Source: Macrostomum hystrix
Lineage: Eukaryota; Animalia; Platyhelminthes
NCBI GenBank assembly: GCA_950097015.1
Contig: CATNEN010000038.1
Coordinates: forward strand, 31,062,001 to 31,126,000
Length of the DNA: 64,000 nucleotides
Direction of reading: 5' to 3'
The notes below the pieces were generated by a model. The model saw only the letters and a program-made list of their open reading frames with translations, did not search any database and was not told the origin of the DNA. Made by a program: the position numbers and the translations under genes. The first letter of the stretch is position 1, and every line of letters begins with the position of its first letter. Positions 1-64,000 of the stretch are shown piece after piece.

Positions 1-1858
1 TCAGATTCTTTGATGTGCCGCAATACCCTTCAGATTGTTTGATGTGCCGTAATACCCCTTCAGATTCTTTGATGTGCCGCAATACCCTTCAGATTGTTTG
101 ATGTGCCGCAATACCCTTCAGATTGTTTGATGTGCCGCAATACCCCTTCAGATTCTTTGATGTGCCGCAATACCCTTCAGATTGTTTGATGTGCCGCAAT
201 ACCCTTCAGATTGTTTGATGTGCCGCAATACCCCTTCAGATTCTTTGATGTGCCGCAATACTCCTTCAGATTCTTTGATGTGCCGCAATACCCTTCAGAT
301 TGTTTGATGTGCCGCAATACCCTTCAGATTCTTTGATGTGCCGCAATACCCTTCAGATTGTTTGATGTGCCGCAATACCCTTCAGATTGTTTGATGTGCC
401 GCAATACACCTTCAGATTGTTTGATGTGCCGCAATACACCTTCAGATTGTTTGATGTGCCGCAATACCCTTCAGATTCTTTGATGTGCCGCAATACACCT
501 TCAGATTCTTTGATGTGCCGCAATACCCCTTCAGATTCTTTGATGTGCCGCAATACCCTTCAGATTGTTTGATGTGCCGCAATACCCTTCAGATTGTTTG
601 ATGTGCCGTAATACCCCTTCAGATTCTTTGATGTGCCGCAATACCCTTCAGATTGTTTGATGTGCCGCAATACCCTTCAGATTGTTTGATGTGCCGCAAT
701 ACCCTTCAGATTGTTTGATGTGCCGCAATACCCCTTCAGATTCTTTGATGTGCCGCAATACCCTTCAGATTCTTTGATGTGCCGCAATACCCTTCAGATT
801 CTTTGATGTGCCGCAATACCCTTCAGATTGTTTGATGTGCCGTAATACCCTTCAGATTGTTTGATGTGCCGCAATACCCTTCAGATTCTTTGATGTGCCG
901 CAATACCCTTCAGATTGTTTGATGTGCCGCAATACCCTTCAGATTGTTTGATGTGCCGCAATACACCTTCAGATTGTTTGATGTGCCGCAATACACCTTC
1001 AGATTGTTTGATGTGCCGCAATACCCTTCAGATTCTTTGATGTGCCGCAATACACCTTCAGATTCTTTGATGTGCCGCAATACCCCTTCAGATTCTTTGA
1101 TGTGCCGCAATACACCTTCGAATCCTTTGATGTGCCGCAATACACCTTCGAATCCTTTGATGTGCCGCAATACACCTTCAGATTGTTTGATGTGCCGCAA
1201 TACCCCTTCAGATTCTTTGATGTGCCGCAATACCCCTTCAGATTCTGTGATGTGCCGCAATACCCCTTCGAATCCTTTGATGTGCCGCAATGCCCTTCAG
1301 ATTGTTTGATGTGCCGCAATACCCTTCAGATTGTTTGATGTGCCGTAATACCCCTTCAGATTCTTTGATGTGCCGCAATACCCTTCAGATTGTTTGATGT
1401 GCCGCAATACCCTTCAGATTGTTTGATGTGCCGTAATACCCCTTCAGATTCTTTGATGTGCCGCAATACCCTTCAGATTGTTTGATGTGCCGCAATACCC
1501 TTCAGATTGTTTGATGTGCCGCAATACCCTTCAGATTCTTTGATGTGCCGCAATACCCCTTCAGATTCTTTGATGTGCCGCAATACCCTTCAGATTCTTT
1601 GATGTGCCGCAATACCCTTCAGATTCTTTGATGTGCCGCAATACCCTTCAGATTGTTTGATGTGCCGTAATACCCTTCAGATTGTTTGATGTGCCGCAAT
1701 ACCCTTCAGATTCTTTGATGTGCCGCAATACCCTTCAGATTGTTTGATGTGCCGCAATACCCTTCAGATTGTTTGATGTGCCGCAATACACCTTCAGATT
1801 GTTTGATGTGCCGCAATACACCTTCAGATTGTTTGATGTGCCGCAATACCCCTTCAGA
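1..1858. repeat. 29/30-bp minisatellite (TTCAGATTG/CTTTGATGTGCCGCAATAC[A/C]CC) in TRAP1 intron 4; runs off the window start
   Basis: About 60 tandem copies visible; lies beyond the GTGAG donor at 1930 on the minus strand. Confidence 0.97.
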
Positions 1859-1930
1859 TCTATTTTTACACTCAATATATGCAGAAATACCTTTAATTTA
1901 TGCCGCAATAGCCCTTCGCCTAAGCCTCAC

Positions 1931-4900
1931 CTGTCGTGCATAGTAGTCCTGAGCAGGTGCCTGACAGCGCCCAGATCTTTAATGCAGGCAACGCAGGGAT
2001 GAGTGGTCAGTCTATTAGTAGGCTTAACCAGTTTTATCCTACCAGCCAGAGCTGTGGTCATAAACGCGGCCAAATCGTTGGCCTCCAATTCGCTCAGACG
2101 ATTTTCGCCATCGGCAGCAGATTCTGTTGACTTTGCTTCGTCAGTCTTCGAACCGGCATCGTCGCCGACATTCCTGGAGGCTTCATTTTCAACGGATTGC
2201 AACTGTTTGCCAGCAAACTGACCGAGCTGCATCAGTACTAGCTCGTCGTAGGGCTCATAGAGGAACAGCACCTCCAGATTCTGATGGCGGACAGCTTCGA
2301 GATAGGGCGATGTTTCAGCCAGCTGTCGACTTGGCGCGCTTAGAAACAGAATCTTTCTAGAGCCGGCGTCCTGCCGGGCGACATACTCGGACAATGACGT
2401 GGCCTTGCCCGGCTCCATTGCCGAGGTTTCAAAGCGCAATAGGTCGGCAATCTTCTCGCGCTCAGCCTGGTCCTGGGTGGTGACAATGCCCTCCTTTAGG
2501 AATAGGCCAAAGTCGCGATGAAAACCGGCGTATCTGAGATTGCGGGATCGGAATTAGGCAAAGAATTAGTACTTAAAGTGTTCTCAAGATGGTACTAACT
2601 CTGGTCTCAACATCGTACTCAAGACTGTTCTTAACATTGTACTCAAGACTGTTATTAATATTGTACTCGAACTGCTCTTAAGTACTCAAACTGTTCTCAA
2701 TACATGACTCAAACTGCTCTCAACATAGTACTTAAAGTGTTCTCAACGTAGGTCTAAACTGTTCTCAACATAGTAATTAAACTGTTCTCAAAGTAATCAA
2801 ACTGTTCTTAACAGAGGACTAAAATTTTTGCAACATAGTAATCAAACTGTTCTTAGCATAGCAGTCACACTGTTCTCAACATAGTAGTCACAATGTTCTC
2901 AACATAGTACTCAAACTGTTCTCAACATAGTACTCAAACTATTCTCAACATAGTACTCAAACTGTTCTCAACATAGTACTCAAACTATTCTCAACATAGT
3001 ACTCAAACTATTCTCAACATAGTACTCAAACTGTTCTCAACATAGTACTCAAACTGTTCTCAACATTAGTACTCAAACTGTACTAAAACGCACTTGAACT
3101 AAGTGGGTTATAAAAATTAATAATCCATCGAGTGCTCACTTGTCTGCATCCTTCTTGGCCTGCTCAGCCAGGTAGCGAATGACTCGCCCAGTCAGAGCCA
3201 GGTTAATCCGCCTAATTAGCCGACTATCCTGAAGCAGTTCGCGGCTGAGATTAAGCGGCACATCCTCGGAGTCCACCACGCCTTTTAGGAAACGAAGCCA
3301 GCGCGGCAGCAGAGGCTGAGCTCGAGGCAGGACAAGCACTCGCTTTGAGTACAGTGCCACGCCAGACTCTGAGTCCCTACTCATCTCCCAGAGGGCCGGC
3401 TTAGACTCCGGCACGTATAGAAGGGCGCGCATGTTCAAAGGAGCATCGGTCTTGTAGGAGAATACGTATCTGCAGTACGGGGGATTTGGTCGATTGATTG
3501 AAAGCAATTAATATGTACTCGAGTACATGTACTTAAATGGCAATTGTTAGGGGTATATTGGCTGCGGTTGGGAATCAGGTGACATAATTTATGACCTATT
3601 TAAGGGATCGAACCGAGGAACTAAAAAAGTTCTCTAAACGTACTTAATATATTACTTTAAACGCGCTCAAAAGAGTACTCTCAATCTACTCAAAAGAGTA
3701 CTCTCAACGTACTCAAAAGAGTACTCTCAACGTACTCAAAAGAGTCCCTCTCAATGTACTCAAAAGAGTCGCTCTCAATGTACTCAAAAGAGTCACTCTC
3801 AATGTACTCAAGAGTACTCTTAATCTACTCAAAAGAGTACTCTCTACGTACTCAAAAGAGTACTCTCGTGAACTCGTAAGAGTACTCTTAAAGAATTAAG
3901 AGATAAGGAAAGCTATACTGAAAACTTCATATGAAAATCTAAAGCAAGTAGAAAATAACAAGTAGACAACTCTAGCTTAACTAGCAACAAAGCACGCACC
4001 TAGGCGCATCGTAAGCTCCAGACACCAGCCGATAAAATTCCTGATGCTCCTCAGGCGTCACCTTGCTGGCTTCCTTGAGCCACAACGGCTCAGCAGGATT
4101 AACTCGGCGACCATTGACGTAGATTGGCGATGCCACAAAGCCGCTATAGCGTTGCACAATCGAGCGCAGTGTCTCGTCTTTGGCGAATTCAACAGCGTCG
4201 GGCTTCAGGTGTAAAACTATCTTAGTGCCAGGTGAGACATTTTCAGCTTCTGATACCTGGATGAGTGGCGTTTGGGGACAATTTGAGCGTTTTTATGACG
4301 GGATTTGAAGGGCGAGTGGCAGAGCGATTTTAACGCGTTTGCCTTTCGCACCAAGGTCCCTGAGCTCGATTCCGCGGTGAGCCACGTAGAGAAGTCTTGG
4401 TTGCTTGTCGTGCAATTTACACCCTTGAGACCCAAGCTCCAAGACACTGCCTAACGATAAAGTGTGAGTGTGTGCTTGCGTACGGTAGCTGTGTGCGTGT
4501 GTGCTCAGGAGTCAGCGAAATGGGCAGAATTTCCTCCTCGCAGACTGCGGCTTATCTATCAAGAAATGATGAGCCATTGCCCACAGCCCTCCTACAAAAA
4601 TTATTATTATTATCGGGAGTGAAAAGTGACTTCAATACCTACGAGTAGAAGCGTTGATTTAAAATTTAATAGCCGACCCAGTTACGCTACGTTTTACAAC
4701 TCAATTTCAAGGGTTGAGAATCCGAAAATTTGATTGGTCACGTGACATTTGTTAAAAAATGTCATTAAGTGACGGCTGTGAATTCATAAATCTTATGAGC
4801 AGAAAGATGACAAATGAAGGATGCAATGTAGCAAATCTGTTGAAGGCCCATCGTCAGGGCTCAGCCATCAAGGGCTGAAATTTCAAAAACAAGTGCTCAA

Positions 4901-5701
4901 GATTTTTAACGGTGATTTGAGCTCATGAATTTAACCTCGGGTACTAACCTCGTAGCTACCCAAACCATCGGAGCTCCACTTGACCGGCTTAGCATCAGTC
5001 TGCCAGCTGCTCTGGCTGTACACATCAATACGATCTGCCACCATAAACGAGGCGTAGAAGCCGACGCCGAATTGGCCAATCACAGACGAGGAAGCCGCTG
5101 ATCCTTGTCCAGTCGATGCATTCTTAACAAATTCTTGACTACCAGACCGGGCGATGGTGCCTAGATTATTAACCGCCTCATCGCGAGTCATGCCAATACC
5201 AGTGTCCTGAATGGTCAAGGTATGTTTCTCTTCATCAGTCTGCAGGTGAATCTCCAGTGGCGCCGTTTCCTGCTGCTGTTTACTATCAGCTGCGGCTGTT
5301 AGCCTGAGGTGACGCAATTTTTCCAACGCGTCGCTAGCGTTGGACACTAACTCGCGAATAAACACATGCCTATCGCTGTACAAAGACTTTGCTACAATGT
5401 CCAATAACTGACGAGTTTCCGCTTGAAACGAGTGCCTTTCCGCTGTGCCCCGACTTCTCTCGGCATTTTTAATGATGCTATGATAGTCTGAATCTGGTTC
5501 AGGAGTTGCAGACGATGTTGAAAATAGTCGCCTGCTGCTAAGACCTGTTGAATGTACTATTAAAGATTGATGGCGAAGAGAATGCAAACTCCTAGATTGG
5601 TTTTGAGTGGAAACCAGCGAGTAACAGTTTGGCGACAGACGGCTAAAGAGGTGTCTAGCAAGCGAAGCATGAGATGCTAAACGCAACAGTGCAGTAGACA
5701 T
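1931..5701 (-). CDS. TRAP1: TRAP1 / mitochondrial HSP75 (HSP90 family), partial; last exon(s) lie beyond the window start
   Basis: Exons 5701-4949, 4256-4000, 3469-3140, 2533-1931 join in frame at GT-AG sites. Arg/Ser-rich N-terminal presequence; HSFQAETRQLLDIVAKSLYS, FIRELVSNASDALEK, IGQFGVGFY, GVVDSEDVPLNLSRELLQ, FLKEGIVT. Confidence 0.95.
2565..3085. repeat. 23-bp minisatellite (CATAGTACTCAAACTGTTCTCAA) in TRAP1 intron 3
   Basis: Homogeneous copies 2890-3070, degenerate copies to the left. Confidence 0.9.
3635..3890. repeat. 23-bp minisatellite (CGTACTCAAAAGAGTACTCTCAA) in TRAP1 intron 2
   Basis: About 10 tandem copies. Confidence 0.88.
4310..4613 (+). mobile_element. tRNA(Glu/Asp)-derived SINE, family A, in TRAP1 intron 1
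   Basis: A-box-like TGGCAGAGCG, B-box-like GCTCGATTCC, (TTA)n tail; homologous to copies at 13663, 41391, 56215, 58238. Confidence 0.8.
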
Positions 5702-6073
5702 TTGGTTTTAATAATTTTTGTTATGTTAGCAGTCAATAAGGCTTTGTGAGATTTTTTCCTGGTTTGAAGGCTTCGGATCAATTTATGCAAGTAAAGGATA
5801 GCTGCAAAATTTGATGTACAAATGTGTATGTTACAGAAATTCTTTTAAATTCTGCTACATATAAACAAATACATTTAAAATACACCAGTAAACAGCAAAT
5901 ATATTTAAACCACTTCTTTTCAATAGCCACTATATTTAAGAAACAAAAGCACACTTGGTTAGTTTTAATCAATTTAAAACATTAAATGCTAAATATATAA
6001 ACTTTTAGGCACTTGCAATTACATGACAATTTATAAAGGCTCTATTTAGCCTGTGAACTAGTAAAGATACCAC

Positions 6074-6354
6074 CATACATGCGCAACACCCGGCCAACCT
6101 GGCCGAACCGGCCGGGTGAAACGAGGGCCAAGCAAGGTAAGTTGCAAAAACCAATTGACCAAGCACAAAAAAATCAAAGGGGGGACCAAGGGACAAAAAA
6201 GGAAGGCGTGAAGAAAAGGAAAAAGGGGAGAGAAAAAGAGAGCAAATGAGAGCAAACCAAGTTGTAAATAGAGCAATGAAACGAACTAAGTTGCAAATGA
6301 GAGCAAAAACTAAGTTGCACGGCTGGCTAAGATTTGGGAGGTTGCGCATGTATG
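6074..6354. mobile_element. Non-autonomous hAT-type MITE
   Basis: 14-bp perfect TIR CATACATGCGCAAC/GTTGCGCATGTATG; perfect 8-bp TSD GATACCAC at 6066-6073 and 6355-6362. Confidence 0.85.
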
Positions 6355-7593
6355 GATACCACACCTATAAAATATAGATTGCAGCTATTGAGTATTTTTA
6401 CCCAGCTAAATATAGCTAAGTTCAGTTGTAGAGTAAGTTCATATTTGCTTGTATTTCAGTATTAAGATATGTATACTGCATTAAATGCAACAAGGTTAAC
6501 AACAAAATATTTCTTGTTAATGAGTAAAGTGATTTGATGAATAGGTAAAGGGCAATAAAGCAACACCATAACAATACCGACTAACAACACAATGTGTAAA
6601 ATAAGACAAAGGCAGTCATTAAATATAGAATTGCCTATGTATTTAAAAAAGTTTGTTAGATGAGTAGGCCTATGTAACATGGCTTATCACTTTATCTTTC
6701 TCTCTATTGGTAGTATATCACTCAGGCCAATCTTATTCTTTTTTCCTTGATTAGTTCTGAATGTATTTCCCCATGCATTTTCAATGGGTGGGCCATTCTA
6801 ACATTTAATACTCTATGATTCTTATCTCTATGGGCTTAACACTCTAATGGTAGCAACTCAAGTGGTCTCTTTCTAATACTCATTGATATCTCACTCTCAG
6901 TCTTCAGGGCTCTCCTGGACTGGAGGGTCACAACCTCAATCTTGAACAGAGAAGAGAACAAATATATTGTAAAACCTTCCCAAGATCAATTTACTATTTC
7001 AACACAACAGTATAGGCCTAACTGAGTTCAGGCTTGTATGCCACACTGGCAAGCTGATTTGTCTCACAGAAATTGTAATCATTTATACATACAAAAAGGT
7101 TTTTTTAAAGTGAATGACTTTGTCAGAATAAATAAAACATTTTACTTTAAATAAAATATTGTTTCACATTTAAATTTAAACAAAGAACATGTGTACAAAT
7201 GACTTCCAAAAGAGTGATAACAGCACCCTTACTACAACCACAAAGCATTTGCTGGTATGGCAGTGGCAATAACTTTATCAGTTTATATGATATTGTGTTC
7301 CTTTGGTTTTTGAGTATGTTCTCTCTGCTCTCCTCATAAAGTTTTTTTAATTGCATAGACCTATATTATAAAATCTCAATTCCAACAATCTTCCAAGCCA
7401 AAAAGAAGCCTTTGACTTTGACTATAACTTTTAATATATATTTATCAGTGCCTTTTCTGTGGTAAGGATGCATATATTTGCTTTTACCATAGAGCCAAAA
7501 ATTTTGATAAAACAGCAGAATTGAGGTTTCTCAGAGGATGTCTAGGTTAGCTTAGGTTACTAAAAAATGTTGTATATAATTAGCTTTCTGAAG

Positions 7594-7769
7594 CAGGGGC
7601 GTAGCCAGGATTTTTTGGGATATTGGTTTTGGTTCTATCCAGCATAGGCCTATCCAGAATAAAAAACAATTAATTCCTTTTTTTCAAAGAAACAGAATGC
7701 AAAAAAATTTGAGACATCAAATTTTGGGGGTATCTGCCGATACACTGATACCCCCTCGCTACGCCACTG
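7594..7769. mobile_element. Non-autonomous hAT-type MITE (176 bp)
   Basis: TIR CAGGGGCGTAGC/GCTACGCCACTG (1 mismatch); perfect 8-bp TSD TTCTGAAG at 7586-7593 and 7770-7777. Confidence 0.85.
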
Positions 7770-9059
7770 TTCTGAAGTAAATAATTAATGAATTGAACAA
7801 GCTCTATGTTATAGCATTCTTATGCCCAAGCCCAAATAGCAAAGTGTAATGAGTATTTATGCTTGTTCAAAAAGTTGGCTATATAAAACAATAAACTAGC
7901 ATTAAATAAGCCATTTCCCATTATAGCCACAGGCCCTTTTATATTCTAGATTCTAGAATCTAGCTTTTTGTCTGGTCCAGAATCAAGCTATTAAGCTAAT
8001 GAATGGCAATGCCTGAGTACAGAGTAGCTAACTCCTTATTCTATTTTAGAGCCTAGCCTGTCAAGAATTTTAGTATATTCTAGCCTGCCTAGTTCTGACC
8101 AAAACTATAAATCATATGACATAAAATACATTTCCATTGATACAAATTACATTGCCGCTTGCTAATGTCTTACAATTGAACGATAAAAAAACATGTCGCG
8201 CGAGCACGCGAGATGAAAATTCAGGATTTAAATTTACGCCAGTTTTTATCTTTAGTTTGATCGTTATTTGAAGCCGAACCTAAATAGCTCGTATTAGAAC
8301 TGATATGAACAGTGATGGGAAACATTTTAACGGGTCTAATGAGAAATACAGCGATTGGGAGTATGAATTGAAATCTCTGAGTCTGAAGGAAATTACTTTT
8401 TTGATCGATTCCTCGTGCGCGACAATTCTGCCCGTGCAGCTGCAACTGCATGCACCTGCACTTGCAAGTGCTTCAGTCGTCCTTGTCTGCAATATCCAGA
8501 CAAGGACGACTGAAGTATCGTTTATAGTTTACTTATTGTCTACTTAAGTAGTCCTTGTATCCATGGATTGAACTTAATTCATGATTCCTTGAAACGCAAA
8601 TTGCTTATGACCTTTAGGCAATTAGCAGTACAAGTGGTCGACATATTGTAATTAGGAAGCCTGAATAATAATCATATCCTGAATAATTGAGTTTAAATAT
8701 ACAGTGCAGACGCATTGATGTCCTTAGATTAAGTTTGTTTCTTGTCTGCTGGATAAAAATTGCAATGAAAGAACATCGAAACGATAAAGCTTTTTTATTA
8801 TTAGAACAGTTTCGCATTTGCCGTTGAAAAAAACATACTTACAGAAAAAGGAAGAGAAAAAATCGAAAAATCCAAATTTTTACAAAAAATATAGCTCTAA
8901 ACGGGTATAGCGCAACAATTATCCGCTTAAATTTGTTAGTTGAGCCACCAAAAGATGAAACACAGTTATAGAAGCTTGAACCCAAATCTAGGCTTAAAAG
9001 ACACGCATGAGGCACAAATTCGTGTGAGACACAACAGCCGCTAGCCATGGGACCATGGG

Positions 9060-9250
9060 AGAGACACAACAGACACAAGCCACGTGAGAGACTCAACCGG
9101 CCGACACAAGCCACGTGAGAGACTCAACCGACACAAGCCACGTGAGAGACTCAACCGACACAAGCCACGTGAGAGACTCAACCGACACAAGCCACGTGAG
9201 AGACTCAACCGACACAAGCCACGTGAGAGACACAACCGACACAAGCCACG
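9060..9250. repeat. 27-bp minisatellite (GACACAAGCCACGTGAGAGACTCAACC)
   Basis: About 6 tandem copies. Confidence 0.9.
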
Positions 9251-9274
9251 TTTTTTCGCCCCATGGGGAAAGAC

Positions 9275-9575
9275 TACGCTGTGGTGTTTGAAATACCCAC
9301 TCCCGACTTTACAATAGCTCCCTAACCGAATGACCGATATTCATGAAAGTACGCCATATGTATCAAATTTTTCCGCTCTTTACAATACTTTTAATGCCGT
9401 TCGAGTCAGCACCGTCGAGATATTCAGCGATTCTTGTCGGAAGACCCTGGTGACAAGGATAACTATGCATTGCTTTGTACAAAGCTCTTCTGCGCCAAAC
9501 CTATGAATTTTAATTGGTTCGATAATTTTAGGGGATACACAGAAAACTGTGTGGGTTGTTTCAAATTTACCCCAG
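9275..9575. mobile_element. Degenerate MITE related to the element at 58003-58730
   Basis: 9310-9460 is the reverse complement of 58545-58700 (TTTTCCGCTCTTT..ACAAT, TCAGCACCGTCGAG.TATTCAGC); degenerate terminal IRs. Confidence 0.5.
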
Positions 9576-9709
9576 TTGTTTTTCTACTGTTCAAGCTACG
9601 AGCTATATAGTCGCAAATCAAACTGTTACCTACAATATTCAAGAATATTGTTTACAATAATAGTTTCGGCCTTTCATCTTCACCATCCGTGGCGTCACTG
9701 AAGCGCGGC

Positions 9710-11266
9710 TTAACCCGACCTTCGGCGAAAGCTGCAGCCATAGTTGACGACACGGCAGGCTATTGTGAGTAGCAGAGCTAATAGACTGCAGCTGGCTACA
9801 GACAGGTAGACAAAGCCAGGTAGCCAGGACTGGGTGGCGCTGTACAGCAGCGTGAATGACGTCAATCCAATCAGACCGCCGGACACTTCCAGAAAGGCAA
9901 CGCAGCTGAACAAGGCGCCCTGACGATTCGGTGGAGAAACTTGCGAGGCGAACGCTCTCAGCATTGGCATCGGCAGCATTGAGAACAGGCCCAGGACTGA
10001 GGCGACTAGCAAAGTCGGCGTGTTCGGAGCGACTCCGGTGGCGAGGAAGCCGACGATAGCCGACGCCAAGCCGATGATGCTCAGGCCGAGGGGCTTCACG
10101 CCGAAGCAGTGTCGAAAAACCAGCAGGCCAATCAGGACGCCGAGCTGAAGGCAGACGATCTTCAGAGCGTTCATGTAGCCGATAAACACGGAGTCCAGGC
10201 AGAATGGATAGTTCATCATGTACAGGCCGCTAACATTTGTTACGCCAATGAAGCTGCAGCTGTAGATGCAGACAGCAGCCAGCAGGAGGCCGAGGGTTAC
10301 TGACAGGCGCGCGCTGACGTGAAACAAGCCGGCGATGTTGATGTACGGAGAGGCCAGAGAATAGCAGAAAGCATTGCTACCTGACATTTCCGGCAGCTTC
10401 CGCTGCAATCCGGGCGGTCGGACCTCTGGTACAAGAAGCACAACGTACACCAGGTTACCAAAGGTTAGCACTGTGCTGAACACCATTGGAGCCACATAGC
10501 CTGATAGACGCATCCACCAGCCAATCAACAGCTCCATGATAACGCCAGCCAAACCGAAGGTGCCCTCCACAATGGCAACGCGCATAGGCCTCTCCTTTCT
10601 GCTAGTGGTGTCGGCCAGGTAAGCGAACATCGCCGCGAAGAGGGCACCGAAGCCACCGCCGAGAGCGCCGAGAGCGCCGGAGATCACTAGGAAATAGAGC
10701 GGCAGGTTGAACAGCAGCACCAGAAGCAGGCCAATGGAGTCCACTGCCAAACCGGCGCATGGCAACAAGAGCGCGAGTCGACGTCCGAGATAGTCCGACG
10801 CCGAGGAGTAGAGCGGCAGTACCAGCAAAGCCACAATGCCGGCTGTGACATTGCGGTAAAGAGTCCACTGGCTAGCGTCGTTCTGGATGCGGCTGGTCAG
10901 TTGGTGCTCACTGGAGTTCGCCAGAGAGTGCCGGTCGCACACAAAGGCGCGAGTTGAGTTGACAGTCTCATTGTACTGCTGGCCAACTCGGTAGTACAGG
11001 TATTGAGTCATAACCGACAACTGGCTAAGCATCGCTGCGGCGAACATCAGACCAATAGGTTCGATGATCCACTTACGCGATGGTTGGACAACATCATCGT
11101 CAAGACGCTGCAGAGAGTCATCAGCGTCCGGATCGGTAGGGATAGCGTCGGCTGCATCGACATCACTGCCAGGCGCCGTGGAGCAGGAAGTTGAGTAGAT
11201 AACTGCGGTGCGCTCCTGCAACAGAGGATCAGCCTCGGTAGGGATTCTATCCCGCCGATTGAGCAT
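9710..11266 (-). CDS. SLC46 family (proton-coupled folate transporter/HCP1-like) MFS transporter, single exon, 518 aa
   Basis: About 12 hydrophobic segments; IIEP before TM1, N-glycosylated first loop, SDYLGRR motif A, FAYLADTT..ERPMR, YPFCLDSVFIGY; paralogue (A1 vs A3) not resolvable by eye. Confidence 0.88.
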   Translation of the reverse strand: MLNRRDRIPTEADPLLQERTAVIYSTSCSTAPGSDVDAADAIPTDPDADDSLQRLDDDVVQPSRKWIIEPIGLMFAAAMLSQLSVMTQYLYYRVGQQYNETVNSTRAFVCDRHSLANSSEHQLTSRIQNDASQWTLYRNVTAGIVALLVLPLYSSASDYLGRRLALLLPCAGLAVDSIGLLLVLLFNLPLYFLVISGALGALGGGFGALFAAMFAYLADTTSRKERPMRVAIVEGTFGLAGVIMELLIGWWMRLSGYVAPMVFSTVLTFGNLVYVVLLVPEVRPPGLQRKLPEMSGSNAFCYSLASPYINIAGLFHVSARLSVTLGLLLAAVCIYSCSFIGVTNVSGLYMMNYPFCLDSVFIGYMNALKIVCLQLGVLIGLLVFRHCFGVKPLGLSIIGLASAIVGFLATGVAPNTPTLLVASVLGLFSMLPMPMLRAFASQVSPPNRQGALFSCVAFLEVSGGLIGLTSFTLLYSATQSWLPGFVYLSVASCSLLALLLTIACRVVNYGCSFRRRSG

Positions 11267-12434
11267 TGAGCTGCGTCTGAGAATTTCAGCAACAAGGAAC
11301 TATCTTTTTTTACTTCTTGAGTGTCTTAATTAGCTTCGTCAAAAGATTTGAAACAGCGGAGACTTCACCAAAACTTGGCAAAGGTTCTTAGACGCAGGGC
11401 TGCAAGGTAGCTGGCGAGGTGCACCTTTGATTACAGTCTGATTTGCAAAACAAAGAAATGTTGGAATTTTTTAGGTATTGTAACTCCCTATTAGAAGCAA
11501 GCAAGTAGCTACAGGTGAAAGCTGTTCTTTTCCATTATGGCTACAATTTTCTCTGCCTTTATATAATATACCGCCCTTGACCACAGATGTACGATGGGGT
11601 AAGACCTCTGCTGTGCTAACAACTCACAGACCCTTCTGCCTTTACTTTAGGCGATGATGAACAATAGTGTGTGGTCTTGCGCGCATTATACAGTTATCCA
11701 ATGCGAGACCTTAATTAAAATTTCACAAAATATCAAGCCGTGTATCTACATATCAGGTACACCCAAGCAATCTCGTCACCTCTATTGCTTCTTGCTTACT
11801 GTCATATCAAGTCTATTTATAATGTATAACAAATAATGGTATATTAGTTGGATCTACTAAAGAAAATATAATACTATTGAATACGTTTATGTGACGTTAT
11901 GAATGCTGCTACGAATTCTCACTGTACATACCAAAGTTGACTAAAGTACATATGTACGTTTTGCTTGGATATTTTCAGCACATTAGAGCGATTATCATGT
12001 GCGGATAGTGAAAGTTTGTAATACTATAATACATTATTAGTGAGTTCAAAGACTTTTTCTTCAGTAAATAAGGCATAAAATATAGCTTTTAAGTCCCAAA
12101 AGAAATATTCGCTATTGTTCAATAATATCATGTTAGTTAAAAACCCATTAGATCTCTAACTTTTACCTCTATTAGTAATTTTAATTATTTTTAATTTTCT
12201 TATGTGTCTAGAATTTTTTATTCGGAAAGCTAAATTCTCGAATGAAATTGAGTGGAGAAATATTTGATTACACCTGACCCAACGGCACACAGCACAACGG
12301 GCAGCTATTGCGCGGCGTATCTGAAGGCTGTTCAGTCCATGGACTGGGGACGTTACACACGTCACACTCAATTGCCCCAACTAATGCGGGTATAGGGCTT
12401 CAAGTTTTGGGTCTCTGTTCTGGTATTTCCTATA

Positions 12435-13377
12435 TGTAGTCTAGCGGTTGGTTGCAGTCTAGGTGTCTTGAAGGCTATAACTCCTAACGACTATCGTTCT
12501 CAGTATCGCGGCTGTATGATGCGATCTCTTCCGTGTTCGTACCTCGGGATCAAATCAAGAAGGAACTCAAACACAGTTAGTTTCCTAATTAGTTAGCTTA
12601 ATAGATCTCAAAGATACGTCTCTCTCGCGCTCGCGGGCGCTTTTTTCCGCGCTCCGCTCCGCCTTATATAATGTATTTGAAACCCCTCGATCCGAGGGGA
12701 AGGCAATACCGTAGCAACATTCGCAAGAATATTTATGCTGGTTGAGGTCGCAGCCTCTGGTCTAGTACAGGCATTATCATTAGACTAGTTGGTTGGTCGG
12801 CACACCAACCCCTTTTCTATGGAGGGTGCAGTTAAAAGTCCTGAAAACGCCTTAGTTGAGTTAGGACTCGTTCCCGATTCTACCGAAGCCTCTTTCCTAC
12901 TGTTCATTATCCCCTTCCCATTCATCGATCCAGTCTTCTTGTGCGGTCCCGGCCTCCTCCAGATCTCGTTCCCGATCGGGTCCGGGCGGCTCCAGTTTCA
13001 GGCTGGGCTGGGTTGGTGCAGGCAGCTGCGGGTCGGGACAGGCCGGGTTGATTCCGGCAGCTCCACGTCGGCACCGCTGTAGGTGGTTTCAGGCGGCTCC
13101 ACGTCAGCACCGCTGCGGGTCCGGTTCCAGGCAGCTTCACGTCAGCACAGCTGCGGATCGGAGGCGGCTCCACGTCGGCGCCGCCGCTGTCATGCCGGAC
13201 CGGGTTTGCGCTGAAATGATTAAGTGATCTCGGGGCGAATCTTAGTCTAATCTTTCTTCTTTCAGTTGATCGCCCTCTCTGCTGTTGCTACTTTTAGTCT
13301 AGTTTCCTCCTAGAGCTCTCTTGAATTCCCTTCAGATTTCTAAGTCTTATAGCGGGTACACATTTACCCGAACTACA
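12435..13377. mobile_element. Possible solo LTR
   Basis: Ends TGTAGT...ACTACA, TATATAA on the minus strand near 12665, GC-rich internal short repeats; no TSD or PBS found. Confidence 0.3.
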
Positions 13378-13507
13378 ATCCGAAGTCGACTGGCTTTAAT
13401 GACTTCACCGACCTCTAAAGACGTATAGATAGCTAATGAAAACTTTTACGTACGTTACGCCGACGAACTCCGATGAAATTAAAAATGTGAAGAATAAGCT
13501 TGAATCG

Positions 13508-13635
13508 AGCTGGGTGAACTGAAGCAACGCGGAAGTTAAGTGGCTTGCTAATGGACACCAACTGTTCCAGTCGTGTCAAGAATCGAACCTCCGACCTTCA
13601 AACCGTGAGTCCGACGCTATAAACTCCATGCTTCA
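13508..13635 (-). mobile_element. tRNA-derived CORE-like SINE fragment, family B
   Basis: GTTAAGTGGCTTGCTAA..GAATCGAACC resembles the reverse strand of a MIR/CORE SINE head; homologous to 55590-55715. Confidence 0.6.
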
Positions 13636-13662
13636 GGCGACCCAGTTGACCACGTGTATAAA

Positions 13663-14008
13663 ATAATATAATAATAGTTGCAGGAGGACTGCGGGCAATG
13701 GCACATAATTTGGTGACACTAGACCCGCAGCCAGCGAGGAGGCAATCCTGCCCATTCCGCTGACTCCTGAGCACACATGTACACAGATAATGTACGCAGG
13801 CACTCGCTCACACAGCGTCTCATCGTCAGGCTGTGTACACTTTCACTGTGCCTTGAACTTTGGCCCTCAACGGCCTAAATTGCACGACAAGCCCCCAAGT
13901 CTTCTCTCCCAAGCCGGCTGCGCACCAAATGAGTGTGGCCTTGCCTCGGAATCGAGCTCAGGGACCCTGGTTGCGGGTTTTTGCGTTGACCGCTCTGTTA
14001 CACCCCCC
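13663..14008 (-). mobile_element. SINE family A copy
   Basis: Colinear homology to 4310-4613; tRNA-like head at right, (TAA)n tail at left. Confidence 0.8.
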
Positions 14009-14581
14009 AACCGGGGACAAGAGCTCAGTAACTTTGGTGCACATTGCCACTCGATAAACTCCAACTACAAAAGCTGGCGACACACATTATAAGCGAATGT
14101 TATCTTGTAAAGTGGTCTTATCATATTTTCAATAAAGCTAGATTTATCTGTAATTATTAAGCCACAGTGAGAACAGTGAGGCAGCTATATATTATTATTT
14201 CTACACTCGTATGCATAAACAGGAATGCCATATTGCATCTGCTCAGAAAATTATGCATATCATAAGACGACACCGCTTCTTGTGGTAGTTACATTTAAGC
14301 CTACATTATGCCCCCTTCACCAGTCGAATGCCGCCAATGCTTTGGTCTGCGGGGCATTGGCCCTCCATACAGTGTGGCATGCAATATCTGCGTGATTAGG
14401 GTGTGTGAGACTTACCCTCACCCGGCTTGGGGGTGTGCTGTCAGTTTGTTTATGAGTGATTGCTGTGCACTCCTTGCCCGGATAGCTTATATTAAGGCGC
14501 CCAGCCAGTAAAATTTTCCAGACATGAAAGATATTTTTTAATCGTCTCTGTATTTGGTTCGCTGCATGCACTTGCTTCTAA

Positions 14582-15958
14582 ATGGCTAGCAACAGTAGCC
14601 GAGGCACTTGGTTGACCCAACCAAGTCTAATCAACTCGCTCAACGGTGTTCGTCGTTTGTTCTACCTGGTGACACCTGCTGAGACTATGTTCACAGAGCT
14701 AGAGTCCGTGCCTAAACTGATAGACGAGTGCGTGCCCTACTTCCTGCTCCTCATTGGGCTGGAGTACGCCATTCTGGCGCGGAAAGGACGCAGAAAATCG
14801 ATGCCACTAAACGACAGTCTGATGTCTCTGAGTCATGGTGTATTCTCGCAGCTGCCCCTACTATTCGTGCGCAGCATGGAAGTCTCAATCTACCTGTGGA
14901 TTTGGAAGAACTTGCGCCTAGTCGACCTACCTGCCGACTCCACCCTGGCCTGGTTCGCCACGCTGATCGGGGTGGACTTCTGCTTCTACTGGGTGCACAG
15001 GGCCACGCACGAGGTCAACCTGATCTGGGCGTCGCATCAAGTCCACCACAGCTCGGAGCGGTTCAACCTGACCACCGCTCTGCGACAGCCGCTACTGCAG
15101 CGCTACTTTGTCTGGATCTTGTACACACCGCTGGCACTCGTCCTGCCACCGCAGCTGTTCGCCACTCATCTGCAGCTGAACCTGATCTACCAGTTCTGGA
15201 TTCACACCAAGACTATTCCGCGACTTCCGCGCCTCATCGAGTTCGTATTCAACACGCCTTCTCATCACCGGGTGCATCACGGACGCAACGCCTATTGCAT
15301 CGATCGGAACTATGGCGGCGTGCTGATCCTGTTCGACCGTCTGTTCGGCACTTTTCGCGAGGAGCGCAACGACGAACCGCCGGTTTTTGGACTCGTCACA
15401 CCTTTGTCGCAATTTGACCCGCTAGCGCTGCAGTTCGATCACCTGACTCACCTGACTCACCAACTACAGCGACCTGAACTTACTTGGACCGATCGGCTCA
15501 AGCTGCTGATCTTCGGGCCCAGCTGGCAGCCGGGAACTTCGGCCCGCCTCGGCCCGGGAGTGTACCCGGAGATCCAGCACCCTGTCAGGCCGCTCGACCC
15601 GGCCGTCCCAGGATGGATCAAGGCCTACGCTACGCTGCACTTCCTGGCAGCGCTGGCAGGCTACGGCTATCTGACGGCGCACAGGTCGCAACCGGAACTG
15701 CTGGCTGTTGGCTGCGCTGCCATCGTCTGGTCCCTAACTAGCATTGGTCGCCTACTGGAAGGCCGCGAGATTGCAACTCTTGTCAAGTTTGAACTGACGC
15801 GATGCTTCTCCATGGCTATTGGATGCTCCTTGATGCTTGGCCCTTCAATGATCTGCAGCCTGCCCATCGCGCTGTACGCAACTTCGGCAACCCTTTGGCT
15901 TGCGATGGGCACGCAAAGCTGTGCCCTGACATTGAACTCATTCTACAAGTCATGCTAG
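14582..15958 (+). CDS. AGMO: Alkylglycerol monooxygenase (fatty acid hydroxylase family), single exon, 458 aa
   Basis: His motifs YWVHRATHE, WASHQVHHSSE, QFWIHT, NTPSHHRVHHGRN..CIDRNYGGVLILFDRLFGTF; AGMO-type N-terminus LFYLVTP.ET.F. Confidence 0.93.
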   Translation: MASNSSRGTWLTQPSLINSLNGVRRLFYLVTPAETMFTELESVPKLIDECVPYFLLLIGLEYAILARKGRRKSMPLNDSLMSLSHGVFSQLPLLFVRSMEVSIYLWIWKNLRLVDLPADSTLAWFATLIGVDFCFYWVHRATHEVNLIWASHQVHHSSERFNLTTALRQPLLQRYFVWILYTPLALVLPPQLFATHLQLNLIYQFWIHTKTIPRLPRLIEFVFNTPSHHRVHHGRNAYCIDRNYGGVLILFDRLFGTFREERNDEPPVFGLVTPLSQFDPLALQFDHLTHLTHQLQRPELTWTDRLKLLIFGPSWQPGTSARLGPGVYPEIQHPVRPLDPAVPGWIKAYATLHFLAALAGYGYLTAHRSQPELLAVGCAAIVWSLTSIGRLLEGREIATLVKFELTRCFSMAIGCSLMLGPSMICSLPIALYATSATLWLAMGTQSCALTLNSFYKSC

Positions 15959-16242
15959 ACAATCATAATATTCTTTGCTCATAAAGATTATCCAACGACT
16001 AAAATGAAAGCATGCCAAAAGCTCTGGGAATTCTCATTGTGTATATATTTCAAAACTTGAGACCATCTTGAGAGCTCTGTGAATAGCCATGTGGGTGAGA
16101 GAGCCATTTTTTTGCATAAGGATTTCTCAGTTTCCTTGCCGTAATTGCATGCAACAATAAGAATCTGTGTAAAAATACCATGATCGATTTTGCAATTGTA
16201 AATATACTCAACAGCTTCTGAACAAAAAGTTGTCGCGAATTT

Positions 16243-17471
16243 TTAACTCTTGACAAAAGTCAAAATCCACCGAATTTGCTGTTTGGGTCGTCTGCAGACC
16301 AGCCGCAGAGCGCAGGCTATGGACAAGACAAAGACTCTAAGACAAAGACTCCAAGACAAAGAATGCGCTGAGCCTGTTAGCCAGGGCGATGTAGCCCAAT
16401 GTTCCCAAGCGTTCGTAGGAGCTCTGCGACATTGTGCTGAAGACCAGGCTCTTGTACACCGCAGTCCAAATGCTGACCAGGTGAGTCTGAGCGTCATGGT
16501 TGAGGCTTGGTTCGCACGGAATTATCGCGGCGATGATCCAAGAGCACAGCACAATGACGGTGAAGATAACCATCATGAACGCGCTGAACACAATCCCAGT
16601 CTTCCATACGAGGCAAATGTGGTCGGCCACTAGCGTCCAATTGAAAATTGGGGTGAATAGTGTCACCCAGCAGCTGATGATCACCAGGATGGTCGACGAA
16701 GTAGATCTCTCTGCTGACCACGCTGCTCCTCCAGAATTATTCTTCGAATCTGCCTGGCAACTGGTCCATGGACTTGGACAAATTAGCAAAGCAATAGTGC
16801 AAAGTTGCGATGTTGAGAAGCATGATGATTGACTGCATGGGTGAACTTTGACTCGACCAAGGTGTAGCTCAGAAACAGTCTCCAGGTGGACTTGCCACAT
16901 CTAGCTAATATCAGGTACGTAGAAACTGCAATGAACACCAAGAATGCGTCGGTGCTGATGATGACAATGGCCATGAATGACAAGCTTCTCACTACGGAAG
17001 CAACGCAGAGGGGAGTAGAGAAGACGCGAAATATCTGCAGCATGGCGCAGTCTTGCGTTGCGTTTCTGCCAAGAGCCTCCGAGAAGCTGGACCCAAAGTA
17101 CAGAGTCCTATAGATGCTCACGGTACCAAAGATTAGGAAGACGCACTTGAAAATGAACACGCCAATAATCTTAGTTGCAATGGGAAGCCGGTAACCGGCT
17201 GACCATGTGCCTAGTCCACCTGCTGATTGGGCCCGAATCCAGAAATTGTTTCGCAGAAAGCTACCTCAACAACGGTGCATTGTTGCTCGAGTAGCGATAA
17301 CAGCCTAATCGAACTGTTTTCAGTCTGCAGATCTTCAACAGGCCTGGACAATCGGAGCAGAAGAACTTCGCTAGAGTGCCAGACCCTGCCGGACTCAAGC
17401 ATCAGCTTCTTGAGCTGGAGTACATCATCTCTGTGTAGAACGTTGAGCAGTATGGACTCCATTGACTCCAA
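16243..17471 (-). pseudogene. Frameshifted TRP (TRPM/TRPC-like) channel transmembrane region
   Basis: Successive frames (17471-17211, ~17260-16783, 16900-16337, ~16340-16243) give TVVEVA...NQQV/LGTWSAG, FSTPLCV..LSFM, several TM helices and pore-helix-like SIWTAVYKSLVF; needs at least two frameshifts; family call from motif recall only. Confidence 0.4.
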
Positions 17472-17797
17472 CCAGATGCTCAGCTATAGACTCAGTGTAG
17501 TTTTGAGTAGATATACACACCAGGCTTATCTCTACCGGCTCTGAGCATTTCGGAGCACATTTTTCTGAATTAATTAACCCCGATAAAGGTCAGGAATTGT
17601 GTTTGCGATGGACAATAAATATTGGCTGCGTATCTAATCTCGATGGGAAATATTTCCTTGGAGTTGAAAATGCTTCATTCCATCAAATACTATGCCGCAA
17701 TATTAAGTACTCAAAAGAATTCACTGAACACTGCATATTCCAAGCGCAAAAATGCTGAATTGTTATCAATAAGATCTTTCAGTTCCTTTGTGTAAAC

Positions 17798-18403
17798 CAG
17801 GGGTCGGCAAACTCCGGCCCGCGGGACAGATGCGGCCCTCGAAGCTCCCAAATCCGGCCCGTTGCCCATTCCGACAACTACAGTATCCTGTCTCGTCTCT
17901 CCGCTGTAATATCTCTCCCCTGTCTCATCGCTCCCCTGTCCCCTGTGTCATTTCTCTCCCGTGTCTCATCTCTCCCGTGTCTCATCTCTCCCGTGTCTCA
18001 TCTCTCCCGTGTCTTATCTCTCCCGTGTCTCATCTCTCCCGTGTCTCAGCTCTCCCCTGTCTCAACTCTCCCGCGTCTTATCTCTCCTGTGTCTTATCTC
18101 TCCCGTGTCTTATCTCTCCCGTGTCTCATCTCTCCCCTGTCTCATCGCTCCCCATGTCTCATCTCTCCCCGTGTCTCATCTCTCCCGTGTCTCATCTCAC
18201 CTGTGTCTCATCTCTCCTGTGTCTCATCTCTCCCGTGTCTCATCTCTCCCCTGTCTCAACTCTCCCGCGTCTTATCTCTCCCGTGTCTCATCTCTCCCGT
18301 GTCTCATCTCTACATTGTCTCATATTTTTACAGTCAATGCGGCCCGCTGTCGTCTTTTAGGTTCTCTATTTGGCCCGCTAGCTAATAAGTTTGCCGACCC
18401 CTG
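17798..18403. mobile_element. hAT (Charlie-like) MITE with an internal 16-bp minisatellite
   Basis: Perfect TIR CAGGGGTCGGCAAAC/GTTTGCCGACCCCTG; subterminal CGGCCC motifs; 8-bp TSD GTGTAAAC/GTATAAAC; (GTGTCTCATCTCTCCC)n at ~17905-18310. Confidence 0.88.
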
Positions 18404-18744
18404 GTATAAACAATTCAAGTCAGCATGCCCCTTGGAAAACTTTATAACTTTGCACTGTACAAAGTCCAGGGTACATCGGTCACAGAATATCTTCACTGCG
18501 CTGGAAGATTTAAAAAGTTTTGTGCTATTTTTTCATCATTCACGTGAACTATATCCATCGGAAATTATAAGAAATGAAAAAAATTATTCCATGAAAACCG
18601 GCATTTCTTTTCAATTCAAGCGTACTTTCATGTGGAAAACAAAAATAAACTTCTAACGATTTTGATGTCAAATAACAAAGTTTAAACAGGTCAGCAAAAT
18701 GCACGTGAAGCGGTTCCAGTTGGGAGTCACGAATAATCATTGAG

Positions 18745-20130
18745 CTGTTCAACAGGTTAGACAACTGCAGGATAACAGGTCAGAATTCTGCCTTACAGGT
18801 TAGACTCCTGACTAACAGGTTAGACTCCTCTCTAAGAGGTTATACTTGTGTCTAACAGGTAAGAGTCCTCTCTAACAGGTTAGAAAACTTTCTAACAGGT
18901 TAGAAAACTCTTCAACGGGTTAGAAAACTCTCTAACATGTTAGAAAACTCTCTAACAGGTTAGAAAACTCTCTAACATGTTAGAAAACTCTCTAACAGGT
19001 TAGAAAACTCTCCAACAGGTTAGAAAACTCTCTAACAGGTTAGACTCCTATCTAACAGGTTAGACTCCTCTCTAACAGGTTAGACTCCTATCTAACGGGT
19101 TAGACTCCTCTCTAACAGGTTAGACTCCTATCTAACAGGTTAGACTCCTCTCTAACAGGTTAGACTCCTATCTAACGGGTTAGACTCCTCTCTAAAAGGT
19201 TAGACTCCTATCTAACAGGTTAGACTCCTCTCTAACGGGTTAGACTCCTCTCTAACAGGTTAGACTCCTGTCTAACAGGTTAGACTCCTCTAACAGGTTA
19301 GACTCCTATCTAACGGGTTAGACTCCTCTCTAACAGGTTAGACTCCTCTCTAACAGGTTAGACTCCTATCTAACAGGTTAGACTCCTATCTAACGGGCTA
19401 GACTCCTGTCTAACAGGTTAGACTCCTGTCTAACAGGTTAGACTCCTATCTAACAGGTTAGACTCCTCTCTAACAGGTTAGACTCCTCTCTAACAGGTTA
19501 GACTCCTCTAACAGGTTAGACTCCTCTCTAACGGGTGAGACTCCTCTCTAACAGGTTAGACTCCTATCTAACGGGTTAGACTCCTCTCTAAAAGGTTAGA
19601 CTCCTATCTAAAAGGTTAGACTCCTATCTAACGGGTTAGACTCCTCTCTAACGGGTTAGACTCCTGTCTAACAGGTTAGACTCCTGTCTAACAGGTTAGA
19701 CTCCTCTAACAGGTTAGACTCCTATCTAACGGGTTAGACTCCTCTCTAACAGGTTAGACTCCTATCTAACAGGTTAGACTTCTATCTAACGGGCTAGACT
19801 CCTGTCTAACAGGTTAGACTCCTCTCTAACAGGTTAGACTCCTCTCTAACAGGTTAGACTCCTATCTAACAGTTTAGACTCCTATCTAACAGGTTAGACT
19901 CCTCTCTAACAGGTTAGACTCCTGTCTAACAGGTTAGACTCCTCTAACAGGTTAGACTCCTATCTAACGGGTTAGACTCCTCTCTAACGGGTTAGACTCC
20001 TCTCTAACAGGTTAGACTCCTATCTAACAGGTTAGACTCCTCTCTAACAGGTTAGACTCCTATCTAACGGGCTAGACTCCTGTCTAACAGGTTAGACTCC
20101 TCTCTAGCAGGTTAGACTCCTCTCTAGCAC
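18745..20130. repeat. 20-bp minisatellite (TCTAACAGGTTAGACTCCTN) upstream of the ACO1 start codon
   Basis: About 65 copies; unit contains IR TCTAAC-NN-GTTAGA. Confidence 0.96.
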
Positions 20131-20651
20131 TGGTTAGGGCTGCTTCACATATAAAAAGGCATATTAACGTCTGTCTAGCATAAGTTTCATTGGTACACTG
20201 ACATAGGCTCGAGCATGTAAGGAGGCATTTCCATATACACTTCTACTGACCACACGGGTCTAAAGATAAGATTCATTTTAAAGACAGTATGGACAGACAC
20301 TTCATTGCCAGCTGTACAGTCAAAGATACGAAATTCCATTCCTATTCCCAACCAATCTAAAAGATCGTAGCTATGTACATAGAGAGGAGGAGGTTGTCCG
20401 TACAGTCGCAATGTACATAGAGTTTTGCCTGGCCAAGTCCAAAAGCCTTAATTATTCAATGGAGAATGGAAATTCCCCGAAAACTCATGGACTATTGAAC
20501 CAAAAACATGCTATTGAAGAGATAAGGCTCAATTCTTTTAATCTCTTTCTCTATTAGATTTCTCTCTACCGCAAGCTCAACAAATTCATTCTAAAATTGT
20601 ATTGTATTTTTTTTGTGTTTGTCAGAAGAAACCCAAATAGAGGAAGTCATC

Positions 20652-23600
20652 ATGTACAAGGCCACTCTGGAGCATGAAGGCCAGACGTACACCTATCATG
20701 ATATTGGCCAGATTGGTAAAGATCGCCTCAATAAGCTGCCGTTTTCAATTCGAGTTCTGCTAGAGAGTGCCGCTAGAAACTGCGATGGTTTTCAGGTAAG
20801 TACTGTGCTAATCTAATTATGAGTAGAGTCGTGTCTAACAGCCTAGCTAGAGTCGTGTCTAACAGCCCAGCTAGAGTCGTGTCTAACAGCCTAGCTAGAG
20901 TCGTGTCTAACAGCCTAGCTAGAGTCGTGTCTAACAGCCTAGCTAGAGTCGTGTCTAACAGCCTAGCTAGAGTCGTGTCTAACAGCCCAGCTAGAGTCGT
21001 GTCTAACAGCCTAGCTAGAGTCGTGTCTAACAGCCCAGCTAGAGTCGTGTCTAACAGCCCAGCTAGAGTCGTGTCTAACAGCCTAGCTAGAGTCGTGTCT
21101 AACAGCCTAGCTAGAGTCGTGTCTAACAGCCCAGCTAGAGTCGTGTCTAACAGCCTAGCTAGAGTCGTGTCTAACAGCCTAGCTAGAGTCGTGTCTAACA
21201 GCCTAGCTAGAGTCGTGTCTAACAGCCCAGCTAGAGTCGTGTCTAACAGCCTAGCTAGAGTCGTGTCTAACAGCCTAGCTAGAGTCGTGTCTAACAGCCT
21301 AGCTAGAGTCGTGTCTAACAGCCCAGCTAGAGTCGTGTCTAACAGCCTAGCTAGAGTCGTGTCTAACAGCCTAGCTAGAGTCGTGTCTAACAGCCTAGCT
21401 AGAGTCGTGTCTAACAGCCTAGCTAGAGTCGTGTCTAACAGCCTAGATTCCTGTCTAACAGCCTAGCTAGAGTCGTGTCTAACAGCCTAGCTAGAGTCGT
21501 GTCTAACAGCCTAGCTAGAGTCGTGTCTAACAGCCCAGCTAGAGTCGTGTCTAACAGCCTAGCTAGAGTCGTGTCTAACAGCCTAGCTAGAGTCGTGTCT
21601 AACAGCCTAGCTAGAGTCGTGTCTAACAGCCTAGCTAGAGTCGTGTCTAACAGCCCAGCTAGAGTCGTGTCTAACAGCCTAGCTAGAGTCGTGTCTAACA
21701 GCCTAGCTAGAGTCGTGTCTAACAGCCTAGCTAGAGTCGTGTCTAACAGCCTAGCTAGAGTCGTGTCTAACAGCCTAGCTAGAGTCGTGTCTAACAGCCT
21801 AGCTAGAGCCGTGTCTAACAGCCTAGCTAGAGTCGTGTCTAACAGCCTAGCTAGAGTCGTGTCTAACAGCCTAGCTAGAGTCGTGTCTAACAGCCTAGCT
21901 AGAGTCGTGTCTAACAGCCTAGCTAGAGTCGTGTCTAACAGCCTAGCTAGAGTCGTGTCTAACAGCCTAGCTAGAGTCGTGTCTAACAGCCTAGCTAGAG
22001 CCGTGTCTAACAGCCTAGCTAGAGTCGTGTCTAACAGCCTAGCTAGAGTCGTGTCTAACAGCCTAGCTAGAGTCGTGTCTAACAGCCTAGCTAGAGTCGT
22101 GTCTAACAGCCTAGCTAGAGTCGTGTCTAACAGCCTAGCTAGAGTCGTGTCTAACAGCCTAGCTAGAGTCGTGTCTAACAGCCTAGCTAGAGTCGTGTCT
22201 AACAGCCTAGCTAGAGTCGTGTCTAACAGCCTAGCTAGAGTCGTGTCTAACAGCCTAGCTAGAGTCGTGTCTAACAGCCTAGCTAGAGTCGTGTCTAACA
22301 GCCTAGCTAGAGTCGTGTCTAACAGCCTAGCTAGAGTCGTGTCTAACAGCCTAGCTAGAGTCGTGTCTAACAGCCTAGCTAGAGTCGTGTCTAACAGCCT
22401 AGCTAGAGTCGTGTCTAACAGCCTAGCTAGAGTCGTGTCTAACAGCCTAGCTAGAGTCGTGTCTAACAGCCCAGCTAGAGTCGTGTCTAACAGCCTAGCT
22501 AGAGTCGTGTCTAACAGCCTAGCTAGAGTCGTGTCTAACAGCCTAGCTAGAGTCGTGTCTAACAGCCTAGCTAGAGTCGTGTCTAACAGCCTAGATTCCT
22601 GTCTAACATTTTAAACCTTCTTAAACAGATTGAGTAATGCCTAACTTGTAAGCACTGTACCATCGCCTTTTGCCGTTCTCGCCATCCAGGTAACGGAAGC
22701 CGACGTTGAAAAAGTGGCCTCATGGTCGGCCGCGGCGGCCAGCGCAGTCGAGGTGCCGTTCAAGCCAGCTCGGGTTCTGCTACAAGACTTCACCGGAGTG
22801 CCAGCCGTGGTGGACTTTGCGGCCATGCGCGACGCTGTGAAATCTCTGGGCGGAGATCCGCAAAGAATCAATCCGCAATGCCCTGCTGACCTGGTCATTG
22901 ATCACTCCATCCAAGTGAGCTATCTAACTGCTTTCAGGCTAGTCTAGGCAGTTTAGCAAGTTCTAATACCTGTCTAACTAGTTCCAGTCCTGTCTAACTA
23001 GTTCCAGTCCTGTCTAACTAGTTCCAGTCCTGTCTAACTAGTTCCAGTCCTGTCTAACTAGTTCCAGTCCTGTCTAACTAGTTCCAGTCCTGTCTAACTA
23101 GTTCCAGTCCTGTCTAACAAGTTCCAGTCCTGTCTAACTAGTTCCAGTCCTGTCTAACTAGTTCCAGTCCTGTCTAACTAGTTCCAGTCCTGTCTAACTA
23201 GTTCCAGTCCTGTCTAACAAGTTCCAGTCCTATCTAACTAGTTCCAGTCCTGTCTAACTAGTTCCAGTCCTGTCTAACTAGTTCCAGTCCTGTCTAACTA
23301 GTTCCAGTCCTGTCTAACTAGTTCCAGTCCTGTCTAACTAGTTCCAGTCCTGTCTAACTAGTTCCAGTCCTGTCTAACTAGTTCCAGTCCTGTCTAACTA
23401 GTTCCAGTCCTGTCTAACAAGTTCCAGTCCTATCTAACTAGTTCCAGTCCTGTCTAACTAGTTCCAGTCCTGTCTAACTAGTTCCAGTCCTGTCTAACTA
23501 GTTCCAGTCCTGTCTAACTAGTTCCAGTCCTGTCTAACAAGTTCCAGTCCTATCTAACTAGTTCCAGTCCTGTCTAACTAGTTCCAGTCCTGTCTAACTA

Positions 23601-26600
23601 GTTCCAGTCCTGTCTAACTAGTTCCAGTCCTGTCTAACTAGTTCCAGTCCTGTCTAACTAGTTCCAGTCCTGTCTAACTAGTTCCAGTCCTGTCTAACTA
23701 GTTCCAGTCCTGTCTAACTAGTTCCAGTCCTGTCTAACTAGTTCCAGTCCTGTCTAACTAGTTCCAGTCCTGTCTAACTAGTTCCAGTCCTGTCTAACAA
23801 GTTCCAGTCCTATCTAACTAGTTCCAGTCCTGTCTAACTAGTTCCAGTCCTGTCTAACTAGTTCCAGTCCTGTCTAACTAGTTCCAGTCCTGTCTAACTA
23901 GTTCCAGTCCTGTCTAACTAGTTCCAGTCCTGTCTAACTAGTTCCAGTCCTGTCTAACTAGTTCCAGTCCTGTCTAACAAGTTCCAGTCCTGTCTAACTA
24001 GTTCCAGTCCTGTCTAACTAGTTCCAGTCCTGTCTAACTAGTTCCAGTCCTGTCTAACTAGTTCCAGTCCTGTCTAACAAGTTCCAGTCCTATCTAACTA
24101 GTTCCAGTCCTGTCTAACTAGTTCCAGTCCTGTCTAACTAGTTCCAGTCCTGTCTAACTAGTTCCAGTCCTGTCTAACTAGTTCCAGTCCTGTCTAACTA
24201 GTTCCAGTCCTGTCTAACTAGTTCCAGTCCTGTCTAACTAGTTCCAGTCCTGTCTAACAAGTTCCAGTCCTATCTAACTAGTTCCAGTCCTGTCTAACTA
24301 GTTCCAGTCCTGTCTAACAAGTTCCAGTCCTGTCTAACTAGTTCCAGTCCTGTCTAACTAGTTCCAGTCCTGTCTAACAAGTTCCAGTCCTATCTAACTA
24401 GTTCCAGTCCTGTCTAACTAGTTCCAGTCCTGTCTAACTAGTTCCAGTCCTGTCTAACTAGTTCCAGTCCTGTCTGACTAGTTCCAGTCCTGTCTAACTA
24501 GTTCCAGTCCTGTCTAACTAGTTCCAGTCCTGTCTAACTAGTTCCAGTCCTGTCTAACTAGTTCCAGTCCTGTCTAACTAGTTCCAGTCCTGTCTAACTA
24601 GTTCCAGTCCTATCTAACTAGTTCCAGTCCTGTCTAACTAGTTCCAGTCCTATCTAACTAGTTCCAGTCCTGTCTAACTAGTTCCAGTCCTGTCTAACTA
24701 GTTCCAGTCCTGTCTAACTAGTTCCAGTCCTGTCTAACTAGTTCCAGTCCTGTCTAACTAGTTCCAGTCCTGTCTAACTAGTTCCAGTCCTGTCTAACTA
24801 GTTCCAGTCCTGTCTAACTAGTTCCAGTCCTGTCTAACTAGTTCCAGTCCTGTCTAACTAGTTCCAGTCCTGTCTAACTAGTTCCAGTCCTGTCTAACTA
24901 GTTCCAGTCCTGTCTAACTAGTTCCAGTCCTGTCTAACTAGTTCCAGTCCTGTCTAACTAGTTCCAGTCCTGTCTAACTAGTTCCAGTCCTGTCTAACTA
25001 GTTCCAGTCCTGTCTTGAAGGCCACAAAAAGCCATGTTTCATGGTACACATTAATCAGTAATAAATCCAATTCATTCACTTGCCAATCAGGTGGACTTCA
25101 ATCGAACCGCCGAAGCGCTTGAGCGCAATCAGGCGCTGGAGTTTGAACGCAACCAGGAACGCTTCCGCTTCCTGAAATGGGGTTCAAAAGCGTTTCGCAA
25201 CCTGCTCATTGTGCCACCTGGCTGTGGCATTGTGCACCAGATCAACCTGGAGTACCTGGCTCGCCTAGTCTTCAGTGACCAGTCGGTACTGTTTCCAGAC
25301 TCATTGGTTGGCACAGATTCGCACACAACCATGATCAACGGACTTGGCGTCCTCGGTTGGGGCGTCGGCGGTATCGAAGCGGAGGCCTGCATGCTGGGAC
25401 AGGCGATGGCGCTGCTGCTGCCCGAGGTGGTCGGTTACAAGTGAGTCTTTCTGAGTTTGCTTGATGGAAAATATAGATTCTAGATTCTAGATTCAGACCT
25501 CCATAGACAGATACAGCAAATCATGGCCATAGACATTCAAGGCGACCCCTAATAACACACAAAAACCTATTAGACAGCTTGCAATTTTCACCTGCATTGC
25601 AGACTCACTGGCACCCTGTCGCCACTCGCCACCTCAACTGACCTAGTGCTGACCATCACCAGTCACCTTCGTCGCTTGAATGTGGTCGGCAAATTTGTTG
25701 AATTCTTCGGTCCCGGCACAGGCAGTTTGAATATTGCGGACCGGGCCACCATCGCCAACATGTGCCCGGAGTACGGAGCCACCTGCGGCTTCTTCCCGGT
25801 GGATGGAGCATCGTTGGCTTACCTGAGACAGACTGGACGCAGCGAGCAGACCCTGGCTCTTGTTGAGGCCTACTTGCGGGCTAATCACCTGTTCCGTGAC
25901 TATGGCAACGCTGAACAGGTGAGCTTGGTTGAGACACTGGTTGGGCCAGACGTACAACCAGTGTCACAGACTCAAACTTAAACTGGCAGGTCTTTGACCC
26001 CACGGGAGCCCTTATTAATAGCACAGAATCTAGGGGAAGAGTGGAGTGGAGACACGGTCGCGTGAGTTTCTATCAAGGACCACAAGGAGTAGAAGTGCTG
26101 GAAACTACGTTTCTTAGCAAAAATCTAAGGCTAGTTTTCGCGAAAAAAAATACTCTACGGAGATAGGAATTTTCTTTTTTTCAGATTCAAATGCTGACAG
26201 CTTTTGGTGCAGCTTTGTATCTGCTTCCAATCAAAAGCTGTCAGCATTTAAATCAGAAAAAGTGAACATTTCCTATCTCCCTTTTTTCGCAAAAACCGAA
26301 AGTGGTCCTTGGTTTCTATTAATAGGAACTGACGTCATTGCTTCAGTGACGTCACCTATACGTAGCACAAACGAAATAGCGAGAATCCTAGGACAATTAG
26401 ACTTGCAGCTAAAAATAGAACATGAATCATAAATGGTCGCTCATTGGACCACAGATAGAATCTATTTTCCATTCGTCAGGATCCGGAATTCAGCCAGGTC
26501 GTGGAGCTTGACCTTGGCCAGGTCGTGCCCTGCCTAGCCGGGCCGAAGCGTCCGCACGACAAGGTGGCCGTGGCTGACATGAAGGCCGCCTTTGAGACCG

Positions 26601-29600
26601 CCCTCACCGCCAAGGTGGGCTTCAGCGGCTACGGCCTGCCATCCGAGCGCATCGCTCAGAGCGCCAACTTCCGCTACGATGGCGGCGACTATTCGCTGAC
26701 CCACGGCGACGTTGTGATTGCCGCCATCACTTCCTGCACCAACACCAGCAATCCGTCCGTGATGCTGGGCGCCGGGCTGCTAGCCAAGAAGGCAGTCGAA
26801 GCTGGCTTGTCGGTGAAGCCATTCTGCAAGACCAGCCTATCGCCAGGCTCCGGTGTGGTGACATTCTACCTGGAGCGAAGCGGCCTGACGCCCTATCTGG
26901 AACGGCTCGGCTTTTCCATCGTTGGCTTCGGCTGCATGACTTGCATCGGCAACAGCGGCCAGCTGGACGCCTGCGTCGGCGAGGCCATCGAGTCCGCTGA
27001 CCTGGTTGTGGCCGGAGTTCTGTCTGGAAATCGCAACTTTGAAGGTCGAATTCACCCGCTGACTAGAGCTAACTACCTGGCTAGCCCGCCGCTAGTGATT
27101 GCCTACGCACTGGCTGGTACAGTGCGCATCGACTTTGAAACTCAGGTGAGATAGGATACCTGTACTCAATGATTGATGGACCAGATAGGATACCTGTACT
27201 CAATGATTGATGGACCAGATAGGATACCTGTACTCAATGATTGATGGACCAGATAGGATACCTGTACTCAATGATTGATGGACCAGATAGGATACCTGTA
27301 CTCAATGATTGATGAACCAGATAGGATACCTGTACTCAATGATTGATGGACCAGATAGGATACCTGTACTCAATGATTGATGGACCAGATAGGATACCTG
27401 TACTCAATGATTGATGGACCAGATAGGATACCTGTACTCAATGATTGATGGACCAGATAGGATACCTGTACTCAATGATTGATGAACCAGATAGGATACC
27501 TGTACTCAATGATTGATGGACCAGATAGGATACCTGTACTCAATGATTGATGGACCAGATAGGATACCTGTACTCAATGATTGATGGACCAGATAGGGTA
27601 CCTGTACTCAATGATTGATGAACCAGATAGGATACCTGTACTCAATGATTGATGGACCAGATAGGATACCTGTACTCAATGATCGGTCACTTGTACCAGG
27701 TACGCAGGTGTACGAGCTCCAAAAATGTGTAGTAAAAACTTCTCTGTTTATCCGTTCACCCAGCCTCTGGGCAAGAACGCCCACGGTTCTGACGTCTACC
27801 TGCGCGACATCTGGCCCAGCCGGGCAGAAGTCGACGATCTGGAGCGTCGCTTCTTACTGCCGTCGATGTTCAAGGAGGTCTACGACAAGATTGCGGACGG
27901 CACGCCGCGGTGGAACGCACTGGAGACACCGGAATGCGCCCTGTATCCGTGGGACGATGCGTCGACGTACATTCGCAGCCCGCCATTCTTTGCCGGCATG
28001 ACTAGGGAGCTGCCGACTGTGCAGGACATCAAGGATGCCAGGGTGCTGCTGAATCTAGGTGAGAGAGCGCCTTTGAACTTGGTAGGATAGCTGCCTGAGG
28101 ATCTGCCAAAGTACCTGACGATTTTTTAGATTATTGAAGGTTCTCAAAGAGTACGTGAGAATTTAAAATAATACCTGGGGATCTGAGAAAGTACCTGAGG
28201 ATTTGGGAGAGTACCGGAGGATCTGAGAAAGTACCTGAGGATTTGGGAGAGTACCGGAGGATCTGAGAAAGTACCTGAGGATTTGGGAGAGTACCGGAGG
28301 ATCTGAGAAAGTACCTGAGGATTTGGGAGAGTACCGGAGGATATGGGAAAGTACCTGAGGATTTGGTAGAATATCTGAGGATTTGGGAGAGTACCTGAGG
28401 ATCAGGGAAAGTACCTGAGGATCTGAGAAAATATCTGAGGAACTGGGAAAGTACCTGAAGATTTGGGAGAGTAATTGAGGATTTTGTATAATACCTGAGG
28501 ATTTTGGATAATACCTGAGGATTTTGTATAATACCTGAGGATCTGGAATGATACCTGAGAATTAGGGGTGATACATGAGGATTAGGGATGATACCTGAGG
28601 ATTAGGGATGATACCTGAGGATTAGGGATGATACCTGAGGATTAGGGATGATACCTGAGGATTAGGGATGATACCTGAGGATTAGGGATGATACCTGAGG
28701 ATTAGGGATGATACCTGAGGATTAGGGATGATACCTGAGGATTAGGGGTGATACCTGAGAATTAGGGATGATACCTGAGGATTAGGGGTGATACCTGAGG
28801 ATTAGGGATGATACCTGAGGATTAGGGATGATACCTGAGGATTAGGGATGATACCTAAGGATTAGGGATGATACCTGAGGATTAGGGGTGATACCTGAGG
28901 ATTAGGGATGATACCTGAGGATTAGGGGTGATACCTGAGGATTAGGGATGATACCTGAGGATTAGGGGTGATACCTGAGGATTAGGGGTGATACCTGAGG
29001 ATTAGGGATGATACCTGAGGATCAGGGGTGATACCTGAGGATTAGGGATGATACCTGAGGATTAGGGGTGATACCTGAGGATTAGGGATGATACCTGAGG
29101 ATTAGGGGTGATACCTGAGGATTAGGGATGATACCTGAGGATTAGGGATGATACCTGAGGATTAGGGGTGATACCTGAGGATTAGGGGTGATACCTGAGG
29201 ATTAGGGGTGATACCTGAGGATTAGGGATGATACCTGAGGATTAGGGGTGATACCTGAGGATTAGGGATGATACCTGAGGATTAGGGGTGATACCTGAGG
29301 ATTAGGGATGATACCTGAGGATTAGGGGTGATACCTGAGAATTAGGGATGATACCTGAGGATTAGGGGTGATACCTGAGGATTAGGGATGATACCTGAAG
29401 ATTTAGGTAATACCTAAGGTATAAGGTAATAACTGAGGTTTTTGGATAATACTTAAGGTTTTCGGAGCATATCTGAGGATCTGGGTGATCCATTTAAAGA
29501 GTATCTCAAAGAACAATTAACAATACATTAGCGATTTACCTCCTCATTCATCTAGGCGACTCAGTGACGACTGACCACATCAGTCCAGCGGGCAACATTG

Positions 29601-31005
29601 CTAGGAGCAGCCCAGCTGCCCAGTACCTCACTAGTCGGGGCATCCAACCCGCCCAGTTCAATTCCTATGGCTCCCGACGCGGCAACGATCAAATCATGGC
29701 TCGGGGCACTTTCGCCAATATTCGATTGGTCAACAAGCTCGTAGCCAATCCGGGCCCGCGAACCCTGCACCAGCCGGACGGCGAGGAGATGAGTATCTTC
29801 GATGCCGCCGAGCGCTACAGGGCCGAGGGAACTCCAGTGGTTATTCTGGCTGGCAAGGAGTATGGATCAGGTGAGCAGGTAGAAGAAACAGACAGACAGA
29901 TAGAAGAAACAGACAGACAGGTAGAAGAATCATACAGCCAGGTAGAAGAAACTTACAGGCCGTTAAAAGAAACATACAGACAGGTAGAAGAAACAGACAG
30001 ACAGGTAGAAGAATCATACAGCCAGGTAGAAGAAACTTACAGGCCGTTAAAAGAAACATACAGACAGGTAGAAGAAACAGACCGACAGGTAGAAGAATCA
30101 TACAGCCAGGTAGAAGAAACAGACAGACAGATAGAAGAAACAGACAGACAGGTAGAAGAATCATAGAGCCAGGTAGAAGAAACTTACAGGCCGTTAAAAG
30201 AAACATACAGACAGGTAGAAGAAACAGACAGCCAGGTAGAAGAATCATACAGCCAGGTAAAAGAAACAGACAGACAGGTAGAAGAATCATACAGCCAGGT
30301 AGAAGAAACTTACAGCCAGGTAGAAGAAACTTACAGACAGGTAGAAGAATCATACAGCCAGGTAGAAGGAACTTACAGACAGGTAGAAGAAACAGACAGA
30401 CAGGTAGAAGAATCATACAGCCAGTTAGAAGAAACTTACAGAGAGGTAGAAGAAACTTACAGACAGGTAGAAGAAACTTACAGACAGGTAGAAGGAACTT
30501 ACAGCCAGGTAGAAGAAACTTACAGCCAGTTAGAAGAAACTTACAGAGAGGTAGAAGAAACTTACAGACAGGTAGAAGAAACTTACAGCCAGGTAGAAGA
30601 AACTTACAGACAGGTAGAAGAAACAGACGGGTACCAGAAAATGCTTCCTCTGCAACCGCAGGCTCCTCCAGAGACTGGGCAGCCAAGGGTCCCTGGATGC
30701 TCGGTGTGCGAGCAGTCCTGGCCCAGAGCTACGAGAGAATCCACCGCTCCAACCTTGCCGGGATGGGCATAATACCGCTGCAGTTCCTGCCTGATCAGTC
30801 GGCCGAGTCGCTGGGATTTACCGGGCGAGAGTTGATTAGCGTCGCCGGACTGGCTGGCGACTCGTTGAAGCCCGGCTGCCAACTGCGCGTCACCACCGAC
30901 ATCGGCCTGGCGTTCGATGTCAAGTGTCGCTTCGATACCGAGGTCGAGCTAGAATATTATCGTCACGGTGGCATTCTGCAGTACATGATCAGGAAGCTAA
31001 TTTGA
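20652..31005 (+). CDS. ACO1: Cytosolic aconitate hydratase / iron regulatory protein 1, 8 exons, ~884 aa
   Basis: Exons 20652-20795, 22690-22914, 25091-25440, 25603-25918, 26480-27145, 27764-28058, 29556-29870, 30662-31005 join in frame (2655 nt). [49 protein letters not shown] and [10 protein letters not shown] (three Fe-S Cys), [20 protein letters not shown]; no mitochondrial presequence, no IRP2-type insertion. Confidence 0.97.
20824..22608. repeat. 24-bp minisatellite (AGCTAGAGTCGTGTCTAACAGCCT), ACO1 intron 1
   Basis: About 74 near-identical copies. Confidence 0.97.
22968..25014. repeat. 20-bp minisatellite (GTTCCAGTCCTGTCTAACTA), ACO1 intron 2
   Basis: About 100 near-identical copies. 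Confidence 0.97.
26074..26311. mobile_element. Fold-back MITE in ACO1 intron 4
   Basis: Nested IRs CAAGGACCAC/GTGGTCCTTG, GGAGATAGGAA/TTCCTATCTCC, AAATGCTGACAGCTTTT/AAAAGCTGTCAGCATTT. Confidence 0.65.
27149..27682. repeat. 34-bp minisatellite (AGATAGGATACCTGTACTCAATGATTGATGGACC), ACO1 intron 5
   Basis: About 15.5 copies starting at donor position +4. Confidence 0.96.
28095..29480. repeat. 20-bp minisatellite (ATACCTGAGGATTAGGGATG), ACO1 intron 6
   Basis: Homogeneous core 28560-29400 with degenerate flanks. Confidence 0.95.
29875..30628. repeat. 21-bp minisatellite (CAGGTAGAAGAAACAGACAGA and variants), ACO1 intron 7
   Basis: About 35 copies filling almost the whole intron. Confidence 0.95.
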
Positions 31006-32317
31006 CTCCCGTTTTAGAAAGTTTCGACAGTTTTAGACGTTAAAAACTGAATAACAGAGTGCAGAAATTAATTGGAGCTAAAAGGTGACTGTCAAGAAAA
31101 TTTTAAGTTGATTCTATTTTTAGAAAGAGCTTGTGCTTAAATTCTATTGGTCAATGAAGGTCAAGTTGCTGCTATTTTTAGAAAAGAGTTTACATGCTGA
31201 ATTTTGCTAAGAAGTCATTGATAAAAAATTCAACATAAAGTTTTACATTTTCAGTAGTCAACTATTTTGTAATAGCAATACTCGCGTTTATCATTCCGAA
31301 ACGAAACATGACATGTTTATTATAATCAGCAGCCGATCATAATCACTTTATCGATCGATTTACATCTTTTGAATTGAAGAATAAAACTTAAAACTTAGTC
31401 CAGGAATACCGTATTTTTTAGATCTTAAATAAATAGTAAAAATACAACAAAACTACGGATTATTTCTGGTCTGAAAGCAAACCCTTAGGACAATATAATA
31501 CAAGCATTAATTTTTTAACGATTGGTTTATTATGGAACGTATGAGTAACGTAACGTAACGATAGTCGAGTTTATAATATGAACAGTTACTTTATAATTTC
31601 CATTCTCAAAGTCCAACAGTACAAGTGTTTATGAGTTGTATGCATTATAGCAAAATAAAGTACAAGCAATCAGGTGATTACGTAATTTTTTTGTAATTTT
31701 GGTTGAATGAAGATTATTTTAAGCTTTCTGGATATATTTCAACTTGAGATAACACGGCCACCCGACTAGTGCCAAACAGAGTTCGAAATTACGATGAGAT
31801 TAGAGATTTAGTATTGGTGGAAGATCAACTAGATAGCACACGTTTTTAGTTTTTGTTAATATATGTACTTCTTTCTTTCTGAATTTAATTGGCAAAACGT
31901 TAAACAATTAGTAAATATGAATAGCAATTTTTTTATTTCTGTCATGCAGTAATTACTTCAACTGATTCTTGCAACAATGCCCAGACAGATAAATGATTTC
32001 ATTCTACAAAGTGAATGAAGGGGGCTTGCTTTGCTAGTCTATTATACTACTTTTATATCTACAGTGGACAACGTAGCTTGCTATTTGATATAAAATCCCT
32101 AGTTTTCATAGTTAGGAAATTAATAATTCTAAAACTTAGGATTTCAAATATAAATTGCAATAACGATGAGAAATTACCCCTGACAATGGGTACTATCTCC
32201 TGATTTCGTTGAATCGCTTTACTCTCTTTAGCCGAAGTACAACCATACACAACACAACAGCAGTAGATAACCCGTGAAAACCCAATATTACTTGTAGCTA
32301 ACACTTTAGTACACCAA

Positions 32318-32991
32318 CTAAATCAGTTTGCTGCTCCTGGCAGCTGCTGGAACAATGACCAGTTCTTCATCGTCGATAACGGCAGAGTCTAGACGCGGGT
32401 CGCCAGCTGGCTGGTTTAGTTCGGCATCGCTGCCTGCCAGCTCAAAGACAGCCAAGGCCTGGTCCAGCGCCAGCAAGCTTTCCCTGGCCGCGGGATCATC
32501 TTCAACGCTAAGACCAGCGAATTGCGGCGACATGAATTTAGCATCTGCCGACTTCGAAGCCACCACAATGACCTCCTCATCCGTGACAAGCTCCTCCGGG
32601 GCCAGCTCGAAGGCCTCATTATCCAAGCTCTCCCAGCCGAAGGACTCACCGTCGGCCTCTCTGGCTAGCAGGAAGGTGGACAAACGCTCGGCCTTCTTAC
32701 GGTTGTCGTCATCTTCGTTCGCCTGGCGATGCAGCCTCGGCTTGATGACGCTCAGTGTGGCCGTGGTTCGCTTGCCGAATCCACCGTTAGCATCGGCTTC
32801 GCGAATTCCTAGTTCGGCAAGTTTATCCTCGTCCTCGGACTCGTAGTCCGAATAGTCGCTGTCGACTATGGTGACCTCGTTTTCGTCGCTCTGAAACACG
32901 GTGGAGCCGTGCTGGTGTTGGTGCGGCTCGCGGACCTTCACCCAGCTGGATTGAGGCGTGACCGGCTCCTCCTGTTTCTTTTCTTGCCGCC

Positions 32992-33061
<70 letters not shown>

Positions 33062-33571
33062 ACCTGGCGGTGGTGGCGCTGGCGCAGTCTTTTTTTGATC
33101 TGCCTGCTTCTTATTCGGCTCGCTGCGCAGCGTAATGACTGACACCTGACGAATCTTTGCGTCCTGATCCTCCTGCTCAACCTGCTCAACGCTGGCAACA
33201 CCATTAGTGACGCTTGTATTGATAGCATCGGAAGTTTTCACGGAGGACTGGCTTGTACTCTGCCTGACACCGACAGCATGGTCAGTGCTGTCTCGAAGCT
33301 GCGGTTCTGCAGCCGCCGACATCGCAACGGACGCCTTGACGATGGGCTCAGGCCGCGTCTGTCGAGCCGCCGGAGAATTAGCAGCCGCAGGAACAGCCGG
33401 GGTAGTCGATGGCACCGCATCGTCATCTATTTTTTTGCGTCGATACTTGCCGTCTGAGTCGGCGGCGCGCCCGACGTCCTGACCGCTGTCGGCGGCAGCT
33501 GACGGCTGGTCCTGCAGATGCAGCTTGCCTTTCTGGCCCGAACGACCTCGTCGACAACAGAGACACTGCAT
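32318..33571 (-). CDS. Hypothetical 417-aa low-complexity protein with N-terminal Cys cluster and polyQ
   Basis: 1.25-kb ATG-initiated GC-rich ORF in AT-rich surroundings; MQCLCCRR start, ~23 Gln tract (32993-33061), acidic C-terminus; no recognised domain. Confidence 0.7.
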
Positions 33572-34134
33572 AGCGTCCTACTGTACTCAATACACAGTTT
33601 GTAAGGCCAAAAATGTGAATCTCTAAAGCCTGATTCAACTAGTCCTACATTTAATCTTTCATTTTTAAGGCTGCAGATTTTATAATATGATTCCGCTAGG
33701 CAGTGCATGACAGAAAGGCGCGTGCTCAATGAACAATGGCAATGATTCGGAATTCTTTCTTTTTACAAATGGCCACAGTGGCTGGAGTGTCAGATGGCTT
33801 GGCCAGAACATACCCCACAATGGACAATAGTTTTGCTTGGCCGTGGGGAGGGGTCAAAGCTGCAAGTTTGAAAGACGCCCTAGCAGTCTCCCTCTAGCTA
33901 CTCATTCAATGATATCTGCAGATGCTTTTTTGACCACAAAGAAATGAATTGTTTCGTCAATTATAATAGTCAACTAAAAAGGCCCACAAGTTTTATAGTT
34001 TCTACAGTGGAATGTTTGTCTTCAAGTCAAGCCTAAAAACTAGTTAAGAACAACCGTACCCTTAAAAGTCTTGGAAGGTCTGGGATTATGTTGGGTTGGT
34101 AGCATTTTTAAGGACAACCTTGGGCATTGCGGCT

Positions 34135-34280
34135 GTTTATTGGCTACAACAGCACACGGCGTGTCCCCTATTGGCTCAGAGTTATTGATCACGTGATGCT
34201 GCGCATGAGCGTCCAATAGGAACGGTCGAAGGGGTTAGAGAATGACGCCTGGGTAGGCAAAAGGGCGGACCAATCAGAGC
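34135..34280. promoter_or_regulatory. Cluster of CCAAT boxes plus an E-box; candidate promoter of the 417-aa gene
   Basis: ATTGG x2, CCAAT x2 and CACGTG within ~150 bp, ~600 bp upstream of the ATG. Confidence 0.3.
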
Positions 34281-34683
34281 CAGGCTAATTTCGTGAACGG
34301 AGGCTATGCGGAGGACAAACTACAACTTTTATTTTAGAAAACCGTACACAGAGTTTTCGTTTTGAATCGCAACAAGAGGAGCAATTATCTGTCAGTGTAT
34401 ATTTGTTGCTTCCGAAAGTAGTATTAAATATTTCAAAAAATGTGGCGAAATCATGCTGTCGAGAAACTAATCAAGAAACTAAGCAAGAATTTGTAAGGAT
34501 TACACAAAAATAAATTTTTTAAAATTGTCCTAATTAAGCGTTTAAAAAGTTAACTTTTTGTACACCGGAATAATATACGAAAATACGAGACGAGAGACGG
34601 GACAGTAAAATGCACACAGTAGTAACTAGCGTGTAAAATAGTCAACAAAAATACAGGTCAATTTAATTTCCAGAGCTTCAAAC

Positions 34684-34703
34684 TCATGCTTTAGCGTGCT
34701 GCG

Positions 34704-34737
<34 letters not shown>

Positions 34738-37700
34738 TTTCTCTCTCTCGCGGGCTTTGATGTACCTGAGTGCCACCTTGGCCGCGCTATTTCTGGCGAT
34801 GCGGTAGTTGCGGCCGACGCCGGCGAAACGGCCCTTGCCGATGATGTGCACCACGACGCGTATTGTGCCGCTGGCTGTGCGGGTCGGCCTCCTGGCGGCG
34901 ATTGGGGGCATCGGGATTATGATTGGGATTTCTTTGGGAGAGGTTTTGAGATAAATGGGATTGGTATTTTGGATTATCGGGATTGTGATTTTGGATTATT
35001 AGGATTGATTTTTGATTATTGGGATTGTGATTTTTGATTATTAGGATTGTGATTTTTTATTATTGGGATTGATTTTTTGGATTATTGGGATTGTGATTTT
35101 GGATTATTGGGATTGTGATTTTGGATTATTGGGATTGATTTTTTGGATTATTGGGATTGTGATTTTGGATTATTGGGATTGTGATTTTGGATTATTGGGA
35201 TTGATTTTTTGGATTATTGGGATTGTGATTTTGGATTATTGGGATTGTGATTTTGGATTATTGGGATTGATTTTTTGGATTATTGGGATTGTGATTTTTG
35301 ATTATTAGGATTGGGACTTTAGATTATCGGGATTGAGATTATGGATTTTTGCGATTGGGATTAGGGATTAGGAATTAACGGCCAATAGGAATTTCGACTA
35401 CTAGGGTTAATATTTAAGATTTTTGACTAATGGGATTAAGATTGAGAATGGGTTTGGGATCGGAATCTAGGATTCGGAATACATAGGTTGGGATTTGGCA
35501 TTGCTATTGGGGAAGCTAAGAAATTAATTAGCTGAAAATGAAGCTCACTCAAATTTGGTGCAGTCGGGTTCTGTTTCAAGTAGTTCTCGAACCAGAGACT
35601 TAGGAATCTCGGCCGTGTAGCACTCTGAAAGTTGAATTGGATCGGAGCAGTGAAGTGAAGCATGTCCACAAGTCCACAAGATTAGGAATCTGAGCGGATA
35701 GTAGGATATAGGATAAGCTTTGCCCAACTTACCGATCCGCTCCTTCAATAGCGGGTAGAACACTCGCCAGACTGTGTCCAGAGACATGCCGGAATCTAGG
35801 AATACAGCGCCGGCCACAGATTCAAAGATGTCGCCGAGACATTTCGGTATCTCTACGTCTTCGGGACGATCGTCGAAGTCCGCTTCCTGATTGGGCAGGT
35901 GAAGTGGGCGAGGGAGAAGTAGGCATATAATATGTGACTGACGGTTGGTGCCAGGGTGTAGTGAAAGAGTGGGTCACTATGCTACCAGTGGCTTAGGAAT
36001 CATTAATGGGTCAGAGTTGGGTCGAAATTGGGTCAGAGTTGGGTCAAAATTGGGTCAGAGTTGGGTCAAGAGTGGGTCAAGATTGGGTCTGGATTGGATC
36101 AAGATTGGGTCAGGAGTGGGTCAAGAGTGGGTCAAGAGTGGGTTAAGACTGGGTCAGGAGTGGTCAAGATTGGGTCTGGAGTGGGTCAAGAGTGGGTCAG
36201 CAGTAGGTCAAGAGTGGGTCAAGACTGGTCAGGAGTGGTCAAGATTAGGTCAAGATTGGGTCAAGAGTGGGTCAAGACTGGTCAGGAGTGGTCAAGATTG
36301 GGTCAAGATTGGGTCAGGAGTGGGTCAAGAGTGGGTCAGCAGTGGGTCAAGAGTGGGTCAAGACTGGGTCAGGAGTGGCCAAGATTGGGTCAAGAGTGGG
36401 TCAAGAGTAGGTCAGCAGTGGTTCAAGACTGGGTCAGGAGTGGCCAAGATTGAGTCAGGGCGGGTCATGAGTGAGTCATGGCAGGTCATGGTGGGTTAGG
36501 AGTGGGTCAGTGGTTGTGGAGGCAATAGAAAAAGCCAGCCTGAAGTCCCACCTGAGAGGTAACGAAGTCCAAATTGTCCTCTTTGTCGTCCTTCTGGAAC
36601 TGCACAAACTGGTCGATCAGGGCGTGCAGAGCCGGACTGACGCAGCGGAAATATTTGTGGAAGCCCCATTTGACAGCCAGGGCACCGAAGATGTCATTGT
36701 TGACTAGAGCCGAGCGAAGGTCGGTCAGGACAGCGGGCGAGTGACGACGGGAGTCATGGAAGAGGTACCTGCCAGTAGATAATGGGATTTTGTTACTTCG
36801 GAGTCGAAGACGATTAGATTTTAATTCCACTAATCTATCAGAACGATGTTTGCAGATCCGAGAACATCCCGCGGCTCGTCCGGTTCCTAAGGGCTACCAG
36901 ACGAGCCTCTTTCTTCCCCAGCGAGGAACAAGCTGCAGGAAGGACCGAACACGGACCTCCCTGACTGGCCCCGCGCCATCGGCCGACTGCGGGTCTTTCA
37001 GGGATTAGCGGAATGGGCGACTCCCGCCTCCCCGCTGTGTCCATCGGACCGCCTTGCGGATAAGTCAAGTAAGTCAATCTATCAGAATGGGATTTCAAAT
37101 CCATAGATTCATCAGAATGGGATTTCAAATCCATAGATTTATCAGAATGGGATTTCAAATCCATAGATTCATCAGAATGGGATTTCAAATCCAAAGATTC
37201 ATCAGAATGGGATTTCAAATCCATAGATTTATCAGAATGGGATTTCAAATCCATAGATTTATCAGAATGGGATTTCAAATCCATAGATTCATCAGAATGG
37301 GATTTTAAATCCATAGATTTATCAGAATGGGATTTTAAATCCATAGATTCATCAGAATGGGATTTCAAATCCATAGATTTATCAGAATGGGATTTTAAAT
37401 CCATAGATTTATCAGAATGGGATTTCAAATCCATAGATTTTTTGGAATGGGATTTACAATCTATAAAACTACCTGAATGGGATTTCCAATCTATAAAACT
37501 ACCTGAATGGGATTTCCAATCAATAAAACTACCTGAATGGGATTTCTAATCTACAAAACTACCAGAATGGGATTTCCAATCAATAAAACTACCTGAATGG
37601 GATTTCCAATAAATAAAACTACCTGAATGGGATTTCCAATAAATAAAACTACCTGAATGGGATTTCCAATCAATAAAACTACAATAGTAGGATTTATTAA

Positions 37701-40700
37701 CTACAAAACTACCAAAATGGGGTTTCTAATCTAAAAAGCTACTAGCATGGGATTCAAAATCCCAGCAAATTATTACCTGGTAACGACATAGTCCAGCACA
37801 GCGTCGCCCAGGAACTCGAGTCTCTGATAACAGTCAGTCAGCTCGTTTGAATAATCAGACGGATGCGTGAAGGCCTGCAGCAGGTAAGCCCGATTTTTAA
37901 ATCGATAACCAATCATCGCCTCGAATTCCTCGTAGCCCGTTAAACGTCGATTTAATTCAGCTTCGATATCGCACGCCGACATCAGGGCTGAAGCGCTGGA
38001 CAACACCGGATCTGGCGGAACCGGCCAAGTCACATCGTCGCCGGTGTCGACGACGCCGCCGAAATTGCCGACCGCGACGCCGAACCAGCGGCAGATTCTC
38101 AGAGCGGCCTGCTCATTGCACCTGACCAGGTAGCAGCCGATGATGGCTTCAACACTGTCTGCCAGGCACTTGTCTGTCAGGCTCTGTTCGAGCTGCAAAC
38201 AGCTGCTGCAGGCGCCTCCGCCACCGACCCCGATGCTGACTTTCGCCGATGAAGACAAGCTCGACTTGGCTTGCTGCCTGTTGCTGTTGCTGCCCTGTTG
38301 CTGACCTGCCAATTGACAGGTTAATGTGAAGCACTGGTACGTCCTTAGTAACTTCATCGTGGGGGATTTGTTTAAACTAGCGAGTCAAAAAAATATTTTG
38401 TGCGGGGAGATCTGGTAGGGGATTTTAGTGGATTTTGGGATTTCTAATAATGGGAGATCTGAAATGGGATTTTTTATGAGGGGAGATCTGAAATGGGATT
38501 TTTTTATGATGGGAGATCTGAAATGGGATTATTTTATGATGGGAGATCTGAAATGGGATTTTTGATGTGGGTAGATCTGAAATGGGATTTTTTTATGATG
38601 GGAGATCTGAAATGGGATTATTTGATGAGGGGAGATCTGAAATGGGATTTTTGATGTGGGTAGATCTGGAATGGGATTATTTTATGATGGGAGATCTGAA
38701 ATGGGATTATTTTATGATGGGAGATCTGGAATGGGATTATTTTATGATGGGAGATCTGAAATGGGATTATTTTATGATGGGAGATCTGAAATGGGATTTT
38801 TGATGTGGGTAGATCTGGAATGGGATTATTTTATGATGGGAGATCTGAAATGGGATTATTTTATGATGGGAGATCTGAAATGGGATTTTTTTATGATGGG
38901 AGATCTGAAATGGGATTATTTTATGATGGGAGATCTGAAATGGGATTTTTTGATAAGGAGAGATCAAAAGTGTGTTTCACTCGAGAAATACATTTTTGTA
39001 GAAAATGGTTTTTTGAATGGCTTTATGAATGAGAGTTCGGTAGGTCGCTGAAGAAACTATTTAAACTGTCAAATAAAAAAGAATAAATTAAAGACCTTAC
39101 CTCCGCCAGATTTTCCTTTGTTTCGTTTCTTTCCACCGCCGCTTCGCTTCTTCGATGCTGGCTTGGCACTAGCAGCAGAAGCAGCAGCAGCAGCAGGGGA
39201 GCCAGGAGACGGAGGAGTCGAGGCCGGTGCGACTGAGTCCACAGAACTCTTCTGCTGCTGTTTAATAACTAGTCCGGGCGGCAGCCAGTTGTCTCTCGGC
39301 TCAAATTTGCAGGCTACAATCAGCTTGCCGAGTCCCTTGGCTAAGGCGCACAGGTAGAGATTAGAATTGCTCACCTGCCGGCTTCTCAGCTGAGTCAGGC
39401 CGCCCTCGTGCAGGCCAGGATTGGCGCAGTACAGGCTGATTGTGACTGCGAATTTTAGCAGCGAATCGCCAACCTGCGGGTTTCAGCAATTGGGTTCGGC
39501 TCCGTGCTTCGATTCTACTCGTAGCTGCGATTCTTGCTTCGATTCTAGCTGTGATTCTTGCTTCGATTCTAGCTGCGATTCTTGCTTCGATTCTAGCTGC
39601 GATTTTCGCTTCGATTCTAGCTGCGATTTTCGCTTCGATTCTAGCTGCGATTTTTGCTTCGATTCTAGCTGCGATTCTTGCTCCGATTCTAGCTCCGATT
39701 CTTGCTCCGATTCTAGCTGTGTTTCTTGCTACGATTCCAGCTGTGTTTCTTGCTACGATTCTAGCTGTGTTTCTTGCTACGATTCTAGCTGCGTTTCTTG
39801 CTACGATTCTAGCTGTGTTACTTGCTACGATTCCAGCTATGTTTCTTGCTACGATTCTAGCTGTGTTTCTTGCTACGATTCCAGCTATGTTTCTTGCTAC
39901 GATTCTAGCTGTGTTTCTTGCTACGATTCCAGCTGCGTTTCTTGCTTCGATTCTAGCGCTTTTTTGCCACGGTTATGGCTTCGATTCTCACCGCATTTCT
40001 TGCTATAAAAGCTATAAGTATAAAGCTATAAAACAATCTACGAAGAAAAATAATTGGTGCAAATATTCGTCACTCACAGTCTCCAAGCGCTCCAGGTTCA
40101 TCAGATCACCGGCATTCGATGCCGTCAGGCACTGCAGTACATCGGCAGCGTTTGGCAGCCAAGTGTCAGCCAGGGACACCCTCGGAAAGAATGTCACCAT
40201 CTCTTCGAAACTGTCCGTCGACTCGGCGTCGTCGTCTTCGTAGGCCTCGCCCGGCCCAGCCTCGCCCAATAGAGGATCGTCATCATCTCCGCCTGTTCCG
40301 TCCGATTGGAACACCCCGAAATCTGCGTCTCCGTCGACTCTTTCGCCATTGTTCGCATTGGCAGTGTCGCGCTCGCTACTAATAGTAGTTGTGTCTGCGA
40401 TTAGCTTACCGTCAGCGCCGCCAGAACCGGCTGGGAGTAGCGGGCAGTAGGCTAGCTTCTCGGCAGCTGAAGAAGCCGATGATTCGGCATTGACGCCGAC
40501 GCCGGTCGATGCGGCTATCTGCTGACGAAGCGATTCAGCTAGCAGCAGATGATTGAGACGGTACAGGGCGGATGGCAGGCAGCAGGCTTGACGCCACACG
40601 GACGCTGGGACAACATGGCGATAGCAAAGCTCCGGTATGAATAACTGCTTCTGCTGTTCGTCTTTTAGGCAGCGGACATTGCTGGCTGGCTCAGACTGCT

Positions 40701-43700
40701 GCTGCTGCTTTGCTCGAGTACCCATAGGCCTACCGTCGGTGTCTAGAAATCTAGGATGTTGGCAGGATAATCTAGGTAAGGTTTTATTAAACTAACCTTA
40801 ATCTTGTATTTAATCTAATCAGCACCTGTCCCTAATCTCGCTCAAATCCTGACTCAAATCTCACCTTATCCCTTAGATTCAAAGTTATGATCGAGAGGTC
40901 GGGGGTTCGAATTTCAGGCCGAGGGAAACGGACTGTGCCCCTGAGCACACACTTGTGTAGCACAAAAAATGTCAGACCCCCTTGGCAGCTATACTGTTAA
41001 TTCTTGGCGCTATGGAACACTTCGAAACAAAATAAATTTTCTCATCTATAACGACATCAAACATACCTGGGCGTGAGCACATTATAACGCGAGCTGCTCT
41101 GCTCAACATCTAGCAAAGGTTGTTCGCGCGTTGTCAAGCGAATATTGTACTTCTTCAGGTAGTATTCTTCGAAGCTTTCGTAGGCGCTGGTTGGGAATGG
41201 CGAGGCCGGTGTTAGATCCCAGCGAACCTGTCAGTTTTTGGGCTTGCTCATGTCAGTGAGAAAGCAACTAAATCACAGATCCTGTCTGTGACCATGTTTT
41301 TGTCTTTAGTCTTATCACATCACCATTGACTAATCTCACTCTATTACGGTCTCGAATTTCATACTTAAATCTGCGTCTCTAACCTCAGCCATAATAATAA
41401 TAATTGCAGGAGGGCCGCGGGCGATGGCACATCAATTGATCAACATCTGCCCTGACTTTCTCATTGGAGGTTGGCCCCTTAAGGGCGAAAATTGCACGAC
41501 AAGCCCCAAAGCCTTCTCTCCGCGGCAGCACCACAAATAAATGTGGCCTTGACGTCGAATCGAGCTCATGGACCTTGATGCGAGAGGCAAACGCGTTGAC
41601 CGCTCTGCCACCGAACCCCCTAATCTCTACCTTATTCTTGACTAAAGTTTGACCCCATTATTGACACAAATCTGACTCCATTCCTGTCTCAAATCTCATT
41701 CCATTCCTGTCTCAAATCTCACCCCATTCCTGTCTCAAATCTCATTCCATTCCTGTCTCAAATCTCATTCCATTCCTGTCTCAAATCTCATTCCAGTCCT
41801 GTCTCAAATCTCACCCCATTCCTGACTCAAATCTCATTCCATTCCTGTCTCAAATCTCATTCCATTCCTGTCTCAAATCTCACCCCATTGCTGACTCAAA
41901 TCTCACCCCATTCCTGACTCAAATCTCACCCTAATCCTCACTCAAATCTCACCCATTCCTGACTCAAATCTCACCTTATTCCTCACTCAAATCTCACCCA
42001 TTCCTGACTCAAATCTCACCCTATTCCTCACTCAAATCTCACCCTATTCTTGACTCAAATCTCACCCCATTCCTGTCTCAACTCTCATCCTATTTATGAC
42101 TCAAATCTCACCCCATTCCTGTCTCAAATCTCAACCCATTCCTGACTCAAATCTCACCCCATTCCTGTCTCAAATCTCATCCCATTCCTGACTCAAATCT
42201 CATTCCAGTCCTGTCTCAAATCTCACCCCATTCCTGACTCAAATCTCATTCCATTCCTGACTCAAATCTCACCCTATTCCTGTCTCAAATCTCATCCCAT
42301 TCCTGACTCAAATCTCATTCCATTCCTGTCTCAAATCTCACCCCATTCCTGACTCAAATCTCACCCCATTCCTGACTCAAATCTCACCCCATTCCTGTCT
42401 CAAATCTCACCCCATTCCTGACTCAAATCTCACCCTATTCCTCACTCAAATCTCACCCCATTCCTGACTCAAATCTCACCCCATTCCTGACTCAAATCTC
42501 ACCCCATTCCTGACTCAAATCTCATCCCATTCCTGACTCAACTCTCATCCTATTTATGAATCAAATCTCACCCTATTTATGAGTTAAGTCAATTCAAGTA
42601 AAATTTACCTGGCTGACAAAGTAAAACTGCGGCTGATCAAAATTTCTATACGACGGCACAATGACGCAATCGTTGAAATCTTCAACCCGAAATTTAAACG
42701 GCTTCTCTGGTCGAATCTCGCATGGCGGAGGCGCGTCAGAGGCCGCGTCGGACACCGAGGAGGTCACAACGCGTTTAATCAGATCCCAATCTAGCTGCCA
42801 GTTTGAGCACTCCTCAGTGTTCTCACCGGCGCACTCGGCAACTGGACAGCGAATAAGGAGGCTCACCAACGGTGTGAATGGCGACAAATCAAAGTTGGCC
42901 AGCATGCTGACCTCTTTTTCTAATCGAAGCACGCGTTGAAATAGGATCCGGTGAAACTGCAGCAGCAGGTCGCGTTGGTCTGAGGTGAGAACCAGGGAAT
43001 CAGACACCAGTGGAAAGTCTACATCCGTCTGGAATTGGAAATTTAAGCACTTTTGAAATTTGAGTTAAGCTCACCCAGCAATTGTTCATCTCATCTGGTT
43101 TCTTGTTATCTTATCCAGCCTGTGTTTATTTTTATCTGGATTGTGCTTATTTCACCCGGTTTGTGTTTATTTTCAACTGGATTGTGTTTATTTTCAACTG
43201 GATTGTGTTTATTTTCAACTGGAATTTGTTTATTTCACCCGGTTTGTGTTTATTTTCAACTGGAATTTGTTTATTTCACCTGGTTTGCGTTTATTTTCAA
43301 CTGGATTGTGTTTATTTTCAACTGGATTGTGTTTATTTTCATCCAGCTTGTGTTTATTTTTAACTAGATTGTGTTTATTTCATCCAGCTTGTGTTTATTT
43401 TCAACTGGATTGTGTTTACTTCATCCAGTTTGTGTTTATGTCGGATTGCTTATAAATAAATTGCTAATGAATACACACGTTTCCCCTTACTGCCACTGTT
43501 TATCTCCTCAGGTTTGTGTTTATCTCCTCCGGTTTGTGTTTATCTTCTCCGGTTTGTGTTTATCTCCTCAGGTTTGTGTTTATCTCCTCCGGTTTGTGTT
43601 TATCTCCTCCGGTTTGTGTTTATCTCCTCCGGTTTGTGTTTATCTCCTCCGGTTTGTGTTTATCTCATCAGAATCTCATTTTGTGAAAATCAACACAATT

Positions 43701-46700
43701 GCTGATTACAAAGTGCTTAACCTAAAAGTACAACAGCACCCGCAGTACCCTGGCATCACTCACTTCTCCCTGTCTGGGATAAAGGCAGAACAGCGGCAGG
43801 CCGGCGGGCAGAGGATCGCGCAGGATCAGACCAAACGATCGATCATTCGGCGCAGACTTGGCCGCATCGTCGGCTGCGGCCACCTCAGCTGATGGCATTG
43901 CCCAGACATGCTCGGGTCTCAGCCGGATCCTGTACAGTCGGCAGGCTTCGTTTGCAGCCGGAACCCCGGAGGTCAGCTGGGCAGCCAGTTGTTTCGGATA
44001 AACCTGACGACGCTTGGAGCCGCCGATAGCTACTGCAGCCATGCCACCGGGCCCTGGCAACATCAGCGACGCGGCTGCGGCGTCCCCAACTAGAGGCGAA
44101 GCTGACAGGCTCTGTTGAGCGTGATTTACCAGCTCCTCCTTGCTGAATGGCTTCAGGCTCGAGTCCAGCTGGCCAGCCGAGTGCAGCGCCCGGACGCAGG
44201 CCAACGCGGCGTTGGCCTTGGCGGCCTGAACTGTTGAACGCCAGGAGCCGACAGAGGACTGCCGAACCGGCGAGTTCATGGGCAGCCGGAGCTCGCACCT
44301 GCAGTTTGGAAGTAGATTCCCAGCAATGTAACTGGCTCTGAAAACTCATTTTACCTCAAGTCTATCCCACTGATCCCCATTTATCCCAGATCTATTTTGC
44401 TGATCCCCATTTATCCCAGATCTATCTCACTGATCCTCATTTATCCAAGATCTGTCTCACTGATCCTCATTTATCCCAGATCTGTCTCACTGATCCCCAT
44501 TTATCCAAGATCTGTCCTACTGATCCCCATTTATCTCAGATCTGTCTCACTGATCCCCATTTATCTCAGATCTGTCTCATTGATCCCCATTTATCCCAGA
44601 TCTGTCTCACTGATCCCCATTTATCACAGATCTGTCTCACTAATCCCTATTTATCCTAGATCTGTCTCACTGATCCCTATTTATCCCAGATCTGTCTCAC
44701 TGATCCCCATTTATCTCAGATCTGTCTCACTGATCCCAATTTTATCCCAGATCTGTCTCACTGATCCCCATTTATCCTAGATCTGTCCTACTGATCCCCA
44801 TTTATCCCAGATCTGTCTCACTGATCCCCATTTTTCTCAGATCTGTCTCACTGATCCCCATTTATCTCAGATCTGTCTCACTGATCCCCATTTATCCCAG
44901 ATCTGTCTCACTGATCCCTATTTATCCAAGTTCTGCCTCACTGATCCCCATTTATCACTAAATCTACTGATCTAAATACATTCCAAAACTCACAAACCCA
45001 CTCACCTGTAGGCCGCAGCCTGGCCAGGTCGAGTCTCTATTCGCCAAAGCGGCACCAGGCTGGCGAACACATCCGATGGCAGTCGGGCGCAGTAGCGATT
45101 CACAATGGGAATAGCGGCATCGGCTGTCACTGATGGACCCGAAGGACCGAACGGGGCAAAGATTTCCGCATTATCAAATTGAGCAGACTCAAATTGGCTC
45201 GTGTCAGTCACCACGGCACCGCCGCTGCGTAGCAACAGCTCCTCGGTAGCTTTAAATGCGCCGTGACTAGCAATGAATGTCGAGTCTAACGGTGTCACAA
45301 TGGTGGCGTATGTGGAATTAAACGACCTAGCCCGATTCTTGGAATGAAAATAGGAATTAAAAGTGCGCGGCGGATTGAACCGAACAACCAGATTGCATTT
45401 TGGCAGGTCGCCGCGACTTTCCATAGCTTCCGTCACTACTAGGAGGTTGGCTTCGCCCTGCGGTGACAGGAAATGAGAAAGGACTCGAAAATCAGCGGTC
45501 TGCATTTGCCTGTCATTATGATCACGGAGCAGTATAATTCTGCCTGTTTTTGCGTCTGTTGAATCTGTAACTCTGCCTGTTTTTGTGTCTGTTGAATCTG
45601 TAACTCTGCCTGTTTTCTGTGTCTGTTGAATCTGTAACTCTGCCTGTTTTTGTGTCTGTTGAATCTGTAACTCTGCCTGTTTTTGTGTCTGTTGAATCTG
45701 TAACTCTGCCTGTTTTTGTGTCTGTTGAATCTGTAACTCTGCCTGTTTTTGTGTCTGTTGAATCTGTAACTCTGCCTGTTTTTGTGTCTGTTGAATCTGT
45801 AACTCTGCCTGTTTTTGTGTCTGTTGAATCTGTAACTCTGCCTGTTTTTGTGTCTGTTGAATCTGTAACTCTGCCTGTTTTTGCGTCTGTTGAATCTGTA
45901 ACTCTGCCTGTTTTTGTGTCTGTTGAATCTGTAACTCTGCCTGTTTTTGTGTCTGTTGAATCTGTAACTCTGCCTGTTTTTGTGTCTGTTGAATCTGTAA
46001 TTGTGTCTGTTTTTCTGTCTTTTTTGTGTCTGTCGATTCTGTTTTCCATCTGCTGAAGTCTGTAACTCAATCTGTAATGCATCTGTTGAAGTCTGTTATT
46101 CAGTCTGTAATGCATCTGTTGAAGTCTGTTATTCAGTCTGTAATGCATCTGTTGAAGTCTGTTATTCAGTCTGTAATGCATCTGTTGAAGTCTGTTATTC
46201 AGTCTGTAATGCATCTGTTCAAGTCTGTAAATTAGTCTGTAATGCATCTAAGTCATCTAAATCAAAAGTCCAATTTTGCATCTAACAAACCTGTCTAAAC
46301 TTCTTGAGATAATCCGTAATCCTCTGCTGCTTAGGCCGGGTCACAAGCGAGAACATGTACGCAGGCTTAATAAAGAAGAAATCCGGATCCCAAATGCACA
46401 CTTCGTCTAACAGTTTACAGAGGCCGTAGGCTGTAAAACAATCTTTAACAAACACCAGCGCGCTTAGCCGCTCTGTTGGCTCCTCCGATGGGCACTTTGG
46501 CACCACCTTGTAGGGCAGACAGTTGGCATTGTTCAGCTCGGTGATTTCGACACCACCGCCGATGCTACGACCGATGCTATCGCCGTTCAAATCGTCGTCA
46601 TCGTCGGAGTCAGTGGACGCGGCGTCGCTCAGATCGACTAATTCGCTATTGCCGGCCGGTTTAATGCGAACGGCGCTGTTTCCATAGCAACCATCGCCGT

Positions 46701-49700
46701 CGCCTCCAAAGGAGTCGCTGATGAATTCTATGCTGAATTCGGTGCGCGGACGAAATCTGCCCAGCAGGTCCAGCAGCCGATGCACATTCGGTGGCACCAC
46801 GCGACGAAAGTCTTCTACGTCAATGAATTCTTCTTGCACAGCGTGGAATCGCTTCTGCAGCACGGCTAGCTGGGTGACGGTGGAGCGAACCAGACACCGG
46901 GCCAACTGGTCACAATCGGCCAAGAGCTCCTGCTCCAAACTCACCTGACAGTCACAAATGAGGATAAGGATGGTTCGAGTCCCAAACTGATGAGGATCTG
47001 GGAGATTCGAGTCCCAGTCTGATGAGGATCTGTGAGATTCGAATCCCAGTTTGATGAGGATCTGGGAGATTCGAGTCCCAGTCTGATGAGGATTTGTGAG
47101 ATTCGAATCCCAGTCTGATGAGGATCTGGGAGATTCGAATCCCAGTCTGATGAGGATCTGTGAGATTCGAATCCCAGTTTGATGAGGATCTGGGAGAATC
47201 GAGTCCCATTACGATGAGGATCTGTGAGATTCGAGTTCTAGACTGATGAGAATCTGTGAGATTCGAATTCCAGTTTGATGAGGATCTGAGAGATTCGAGT
47301 CCCAGTCTGATAAGTAGGCTCTGGTGTCTAACAAAGCATAGCCAACTCACCAAGTGCTTGAGGCAGACCCTGGCAATGACATTGCAGCCCCAAGGTCCCA
47401 GGTTATCCAGGCCATTCAGGCACTGGCGTAGGGCCTTGATGCAGAACTGCTTGGCCTCGGGACACTTTGGCGGTGAGACTGTGAACTCCTCACTGAGATC
47501 CAGCAGCCAGTCTAGGTGGGATTGAATGAGCTCCCTCAGGCCACTGTACAATCCGAATGCGTCATCGGGCGCTGGACAGTCCAGCAGCTCTTCGTCTGGT
47601 TGGCCGCCGTGAATCAAAGCCGACAGCACGTCCGAGGCGAATGTGACGGAACAGTTGAAAGTGGCCTTCAGGCCTGCTATGAGATCCGACAGGCAGGGAC
47701 CCTGCAGTGGTCAATGGATTGGATGACTGTGAAATGAGGATTTAGGATTCAAGGATTCTCAAAATTAGGATTTGGGATTCTAGGATGCTTAAACTGAGTA
47801 TTCTGGGATTATAGGATGCACAAGTTAAGGATTTTAAATTCTAGGATGCTCAAATTAGAAACATAGGGACGGTATAATGAGGATTAAGGATTCAAGGATT
47901 CTCAAAATGAGGATTTGAGATTCTAGGATGCTTAAACTGAGAGGATTTGGGATTCTAGGATGCTTAAACTGAGAGGATTTGGGATTCTAGGATGCTTAAA
48001 CTGAGAGGATTTGGGATTCTAGGATGCTTAAACTGAGAGGATTTGGGATTCTAGGATGCTTAAACTGAGAGGATTTGGGATTCTAGGATGCTTAAACTGA
48101 GAGGATTTGGGATTCTAGGATGCTTAAACTGAGAGGATTTGGGATTCTAGGATGCTTAAACTGAGAGGATTTGGGATTCTAGAATGCTTAAGCTAAGAGG
48201 ATTTGGGATTCTAGGATGCTTAAACTGAGAGGATTTGGGGTTCTAGGATGCTTAAATTTTAGGAATTGGGATTCTAGGATGCCTTAATTAGCTAAAGACC
48301 TAGGATCTAACTAAGATGCTTTACATGAGAAGCCAGTTTCGAGCGGTAAGCTCACCTGAGCGCCGGTGAGTCCCTGCAACAGTTCAGCAGAGCTACCAAC
48401 AAACTGAACGGGCTGCAGTCTGTCCAGTAGGCCGCGTATCAAACGACCATCTGGACCTTCGCTATCAGCGTACAATTCCGCATTTTCCAGTACAACAAGT
48501 CGACTTCCCAACAATGAGCCATTGAAAGTTGACTTGTTAGGCTGCGAATCGCCTAGGCTGGCGTGCAATAGAGCAGGTGTTGTTACCAGAATTGAAGCAC
48601 GCGTTGAGCTGCTGCTGTTGCTGCATTGTTGAGTATGCTCAACTGCTGCCAGCCAGGGTAGATGACGGTTCAGTGTGGCCGCTATCGTCTGGCAGTGGCT
48701 CTCTGGTGAGCAAATGATAAATGTTCCGATGTACTTTTATTTATGAAGACACTTCATAAATAATAATACTTCATAAATCCCTAAGTTCCCCATGAACAGC
48801 CCTAGCAACTAAACTGAAGTTCCCAATGAACAGCCCTAGCAACCAAACTGAAGTTCCCCATGAACAGCCCTAGCAACTAAACTGAAGTTCCCCATGAACA
48901 GCCCTAGCAACCAAACTGAAGTTCCCCATGAACAGCCCTAGCAACCAAACTGAAGTTCCTCATGAACAGCCCTAGCAACTAAACTGAAGTTCCCCATGAA
49001 CAGTCCTTAGCAACCAAACTGAAGTTCCCCATGAACAGCCCTAGCAACTAAACTGAAGTTCCCCATGAACAGCCCTAGCAACCAAACTGAAGTTCCCCAT
49101 GAACAGCCCTAGCAACCAAACTGAAGTTCCCCATGAACAGCCCTAGCAACTAAACTGAAGTTCCCCATGAACAGTCCTTAGCAACCAAACTGAAGTTCCC
49201 CATGAACAGCCCTAGCAACTAAACTGAAGTTCCCCATGAACAGCCCTAGCAACCAAACTGAAGTTCCCCATGAACAGCCCTAGCAACCAAACTGAAGTTC
49301 CCCATGAACAGCCCTAGCAACTAAACTGAAGTTCCCCATGAACAGCCCTAGCAACTAAACTGAAGTTCCCCATGAACAGCCCTAGCAACCAAACTGAAGT
49401 TCCCCATGAACAGCCCTAGCAACCAAACTGAAGTTCCCCATGAACAGCCCTAGCAACCAAACTGAAGTTCCCCATGAACAACCCTAGCAACCAAACTGAA
49501 GTTCCCCATGAACAGCCCTAGCAACTAAACTGAAGTTCCCCATGAACAGCCCTAGCAACCAAACTGAAGTTCCCCATGAACAGCCCTAGCAACCAAACTG
49601 AAGTTCCTCATGAACAGCCCTAGCAACCAAACTGAAGTTCCTCATGAACAGCCCTAGCAACCAAACTGAAGTTCCCCATGAACAGCCCTAGCAACCAAAC

Positions 49701-50231
49701 TGAAGTTCCCCATGAACAACCCTAGCAACCAAACTGAAGTTCCTCATGAACAGCCCTAGCAACCAAACTGAAGTTCCCCATGAACAGCCCTAGCAACCAA
49801 ACTGAAGTTCCCCATGAACAGCCCTAGCAACCAAACTGAAAAGCAGTATAGAACAGCCTAGATATGCAATCAGTAACTAACCAGACTGGTGCAGATAGAC
49901 AACAGGTGGAGTGGCAATTGGAGCTCGCTGTTCACTAGCAGCCTGCAGTTCTGCAAGAGCATCACGAATTACACTGCAGAGTACAAAGTCGATGCAGGTC
50001 TGGCTCTCTGTGCAGACTATGCCGCTGACTCTGCCACGAATGCTGTCTAGCAGTTCATACTGTGTGAGGATTTCACAAATTAACTGCATAAAATAGGCAT
50101 TTTAAAAGGGTTAAATAAAATCAAAACATGTAACTCACATAGTATGGTACTGGAGTGAACTGATTGTCTGGCACATTCTCCAGTATCTTGGCGACCATCT
50201 TTTTCTCAATGCTAGATGCTGGCTTGCGCAT
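34684..50231 (-). CDS. DICER1: Endoribonuclease Dicer (Dicer-1-like), 16 exons, ~1806 aa
   Basis: Exons 50231-50139, 50059-49882, 48702-48356, 47701-47351, 46944-46291, 45457-45006, 44298-43764, 43028-42609, 41227-41067, 40750-40078, 39473-39101, 38305-37777, 36768-36552, 35886-35733, 35624-35549, 34891-34684 join in frame (5421 nt). Hel2 [14 protein letters not shown]283 [23 protein letters not shown], RNase IIIa ERLETVGDS/ADSVEA, IIIb [15 protein letters not shown], ds[22 protein letters not shown]. Exon 2 acceptor could alternatively be 50083. Confidence 0.95.
34910..35370. repeat. ~21-bp GGATT-rich minisatellite, Dicer intron 15
   Basis: (GGATTATTGGGATTGTGATTTT)-like units with higher-order grouping. 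Confidence 0.9.
36008..36510. repeat. ~11-bp minisatellite (TGGGTCAAGAG/T), Dicer intron 13
   Basis: Tandem copies, G-tract rich on the plus strand. Confidence 0.9.
36844..37075 (+). mobile_element. 5'-truncated non-LTR retrotransposon 3' end in Dicer intron 12
   Basis: 12-bp TSD AATCTATCAGAA (36832-36843, 37076-37087); (AAGT)-type tail; GC-rich; one frame ends ..[16 protein letters not shown]..stop, resembling a LINE ORF2 terminus. Confidence 0.6.
37078..37740. repeat. 30-bp minisatellite (ATCAGAATGGGATTTCAAATCCATAGATTY), Dicer intron 12
   Basis: 12 homogeneous copies followed by a diverged 30-bp variant block. Confidence 0.95.
38450..38952. repeat. ~30-bp minisatellite (GGGAGATCTGAAATGGGATTATTTTATGAT), Dicer intron 11
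   Basis: About 17 copies. Confidence 0.95.
39505..39958. repeat. 24-bp minisatellite (GATTCTAGCTGCGATTCTTGCTTC), Dicer intron 10
   Basis: About 19 copies. Confidence 0.95.
40875..40990 (+). mobile_element. tRNA/CORE-like SINE fragment in Dicer intron 9
   Basis: GAGGTCGGGGGTTCGAATT (B box) followed by GTGCCCCTGAGCA, as in CORE-type heads. Confidence 0.45.
41391..41620 (-). mobile_element. SINE family A copy (internally deleted), Dicer intron 8
   Basis: Head and tail homologous to the other copies; (ATA)n tail. Confidence 0.75.
41650..42580. repeat. 23-bp minisatellite (CCCCATTCCTGACTCAAATCTCA), Dicer intron 8
   Basis: About 39 copies. Confidence 0.95.
43118..43667. repeat. Related 21-bp and 20-bp minisatellites (TTGTGTTTAT core), Dicer intron 7
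   Basis: Two adjacent sub-arrays. Confidence 0.92.
44368..44955. repeat. 30-bp minisatellite (TGATCCCCATTTATCCCAGATCTGTCTCAC), Dicer intron 6
   Basis: About 19 copies. Confidence 0.95.
45538..46248. repeat. Two related 33-bp minisatellites (TCTGTTGAA core), Dicer intron 5
   Basis: Sub-arrays 45538-46000 and 46050-46248. Confidence 0.95.
46972..47312. repeat. 32-bp minisatellite (GAGATTCGAATCCCAGTCTGATGAGGATCTGK), Dicer intron 4
   Basis: About 10.5 copies. Confidence 0.93.
47735..48285. repeat. 32-bp minisatellite (GAGGATTTGGGATTCTAGGATGCTTAAACTGA), Dicer intron 3
   Basis: Homogeneous core 47935-48260 with degenerate left flank. Confidence 0.93.
48782..49840. repeat. 34-bp minisatellite (AAGTTCCCCATGAACAGCCCTAGCAACYAAACTG), Dicer intron 2
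   Basis: About 31 copies. Confidence 0.96.
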
Positions 50232-51014
50232 TGTTTTTAATTAGCTGGAAATATTTAAAGATGGTGAATTAAACAATGATCTATCTAGATAACTGTTGAA
50301 AACTGTGACAAACAAAGAAATTCATGAAAAGAAAGACAATATAGTAGGTAAATATGGTTCAGAAAATATTTAAGAAGGCAAACTAAAATGTTTGAACATG
50401 GCCTAAGAAACAAACAAATTTATATAATGACATGTGATTACACAATAACACCTACACATAAGTAACCAAACTATTAGTCAGATAAGTTATATTAGAAAAT
50501 AAAAATTGCATTATAAATAAAAAGATAGCATATTCTAGGACAAGGTGTATACTCAATATGATAGACAGATTTACTTAATTTTCTTGTATGTTTTTCATTT
50601 AGGTATGTCTAGTGAACATTGTATATACAAAAGTTTATGATTTGTCTTAGTACAGCTGGCATGTTATAGCCAAAAGAAAAAACTGTGCAAAGTAGCAACA
50701 CGTGTAAGAATAATATATACTAACTAAGCAGCATGCTTAAGATGGAATATTTTTGTTATTTGGCATTAGCATTGTCTAAATAATACTATAGCCTACAGCA
50801 ATATGTAGGCTTATTGACTATTGATTATTTAGCTAACTATATTTATCTACCAAGACAAATCTGACTAGGCCAGGCCCTAGGCCTAATAAACAGAACAATA
50901 TATCTTATATAAATGAACCAATATTATCCATCACAGACAGACTCATGGGACTCATAGAGAGTCAAATTTTTTGTAATTGAAGTATAATCACTTTTTAAAA
51001 GCATAGTATATATA

Positions 51015-52787
51015 CTAGCAAAAGTTTTGCCCCCCTTTGGGGAGCAGAAATACTTTTCATTCGTCTAGTAAATACTTTTTAGCCGCTGAATTTACAGCTT
51101 TTTAAAGCTACAATGAACCCCCAGTTGACAATGATCACCCAGTTGACAATGATCCCTCAGTTCATGATGATCACCCAGTTGACAATGATCCACCAGTTGA
51201 CAATGATCCCCCAGTTGACAATGCTCCCCCAGATGACAATGATCCCCCAGATGACAATGATCCCCCAGTTGACAATGATCCCCCAGTTGACAATGATCCC
51301 CCAGTTGGCCATGATCCCCTAGTTGACAATGATCCCCCAGTTGACAATGATCCACCAGTTGACAATGATCCCCCAGTTGACAATGCTCCCCCAGATGACA
51401 ATGATCCCCCAGATGACAATGATCCCCCAGTTGACAATGATCCCCCAGTTGACAATGATCCCCCAGTTGGACATGATCCCCTAGTTGACAATGATCCCCC
51501 AGTTGATGATCATCCCCCAGTTGACAATGCTCCCCCAGATGACAATGATCCCCCAGTTGACAATGATCCCCCAGTTGATGATGATCCCCCAGTTGACAAT
51601 GCTCCCCCAGTTGACAATGATCCCCCAGTTGACAATGATACCCCAGTTGACAATGATCCCCCAGTTGGCCATGATCCCCTAGTTGACAATGATCCCCCAG
51701 TTGATGATCATCCCCCAGTTGACAATGCTCCCCCAGATGACAATGATCCCCCAGTTGACAATGATCCCCCAGTTGATGATGATCCCCCAGTTGACAATGC
51801 TCCCCCAGTTGACAATGATCCCCCAGTTGACAATGATCCCCCAGTTGACAATGATCCCCCAGTTGACAATGATACCCCAGTTGACAATGATCCCCCAGTT
51901 GACAATGCTCCCCCAGATGACAATGATCCCCCAGATGACAATGATACCCCAGTTGACAATGATCCCCCAGTTTAGCCATGATTCAGACTCTGGTTTAGCC
52001 ATGATTTAGACTCTGGTTTAGCCATGATTCAAACTCTGGTTTAGCCATGATTCAAACTCTGGTTTAGCCATGATTCAAACTCTGGTTTAGCCATGATTCA
52101 AACTCTGGTTTAGCCATGATTCAGACGCTGGTTTTGCCATGATTCAAACTCTGGTCTAGCTATGATTCAGACTCTGGTTTAGCCGGTGTTCTATGATTTA
52201 TGATATTTTATTTACGAAATGAAAAAAATAAATTAAAATAATCTTCAATCACTACTGGCTGAAAATTAGTCTAAAAGATTTGACGCAGTGCAGAATCGAA
52301 CCCTAGCCTAGCCTAACTTATTCCTAGTGCCTACACATCGGCTATTCCGACTGTTGGTTAGAGGGTGCAGAAATCAGCCTTATAAAATGAATTCTCAAAG
52401 TTCTGGCTTTGTACAATGAAGTAAGAAAATAGAGTACACTCAGTCTCGCGGTTGGTTGTGTACATTTATTTCCAATTTGTCTCCAGAGTGCAGGCTTCAA
52501 ATTCAATCAGCTAGGGGTTGTTGCGCAATTTGACGATGCAATTCTAATTCAGTGGCTGTCAGTGAAATTCTCAATAGGCCAAGATGGTTTGACCTTTAAA
52601 AAAATCATGTTTTTCAAATATTTAATCCCTTAAGCAATAAAGTTAAGCTTAATAAAAATATGTGTATAATTGTCCCCATATTTGGCGTCTTTTAGTGAAG
52701 AAATAGTAAAAATCGGTTGAGCCGTTTAAAAATCGATCGTGCATACATATATATATATATAGATAGTTTTCATTTTTAGTATATAGA
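51015..52787 (-). mobile_element. Non-autonomous Helitron carrying 18-bp and 23-bp minisatellites
   Basis: Minus strand starts TCTATATACTAAAA..(TA)n..AACGGCTCAACCGATTTT and ends with hairpin GCTCCCC-AAA-GGGGGGC, a short spacer, then CTAG|T; the 5' flank is T rather than the canonical A. Confidence 0.65.
51110..52184. repeat. 18-bp (CCCCAGTTGACAATGATC) and 23-bp (TTTAGCCATGATTCAAACTCTGG) tandem arrays
   Basis: About 47 and 9 copies, adjacent, inside the Helitron. Confidence 0.95.
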
Positions 52788-54406
52788 AGAAAAAAATAGT
52801 ATATAGGCCCTAGTAATACTAATTGTTTCATAAACATTTGAACTCACAAGTCAGAAACAAGCATAGTTAAAAAATAACTACAATTCTGACATTCTTTGTC
52901 GTTCTTAGAATCAAATCACAAGCTAGGCCCAGAAAAATGTTAGGCATTGGGTACATAGGCGCTAGGATATTATAGTATAAATAATATCAACATATCTTAA
53001 ATTTTGCATTTTGGACTATGCCTGAATTGTAACATATTATATTTTATAACAAAAAGCTACGGCGTGGCCTATTTAGTAAAAAGAAATACAGTTATACTTT
53101 ATTTCACAAATTTTCGTGACAAACTGCCAATAATGGAGCCATCGAAATTCAAAAGAGTTTTCTTATTTCTATGATACTTGAAGATATGATCTGCCTACGA
53201 GTATTCATCTTTATACCCTCCACTATGTCCCTTCCTACCCATGTGCTGGTCTCTCCTCTCCCCTCTACTGTCCCTTCCTATACTTGCACGATTGTCTATC
53301 AAAATCTATTGCACTGTTGAAGCACGCGAGTTTTTTTTTAATAAGAAACGTGAAACTTTTGAAACGGCAAAGCGCGTTAACTTGAAGTTTGAAGCGTTAA
53401 CTTTTACCGTAGCTTCGCAAATCAATTTTAAGTTAAAAAATAAACCGCAGAATTGGATTATCACTATTACTGAACTTGATGTTGATGTTTAATTTGCGGT
53501 TTCGTTAAATATTGACAGCAATGTCATAAAGCCGAAAATATGCGAAACCAGCGTTCCTTAGGATTGCCAAGAGCTCTTCTCCATATATCTCGTATGGTTG
53601 GTGGATCTTTGCTTTGGTGTTCTGAATACTAACATAACAAAACACCCCGAATTCGGTTTTTTTTTATTTTCTTGGTGGAGTGGATTTACACTCCACTGTA
53701 GTTATAGTAATTTATTCTAGTTATACTGGACCACTGTGCATTACTAATATATTGAAGTATTTATTCTAGTCGTCCTTGATCATTGAGCGTAGCTTACGTA
53801 TAATACACAGAGAGCAGGCTAATAGAAACTTTCCATAGGCCCTTAATAAATTTATTCTTTTAAATTAATATGCATGATTGTCTTGAAAACGCTGTTAACT
53901 GTTATCTAACAGCCAGACCGTTAATTCTATTGCTGTACAGTTTCAATATTCTATTTGCTTTTTTGGAGCTTATACTACAATTAAATTGGTAATTCATAAT
54001 TAGAAAAATAATGCGGTAAAACTCTCTGCGATGAAATAACTGCCGACAAGAGCCGAAATCTCACACCAGAATTGATGTTGGCATGACATTATATTAGGAA
54101 ATTGAAAAAATTCATTAGAAAACTGAGAATTTGTTGAAAATTCATGATTTTTTGGAAGCAGTTGGGGATAAAAGTCCTATTAGGTAAGTCCTATTAGGTA
54201 AACTACTAAGCATAATAAAATTGCTTGAGTGATAGTTAATCTGTATTGCACCATAAAATCACAAAATGCTAAAAAATCAAAAATCTAAAAATCAACAAAA
54301 ACTAATTTGAAAATTTGAAGCAGTATAAAGATAAAAAATGTCACAAAACACGGTTATCATAATTTGATCATAAGAGCACACAGTATAAAAATGCAACTCG
54401 GCATTG

Positions 54407-57400
54407 TTATCTTCCAGTCAGATGCTCGCTTGTCCATTCGTCGCTCCAACGGCATGGCGGAGCGCTGGCGTCGCACATCACGACTGGCGTGTCAGGCGAA
54501 CGAGCTGGCAACAATGGCTCTTTGGGTCGCTGACCTATGCCAGGAAAGGTGGCATAGTGAAAGCGCTGGGTTAGTGTGACAGCGCGACCGGATTCCACCT
54601 GGCAATGTAATTGTGTGCAGCTGACAGCACAGACGCATCTGAAGGTCGCCGACGGCTGTTCAGTCCATGGACTGAAGGGACGCCACACCTATCCTTAACT
54701 ATCCTTAAAGTAATTCTGATTACTTTAAAATGATGCTCTAATCACTAGGCTTCAACCCCTAGAGTATTTTACAATGTTATTGTGAAATACTGTGTACACG
54801 GTCATAAAGTGGCATTACGGGAATCAACTGTGCACAAAGCACTCGCAGTGGCATTGTAGGAGACGCAGCATTTAGGGTAGAGTCTGTGTACGGCACAGAA
54901 AATTAGGATAGAAGACTAAGATAGAATTCTTACAGTGGTAACATCAGTCCACTCACCCAACTAGAGTTATAAGCCGCCGTTGGTTCACAAACCCCAGTGT
55001 CCGGAGCCAGCTGTGTCACCAGCAGTGCCCTGGACTTCCTCGGCCTAAGCCAGATGCCAAGTCGTGGTAGATGAAATTCTCCGCCGCGAGTCACAGTGTC
55101 TAGAAACACTCGCACAATGGCAAAGATCCCACCGCTGTCACCATCGTTGGCGTCACAGTCGAGTCGCTCGGAGAATCCCTGACCTAGAGGATGGCTAGTG
55201 ACATCCAGCCTGCCGGCATGACTGGCTGGAAGGCCCATCGATTTGAGAAATCGATCAGCCAATGGACCGGCCGTGAAGCGACTCTCGCTTGGATAGAACA
55301 CCGTGGAGCGAGTCCAGTTGAATCGCAGCCAACTGCCGGCCTTCGCTGATAGACTGGCATTCAGACAGCGAGTGCCCGGAGTGAAGTCAGCCGATGACAT
55401 ATGCTGGTAAACCATGATTAAACAAATAACTGAATTTAGTTGACTTTATTTAACAACCGGGTTGCAGCCTTGGCAGCACCGACTGAGTTAGTTATAAAAA
55501 TATGAAACAGTTTCCTGTTCAGTCCATGGACTGGTGGAGACACCACACCCGCCCACAATTAGTATATCTAACGCTGTACCTATTTAAAAGTTGGGTGAAC
55601 TGAAGCAAAGCATTGTTAAGTATCTTGCTAAAGGGCACAACTTGTTCAAATCAAGTCGGGAATCGAACCCCCGACCTTCAAGTTATGAGTCCGACGTTTT
55701 AACCGTCAGGCTTTCACTATGCTGTACCATTATCTTAAAGGTGCATGCATAGCCATAAGTGAGAGCTACAAAGCATGGTCATTGTGTAATATCAACTTAT
55801 CAATGACAATGACAAACAGATGACAATAACCCAGGCAGAAAGAGATGCAATATGCATTATACTTGGACTCACACGTGCGCGCGGAACGCCAGTCTCATCG
55901 GCTAGCAGACGCAGCATAGTCGACTCGGCATCGAAGCACACGATTGGTCGCCTGCCAGACACGGCCTCCAATCGTTTGAAATGAACGGCAGCCAGATTAT
56001 CTGACTCGACGTCCGATAGTAGCTCGTCGAACATGTACACCTGGAAGGAAAAATAGTCAGAGATTGCTAATTACAAAACTATTACATGCTACAGGACAGT
56101 TCACTGACTGCTGAACATTTGAAAGATTTTTTTGTTCTAAGGTTTCGTATGTTTTCGTAATTTTTTTGTTTGGTCGGATTGCCTCAGCGTATATTAATGC
56201 ATAGTAAAGTACCCATGCTAATGATAATAATTGCAGGAGGGCTGCGGGCAATGGCACGTCATTTGGTGACACTAGACCTGCAGCCAGCGACGAGGCAATT
56301 CTGACCATTTCACTGACTGCTGATTACACACGCACACAGATACTGTACGCAGGCACTCGCTCAGACAGGTAAGCGTGACTTTTTCATCGTCAAGCAGTGT
56401 ACATTTCACTGCGCCTTGGAGCATGAATGTGGCCTCGACGCTGAATCGAGCTTAAGGACCTTGGTGCGACAGGCAAACGCGTTAACCGCTTTGCCACTCA
56501 CCCCCTAAAGTACCCGTTTGCCATCGACATTGCAGGACGTCGGTGACATCGGGATAGTGAGCCGACGTCGGATTGTTGTGCGGCGTTAAGCGCTGCAATC
56601 CACTACATGCCAAAGATAATAAGTCACAGATCCGACTAATTTACTCTCTTCTAAACTCTGTTGCGCCTCAGGTGGCAAATAATGACAAGACTATTGGACA
56701 CCTTACCTGCACAGAGCTACCAGGCGCAGGTATCATTCGCTCCAGCTTGACGGGCGGAATGCGCCGACCATCTTGAAAGATCTTCTTCGGTTTGATGCCA
56801 AACAGGATCTGCTCTGTGGAGTCTTTGCCACCGGCTGGGCGAAGCATCGGCTGCTGATCGCGCTCCGCTTGGCGCACATCAGCCTCGGACATGACACGAA
56901 TTGGTGGCCTGTTGTTGGCGTCGCCTGGCGCATTTGGCTGGATTCGCTGCGGCGGCGGTGGCGCCTTCGACGCAGAAGCATCAGCGCCAGCAGCGAGCGG
57001 GTTTGTTTTCTTTGCCGGCTCAGCATTTGGTTGTGTCTTAGCAGCCTCAGTTTTGCCAGGTTTCGGTTTAGCAATAGGCTTAGGTTTTGGTGACACCGCA
57101 ATGCTTTCAGGTTGGTCCTGAGGTCTCACTGGAGGTGCGGAACTCGACGCTGCTAACAATTGACTACGACGGACTGTGGCCGCAAGTTCAGCTAGTTCAA
57201 CTGACAGTCGGTCAAGTTTCTGACGAAGATCTGTCAAAGAAAATTTAACAGAGTCCAGCTGGTTGACAGTCGCACTGCCAGATGCCGCGATTTCAGCAGA
57301 AGCTGACGCTTGCACAGAGGCAATGTCTCGTCGAATACCCTGGAGCGCCTGCTGAAGTGTACTGGAACGCTCTTTCGCATCATTCTCGTCTGACGAACAG

Positions 57401-57558
57401 AGCGATAACTGAAGACGAACCGGTGGCACAGCACCGGAAGCGATGGCGGCCGAAACCACGGCTGCCATCAAACACCCCGCAGTGGCGCAAGCAATCACTG
57501 CGTAGGTACGCTTCAATGTTGGCGGTGCCGGAGGAATCGGCGACTGTTGGCGCTGCAT
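54407..57558 (-). CDS. Type II membrane prolyl-4-hydroxylase-alpha-like (2OG-Fe(II) oxygenase fold) protein, 4 exons, ~552 aa, probably catalytically impaired
   Basis: Exons 57558-56707, 56040-55873, 55403-54957, 54598-54407 join in phase 0. Signal anchor, coiled coil, Pro-rich stalk, then VYMFDELLSDVE, IVRVFLDTVTRGGEFHLPRLGIWLRPRKSRALL (P4H-type YL.DV..GGET.FP...V.P.KG.AL). Confidence 0.75.
55590..55715 (-). mobile_element. CORE-like SINE family B fragment
   Basis: Homologous to 13508-13635. Confidence 0.6.
56215..56505 (-). mobile_element. SINE family A copy with 10-bp TSD
   Basis: TAAAGTACCC at 56205-56214 and 56506-56515; tRNA-like head with GTC at the anticodon position. Confidence 0.85.
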
Positions 57559-58002
57559 CGCGTATTGCTCTGTCTAGTGTCTAGCTGAAATTACAATGCG
57601 CTGAGCTAGCAGTTCATTCACACTTCCTTAGTCTAATGAAATCTTCAAAAGTATCATTTATATAACAAAAACTGATAAATGCAACTCAACTGCTAGCCTA
57701 TAAAAATTAAACGTCTATTTGAATGTTTATTTTTAAGAACAATGTTAATTTGCGAACACAAGATAACAGCAAGTTGCTGAATACATTTCAGTTACCAAAA
57801 GCATAAATGCACTCAATTACATTTGCAGAAAAAAATTGGTTAAACATGAAAAATGCAGCACCTTCTATTTAAATTTTTTAACATAGAAATTCATACAAGA
57901 TTAGCACAGCAAAATGCGGAAATAAATCATTAAACCACAAGCAAAAACTAAAGAAAGTTTTTTTCAAATCGAGTGTTAGACCATGAACAGTCAAAAGTAC
58001 AT

Positions 58003-58730
58003 GGGGATATTTCAAATAAAAATCCCGTGTTTTAGAAAACTAGCTACATTTTTCTGCTCTATCCGATGAGACTTCCTCGGATTCACAAAGCATTGACATT
58101 GTCGAGATATTTAACGATTATCGTCGCGGCGTCTGGTGGCAAAAACCACCAATCTGGGCATAATTATTCTACTAACAAAATTTCTTCATGTAAAAATATC
58201 GGCAATTATTAATAATTATATTGTTAATTTTTACACTTGACTTGGGGGCTTGTCGTGCAATTTACAACCTTGAGGGCCAACCTCAAAGGCACAGTGAGAT
58301 TGTACACAGCCTGACGATGAGAAAGTCGGCAGATGTACACACCTGTGTGAGCGTGTGCCTGTGTACAGTACCTGTGTGCCTGTGTGCTCAGGAGTCAATC
58401 GAATTGCCTCCTCGCTGGCTGCGGGTCTAGTGTCACCAAATGATGTGCCATTGCCCGCAGCCCTCAGGCAGTTTATTATTATTTATAATTAGTTATTATT
58501 ACGGATACGCTATATCGGTTTAAATACAGCGCAATGTGGGTTCTCCTGTCACTGGAGTGTTCGACAATTATTGCTGAATAACTCGACGGTGCTGATGTCG
58601 GACGGCTTTGAAAGTTGGTTCATTGTACAAAGAGCGGAAAACTTTGATCCATTAGGTGCACTTTCAGGAAAATCGATCATCCGGTTTCGGAGCTGATGTG
58701 AAGCAGTCAGTGTGTATTTGAAATATCCCC
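58003..58730. mobile_element. Tc1/mariner-like MITE with a nested SINE-A fragment (58238-58500, +)
   Basis: Perfect 16-bp IR GGGGATATTTCAAATA/TATTTGAAATATCCCC plus degenerate internal inverted arms; superfamily inferred from TACA.GGGG left end. Confidence 0.65.
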
Positions 58731-58774
58731 GCTGTCATTCCACTGTTTACAAACTCAAATTTGCCTGCTCAATT

Positions 58775-61525
58775 TCACCTAGCCGAATAGTACTTTCGTC
58801 CGTTGGCATTGGAGACTCGAGCGTACCTGGCCAGCAGGGAGCCGGGTGTGATCTTGTCGTAGCACACCGGCTCCAGGTATGGCTGCAGCTCCTCTATGGT
58901 CCATTTGGCGCGGGCCTGCGATGTTGAACAATACAAGCGACTGGATAGCTGCTTCAGAACTACTTCAAGTAGTAATAATTTAAATATAGCACCATGAAGG
59001 GGTTTGCCCCTCACCTTGAAGAGCTCGGCAAATCTGGGCGCATGGCCATCGGGTAGCTGATCAGCTGGGAAATATCTAATAGTGGCGCTGGAGTCAGCAC
59101 TGCCTGATTCGCCAGCATCAGCAGCAGCAGTCGTGACCAGAGAGAGGCCAGACAGATGGTCCAAGCTGACTGTGGCCGCGTCCGAGACGGCCTCCTGCCA
59201 CAGAGGCAGGAACACCGACAGTTTGTAGGCTGAGGCCAAGCGCAGTAGAAAGTGACCAAAGGTGCGACTGATCTATGCAATCGCAGCATGGGAGAGCTGT
59301 GCTTTGACACAACACAGGGATGCACACTACTTATTGACACCTCTGCTCATCTAACACTGACAGTCTGACACCTCTGCTCACCTCACTGACAGTCTGACAC
59401 CTCTGCTAATCTCCCACTGACAGTCTGACACCTGTGCTCACCTCACTGACAGTCTGAAACCTCTGCTAATCTCCCACTGACAGTCTGACACCTCTGCTAA
59501 TCTCCCACTGACAGTCTGACACCTCTGCTAATCTCACTGACAGTCTGACACCCCTGCTTACCTCCATGACAGTATCAGTTTATAACCAGCTCAATAAACC
59601 TCCCAAAAGCTGATCAACCTACCAGTCGGGTGTCAAGCTCTACAACGGAGCATCCGCCGTCGCTAGCCATTTTAGCATGCAACTGCAGCACCCGTTGCGT
59701 CACCCTGGGATCGTACAGATCAGCCAAGGCGTCACAGGCCGGCCTGCAGGGCAGGGCATTCAACGGCCAGTCGTGTTCAACAGCCGCAGACAGCAGGGCC
59801 GACAGGGCCTGTTGTTGCAGATCGTCGTGAAGCAGGCGAATTCGACCGTCCAACTCGATGGCACCAACGGAATCCAACAGGCGGGACAACTCCGAGTCGC
59901 TCATCTTCAAAACAGAAAACGGTGAAAAGTGTCTGTTGATTTTCTGAACGTAAGCAGGTGTCAGACTGTCAGTGAGGTGAGCAGAGGTGTCAGACTGTCA
60001 GTGTGAGGTGAGAAGAGGTGTCAGACTGTCAGTGTGAGGTGAGCAGAGGTGTCAGACTGTCAGTGTGAGGTGAGCAGAGGTGTCAGACTGTCAGTGTGAG
60101 GTGAGCAGAGGTGTCAGACTGTCAGTGTGAGGTGAGCAGAGGTGTCAGACTGTCAGTGTGAGGTGAGCAGAGGTGTCAGACTGTCAGTGTGAGGTGAGCA
60201 GAGGGGTCAGACTGTCAGTGTGAGGTGAGCAGAGGTGTCAGACTGTCAGTGTAATGTGAGCAGAGGTGTCAGACTGTCAGTGTGAGGTGAGCAGAGGTGT
60301 CAGACTGTCAGTGTGAGGTGAGCAGAGGTGTCAGACTGTCAGTGTGAGGTGAGCAGAGGGGTCAGACTGTCAGTGTGAGGTGAGCAGAGGTGTCAGACTG
60401 TCAGTGTGATGTGAGCAGAGGTGTCAGACTGTCAGTGTGAGGTGAGCAGAGGTGTCAGACTGTCAGTGTGAGGTGAGCAGAGGGGTCAGACTGTCTGTGG
60501 GAGAGTAGCCAATATGAACCAAATGGTAGCAGAAGCTACCAACCTGAGCAATGCTTCTCAACTGCTCCATAGTAGGCGACGCAGCTCGAGCAGCAGCGGC
60601 AGTCGGGTTGTCGGCCTCTTCCTGCTCTTCAACCAGGCCGCGGTAGCAGGCGGCAGCTGGCAGGTGGCAGCGCAGAGCGGCCGGGCCCGGCTTCACCCGA
60701 CGCAACTCGGCGTAGCTGTGCTTCACAGCCGCTATGCTGCACCGGCGCACCTTGGGTGAGAGGACAGGTAGGGTGAGAGGGCAGTTAGGGTGAGTGGATA
60801 GGTAGGGTGAGAGGACAGGTAGGGTGAGAGGACAGGTAGGGTGAGAGGACAGGTAGGGTGAGTGGACAGGTAGGGTGAGTGGACAGGTAGGGTGAGAGGA
60901 CAGGTAGGGTGAGAGGACAGGTAGGGTGAGAGGACAGGTAGGGTGAGAGGACAGGTAGGGTGAGAGGACAGGTAGGGTGAGTGGACAGGTAGGGTGAGAG
61001 GACAGGTAGGGTGAGTGGACAGGTAGGGTGAGAGGACAGGTAGGGTGAGTGGACAGGTAGAGTGAGGGGACAGGTAGGGTTAGTGGACAGGCAGAATAAA
61101 GTAATGGTAGTGTAAAGTTATAACACTGCATTAATAAGAAATACCATCCACAGGATGATTGCACTCACCTGAATGTCATTAAGCTCAGATTCCACAGCAG
61201 CAGTATCAGGAGGCATGATGGCATCAGTGGACAGCATCAAGCTATTAGAGGTTTCAACTTCTCGCACCTCAAATGTGCAGTCTGCAGTACACAACACAGC
61301 CTCCTGATCAGGCAAGCCTTTCACTTCCAGTCGATCTTCACCCTTCATCAGCCTAGTCAAAATAGCATCATCTAGTTCTAGCAGCATCACTTGATCATCA
61401 AGAAGCTGTGGCGCAAAGTGCACACTCTGAATTACAGGTTGCACTTCTGATACAGAAATTTTAGCCATAGACATTAGGCCAATTAGGTCCTCCTGGGTCC
61501 GATTTTCCAGTAGCTTGTTTTCCAT
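58775..61525 (-). CDS. DSCC1: Sister chromatid cohesion protein DCC1, 4 exons, ~447 aa
   Basis: Exons 61525-61169, 60750-60544, 59904-59623, 59272-58775, all phase 0. LLELD, KGLPDQEAVLCTADCTFEVREVETSNSLML, RFAELFKVR, KWTIEELQPYL, LLARYAR...KYYSAR. Confidence 0.92.
59335..59572. repeat. ~30-bp minisatellite (CACTGACAGTCTGACACCTCTGCTCACCT), DSCC1 intron 3
   Basis: About 8 copies; reverse complement of the intron 2 array. Confidence 0.93.
59950..60495. repeat. 31-bp minisatellite (GTGTCAGACTGTCAGTGTGAGGTGAGCAGAG), DSCC1 intron 2
   Basis: About 17 copies. Confidence 0.96.
60753..61091. repeat. 17-bp minisatellite (GGGTGAGAGGACAGGTA), DSCC1 intron 1
   Basis: About 19 copies abutting the exon 2 acceptor. 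Confidence 0.95.
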
Positions 61526-64000
61526 TTCAGCTTGAAAAAAATTTAAGTGAACATATTACAATCTCAATTATCTGGAGTTTTACTAGTTAAAATAGTTAAA
61601 TAAATAATGGAACATATATTTAACAGGGAAGGTTACTTATGGGTTAAAATTGCATAAAAAATATAGAACAACTAGAAAAAAACTTCTATTTTAGAAAAAG
61701 AGTTAGAAAAAGATTAACTACTTTATAAGTAAATTTAAAGTACCTACTGCTACAAAAATGTATTAGTCTTACTTAGATCTAACATCTACATTCTAACTGC
61801 TTGTTAAAGTTTAGAAAGATGCTATTTAATTATATCTTGTCTGTATTCACAAAGACTGCCTCTGCCCATATAAAATTCAGTGCCACACAGGGGGTCCATA
61901 GTGCACTTGGTGCACAATCAACATAAGAAATAATTTTATATCTTCACAAACCACAAAGAAAGTATGACAGTTGAGTAGCTAGCTAGGAAATTAGGGATAG
62001 AAGTTAAAGTTTCGTATCTATACCTACATGGATAATGATAGCTAGCAGCTTAAATAAGCTAAACCTTAATATTTTATAAGGCCCCAATTTTATTTTCTTT
62101 TTTTAGCTAGCCAAACAAGAAATGGCAGAGGACAAACAAAATCTTATTTTTGACTTCCCATATTGGTCATTGATCAATTCATGCACTAAACAGGATATAT
62201 GGTGACAGTCTTCAGCAAAAGTCTTTGTCAAAAGTGTTTTTGTAATTTATTGTTTTAATACTAATGTCATAATGTATTAAGGAGCCACAAAACATTCCAT
62301 GCTGATATGTTAATTTTCTTAATTTAATTACTTATAATAAACTTTCACTATGTTATTTATGCTATAACAAAATCTAGGACCATTAAAAGAAGGAGGGGCA
62401 CTTCACTTCATTTCTTACTTAATTTATTGAAGGCTGATTTTCACAGAAAAATGCTCTAGCAAGATAGTAACTTCTCACACTTTTCACATAAAAATGTTGA
62501 TAACTTTTATTGGAAGCAGATCAAATGCTGTTCTGTAACATATCTTGCAAATTGTGGTGCTTCTATGAATTTTAGAAAGTAGGCTAATTCATACATGTAT
62601 AATTGATCTTCATTTTTGGTTCATTTATCATGAAGCACAATACTTAGTCTATAACTATCTTATCACTAACTCTTTTAATTACTGTGGTACCCAAAAGCCA
62701 AAGAGCCCAATGTGATTGGCCATCCTTTGTGGTGCTTGAGCGCTGAAGCTCTTTGTGGTTATACTTTGTAATACTTCATGATGCATATTGTCATATGTTA
62801 ATTATATTGCCAAAAAATTTTCTTACTTTATACTTCCTATATCTTACTGTTGTTTATAATATATAAAAATAAAATACTTTTGACAGAAAGCCTTTTGACA
62901 AAAAGACCTGGAATCGGATAGGGGCCTATATGACACATTATTAGGGCCTATCTAGTAACTAAAAAACTGAAACTCTTGCTTATTGTGTAGCTTTCATAAG
63001 TATAAAAACGAGCAGAACAAATATGCATATGGACGCTATGCCGCCTATGCAAACTATTTAAATAGTGATCTAAAAGGTCGAAGTTAAAGCCAATGAAAAT
63101 ACACAACAAAAAGTTTGTAATGGTCGAAAATAAACTAATTAATATAAATGCACTATTGCTTTATTTAGGCCTAGTTAAAAAACCAACACACTTAGCGACT
63201 AGGTACTGACTCATATAACTATACTGGCATATAAACTATCAAGGCAATACATTTTAAAATCAAATCTTTCAAGAAATAAAAATGCTTAACTGAATAAGAT
63301 ACATTTGTATCAACATTAACACTCCGCGACTCGAACCACCACTTAAAGAACTTCAACGCGCTAATAGCTTTGTTCTAAGAAAATAGTAAGATTAAAACTG
63401 TTGGAATAGCCCAAATTCTGAGATATTTAAGAGTAGTAAAACAGCCGCTTTCACAAAAACTCGTTTATGCTAAAAGCGATAAAAATTAGTTACACTTCCA
63501 TTTTTAATTTATAATGTATCTCTGAGATTTATGTGTAAAACTTTAATAGTTAGGGTGAGCTTAAATGTAGGTTTGTAGCTCACGCAATAATATGCTTGCA
63601 ATAGCCTTTCTTTTGATTTGCAAAAAGCATGCGCAGTGACTTGCATTATACACTTAGCATTAAAAGCTAAAGGCTAACATTAAAAGCTAAAGTTGTATTG
63701 AAAGATTAAAATTTCCTACCAGAACAAAAATATCACCCATGATTCACTGTTTGACAACTTTGACGGGCAGCATAACCTGCAGCTGTGTTGTCGGTGCACC
63801 GATCCAAAAAACCAGTGTTCTCTCTCTTTCGTGCTCCCAAAGCTGGTTCAGCTTGGTTCCATGGGCGCGGGACGTAATGCCGACACAATGGAGTGCAATC
63901 TAGGTCCGAGCACATAATAAAGATCATGATCGTATATTTATACTCGCTCATAAAGCGCGCCTCCCTAGCTGAACAACAAGGCTCCTCGCAGCCGAAAGTT

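What the first reader, a model, noticed from the sequence alone, without database searches (positions are those of the whole stretch)
59335..60495. Mirror-image minisatellite arrays bracket DSCC1 exon 3: predicted fold-back switch for exon skipping or circRNA
Seen: intron 2 has ~17 x GTGTCAGACTGTCAGTGTGAGGTGAGCAGAG and intron 3 has ~8 copies of its reverse complement, each ending ~50 nt from the exon. The exon-proximal units share a private mirrored variant (CCTGCTTAC 59553-59561 / GTAAGCAGG 59950-59958), so one array was probably copied from the other across the exon. The enclosed exon (59904-59623) is 282 nt, phase 0/0, starts with ATG and has no in-frame stop. Established: complementary flanking-intron repeats drive back-splicing, skipping and ADAR editing. 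Inference: a >200-bp multi-register duplex could give an in-frame skipped DCC1, a 282-nt circle with an endless ORF, or endo-siRNAs, tunable by repeat copy number. Minisatellites would play the role Alu pairs play in primates.
Basis: partly seen in the sequence, partly recalled or inferred. Interest (0 to 1): 0.8.

Follow-up and report, generated by a model that had tools for sequence, protein, structure and literature searches.

The report
Inverted minisatellites flank flatworm DSCC1 exon
In a flatworm's DSCC1 gene, two mirror-image blocks of a repeat found at no other place in one DNA run enclose one exon and are predicted to pair in the unspliced RNA, but the assembled transcripts keep that exon, so this is likely a tolerated by-product of local repeat copying rather than a splicing switch.

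Summary
Observation confirmed; interpretation unsupported so far. In a Macrostomum-type flatworm (nearest hit M. lignano DCC1, 77%), introns 2 and 3 of DSCC1 hold 17.7 and 8 copies of a 31-bp unit in opposite orientation. One DNA run bridges all four array borders as assembled and shows no other locus with the unit, so this is a local inverted copy, not an Alu-like dispersed pair. A duplex of about 216 bp is predicted. Six spliced runs show only inclusion: exon 3-4 joint in 6 of 6, exon 2-3 joint in 4 of 6, skip and back-splice joints in 0 of 6. These are shallow contigs that drop rare forms. The 'suggestive' features are generic: exons 2, 3 and 4 are all phase 0/0 and stop-free as circles, and arrays lie 3-77 nt from splice sites because they grew inside ~100-nt introns. 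Neighbouring arrays in the window are often related, in either orientation; this is the closest pair. Skipping would delete about WH1 of Dcc1. Best reading: tolerated by-product (0.72); regulated switch about 0.1. The scan noted look-alikes in octopus and ray DNA, with the same verdict.

The parts
59335..59573 (-). Array A in intron 3: 8 units of 29-31 bp, G-rich on the sense strand, mean unit identity 0.90, worn units at both ends; likely the older array and donor of the copy
59950..60503 (+). Array B in intron 2: about 17.7 units, reverse complement of A, mean unit identity 0.97; likely the younger, expanded copy
59623..59904 (-). DSCC1 exon 3, 282 nt, phase 0/0; Pfam Dcc1 positions 127-211 of 319; about yeast Dcc1 156-256, i.e. 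WH1 plus about 25 residues before it
59553..59561 (-). Exon-proximal private variant in A; on the sense strand it reads as a donor-like GAG|GTAAGC 61 nt downstream of the used donor
59950..59958 (+). Exon-proximal private variant in B; inverted homology with A stops here (likely edge of the copied segment)
61169..61525 (-). DSCC1 exon 1, coding part from the ATG (357 nt, phase 0)
60544..60750 (-). DSCC1 exon 2, 207 nt, phase 0/0
59015..59272 (-). DSCC1 exon 4, 258 nt, phase 0/0; followed by an array-free 99-nt intron
58775..58915 (-). DSCC1 exon 5, coding part to the stop codon
60754..61091 (.). Unrelated 17-bp array in intron 1, ending 3 nt from the exon 2 acceptor

Best explanation
Two inverted blocks of one locus-private 31-bp minisatellite flank DSCC1 exon 3; they likely arose when a short piece of the intron-3 array was copied backwards into intron 2 and then expanded, and the predicted RNA duplex is likely tolerated, with exon 3 kept in the main mRNA. 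Shown: the inverted homology, its privacy in one DNA run, the inclusion joints, and frequent kinship between neighbouring arrays in the window. Inferred: the direction A to B; a template-switch or templated-insertion event followed by slippage; that exon 3 is recognised before or despite pairing (its splice sites lie 45-49 nt inside the loop, outside the duplex). Trace skipping, a trace 282-nt circle or A-to-I editing of the introns may occur as by-products; none was seen.
For: Only 9 contigs of DNA run X1 lie on 59150-60750 at 80% likeness, all 99% or more alike, none partly laid, no loose ends; depths fit local copy numbers. Shared proximal variant 1 of 8 and 1 of 18 units; B's first full unit is identical to one unit of A; A is more diverse, 0.90 against 0.97. 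Related neighbours are common: z>3 in 6 of 29 adjacent pairs direct and 3 of 29 inverted, against 8 and 11 of 351 distant pairs; aconitase-region arrays align at 66-70% over 1.3 kb. Arrays fill 20.6 of 64 kb. Spliced contigs carry exon 3: joint 59272/59623 in 6 of 6 spliced runs, 59904/60544 in 4 of 6, and one 1508-nt contig spans all five exons. All four introns are phase 0; non-array intron parts are 80, 85 and 111 nt, like the 99-nt array-free intron. Exon 3 covers about WH1.
Against: The geometry is that of known circle-forming minigenes, where 30-40 nt of inverted repeat suffices (PMC4201285), and the predicted duplex is far longer: -320 kcal/mol against a shuffle mean of -106, the strongest of 21 adjacent pairs. 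The RNA evidence is contigs of depth 3.5-11.5 from libraries not on record, which cannot show rare or non-polyadenylated forms. The 3' end of exon 3 maps near the WH1/WH2 border, so a skip product might fold. Human TERT shows that a lineage-restricted VNTR can drive skipping by RNA pairing (PMC3948165). No orthologous intron could be examined.
Confidence: 0.72

Rival explanations
1. Regulated fold-back switch: the A:B duplex loops out exon 3 and gives a skipped DCC1 lacking about WH1 and/or a 282-nt circle, tuned by copy number.
For: About 216 A-B pairs predicted; repeats 45-49 nt from intact splice sites; in-frame exon whose 3' end maps near a domain border; precedents in PMC4201285, PMC3948165 and PMC2533698.
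Against: The inclusion form is the one assembled in all 6 spliced runs laid. Phase and open circle frame are shared by exons 2 and 4. Hairpin strength does not predict circularisation (PMC4201285). Yeast needs WH1 and WH2 for cohesion, judged from C-terminal truncations; an internal WH1 deletion was not among the strains listed (PMC5376975). The pair looks young and local.
Confidence: 0.1
2. Protective masking: array A carries donor-like sites on the sense strand; the inverted copy B was kept because pairing hides them and protects the true exon 3 donor.
For: Three GAG|GTRAGC sites in A (59561, 59441, 59381); the first matches the generic donor consensus as well as the used donor (7 of 9 each; consensus recalled) and would add 61 nt with an immediate stop; predicted unpaired probability 0.12.
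Against: Other intronic arrays carry sense-strand donor-like words with no strong inverted partner: 29 AGGTR in the aconitase array 29876-30625, 28 and 15 GTRAG in the Dicer arrays at 41622 and 44361. If A is older, the gene worked before B existed.
Confidence: 0.07
3. The duplex is a source of endogenous siRNAs or an editing platform with a regulatory effect on DSCC1.
For: Long, about 89% complementary duplex with a 49-bp perfect stretch; young inverted repeats are the main A-to-I targets across animals (PMC9989829); planarian ADAR2 edits mRNA (PMC8797187).
Against: Both arms are intronic and leave with the introns; the unit has no target elsewhere in X1. The one contig from a spliced run that lies on array A (59404-59493, 23 sense adenosines) shows no difference, though it may be DNA.
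Confidence: 0.05
4. The arms are two insertions of a dispersed element, or the inverted ends of a foldback-type transposon that captured the exon.
For: Long inverted arms built of tandem units resemble foldback elements (recalled, no call); the 17-bp array of intron 1 does have relatives elsewhere in X1.
Against: No other locus with the unit in X1 or the window; the exon is native and collinear with M. lignano DCC1, 71% identity; no target-site duplication seen by eye.
Confidence: 0.04
5. Assembly artefact: one array was placed in the wrong orientation.
For: Tandem arrays are hard to assemble; no listed piece spans the whole stretch and B's interior is uncovered.
Against: X1 contigs bridge all four array borders in the assembled orientation with no difference, 36-68 nt into the arrays.
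Confidence: 0.02

Closest known systems
Inverted-repeat-flanked exonic circRNA loci (human ZKSCAN1, HIPK3; Liang and Wilusz 2014, PMC4201285)
   Same: Complementary repeats in both flanking introns close to intact splice sites.
   Different: There the repeats are dispersed Alu copies and the circle is shown; here the repeat is a locus-private tandem array and no circle was seen.
Human TERT intron-6 38-bp VNTR (PMC3948165; VNTR6-1 in PMC11830802)
   Same: An intronic minisatellite of similar unit length, narrow in lineage, able to pair within the pre-mRNA.
   Different: TERT has an abundant skipped isoform, one array over 1 kb from the exons, and compensatory-mutation proof; a later study invokes G-quadruplexes. 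Here there are two mirror arrays and only inclusion was assembled.
Inverted intronic Alu pairs that alter splicing and are edited (RABL5; Lev-Maor 2008, PMC2533698)
   Same: Oppositely oriented intronic repeats within 2 kb forming dsRNA.
   Different: That pair lies in one intron, comes from a million-copy family and shows editing; here the pair spans an exon, is private, and editing is untested.
Short templated inverted duplications and short-range template switching (PMC11724301, PMC7954356; search listing and abstract starts only)
   Same: A known way to make a short inverted copy of nearby sequence.
   Different: The yeast events are mostly 5-34 bp at a break; here the copy sits about 380 bp away and was then amplified. 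The mechanism is inferred.

Membership tests
Inverted-repeat-driven exonic circRNA locus | Complementary repeats of 30-40 nt or more in both flanking introns | tested here: met
Inverted-repeat-driven exonic circRNA locus | Functional splice sites on the enclosed exon, outside the duplex | tested here: met
   Both joints used in spliced contigs; sites 45-49 nt from the arrays
Inverted-repeat-driven exonic circRNA locus | Back-splice junction detected | tested here: inconclusive
   0 of 6 spliced runs; shallow contigs, library type not on record
Inverted-repeat-driven exonic circRNA locus | Circle depends on pairing (mutation and rescue) | not testable with these tools
   needs a minigene
VNTR splicing switch (TERT type) | Intronic tandem array predicted to pair within the pre-mRNA | tested here: met
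   (prediction only)
VNTR splicing switch (TERT type) | A substantial skipped isoform | tested here: inconclusive
   Skip joint in 0 of 6 spliced runs; inclusion is the assembled form
VNTR splicing switch (TERT type) | Copy number varies between individuals and changes splicing | not testable with these tools
   one DNA run only
Alu-like inverted pair | Arms belong to a dispersed high-copy family | tested here: not met
   No other locus in X1 at 80% likeness; depth fits local copies
Alu-like inverted pair | A-to-I editing in the arms | tested here: inconclusive
   One 90-nt contig, no difference, may be DNA
Foldback-type transposon carrying an exon | Other copies, target-site duplication, foreign passenger | tested here: not met
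   Single locus, native exon, no duplication seen by eye

The most novel reading that the evidence does not exclude
In Macrostomum, where most larger introns of this window carry their own minisatellite, local copy-invert-expand events make private inverted arrays without any transposon family; this pair folds DSCC1 pre-mRNA and yields a copy-number-tuned DCC1 lacking WH1, or a 282-nt circle with an endless frame, in some cells such as stem cells.
Probability: 0.1. Interest if true: 0.65.

Novelty: new member of a known kind. Interest (0 to 1): 0.27.

Why it matters
As a by-product it is a clean snapshot of how intronic minisatellites spread between neighbouring introns, and it shows that a 282-nt exon inside a predicted 200-bp duplex is still spliced in. 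It is a small natural minigene (1.3 kb, private repeat) in a genus with transgenesis (PMC5730564), so the question whether such duplexes force back-splicing can be tested directly. If a regulated isoform existed, it would show exon-looping repeats arising without a mobile family and acting on a cohesion and checkpoint gene.

Tried and rejected
No whole genome is held, so the genome-wide count of inverted pairs could not be made; the window gives 1 strong pair among 29 adjacent pairs. Related loci in metagenome contigs: none among 381 pattern matches, so no orthologous introns. No RNA holder listed on record; I treat six runs as spliced because they join exons at GT-AG borders. 7 of the 9 listed runs were laid (X5 and X8 not). 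No skip, back-splice or cryptic-donor joint in those contigs: contigs show presence, not absence. Rfam: 0 matches in 58000-62000. Hairpin-prone units as the cause of inversion: the A/B unit is unremarkable (stem 4, p about 0.4); 2 of 30 units have p<0.05 and the overall shift is small (3.7 against 3.3, single-base shuffles). Foldback element and misassembly: see rivals. Paper searches found no description of this locus or of mirror minisatellites in adjacent introns: searches (14 papers; 0; 11; 2; 6; 6), judged from listings; the library lacks most subscription papers and no supplements were read.

Full report
Observation. Array A (59335-59573) has 8.0 copies and array B (59950/59956-60503) 17.7 copies of a 31-bp unit. 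They are reverse complements: best ungapped arm 109 nt at 91%, 233 nt at 89% by BLASTN, longest perfect run 49 nt. This is not chance. Among 435 pairs of the window's 30 arrays, this pair shares 31 15-mers and only one other pair shares any; the unit-level z is 28 against 10.7 for the next pair. The private variant is real: GTAAGCAG stands in 1 of 8 units of A and 1 of 18 of B, each time the unit nearest the exon.

Gene and organism. Four of five exon translations hit Pfam Dcc1 in order (one weakly, E 0.045); exon 3 covers profile positions 127-211 of 319. The one homolog found with exon 1 is a Macrostomum lignano protein at 77%; exon 3 aligns to its residues 209-301 at 71%. The window is therefore from a Macrostomum-type flatworm (inference). 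Simple and tandem repeats make up 15% of the M. lignano genome (PMC5730564, passages), and the repeat content of two other species is described as not yet fully accounted for (PMC10468722, passages). Here arrays fill 20.6 of 64 kb, in introns of an Hsp90-family gene, aconitase, Dicer and DSCC1.

Assembly and privacy. In DNA run X1 one contig covers 59506-59985 without a difference, entering A by 68 nt and B by 36 nt; two others anchor the far borders. The inversion is thus in the reads, though X1 may be the source sample. At 80% likeness only 9 X1 contigs lie on 59150-60750, all 99% or more alike, none partly laid and with no loose end. Depth divided by the single-copy depth gives 2.0, 1.0, 2.2, 8.0 and 9.0 where the assembly predicts 2.0, 1.0, 2.2, 10.0 and 10.9. 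The unit is private to this locus as far as this run shows; by contrast the intron-1 array and a dispersed element near 58400-58650 draw many contigs from elsewhere. B's interior had no cover.

Origin. Inverted homology stops exactly at B's proximal GTAAGCAG, while A goes on into a worn unit. A's units are 0.90 alike, B's 0.97; B's first full unit is identical to one unit of A, and B's last unit carries A's GGGAGA variant. The simplest history is that a piece of A, one to a few units long, was copied backwards into intron 2 and expanded there (inferred). Short templated inverted duplications and short-range template switches are known processes (PMC11724301, PMC7954356; listing and abstract starts only). 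Local copying is not rare here: unit kinship at z>3 holds for 6 of 29 adjacent pairs in direct and 3 of 29 in inverted orientation, against 8 and 11 of 351 distant pairs (single-base shuffles, so the threshold is lenient), and arrays in the aconitase region align at 66-70% over 1.3 kb. The DSCC1 pair is the closest case.

RNA. Folding the sense strand pairs about 216 of A's 239 bases with B, mostly with B's middle units. The duplex of the facing 200-nt ends scores -320 kcal/mol against -106 for shuffles, the strongest of 21 adjacent same-gene pairs; the next is -144 against -73. These are equilibrium predictions. Of 9 runs listed, 7 were laid; six show spliced joints (five of organism A from two studies, one of a relative, organism B). 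The exon 3-4 joint appears in 6 of 6 and the exon 2-3 joint in 4 of 6; the other two contigs end in or at the start of exon 3. One 1508-nt contig spans all five exons. Skip, back-splice and cryptic-donor joints appear in 0 of 6. Depth is 3.5-11.5, library types are not on record and contigs drop rare forms, so this shows inclusion as the main form and says little about minor ones. One 90-nt contig from a spliced run lies on A with no difference at 23 sense adenosines, but may be DNA.

The supporting features are generic. All four introns are phase 0; exons 2 (207 nt), 3 (282) and 4 (258) are all 0/0 and all stop-free as circles, which follows for any symmetric coding exon. Only the opening ATG is particular to exon 3, and it is a methionine shared with M. 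lignano. Array-to-splice-site distances are 77 and 3 nt in intron 1, 40 and 45 in intron 2, 49 and 62 in intron 3; the non-array parts are 80, 85 and 111 nt, and the array-free intron 4 is 99 nt. The arrays likely grew inside ~100-nt introns, which puts them near every exon.

What skipping would do. Through M. lignano DCC1, exon 3 maps to about residues 156-256 of yeast Dcc1 (weak alignment, E 5.6e-5). Yeast WH1 is 182-252, and WH1 and WH2 are needed for cohesion as judged from C-terminal truncations (PMC5376975, passages). A skip product would lack WH1 and some 25 residues before it. It is most likely a loss-of-function form, but its 3' border is near a domain border, so it might fold.

Comparison. 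It works, on paper, like inverted-repeat circRNA loci, where 30-40 nt of pairing suffices but hairpin strength does not predict output (PMC4201285, passages); like the TERT VNTR, which drives skipping by RNA pairing (PMC3948165, passages; PMC11830802, abstract and outline); and like inverted Alu pairs (PMC2533698, passages). It is not shown to be a member of any: the circle and the skipped form are untested at depth, and the dispersed-family feature of Alu pairs is not met. Editing as a by-product is plausible (PMC9989829 and PMC8797187, passages). A third idea, that B masks three donor-like sites in A, is weakened by arrays with many sense-strand donor-like words and no strong partner. Earlier notes of this scan report look-alike arrangements in an octopus and in ray genomes and reached the same verdict; they are unchecked and not counted as support.

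Verdict. Real, non-random and local; likely a tolerated by-product of copy-and-expand repeat turnover (0.72). Regulated skip or circle 0.10, masking 0.07, small-RNA or editing role 0.05, mobile element 0.04, artefact 0.02. New member of a known kind; interest 0.27.

Noticed in passing
window 34944-51970: A Dicer gene on the minus strand (RNase III, platform, dimerisation, helicase C and partner-binding domains) with a different minisatellite in most introns; several share TGGGAT-type words in either orientation.
   Followed up: partly
window 18773-25015: Three consecutive arrays at the start of the aconitase gene are related (66-70% over 1.3 kb); the first two also pair weakly in inverted register (-144 against -73 kcal/mol) around a likely first coding exon: perhaps an older case of the same process.
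   Followed up: partly
window 60748-60770: The 17-bp array of DSCC1 intron 1 ends 3 nt from the exon 2 acceptor, so the repeat itself supplies the pyrimidine tract; the joint is used in spliced contigs.
   Followed up: partly
window 61526-61543: Spliced contigs stop at 61543 with 3 other letters in the piece, just upstream of an acceptor-like T-run plus CAAG 5 nt before the ATG; this would fit spliced-leader trans-splicing, common in Macrostomum. The places of the differences were not shown.
   Followed up: no
window 4310-4613, 13663-13907, 41391-41623, 56219-56508, 58239-58486: A dispersed ~250-bp element in both orientations, 70-85% alike between copies and at very high depth in X1; a better Alu analogue than the minisatellites. 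Copies at 56220 and 58282 are inverted and 1.9 kb apart.
   Followed up: no
window 1-5707, 9713-11299, 14582-15955: Hsp90-family gene (minus), an MFS transporter frame (minus) and an alkylglycerol monooxygenase-like frame (plus).
   Followed up: no
window 26159-26280: A local inverted repeat of about 120 nt (77%) inside the aconitase region.
   Followed up: no
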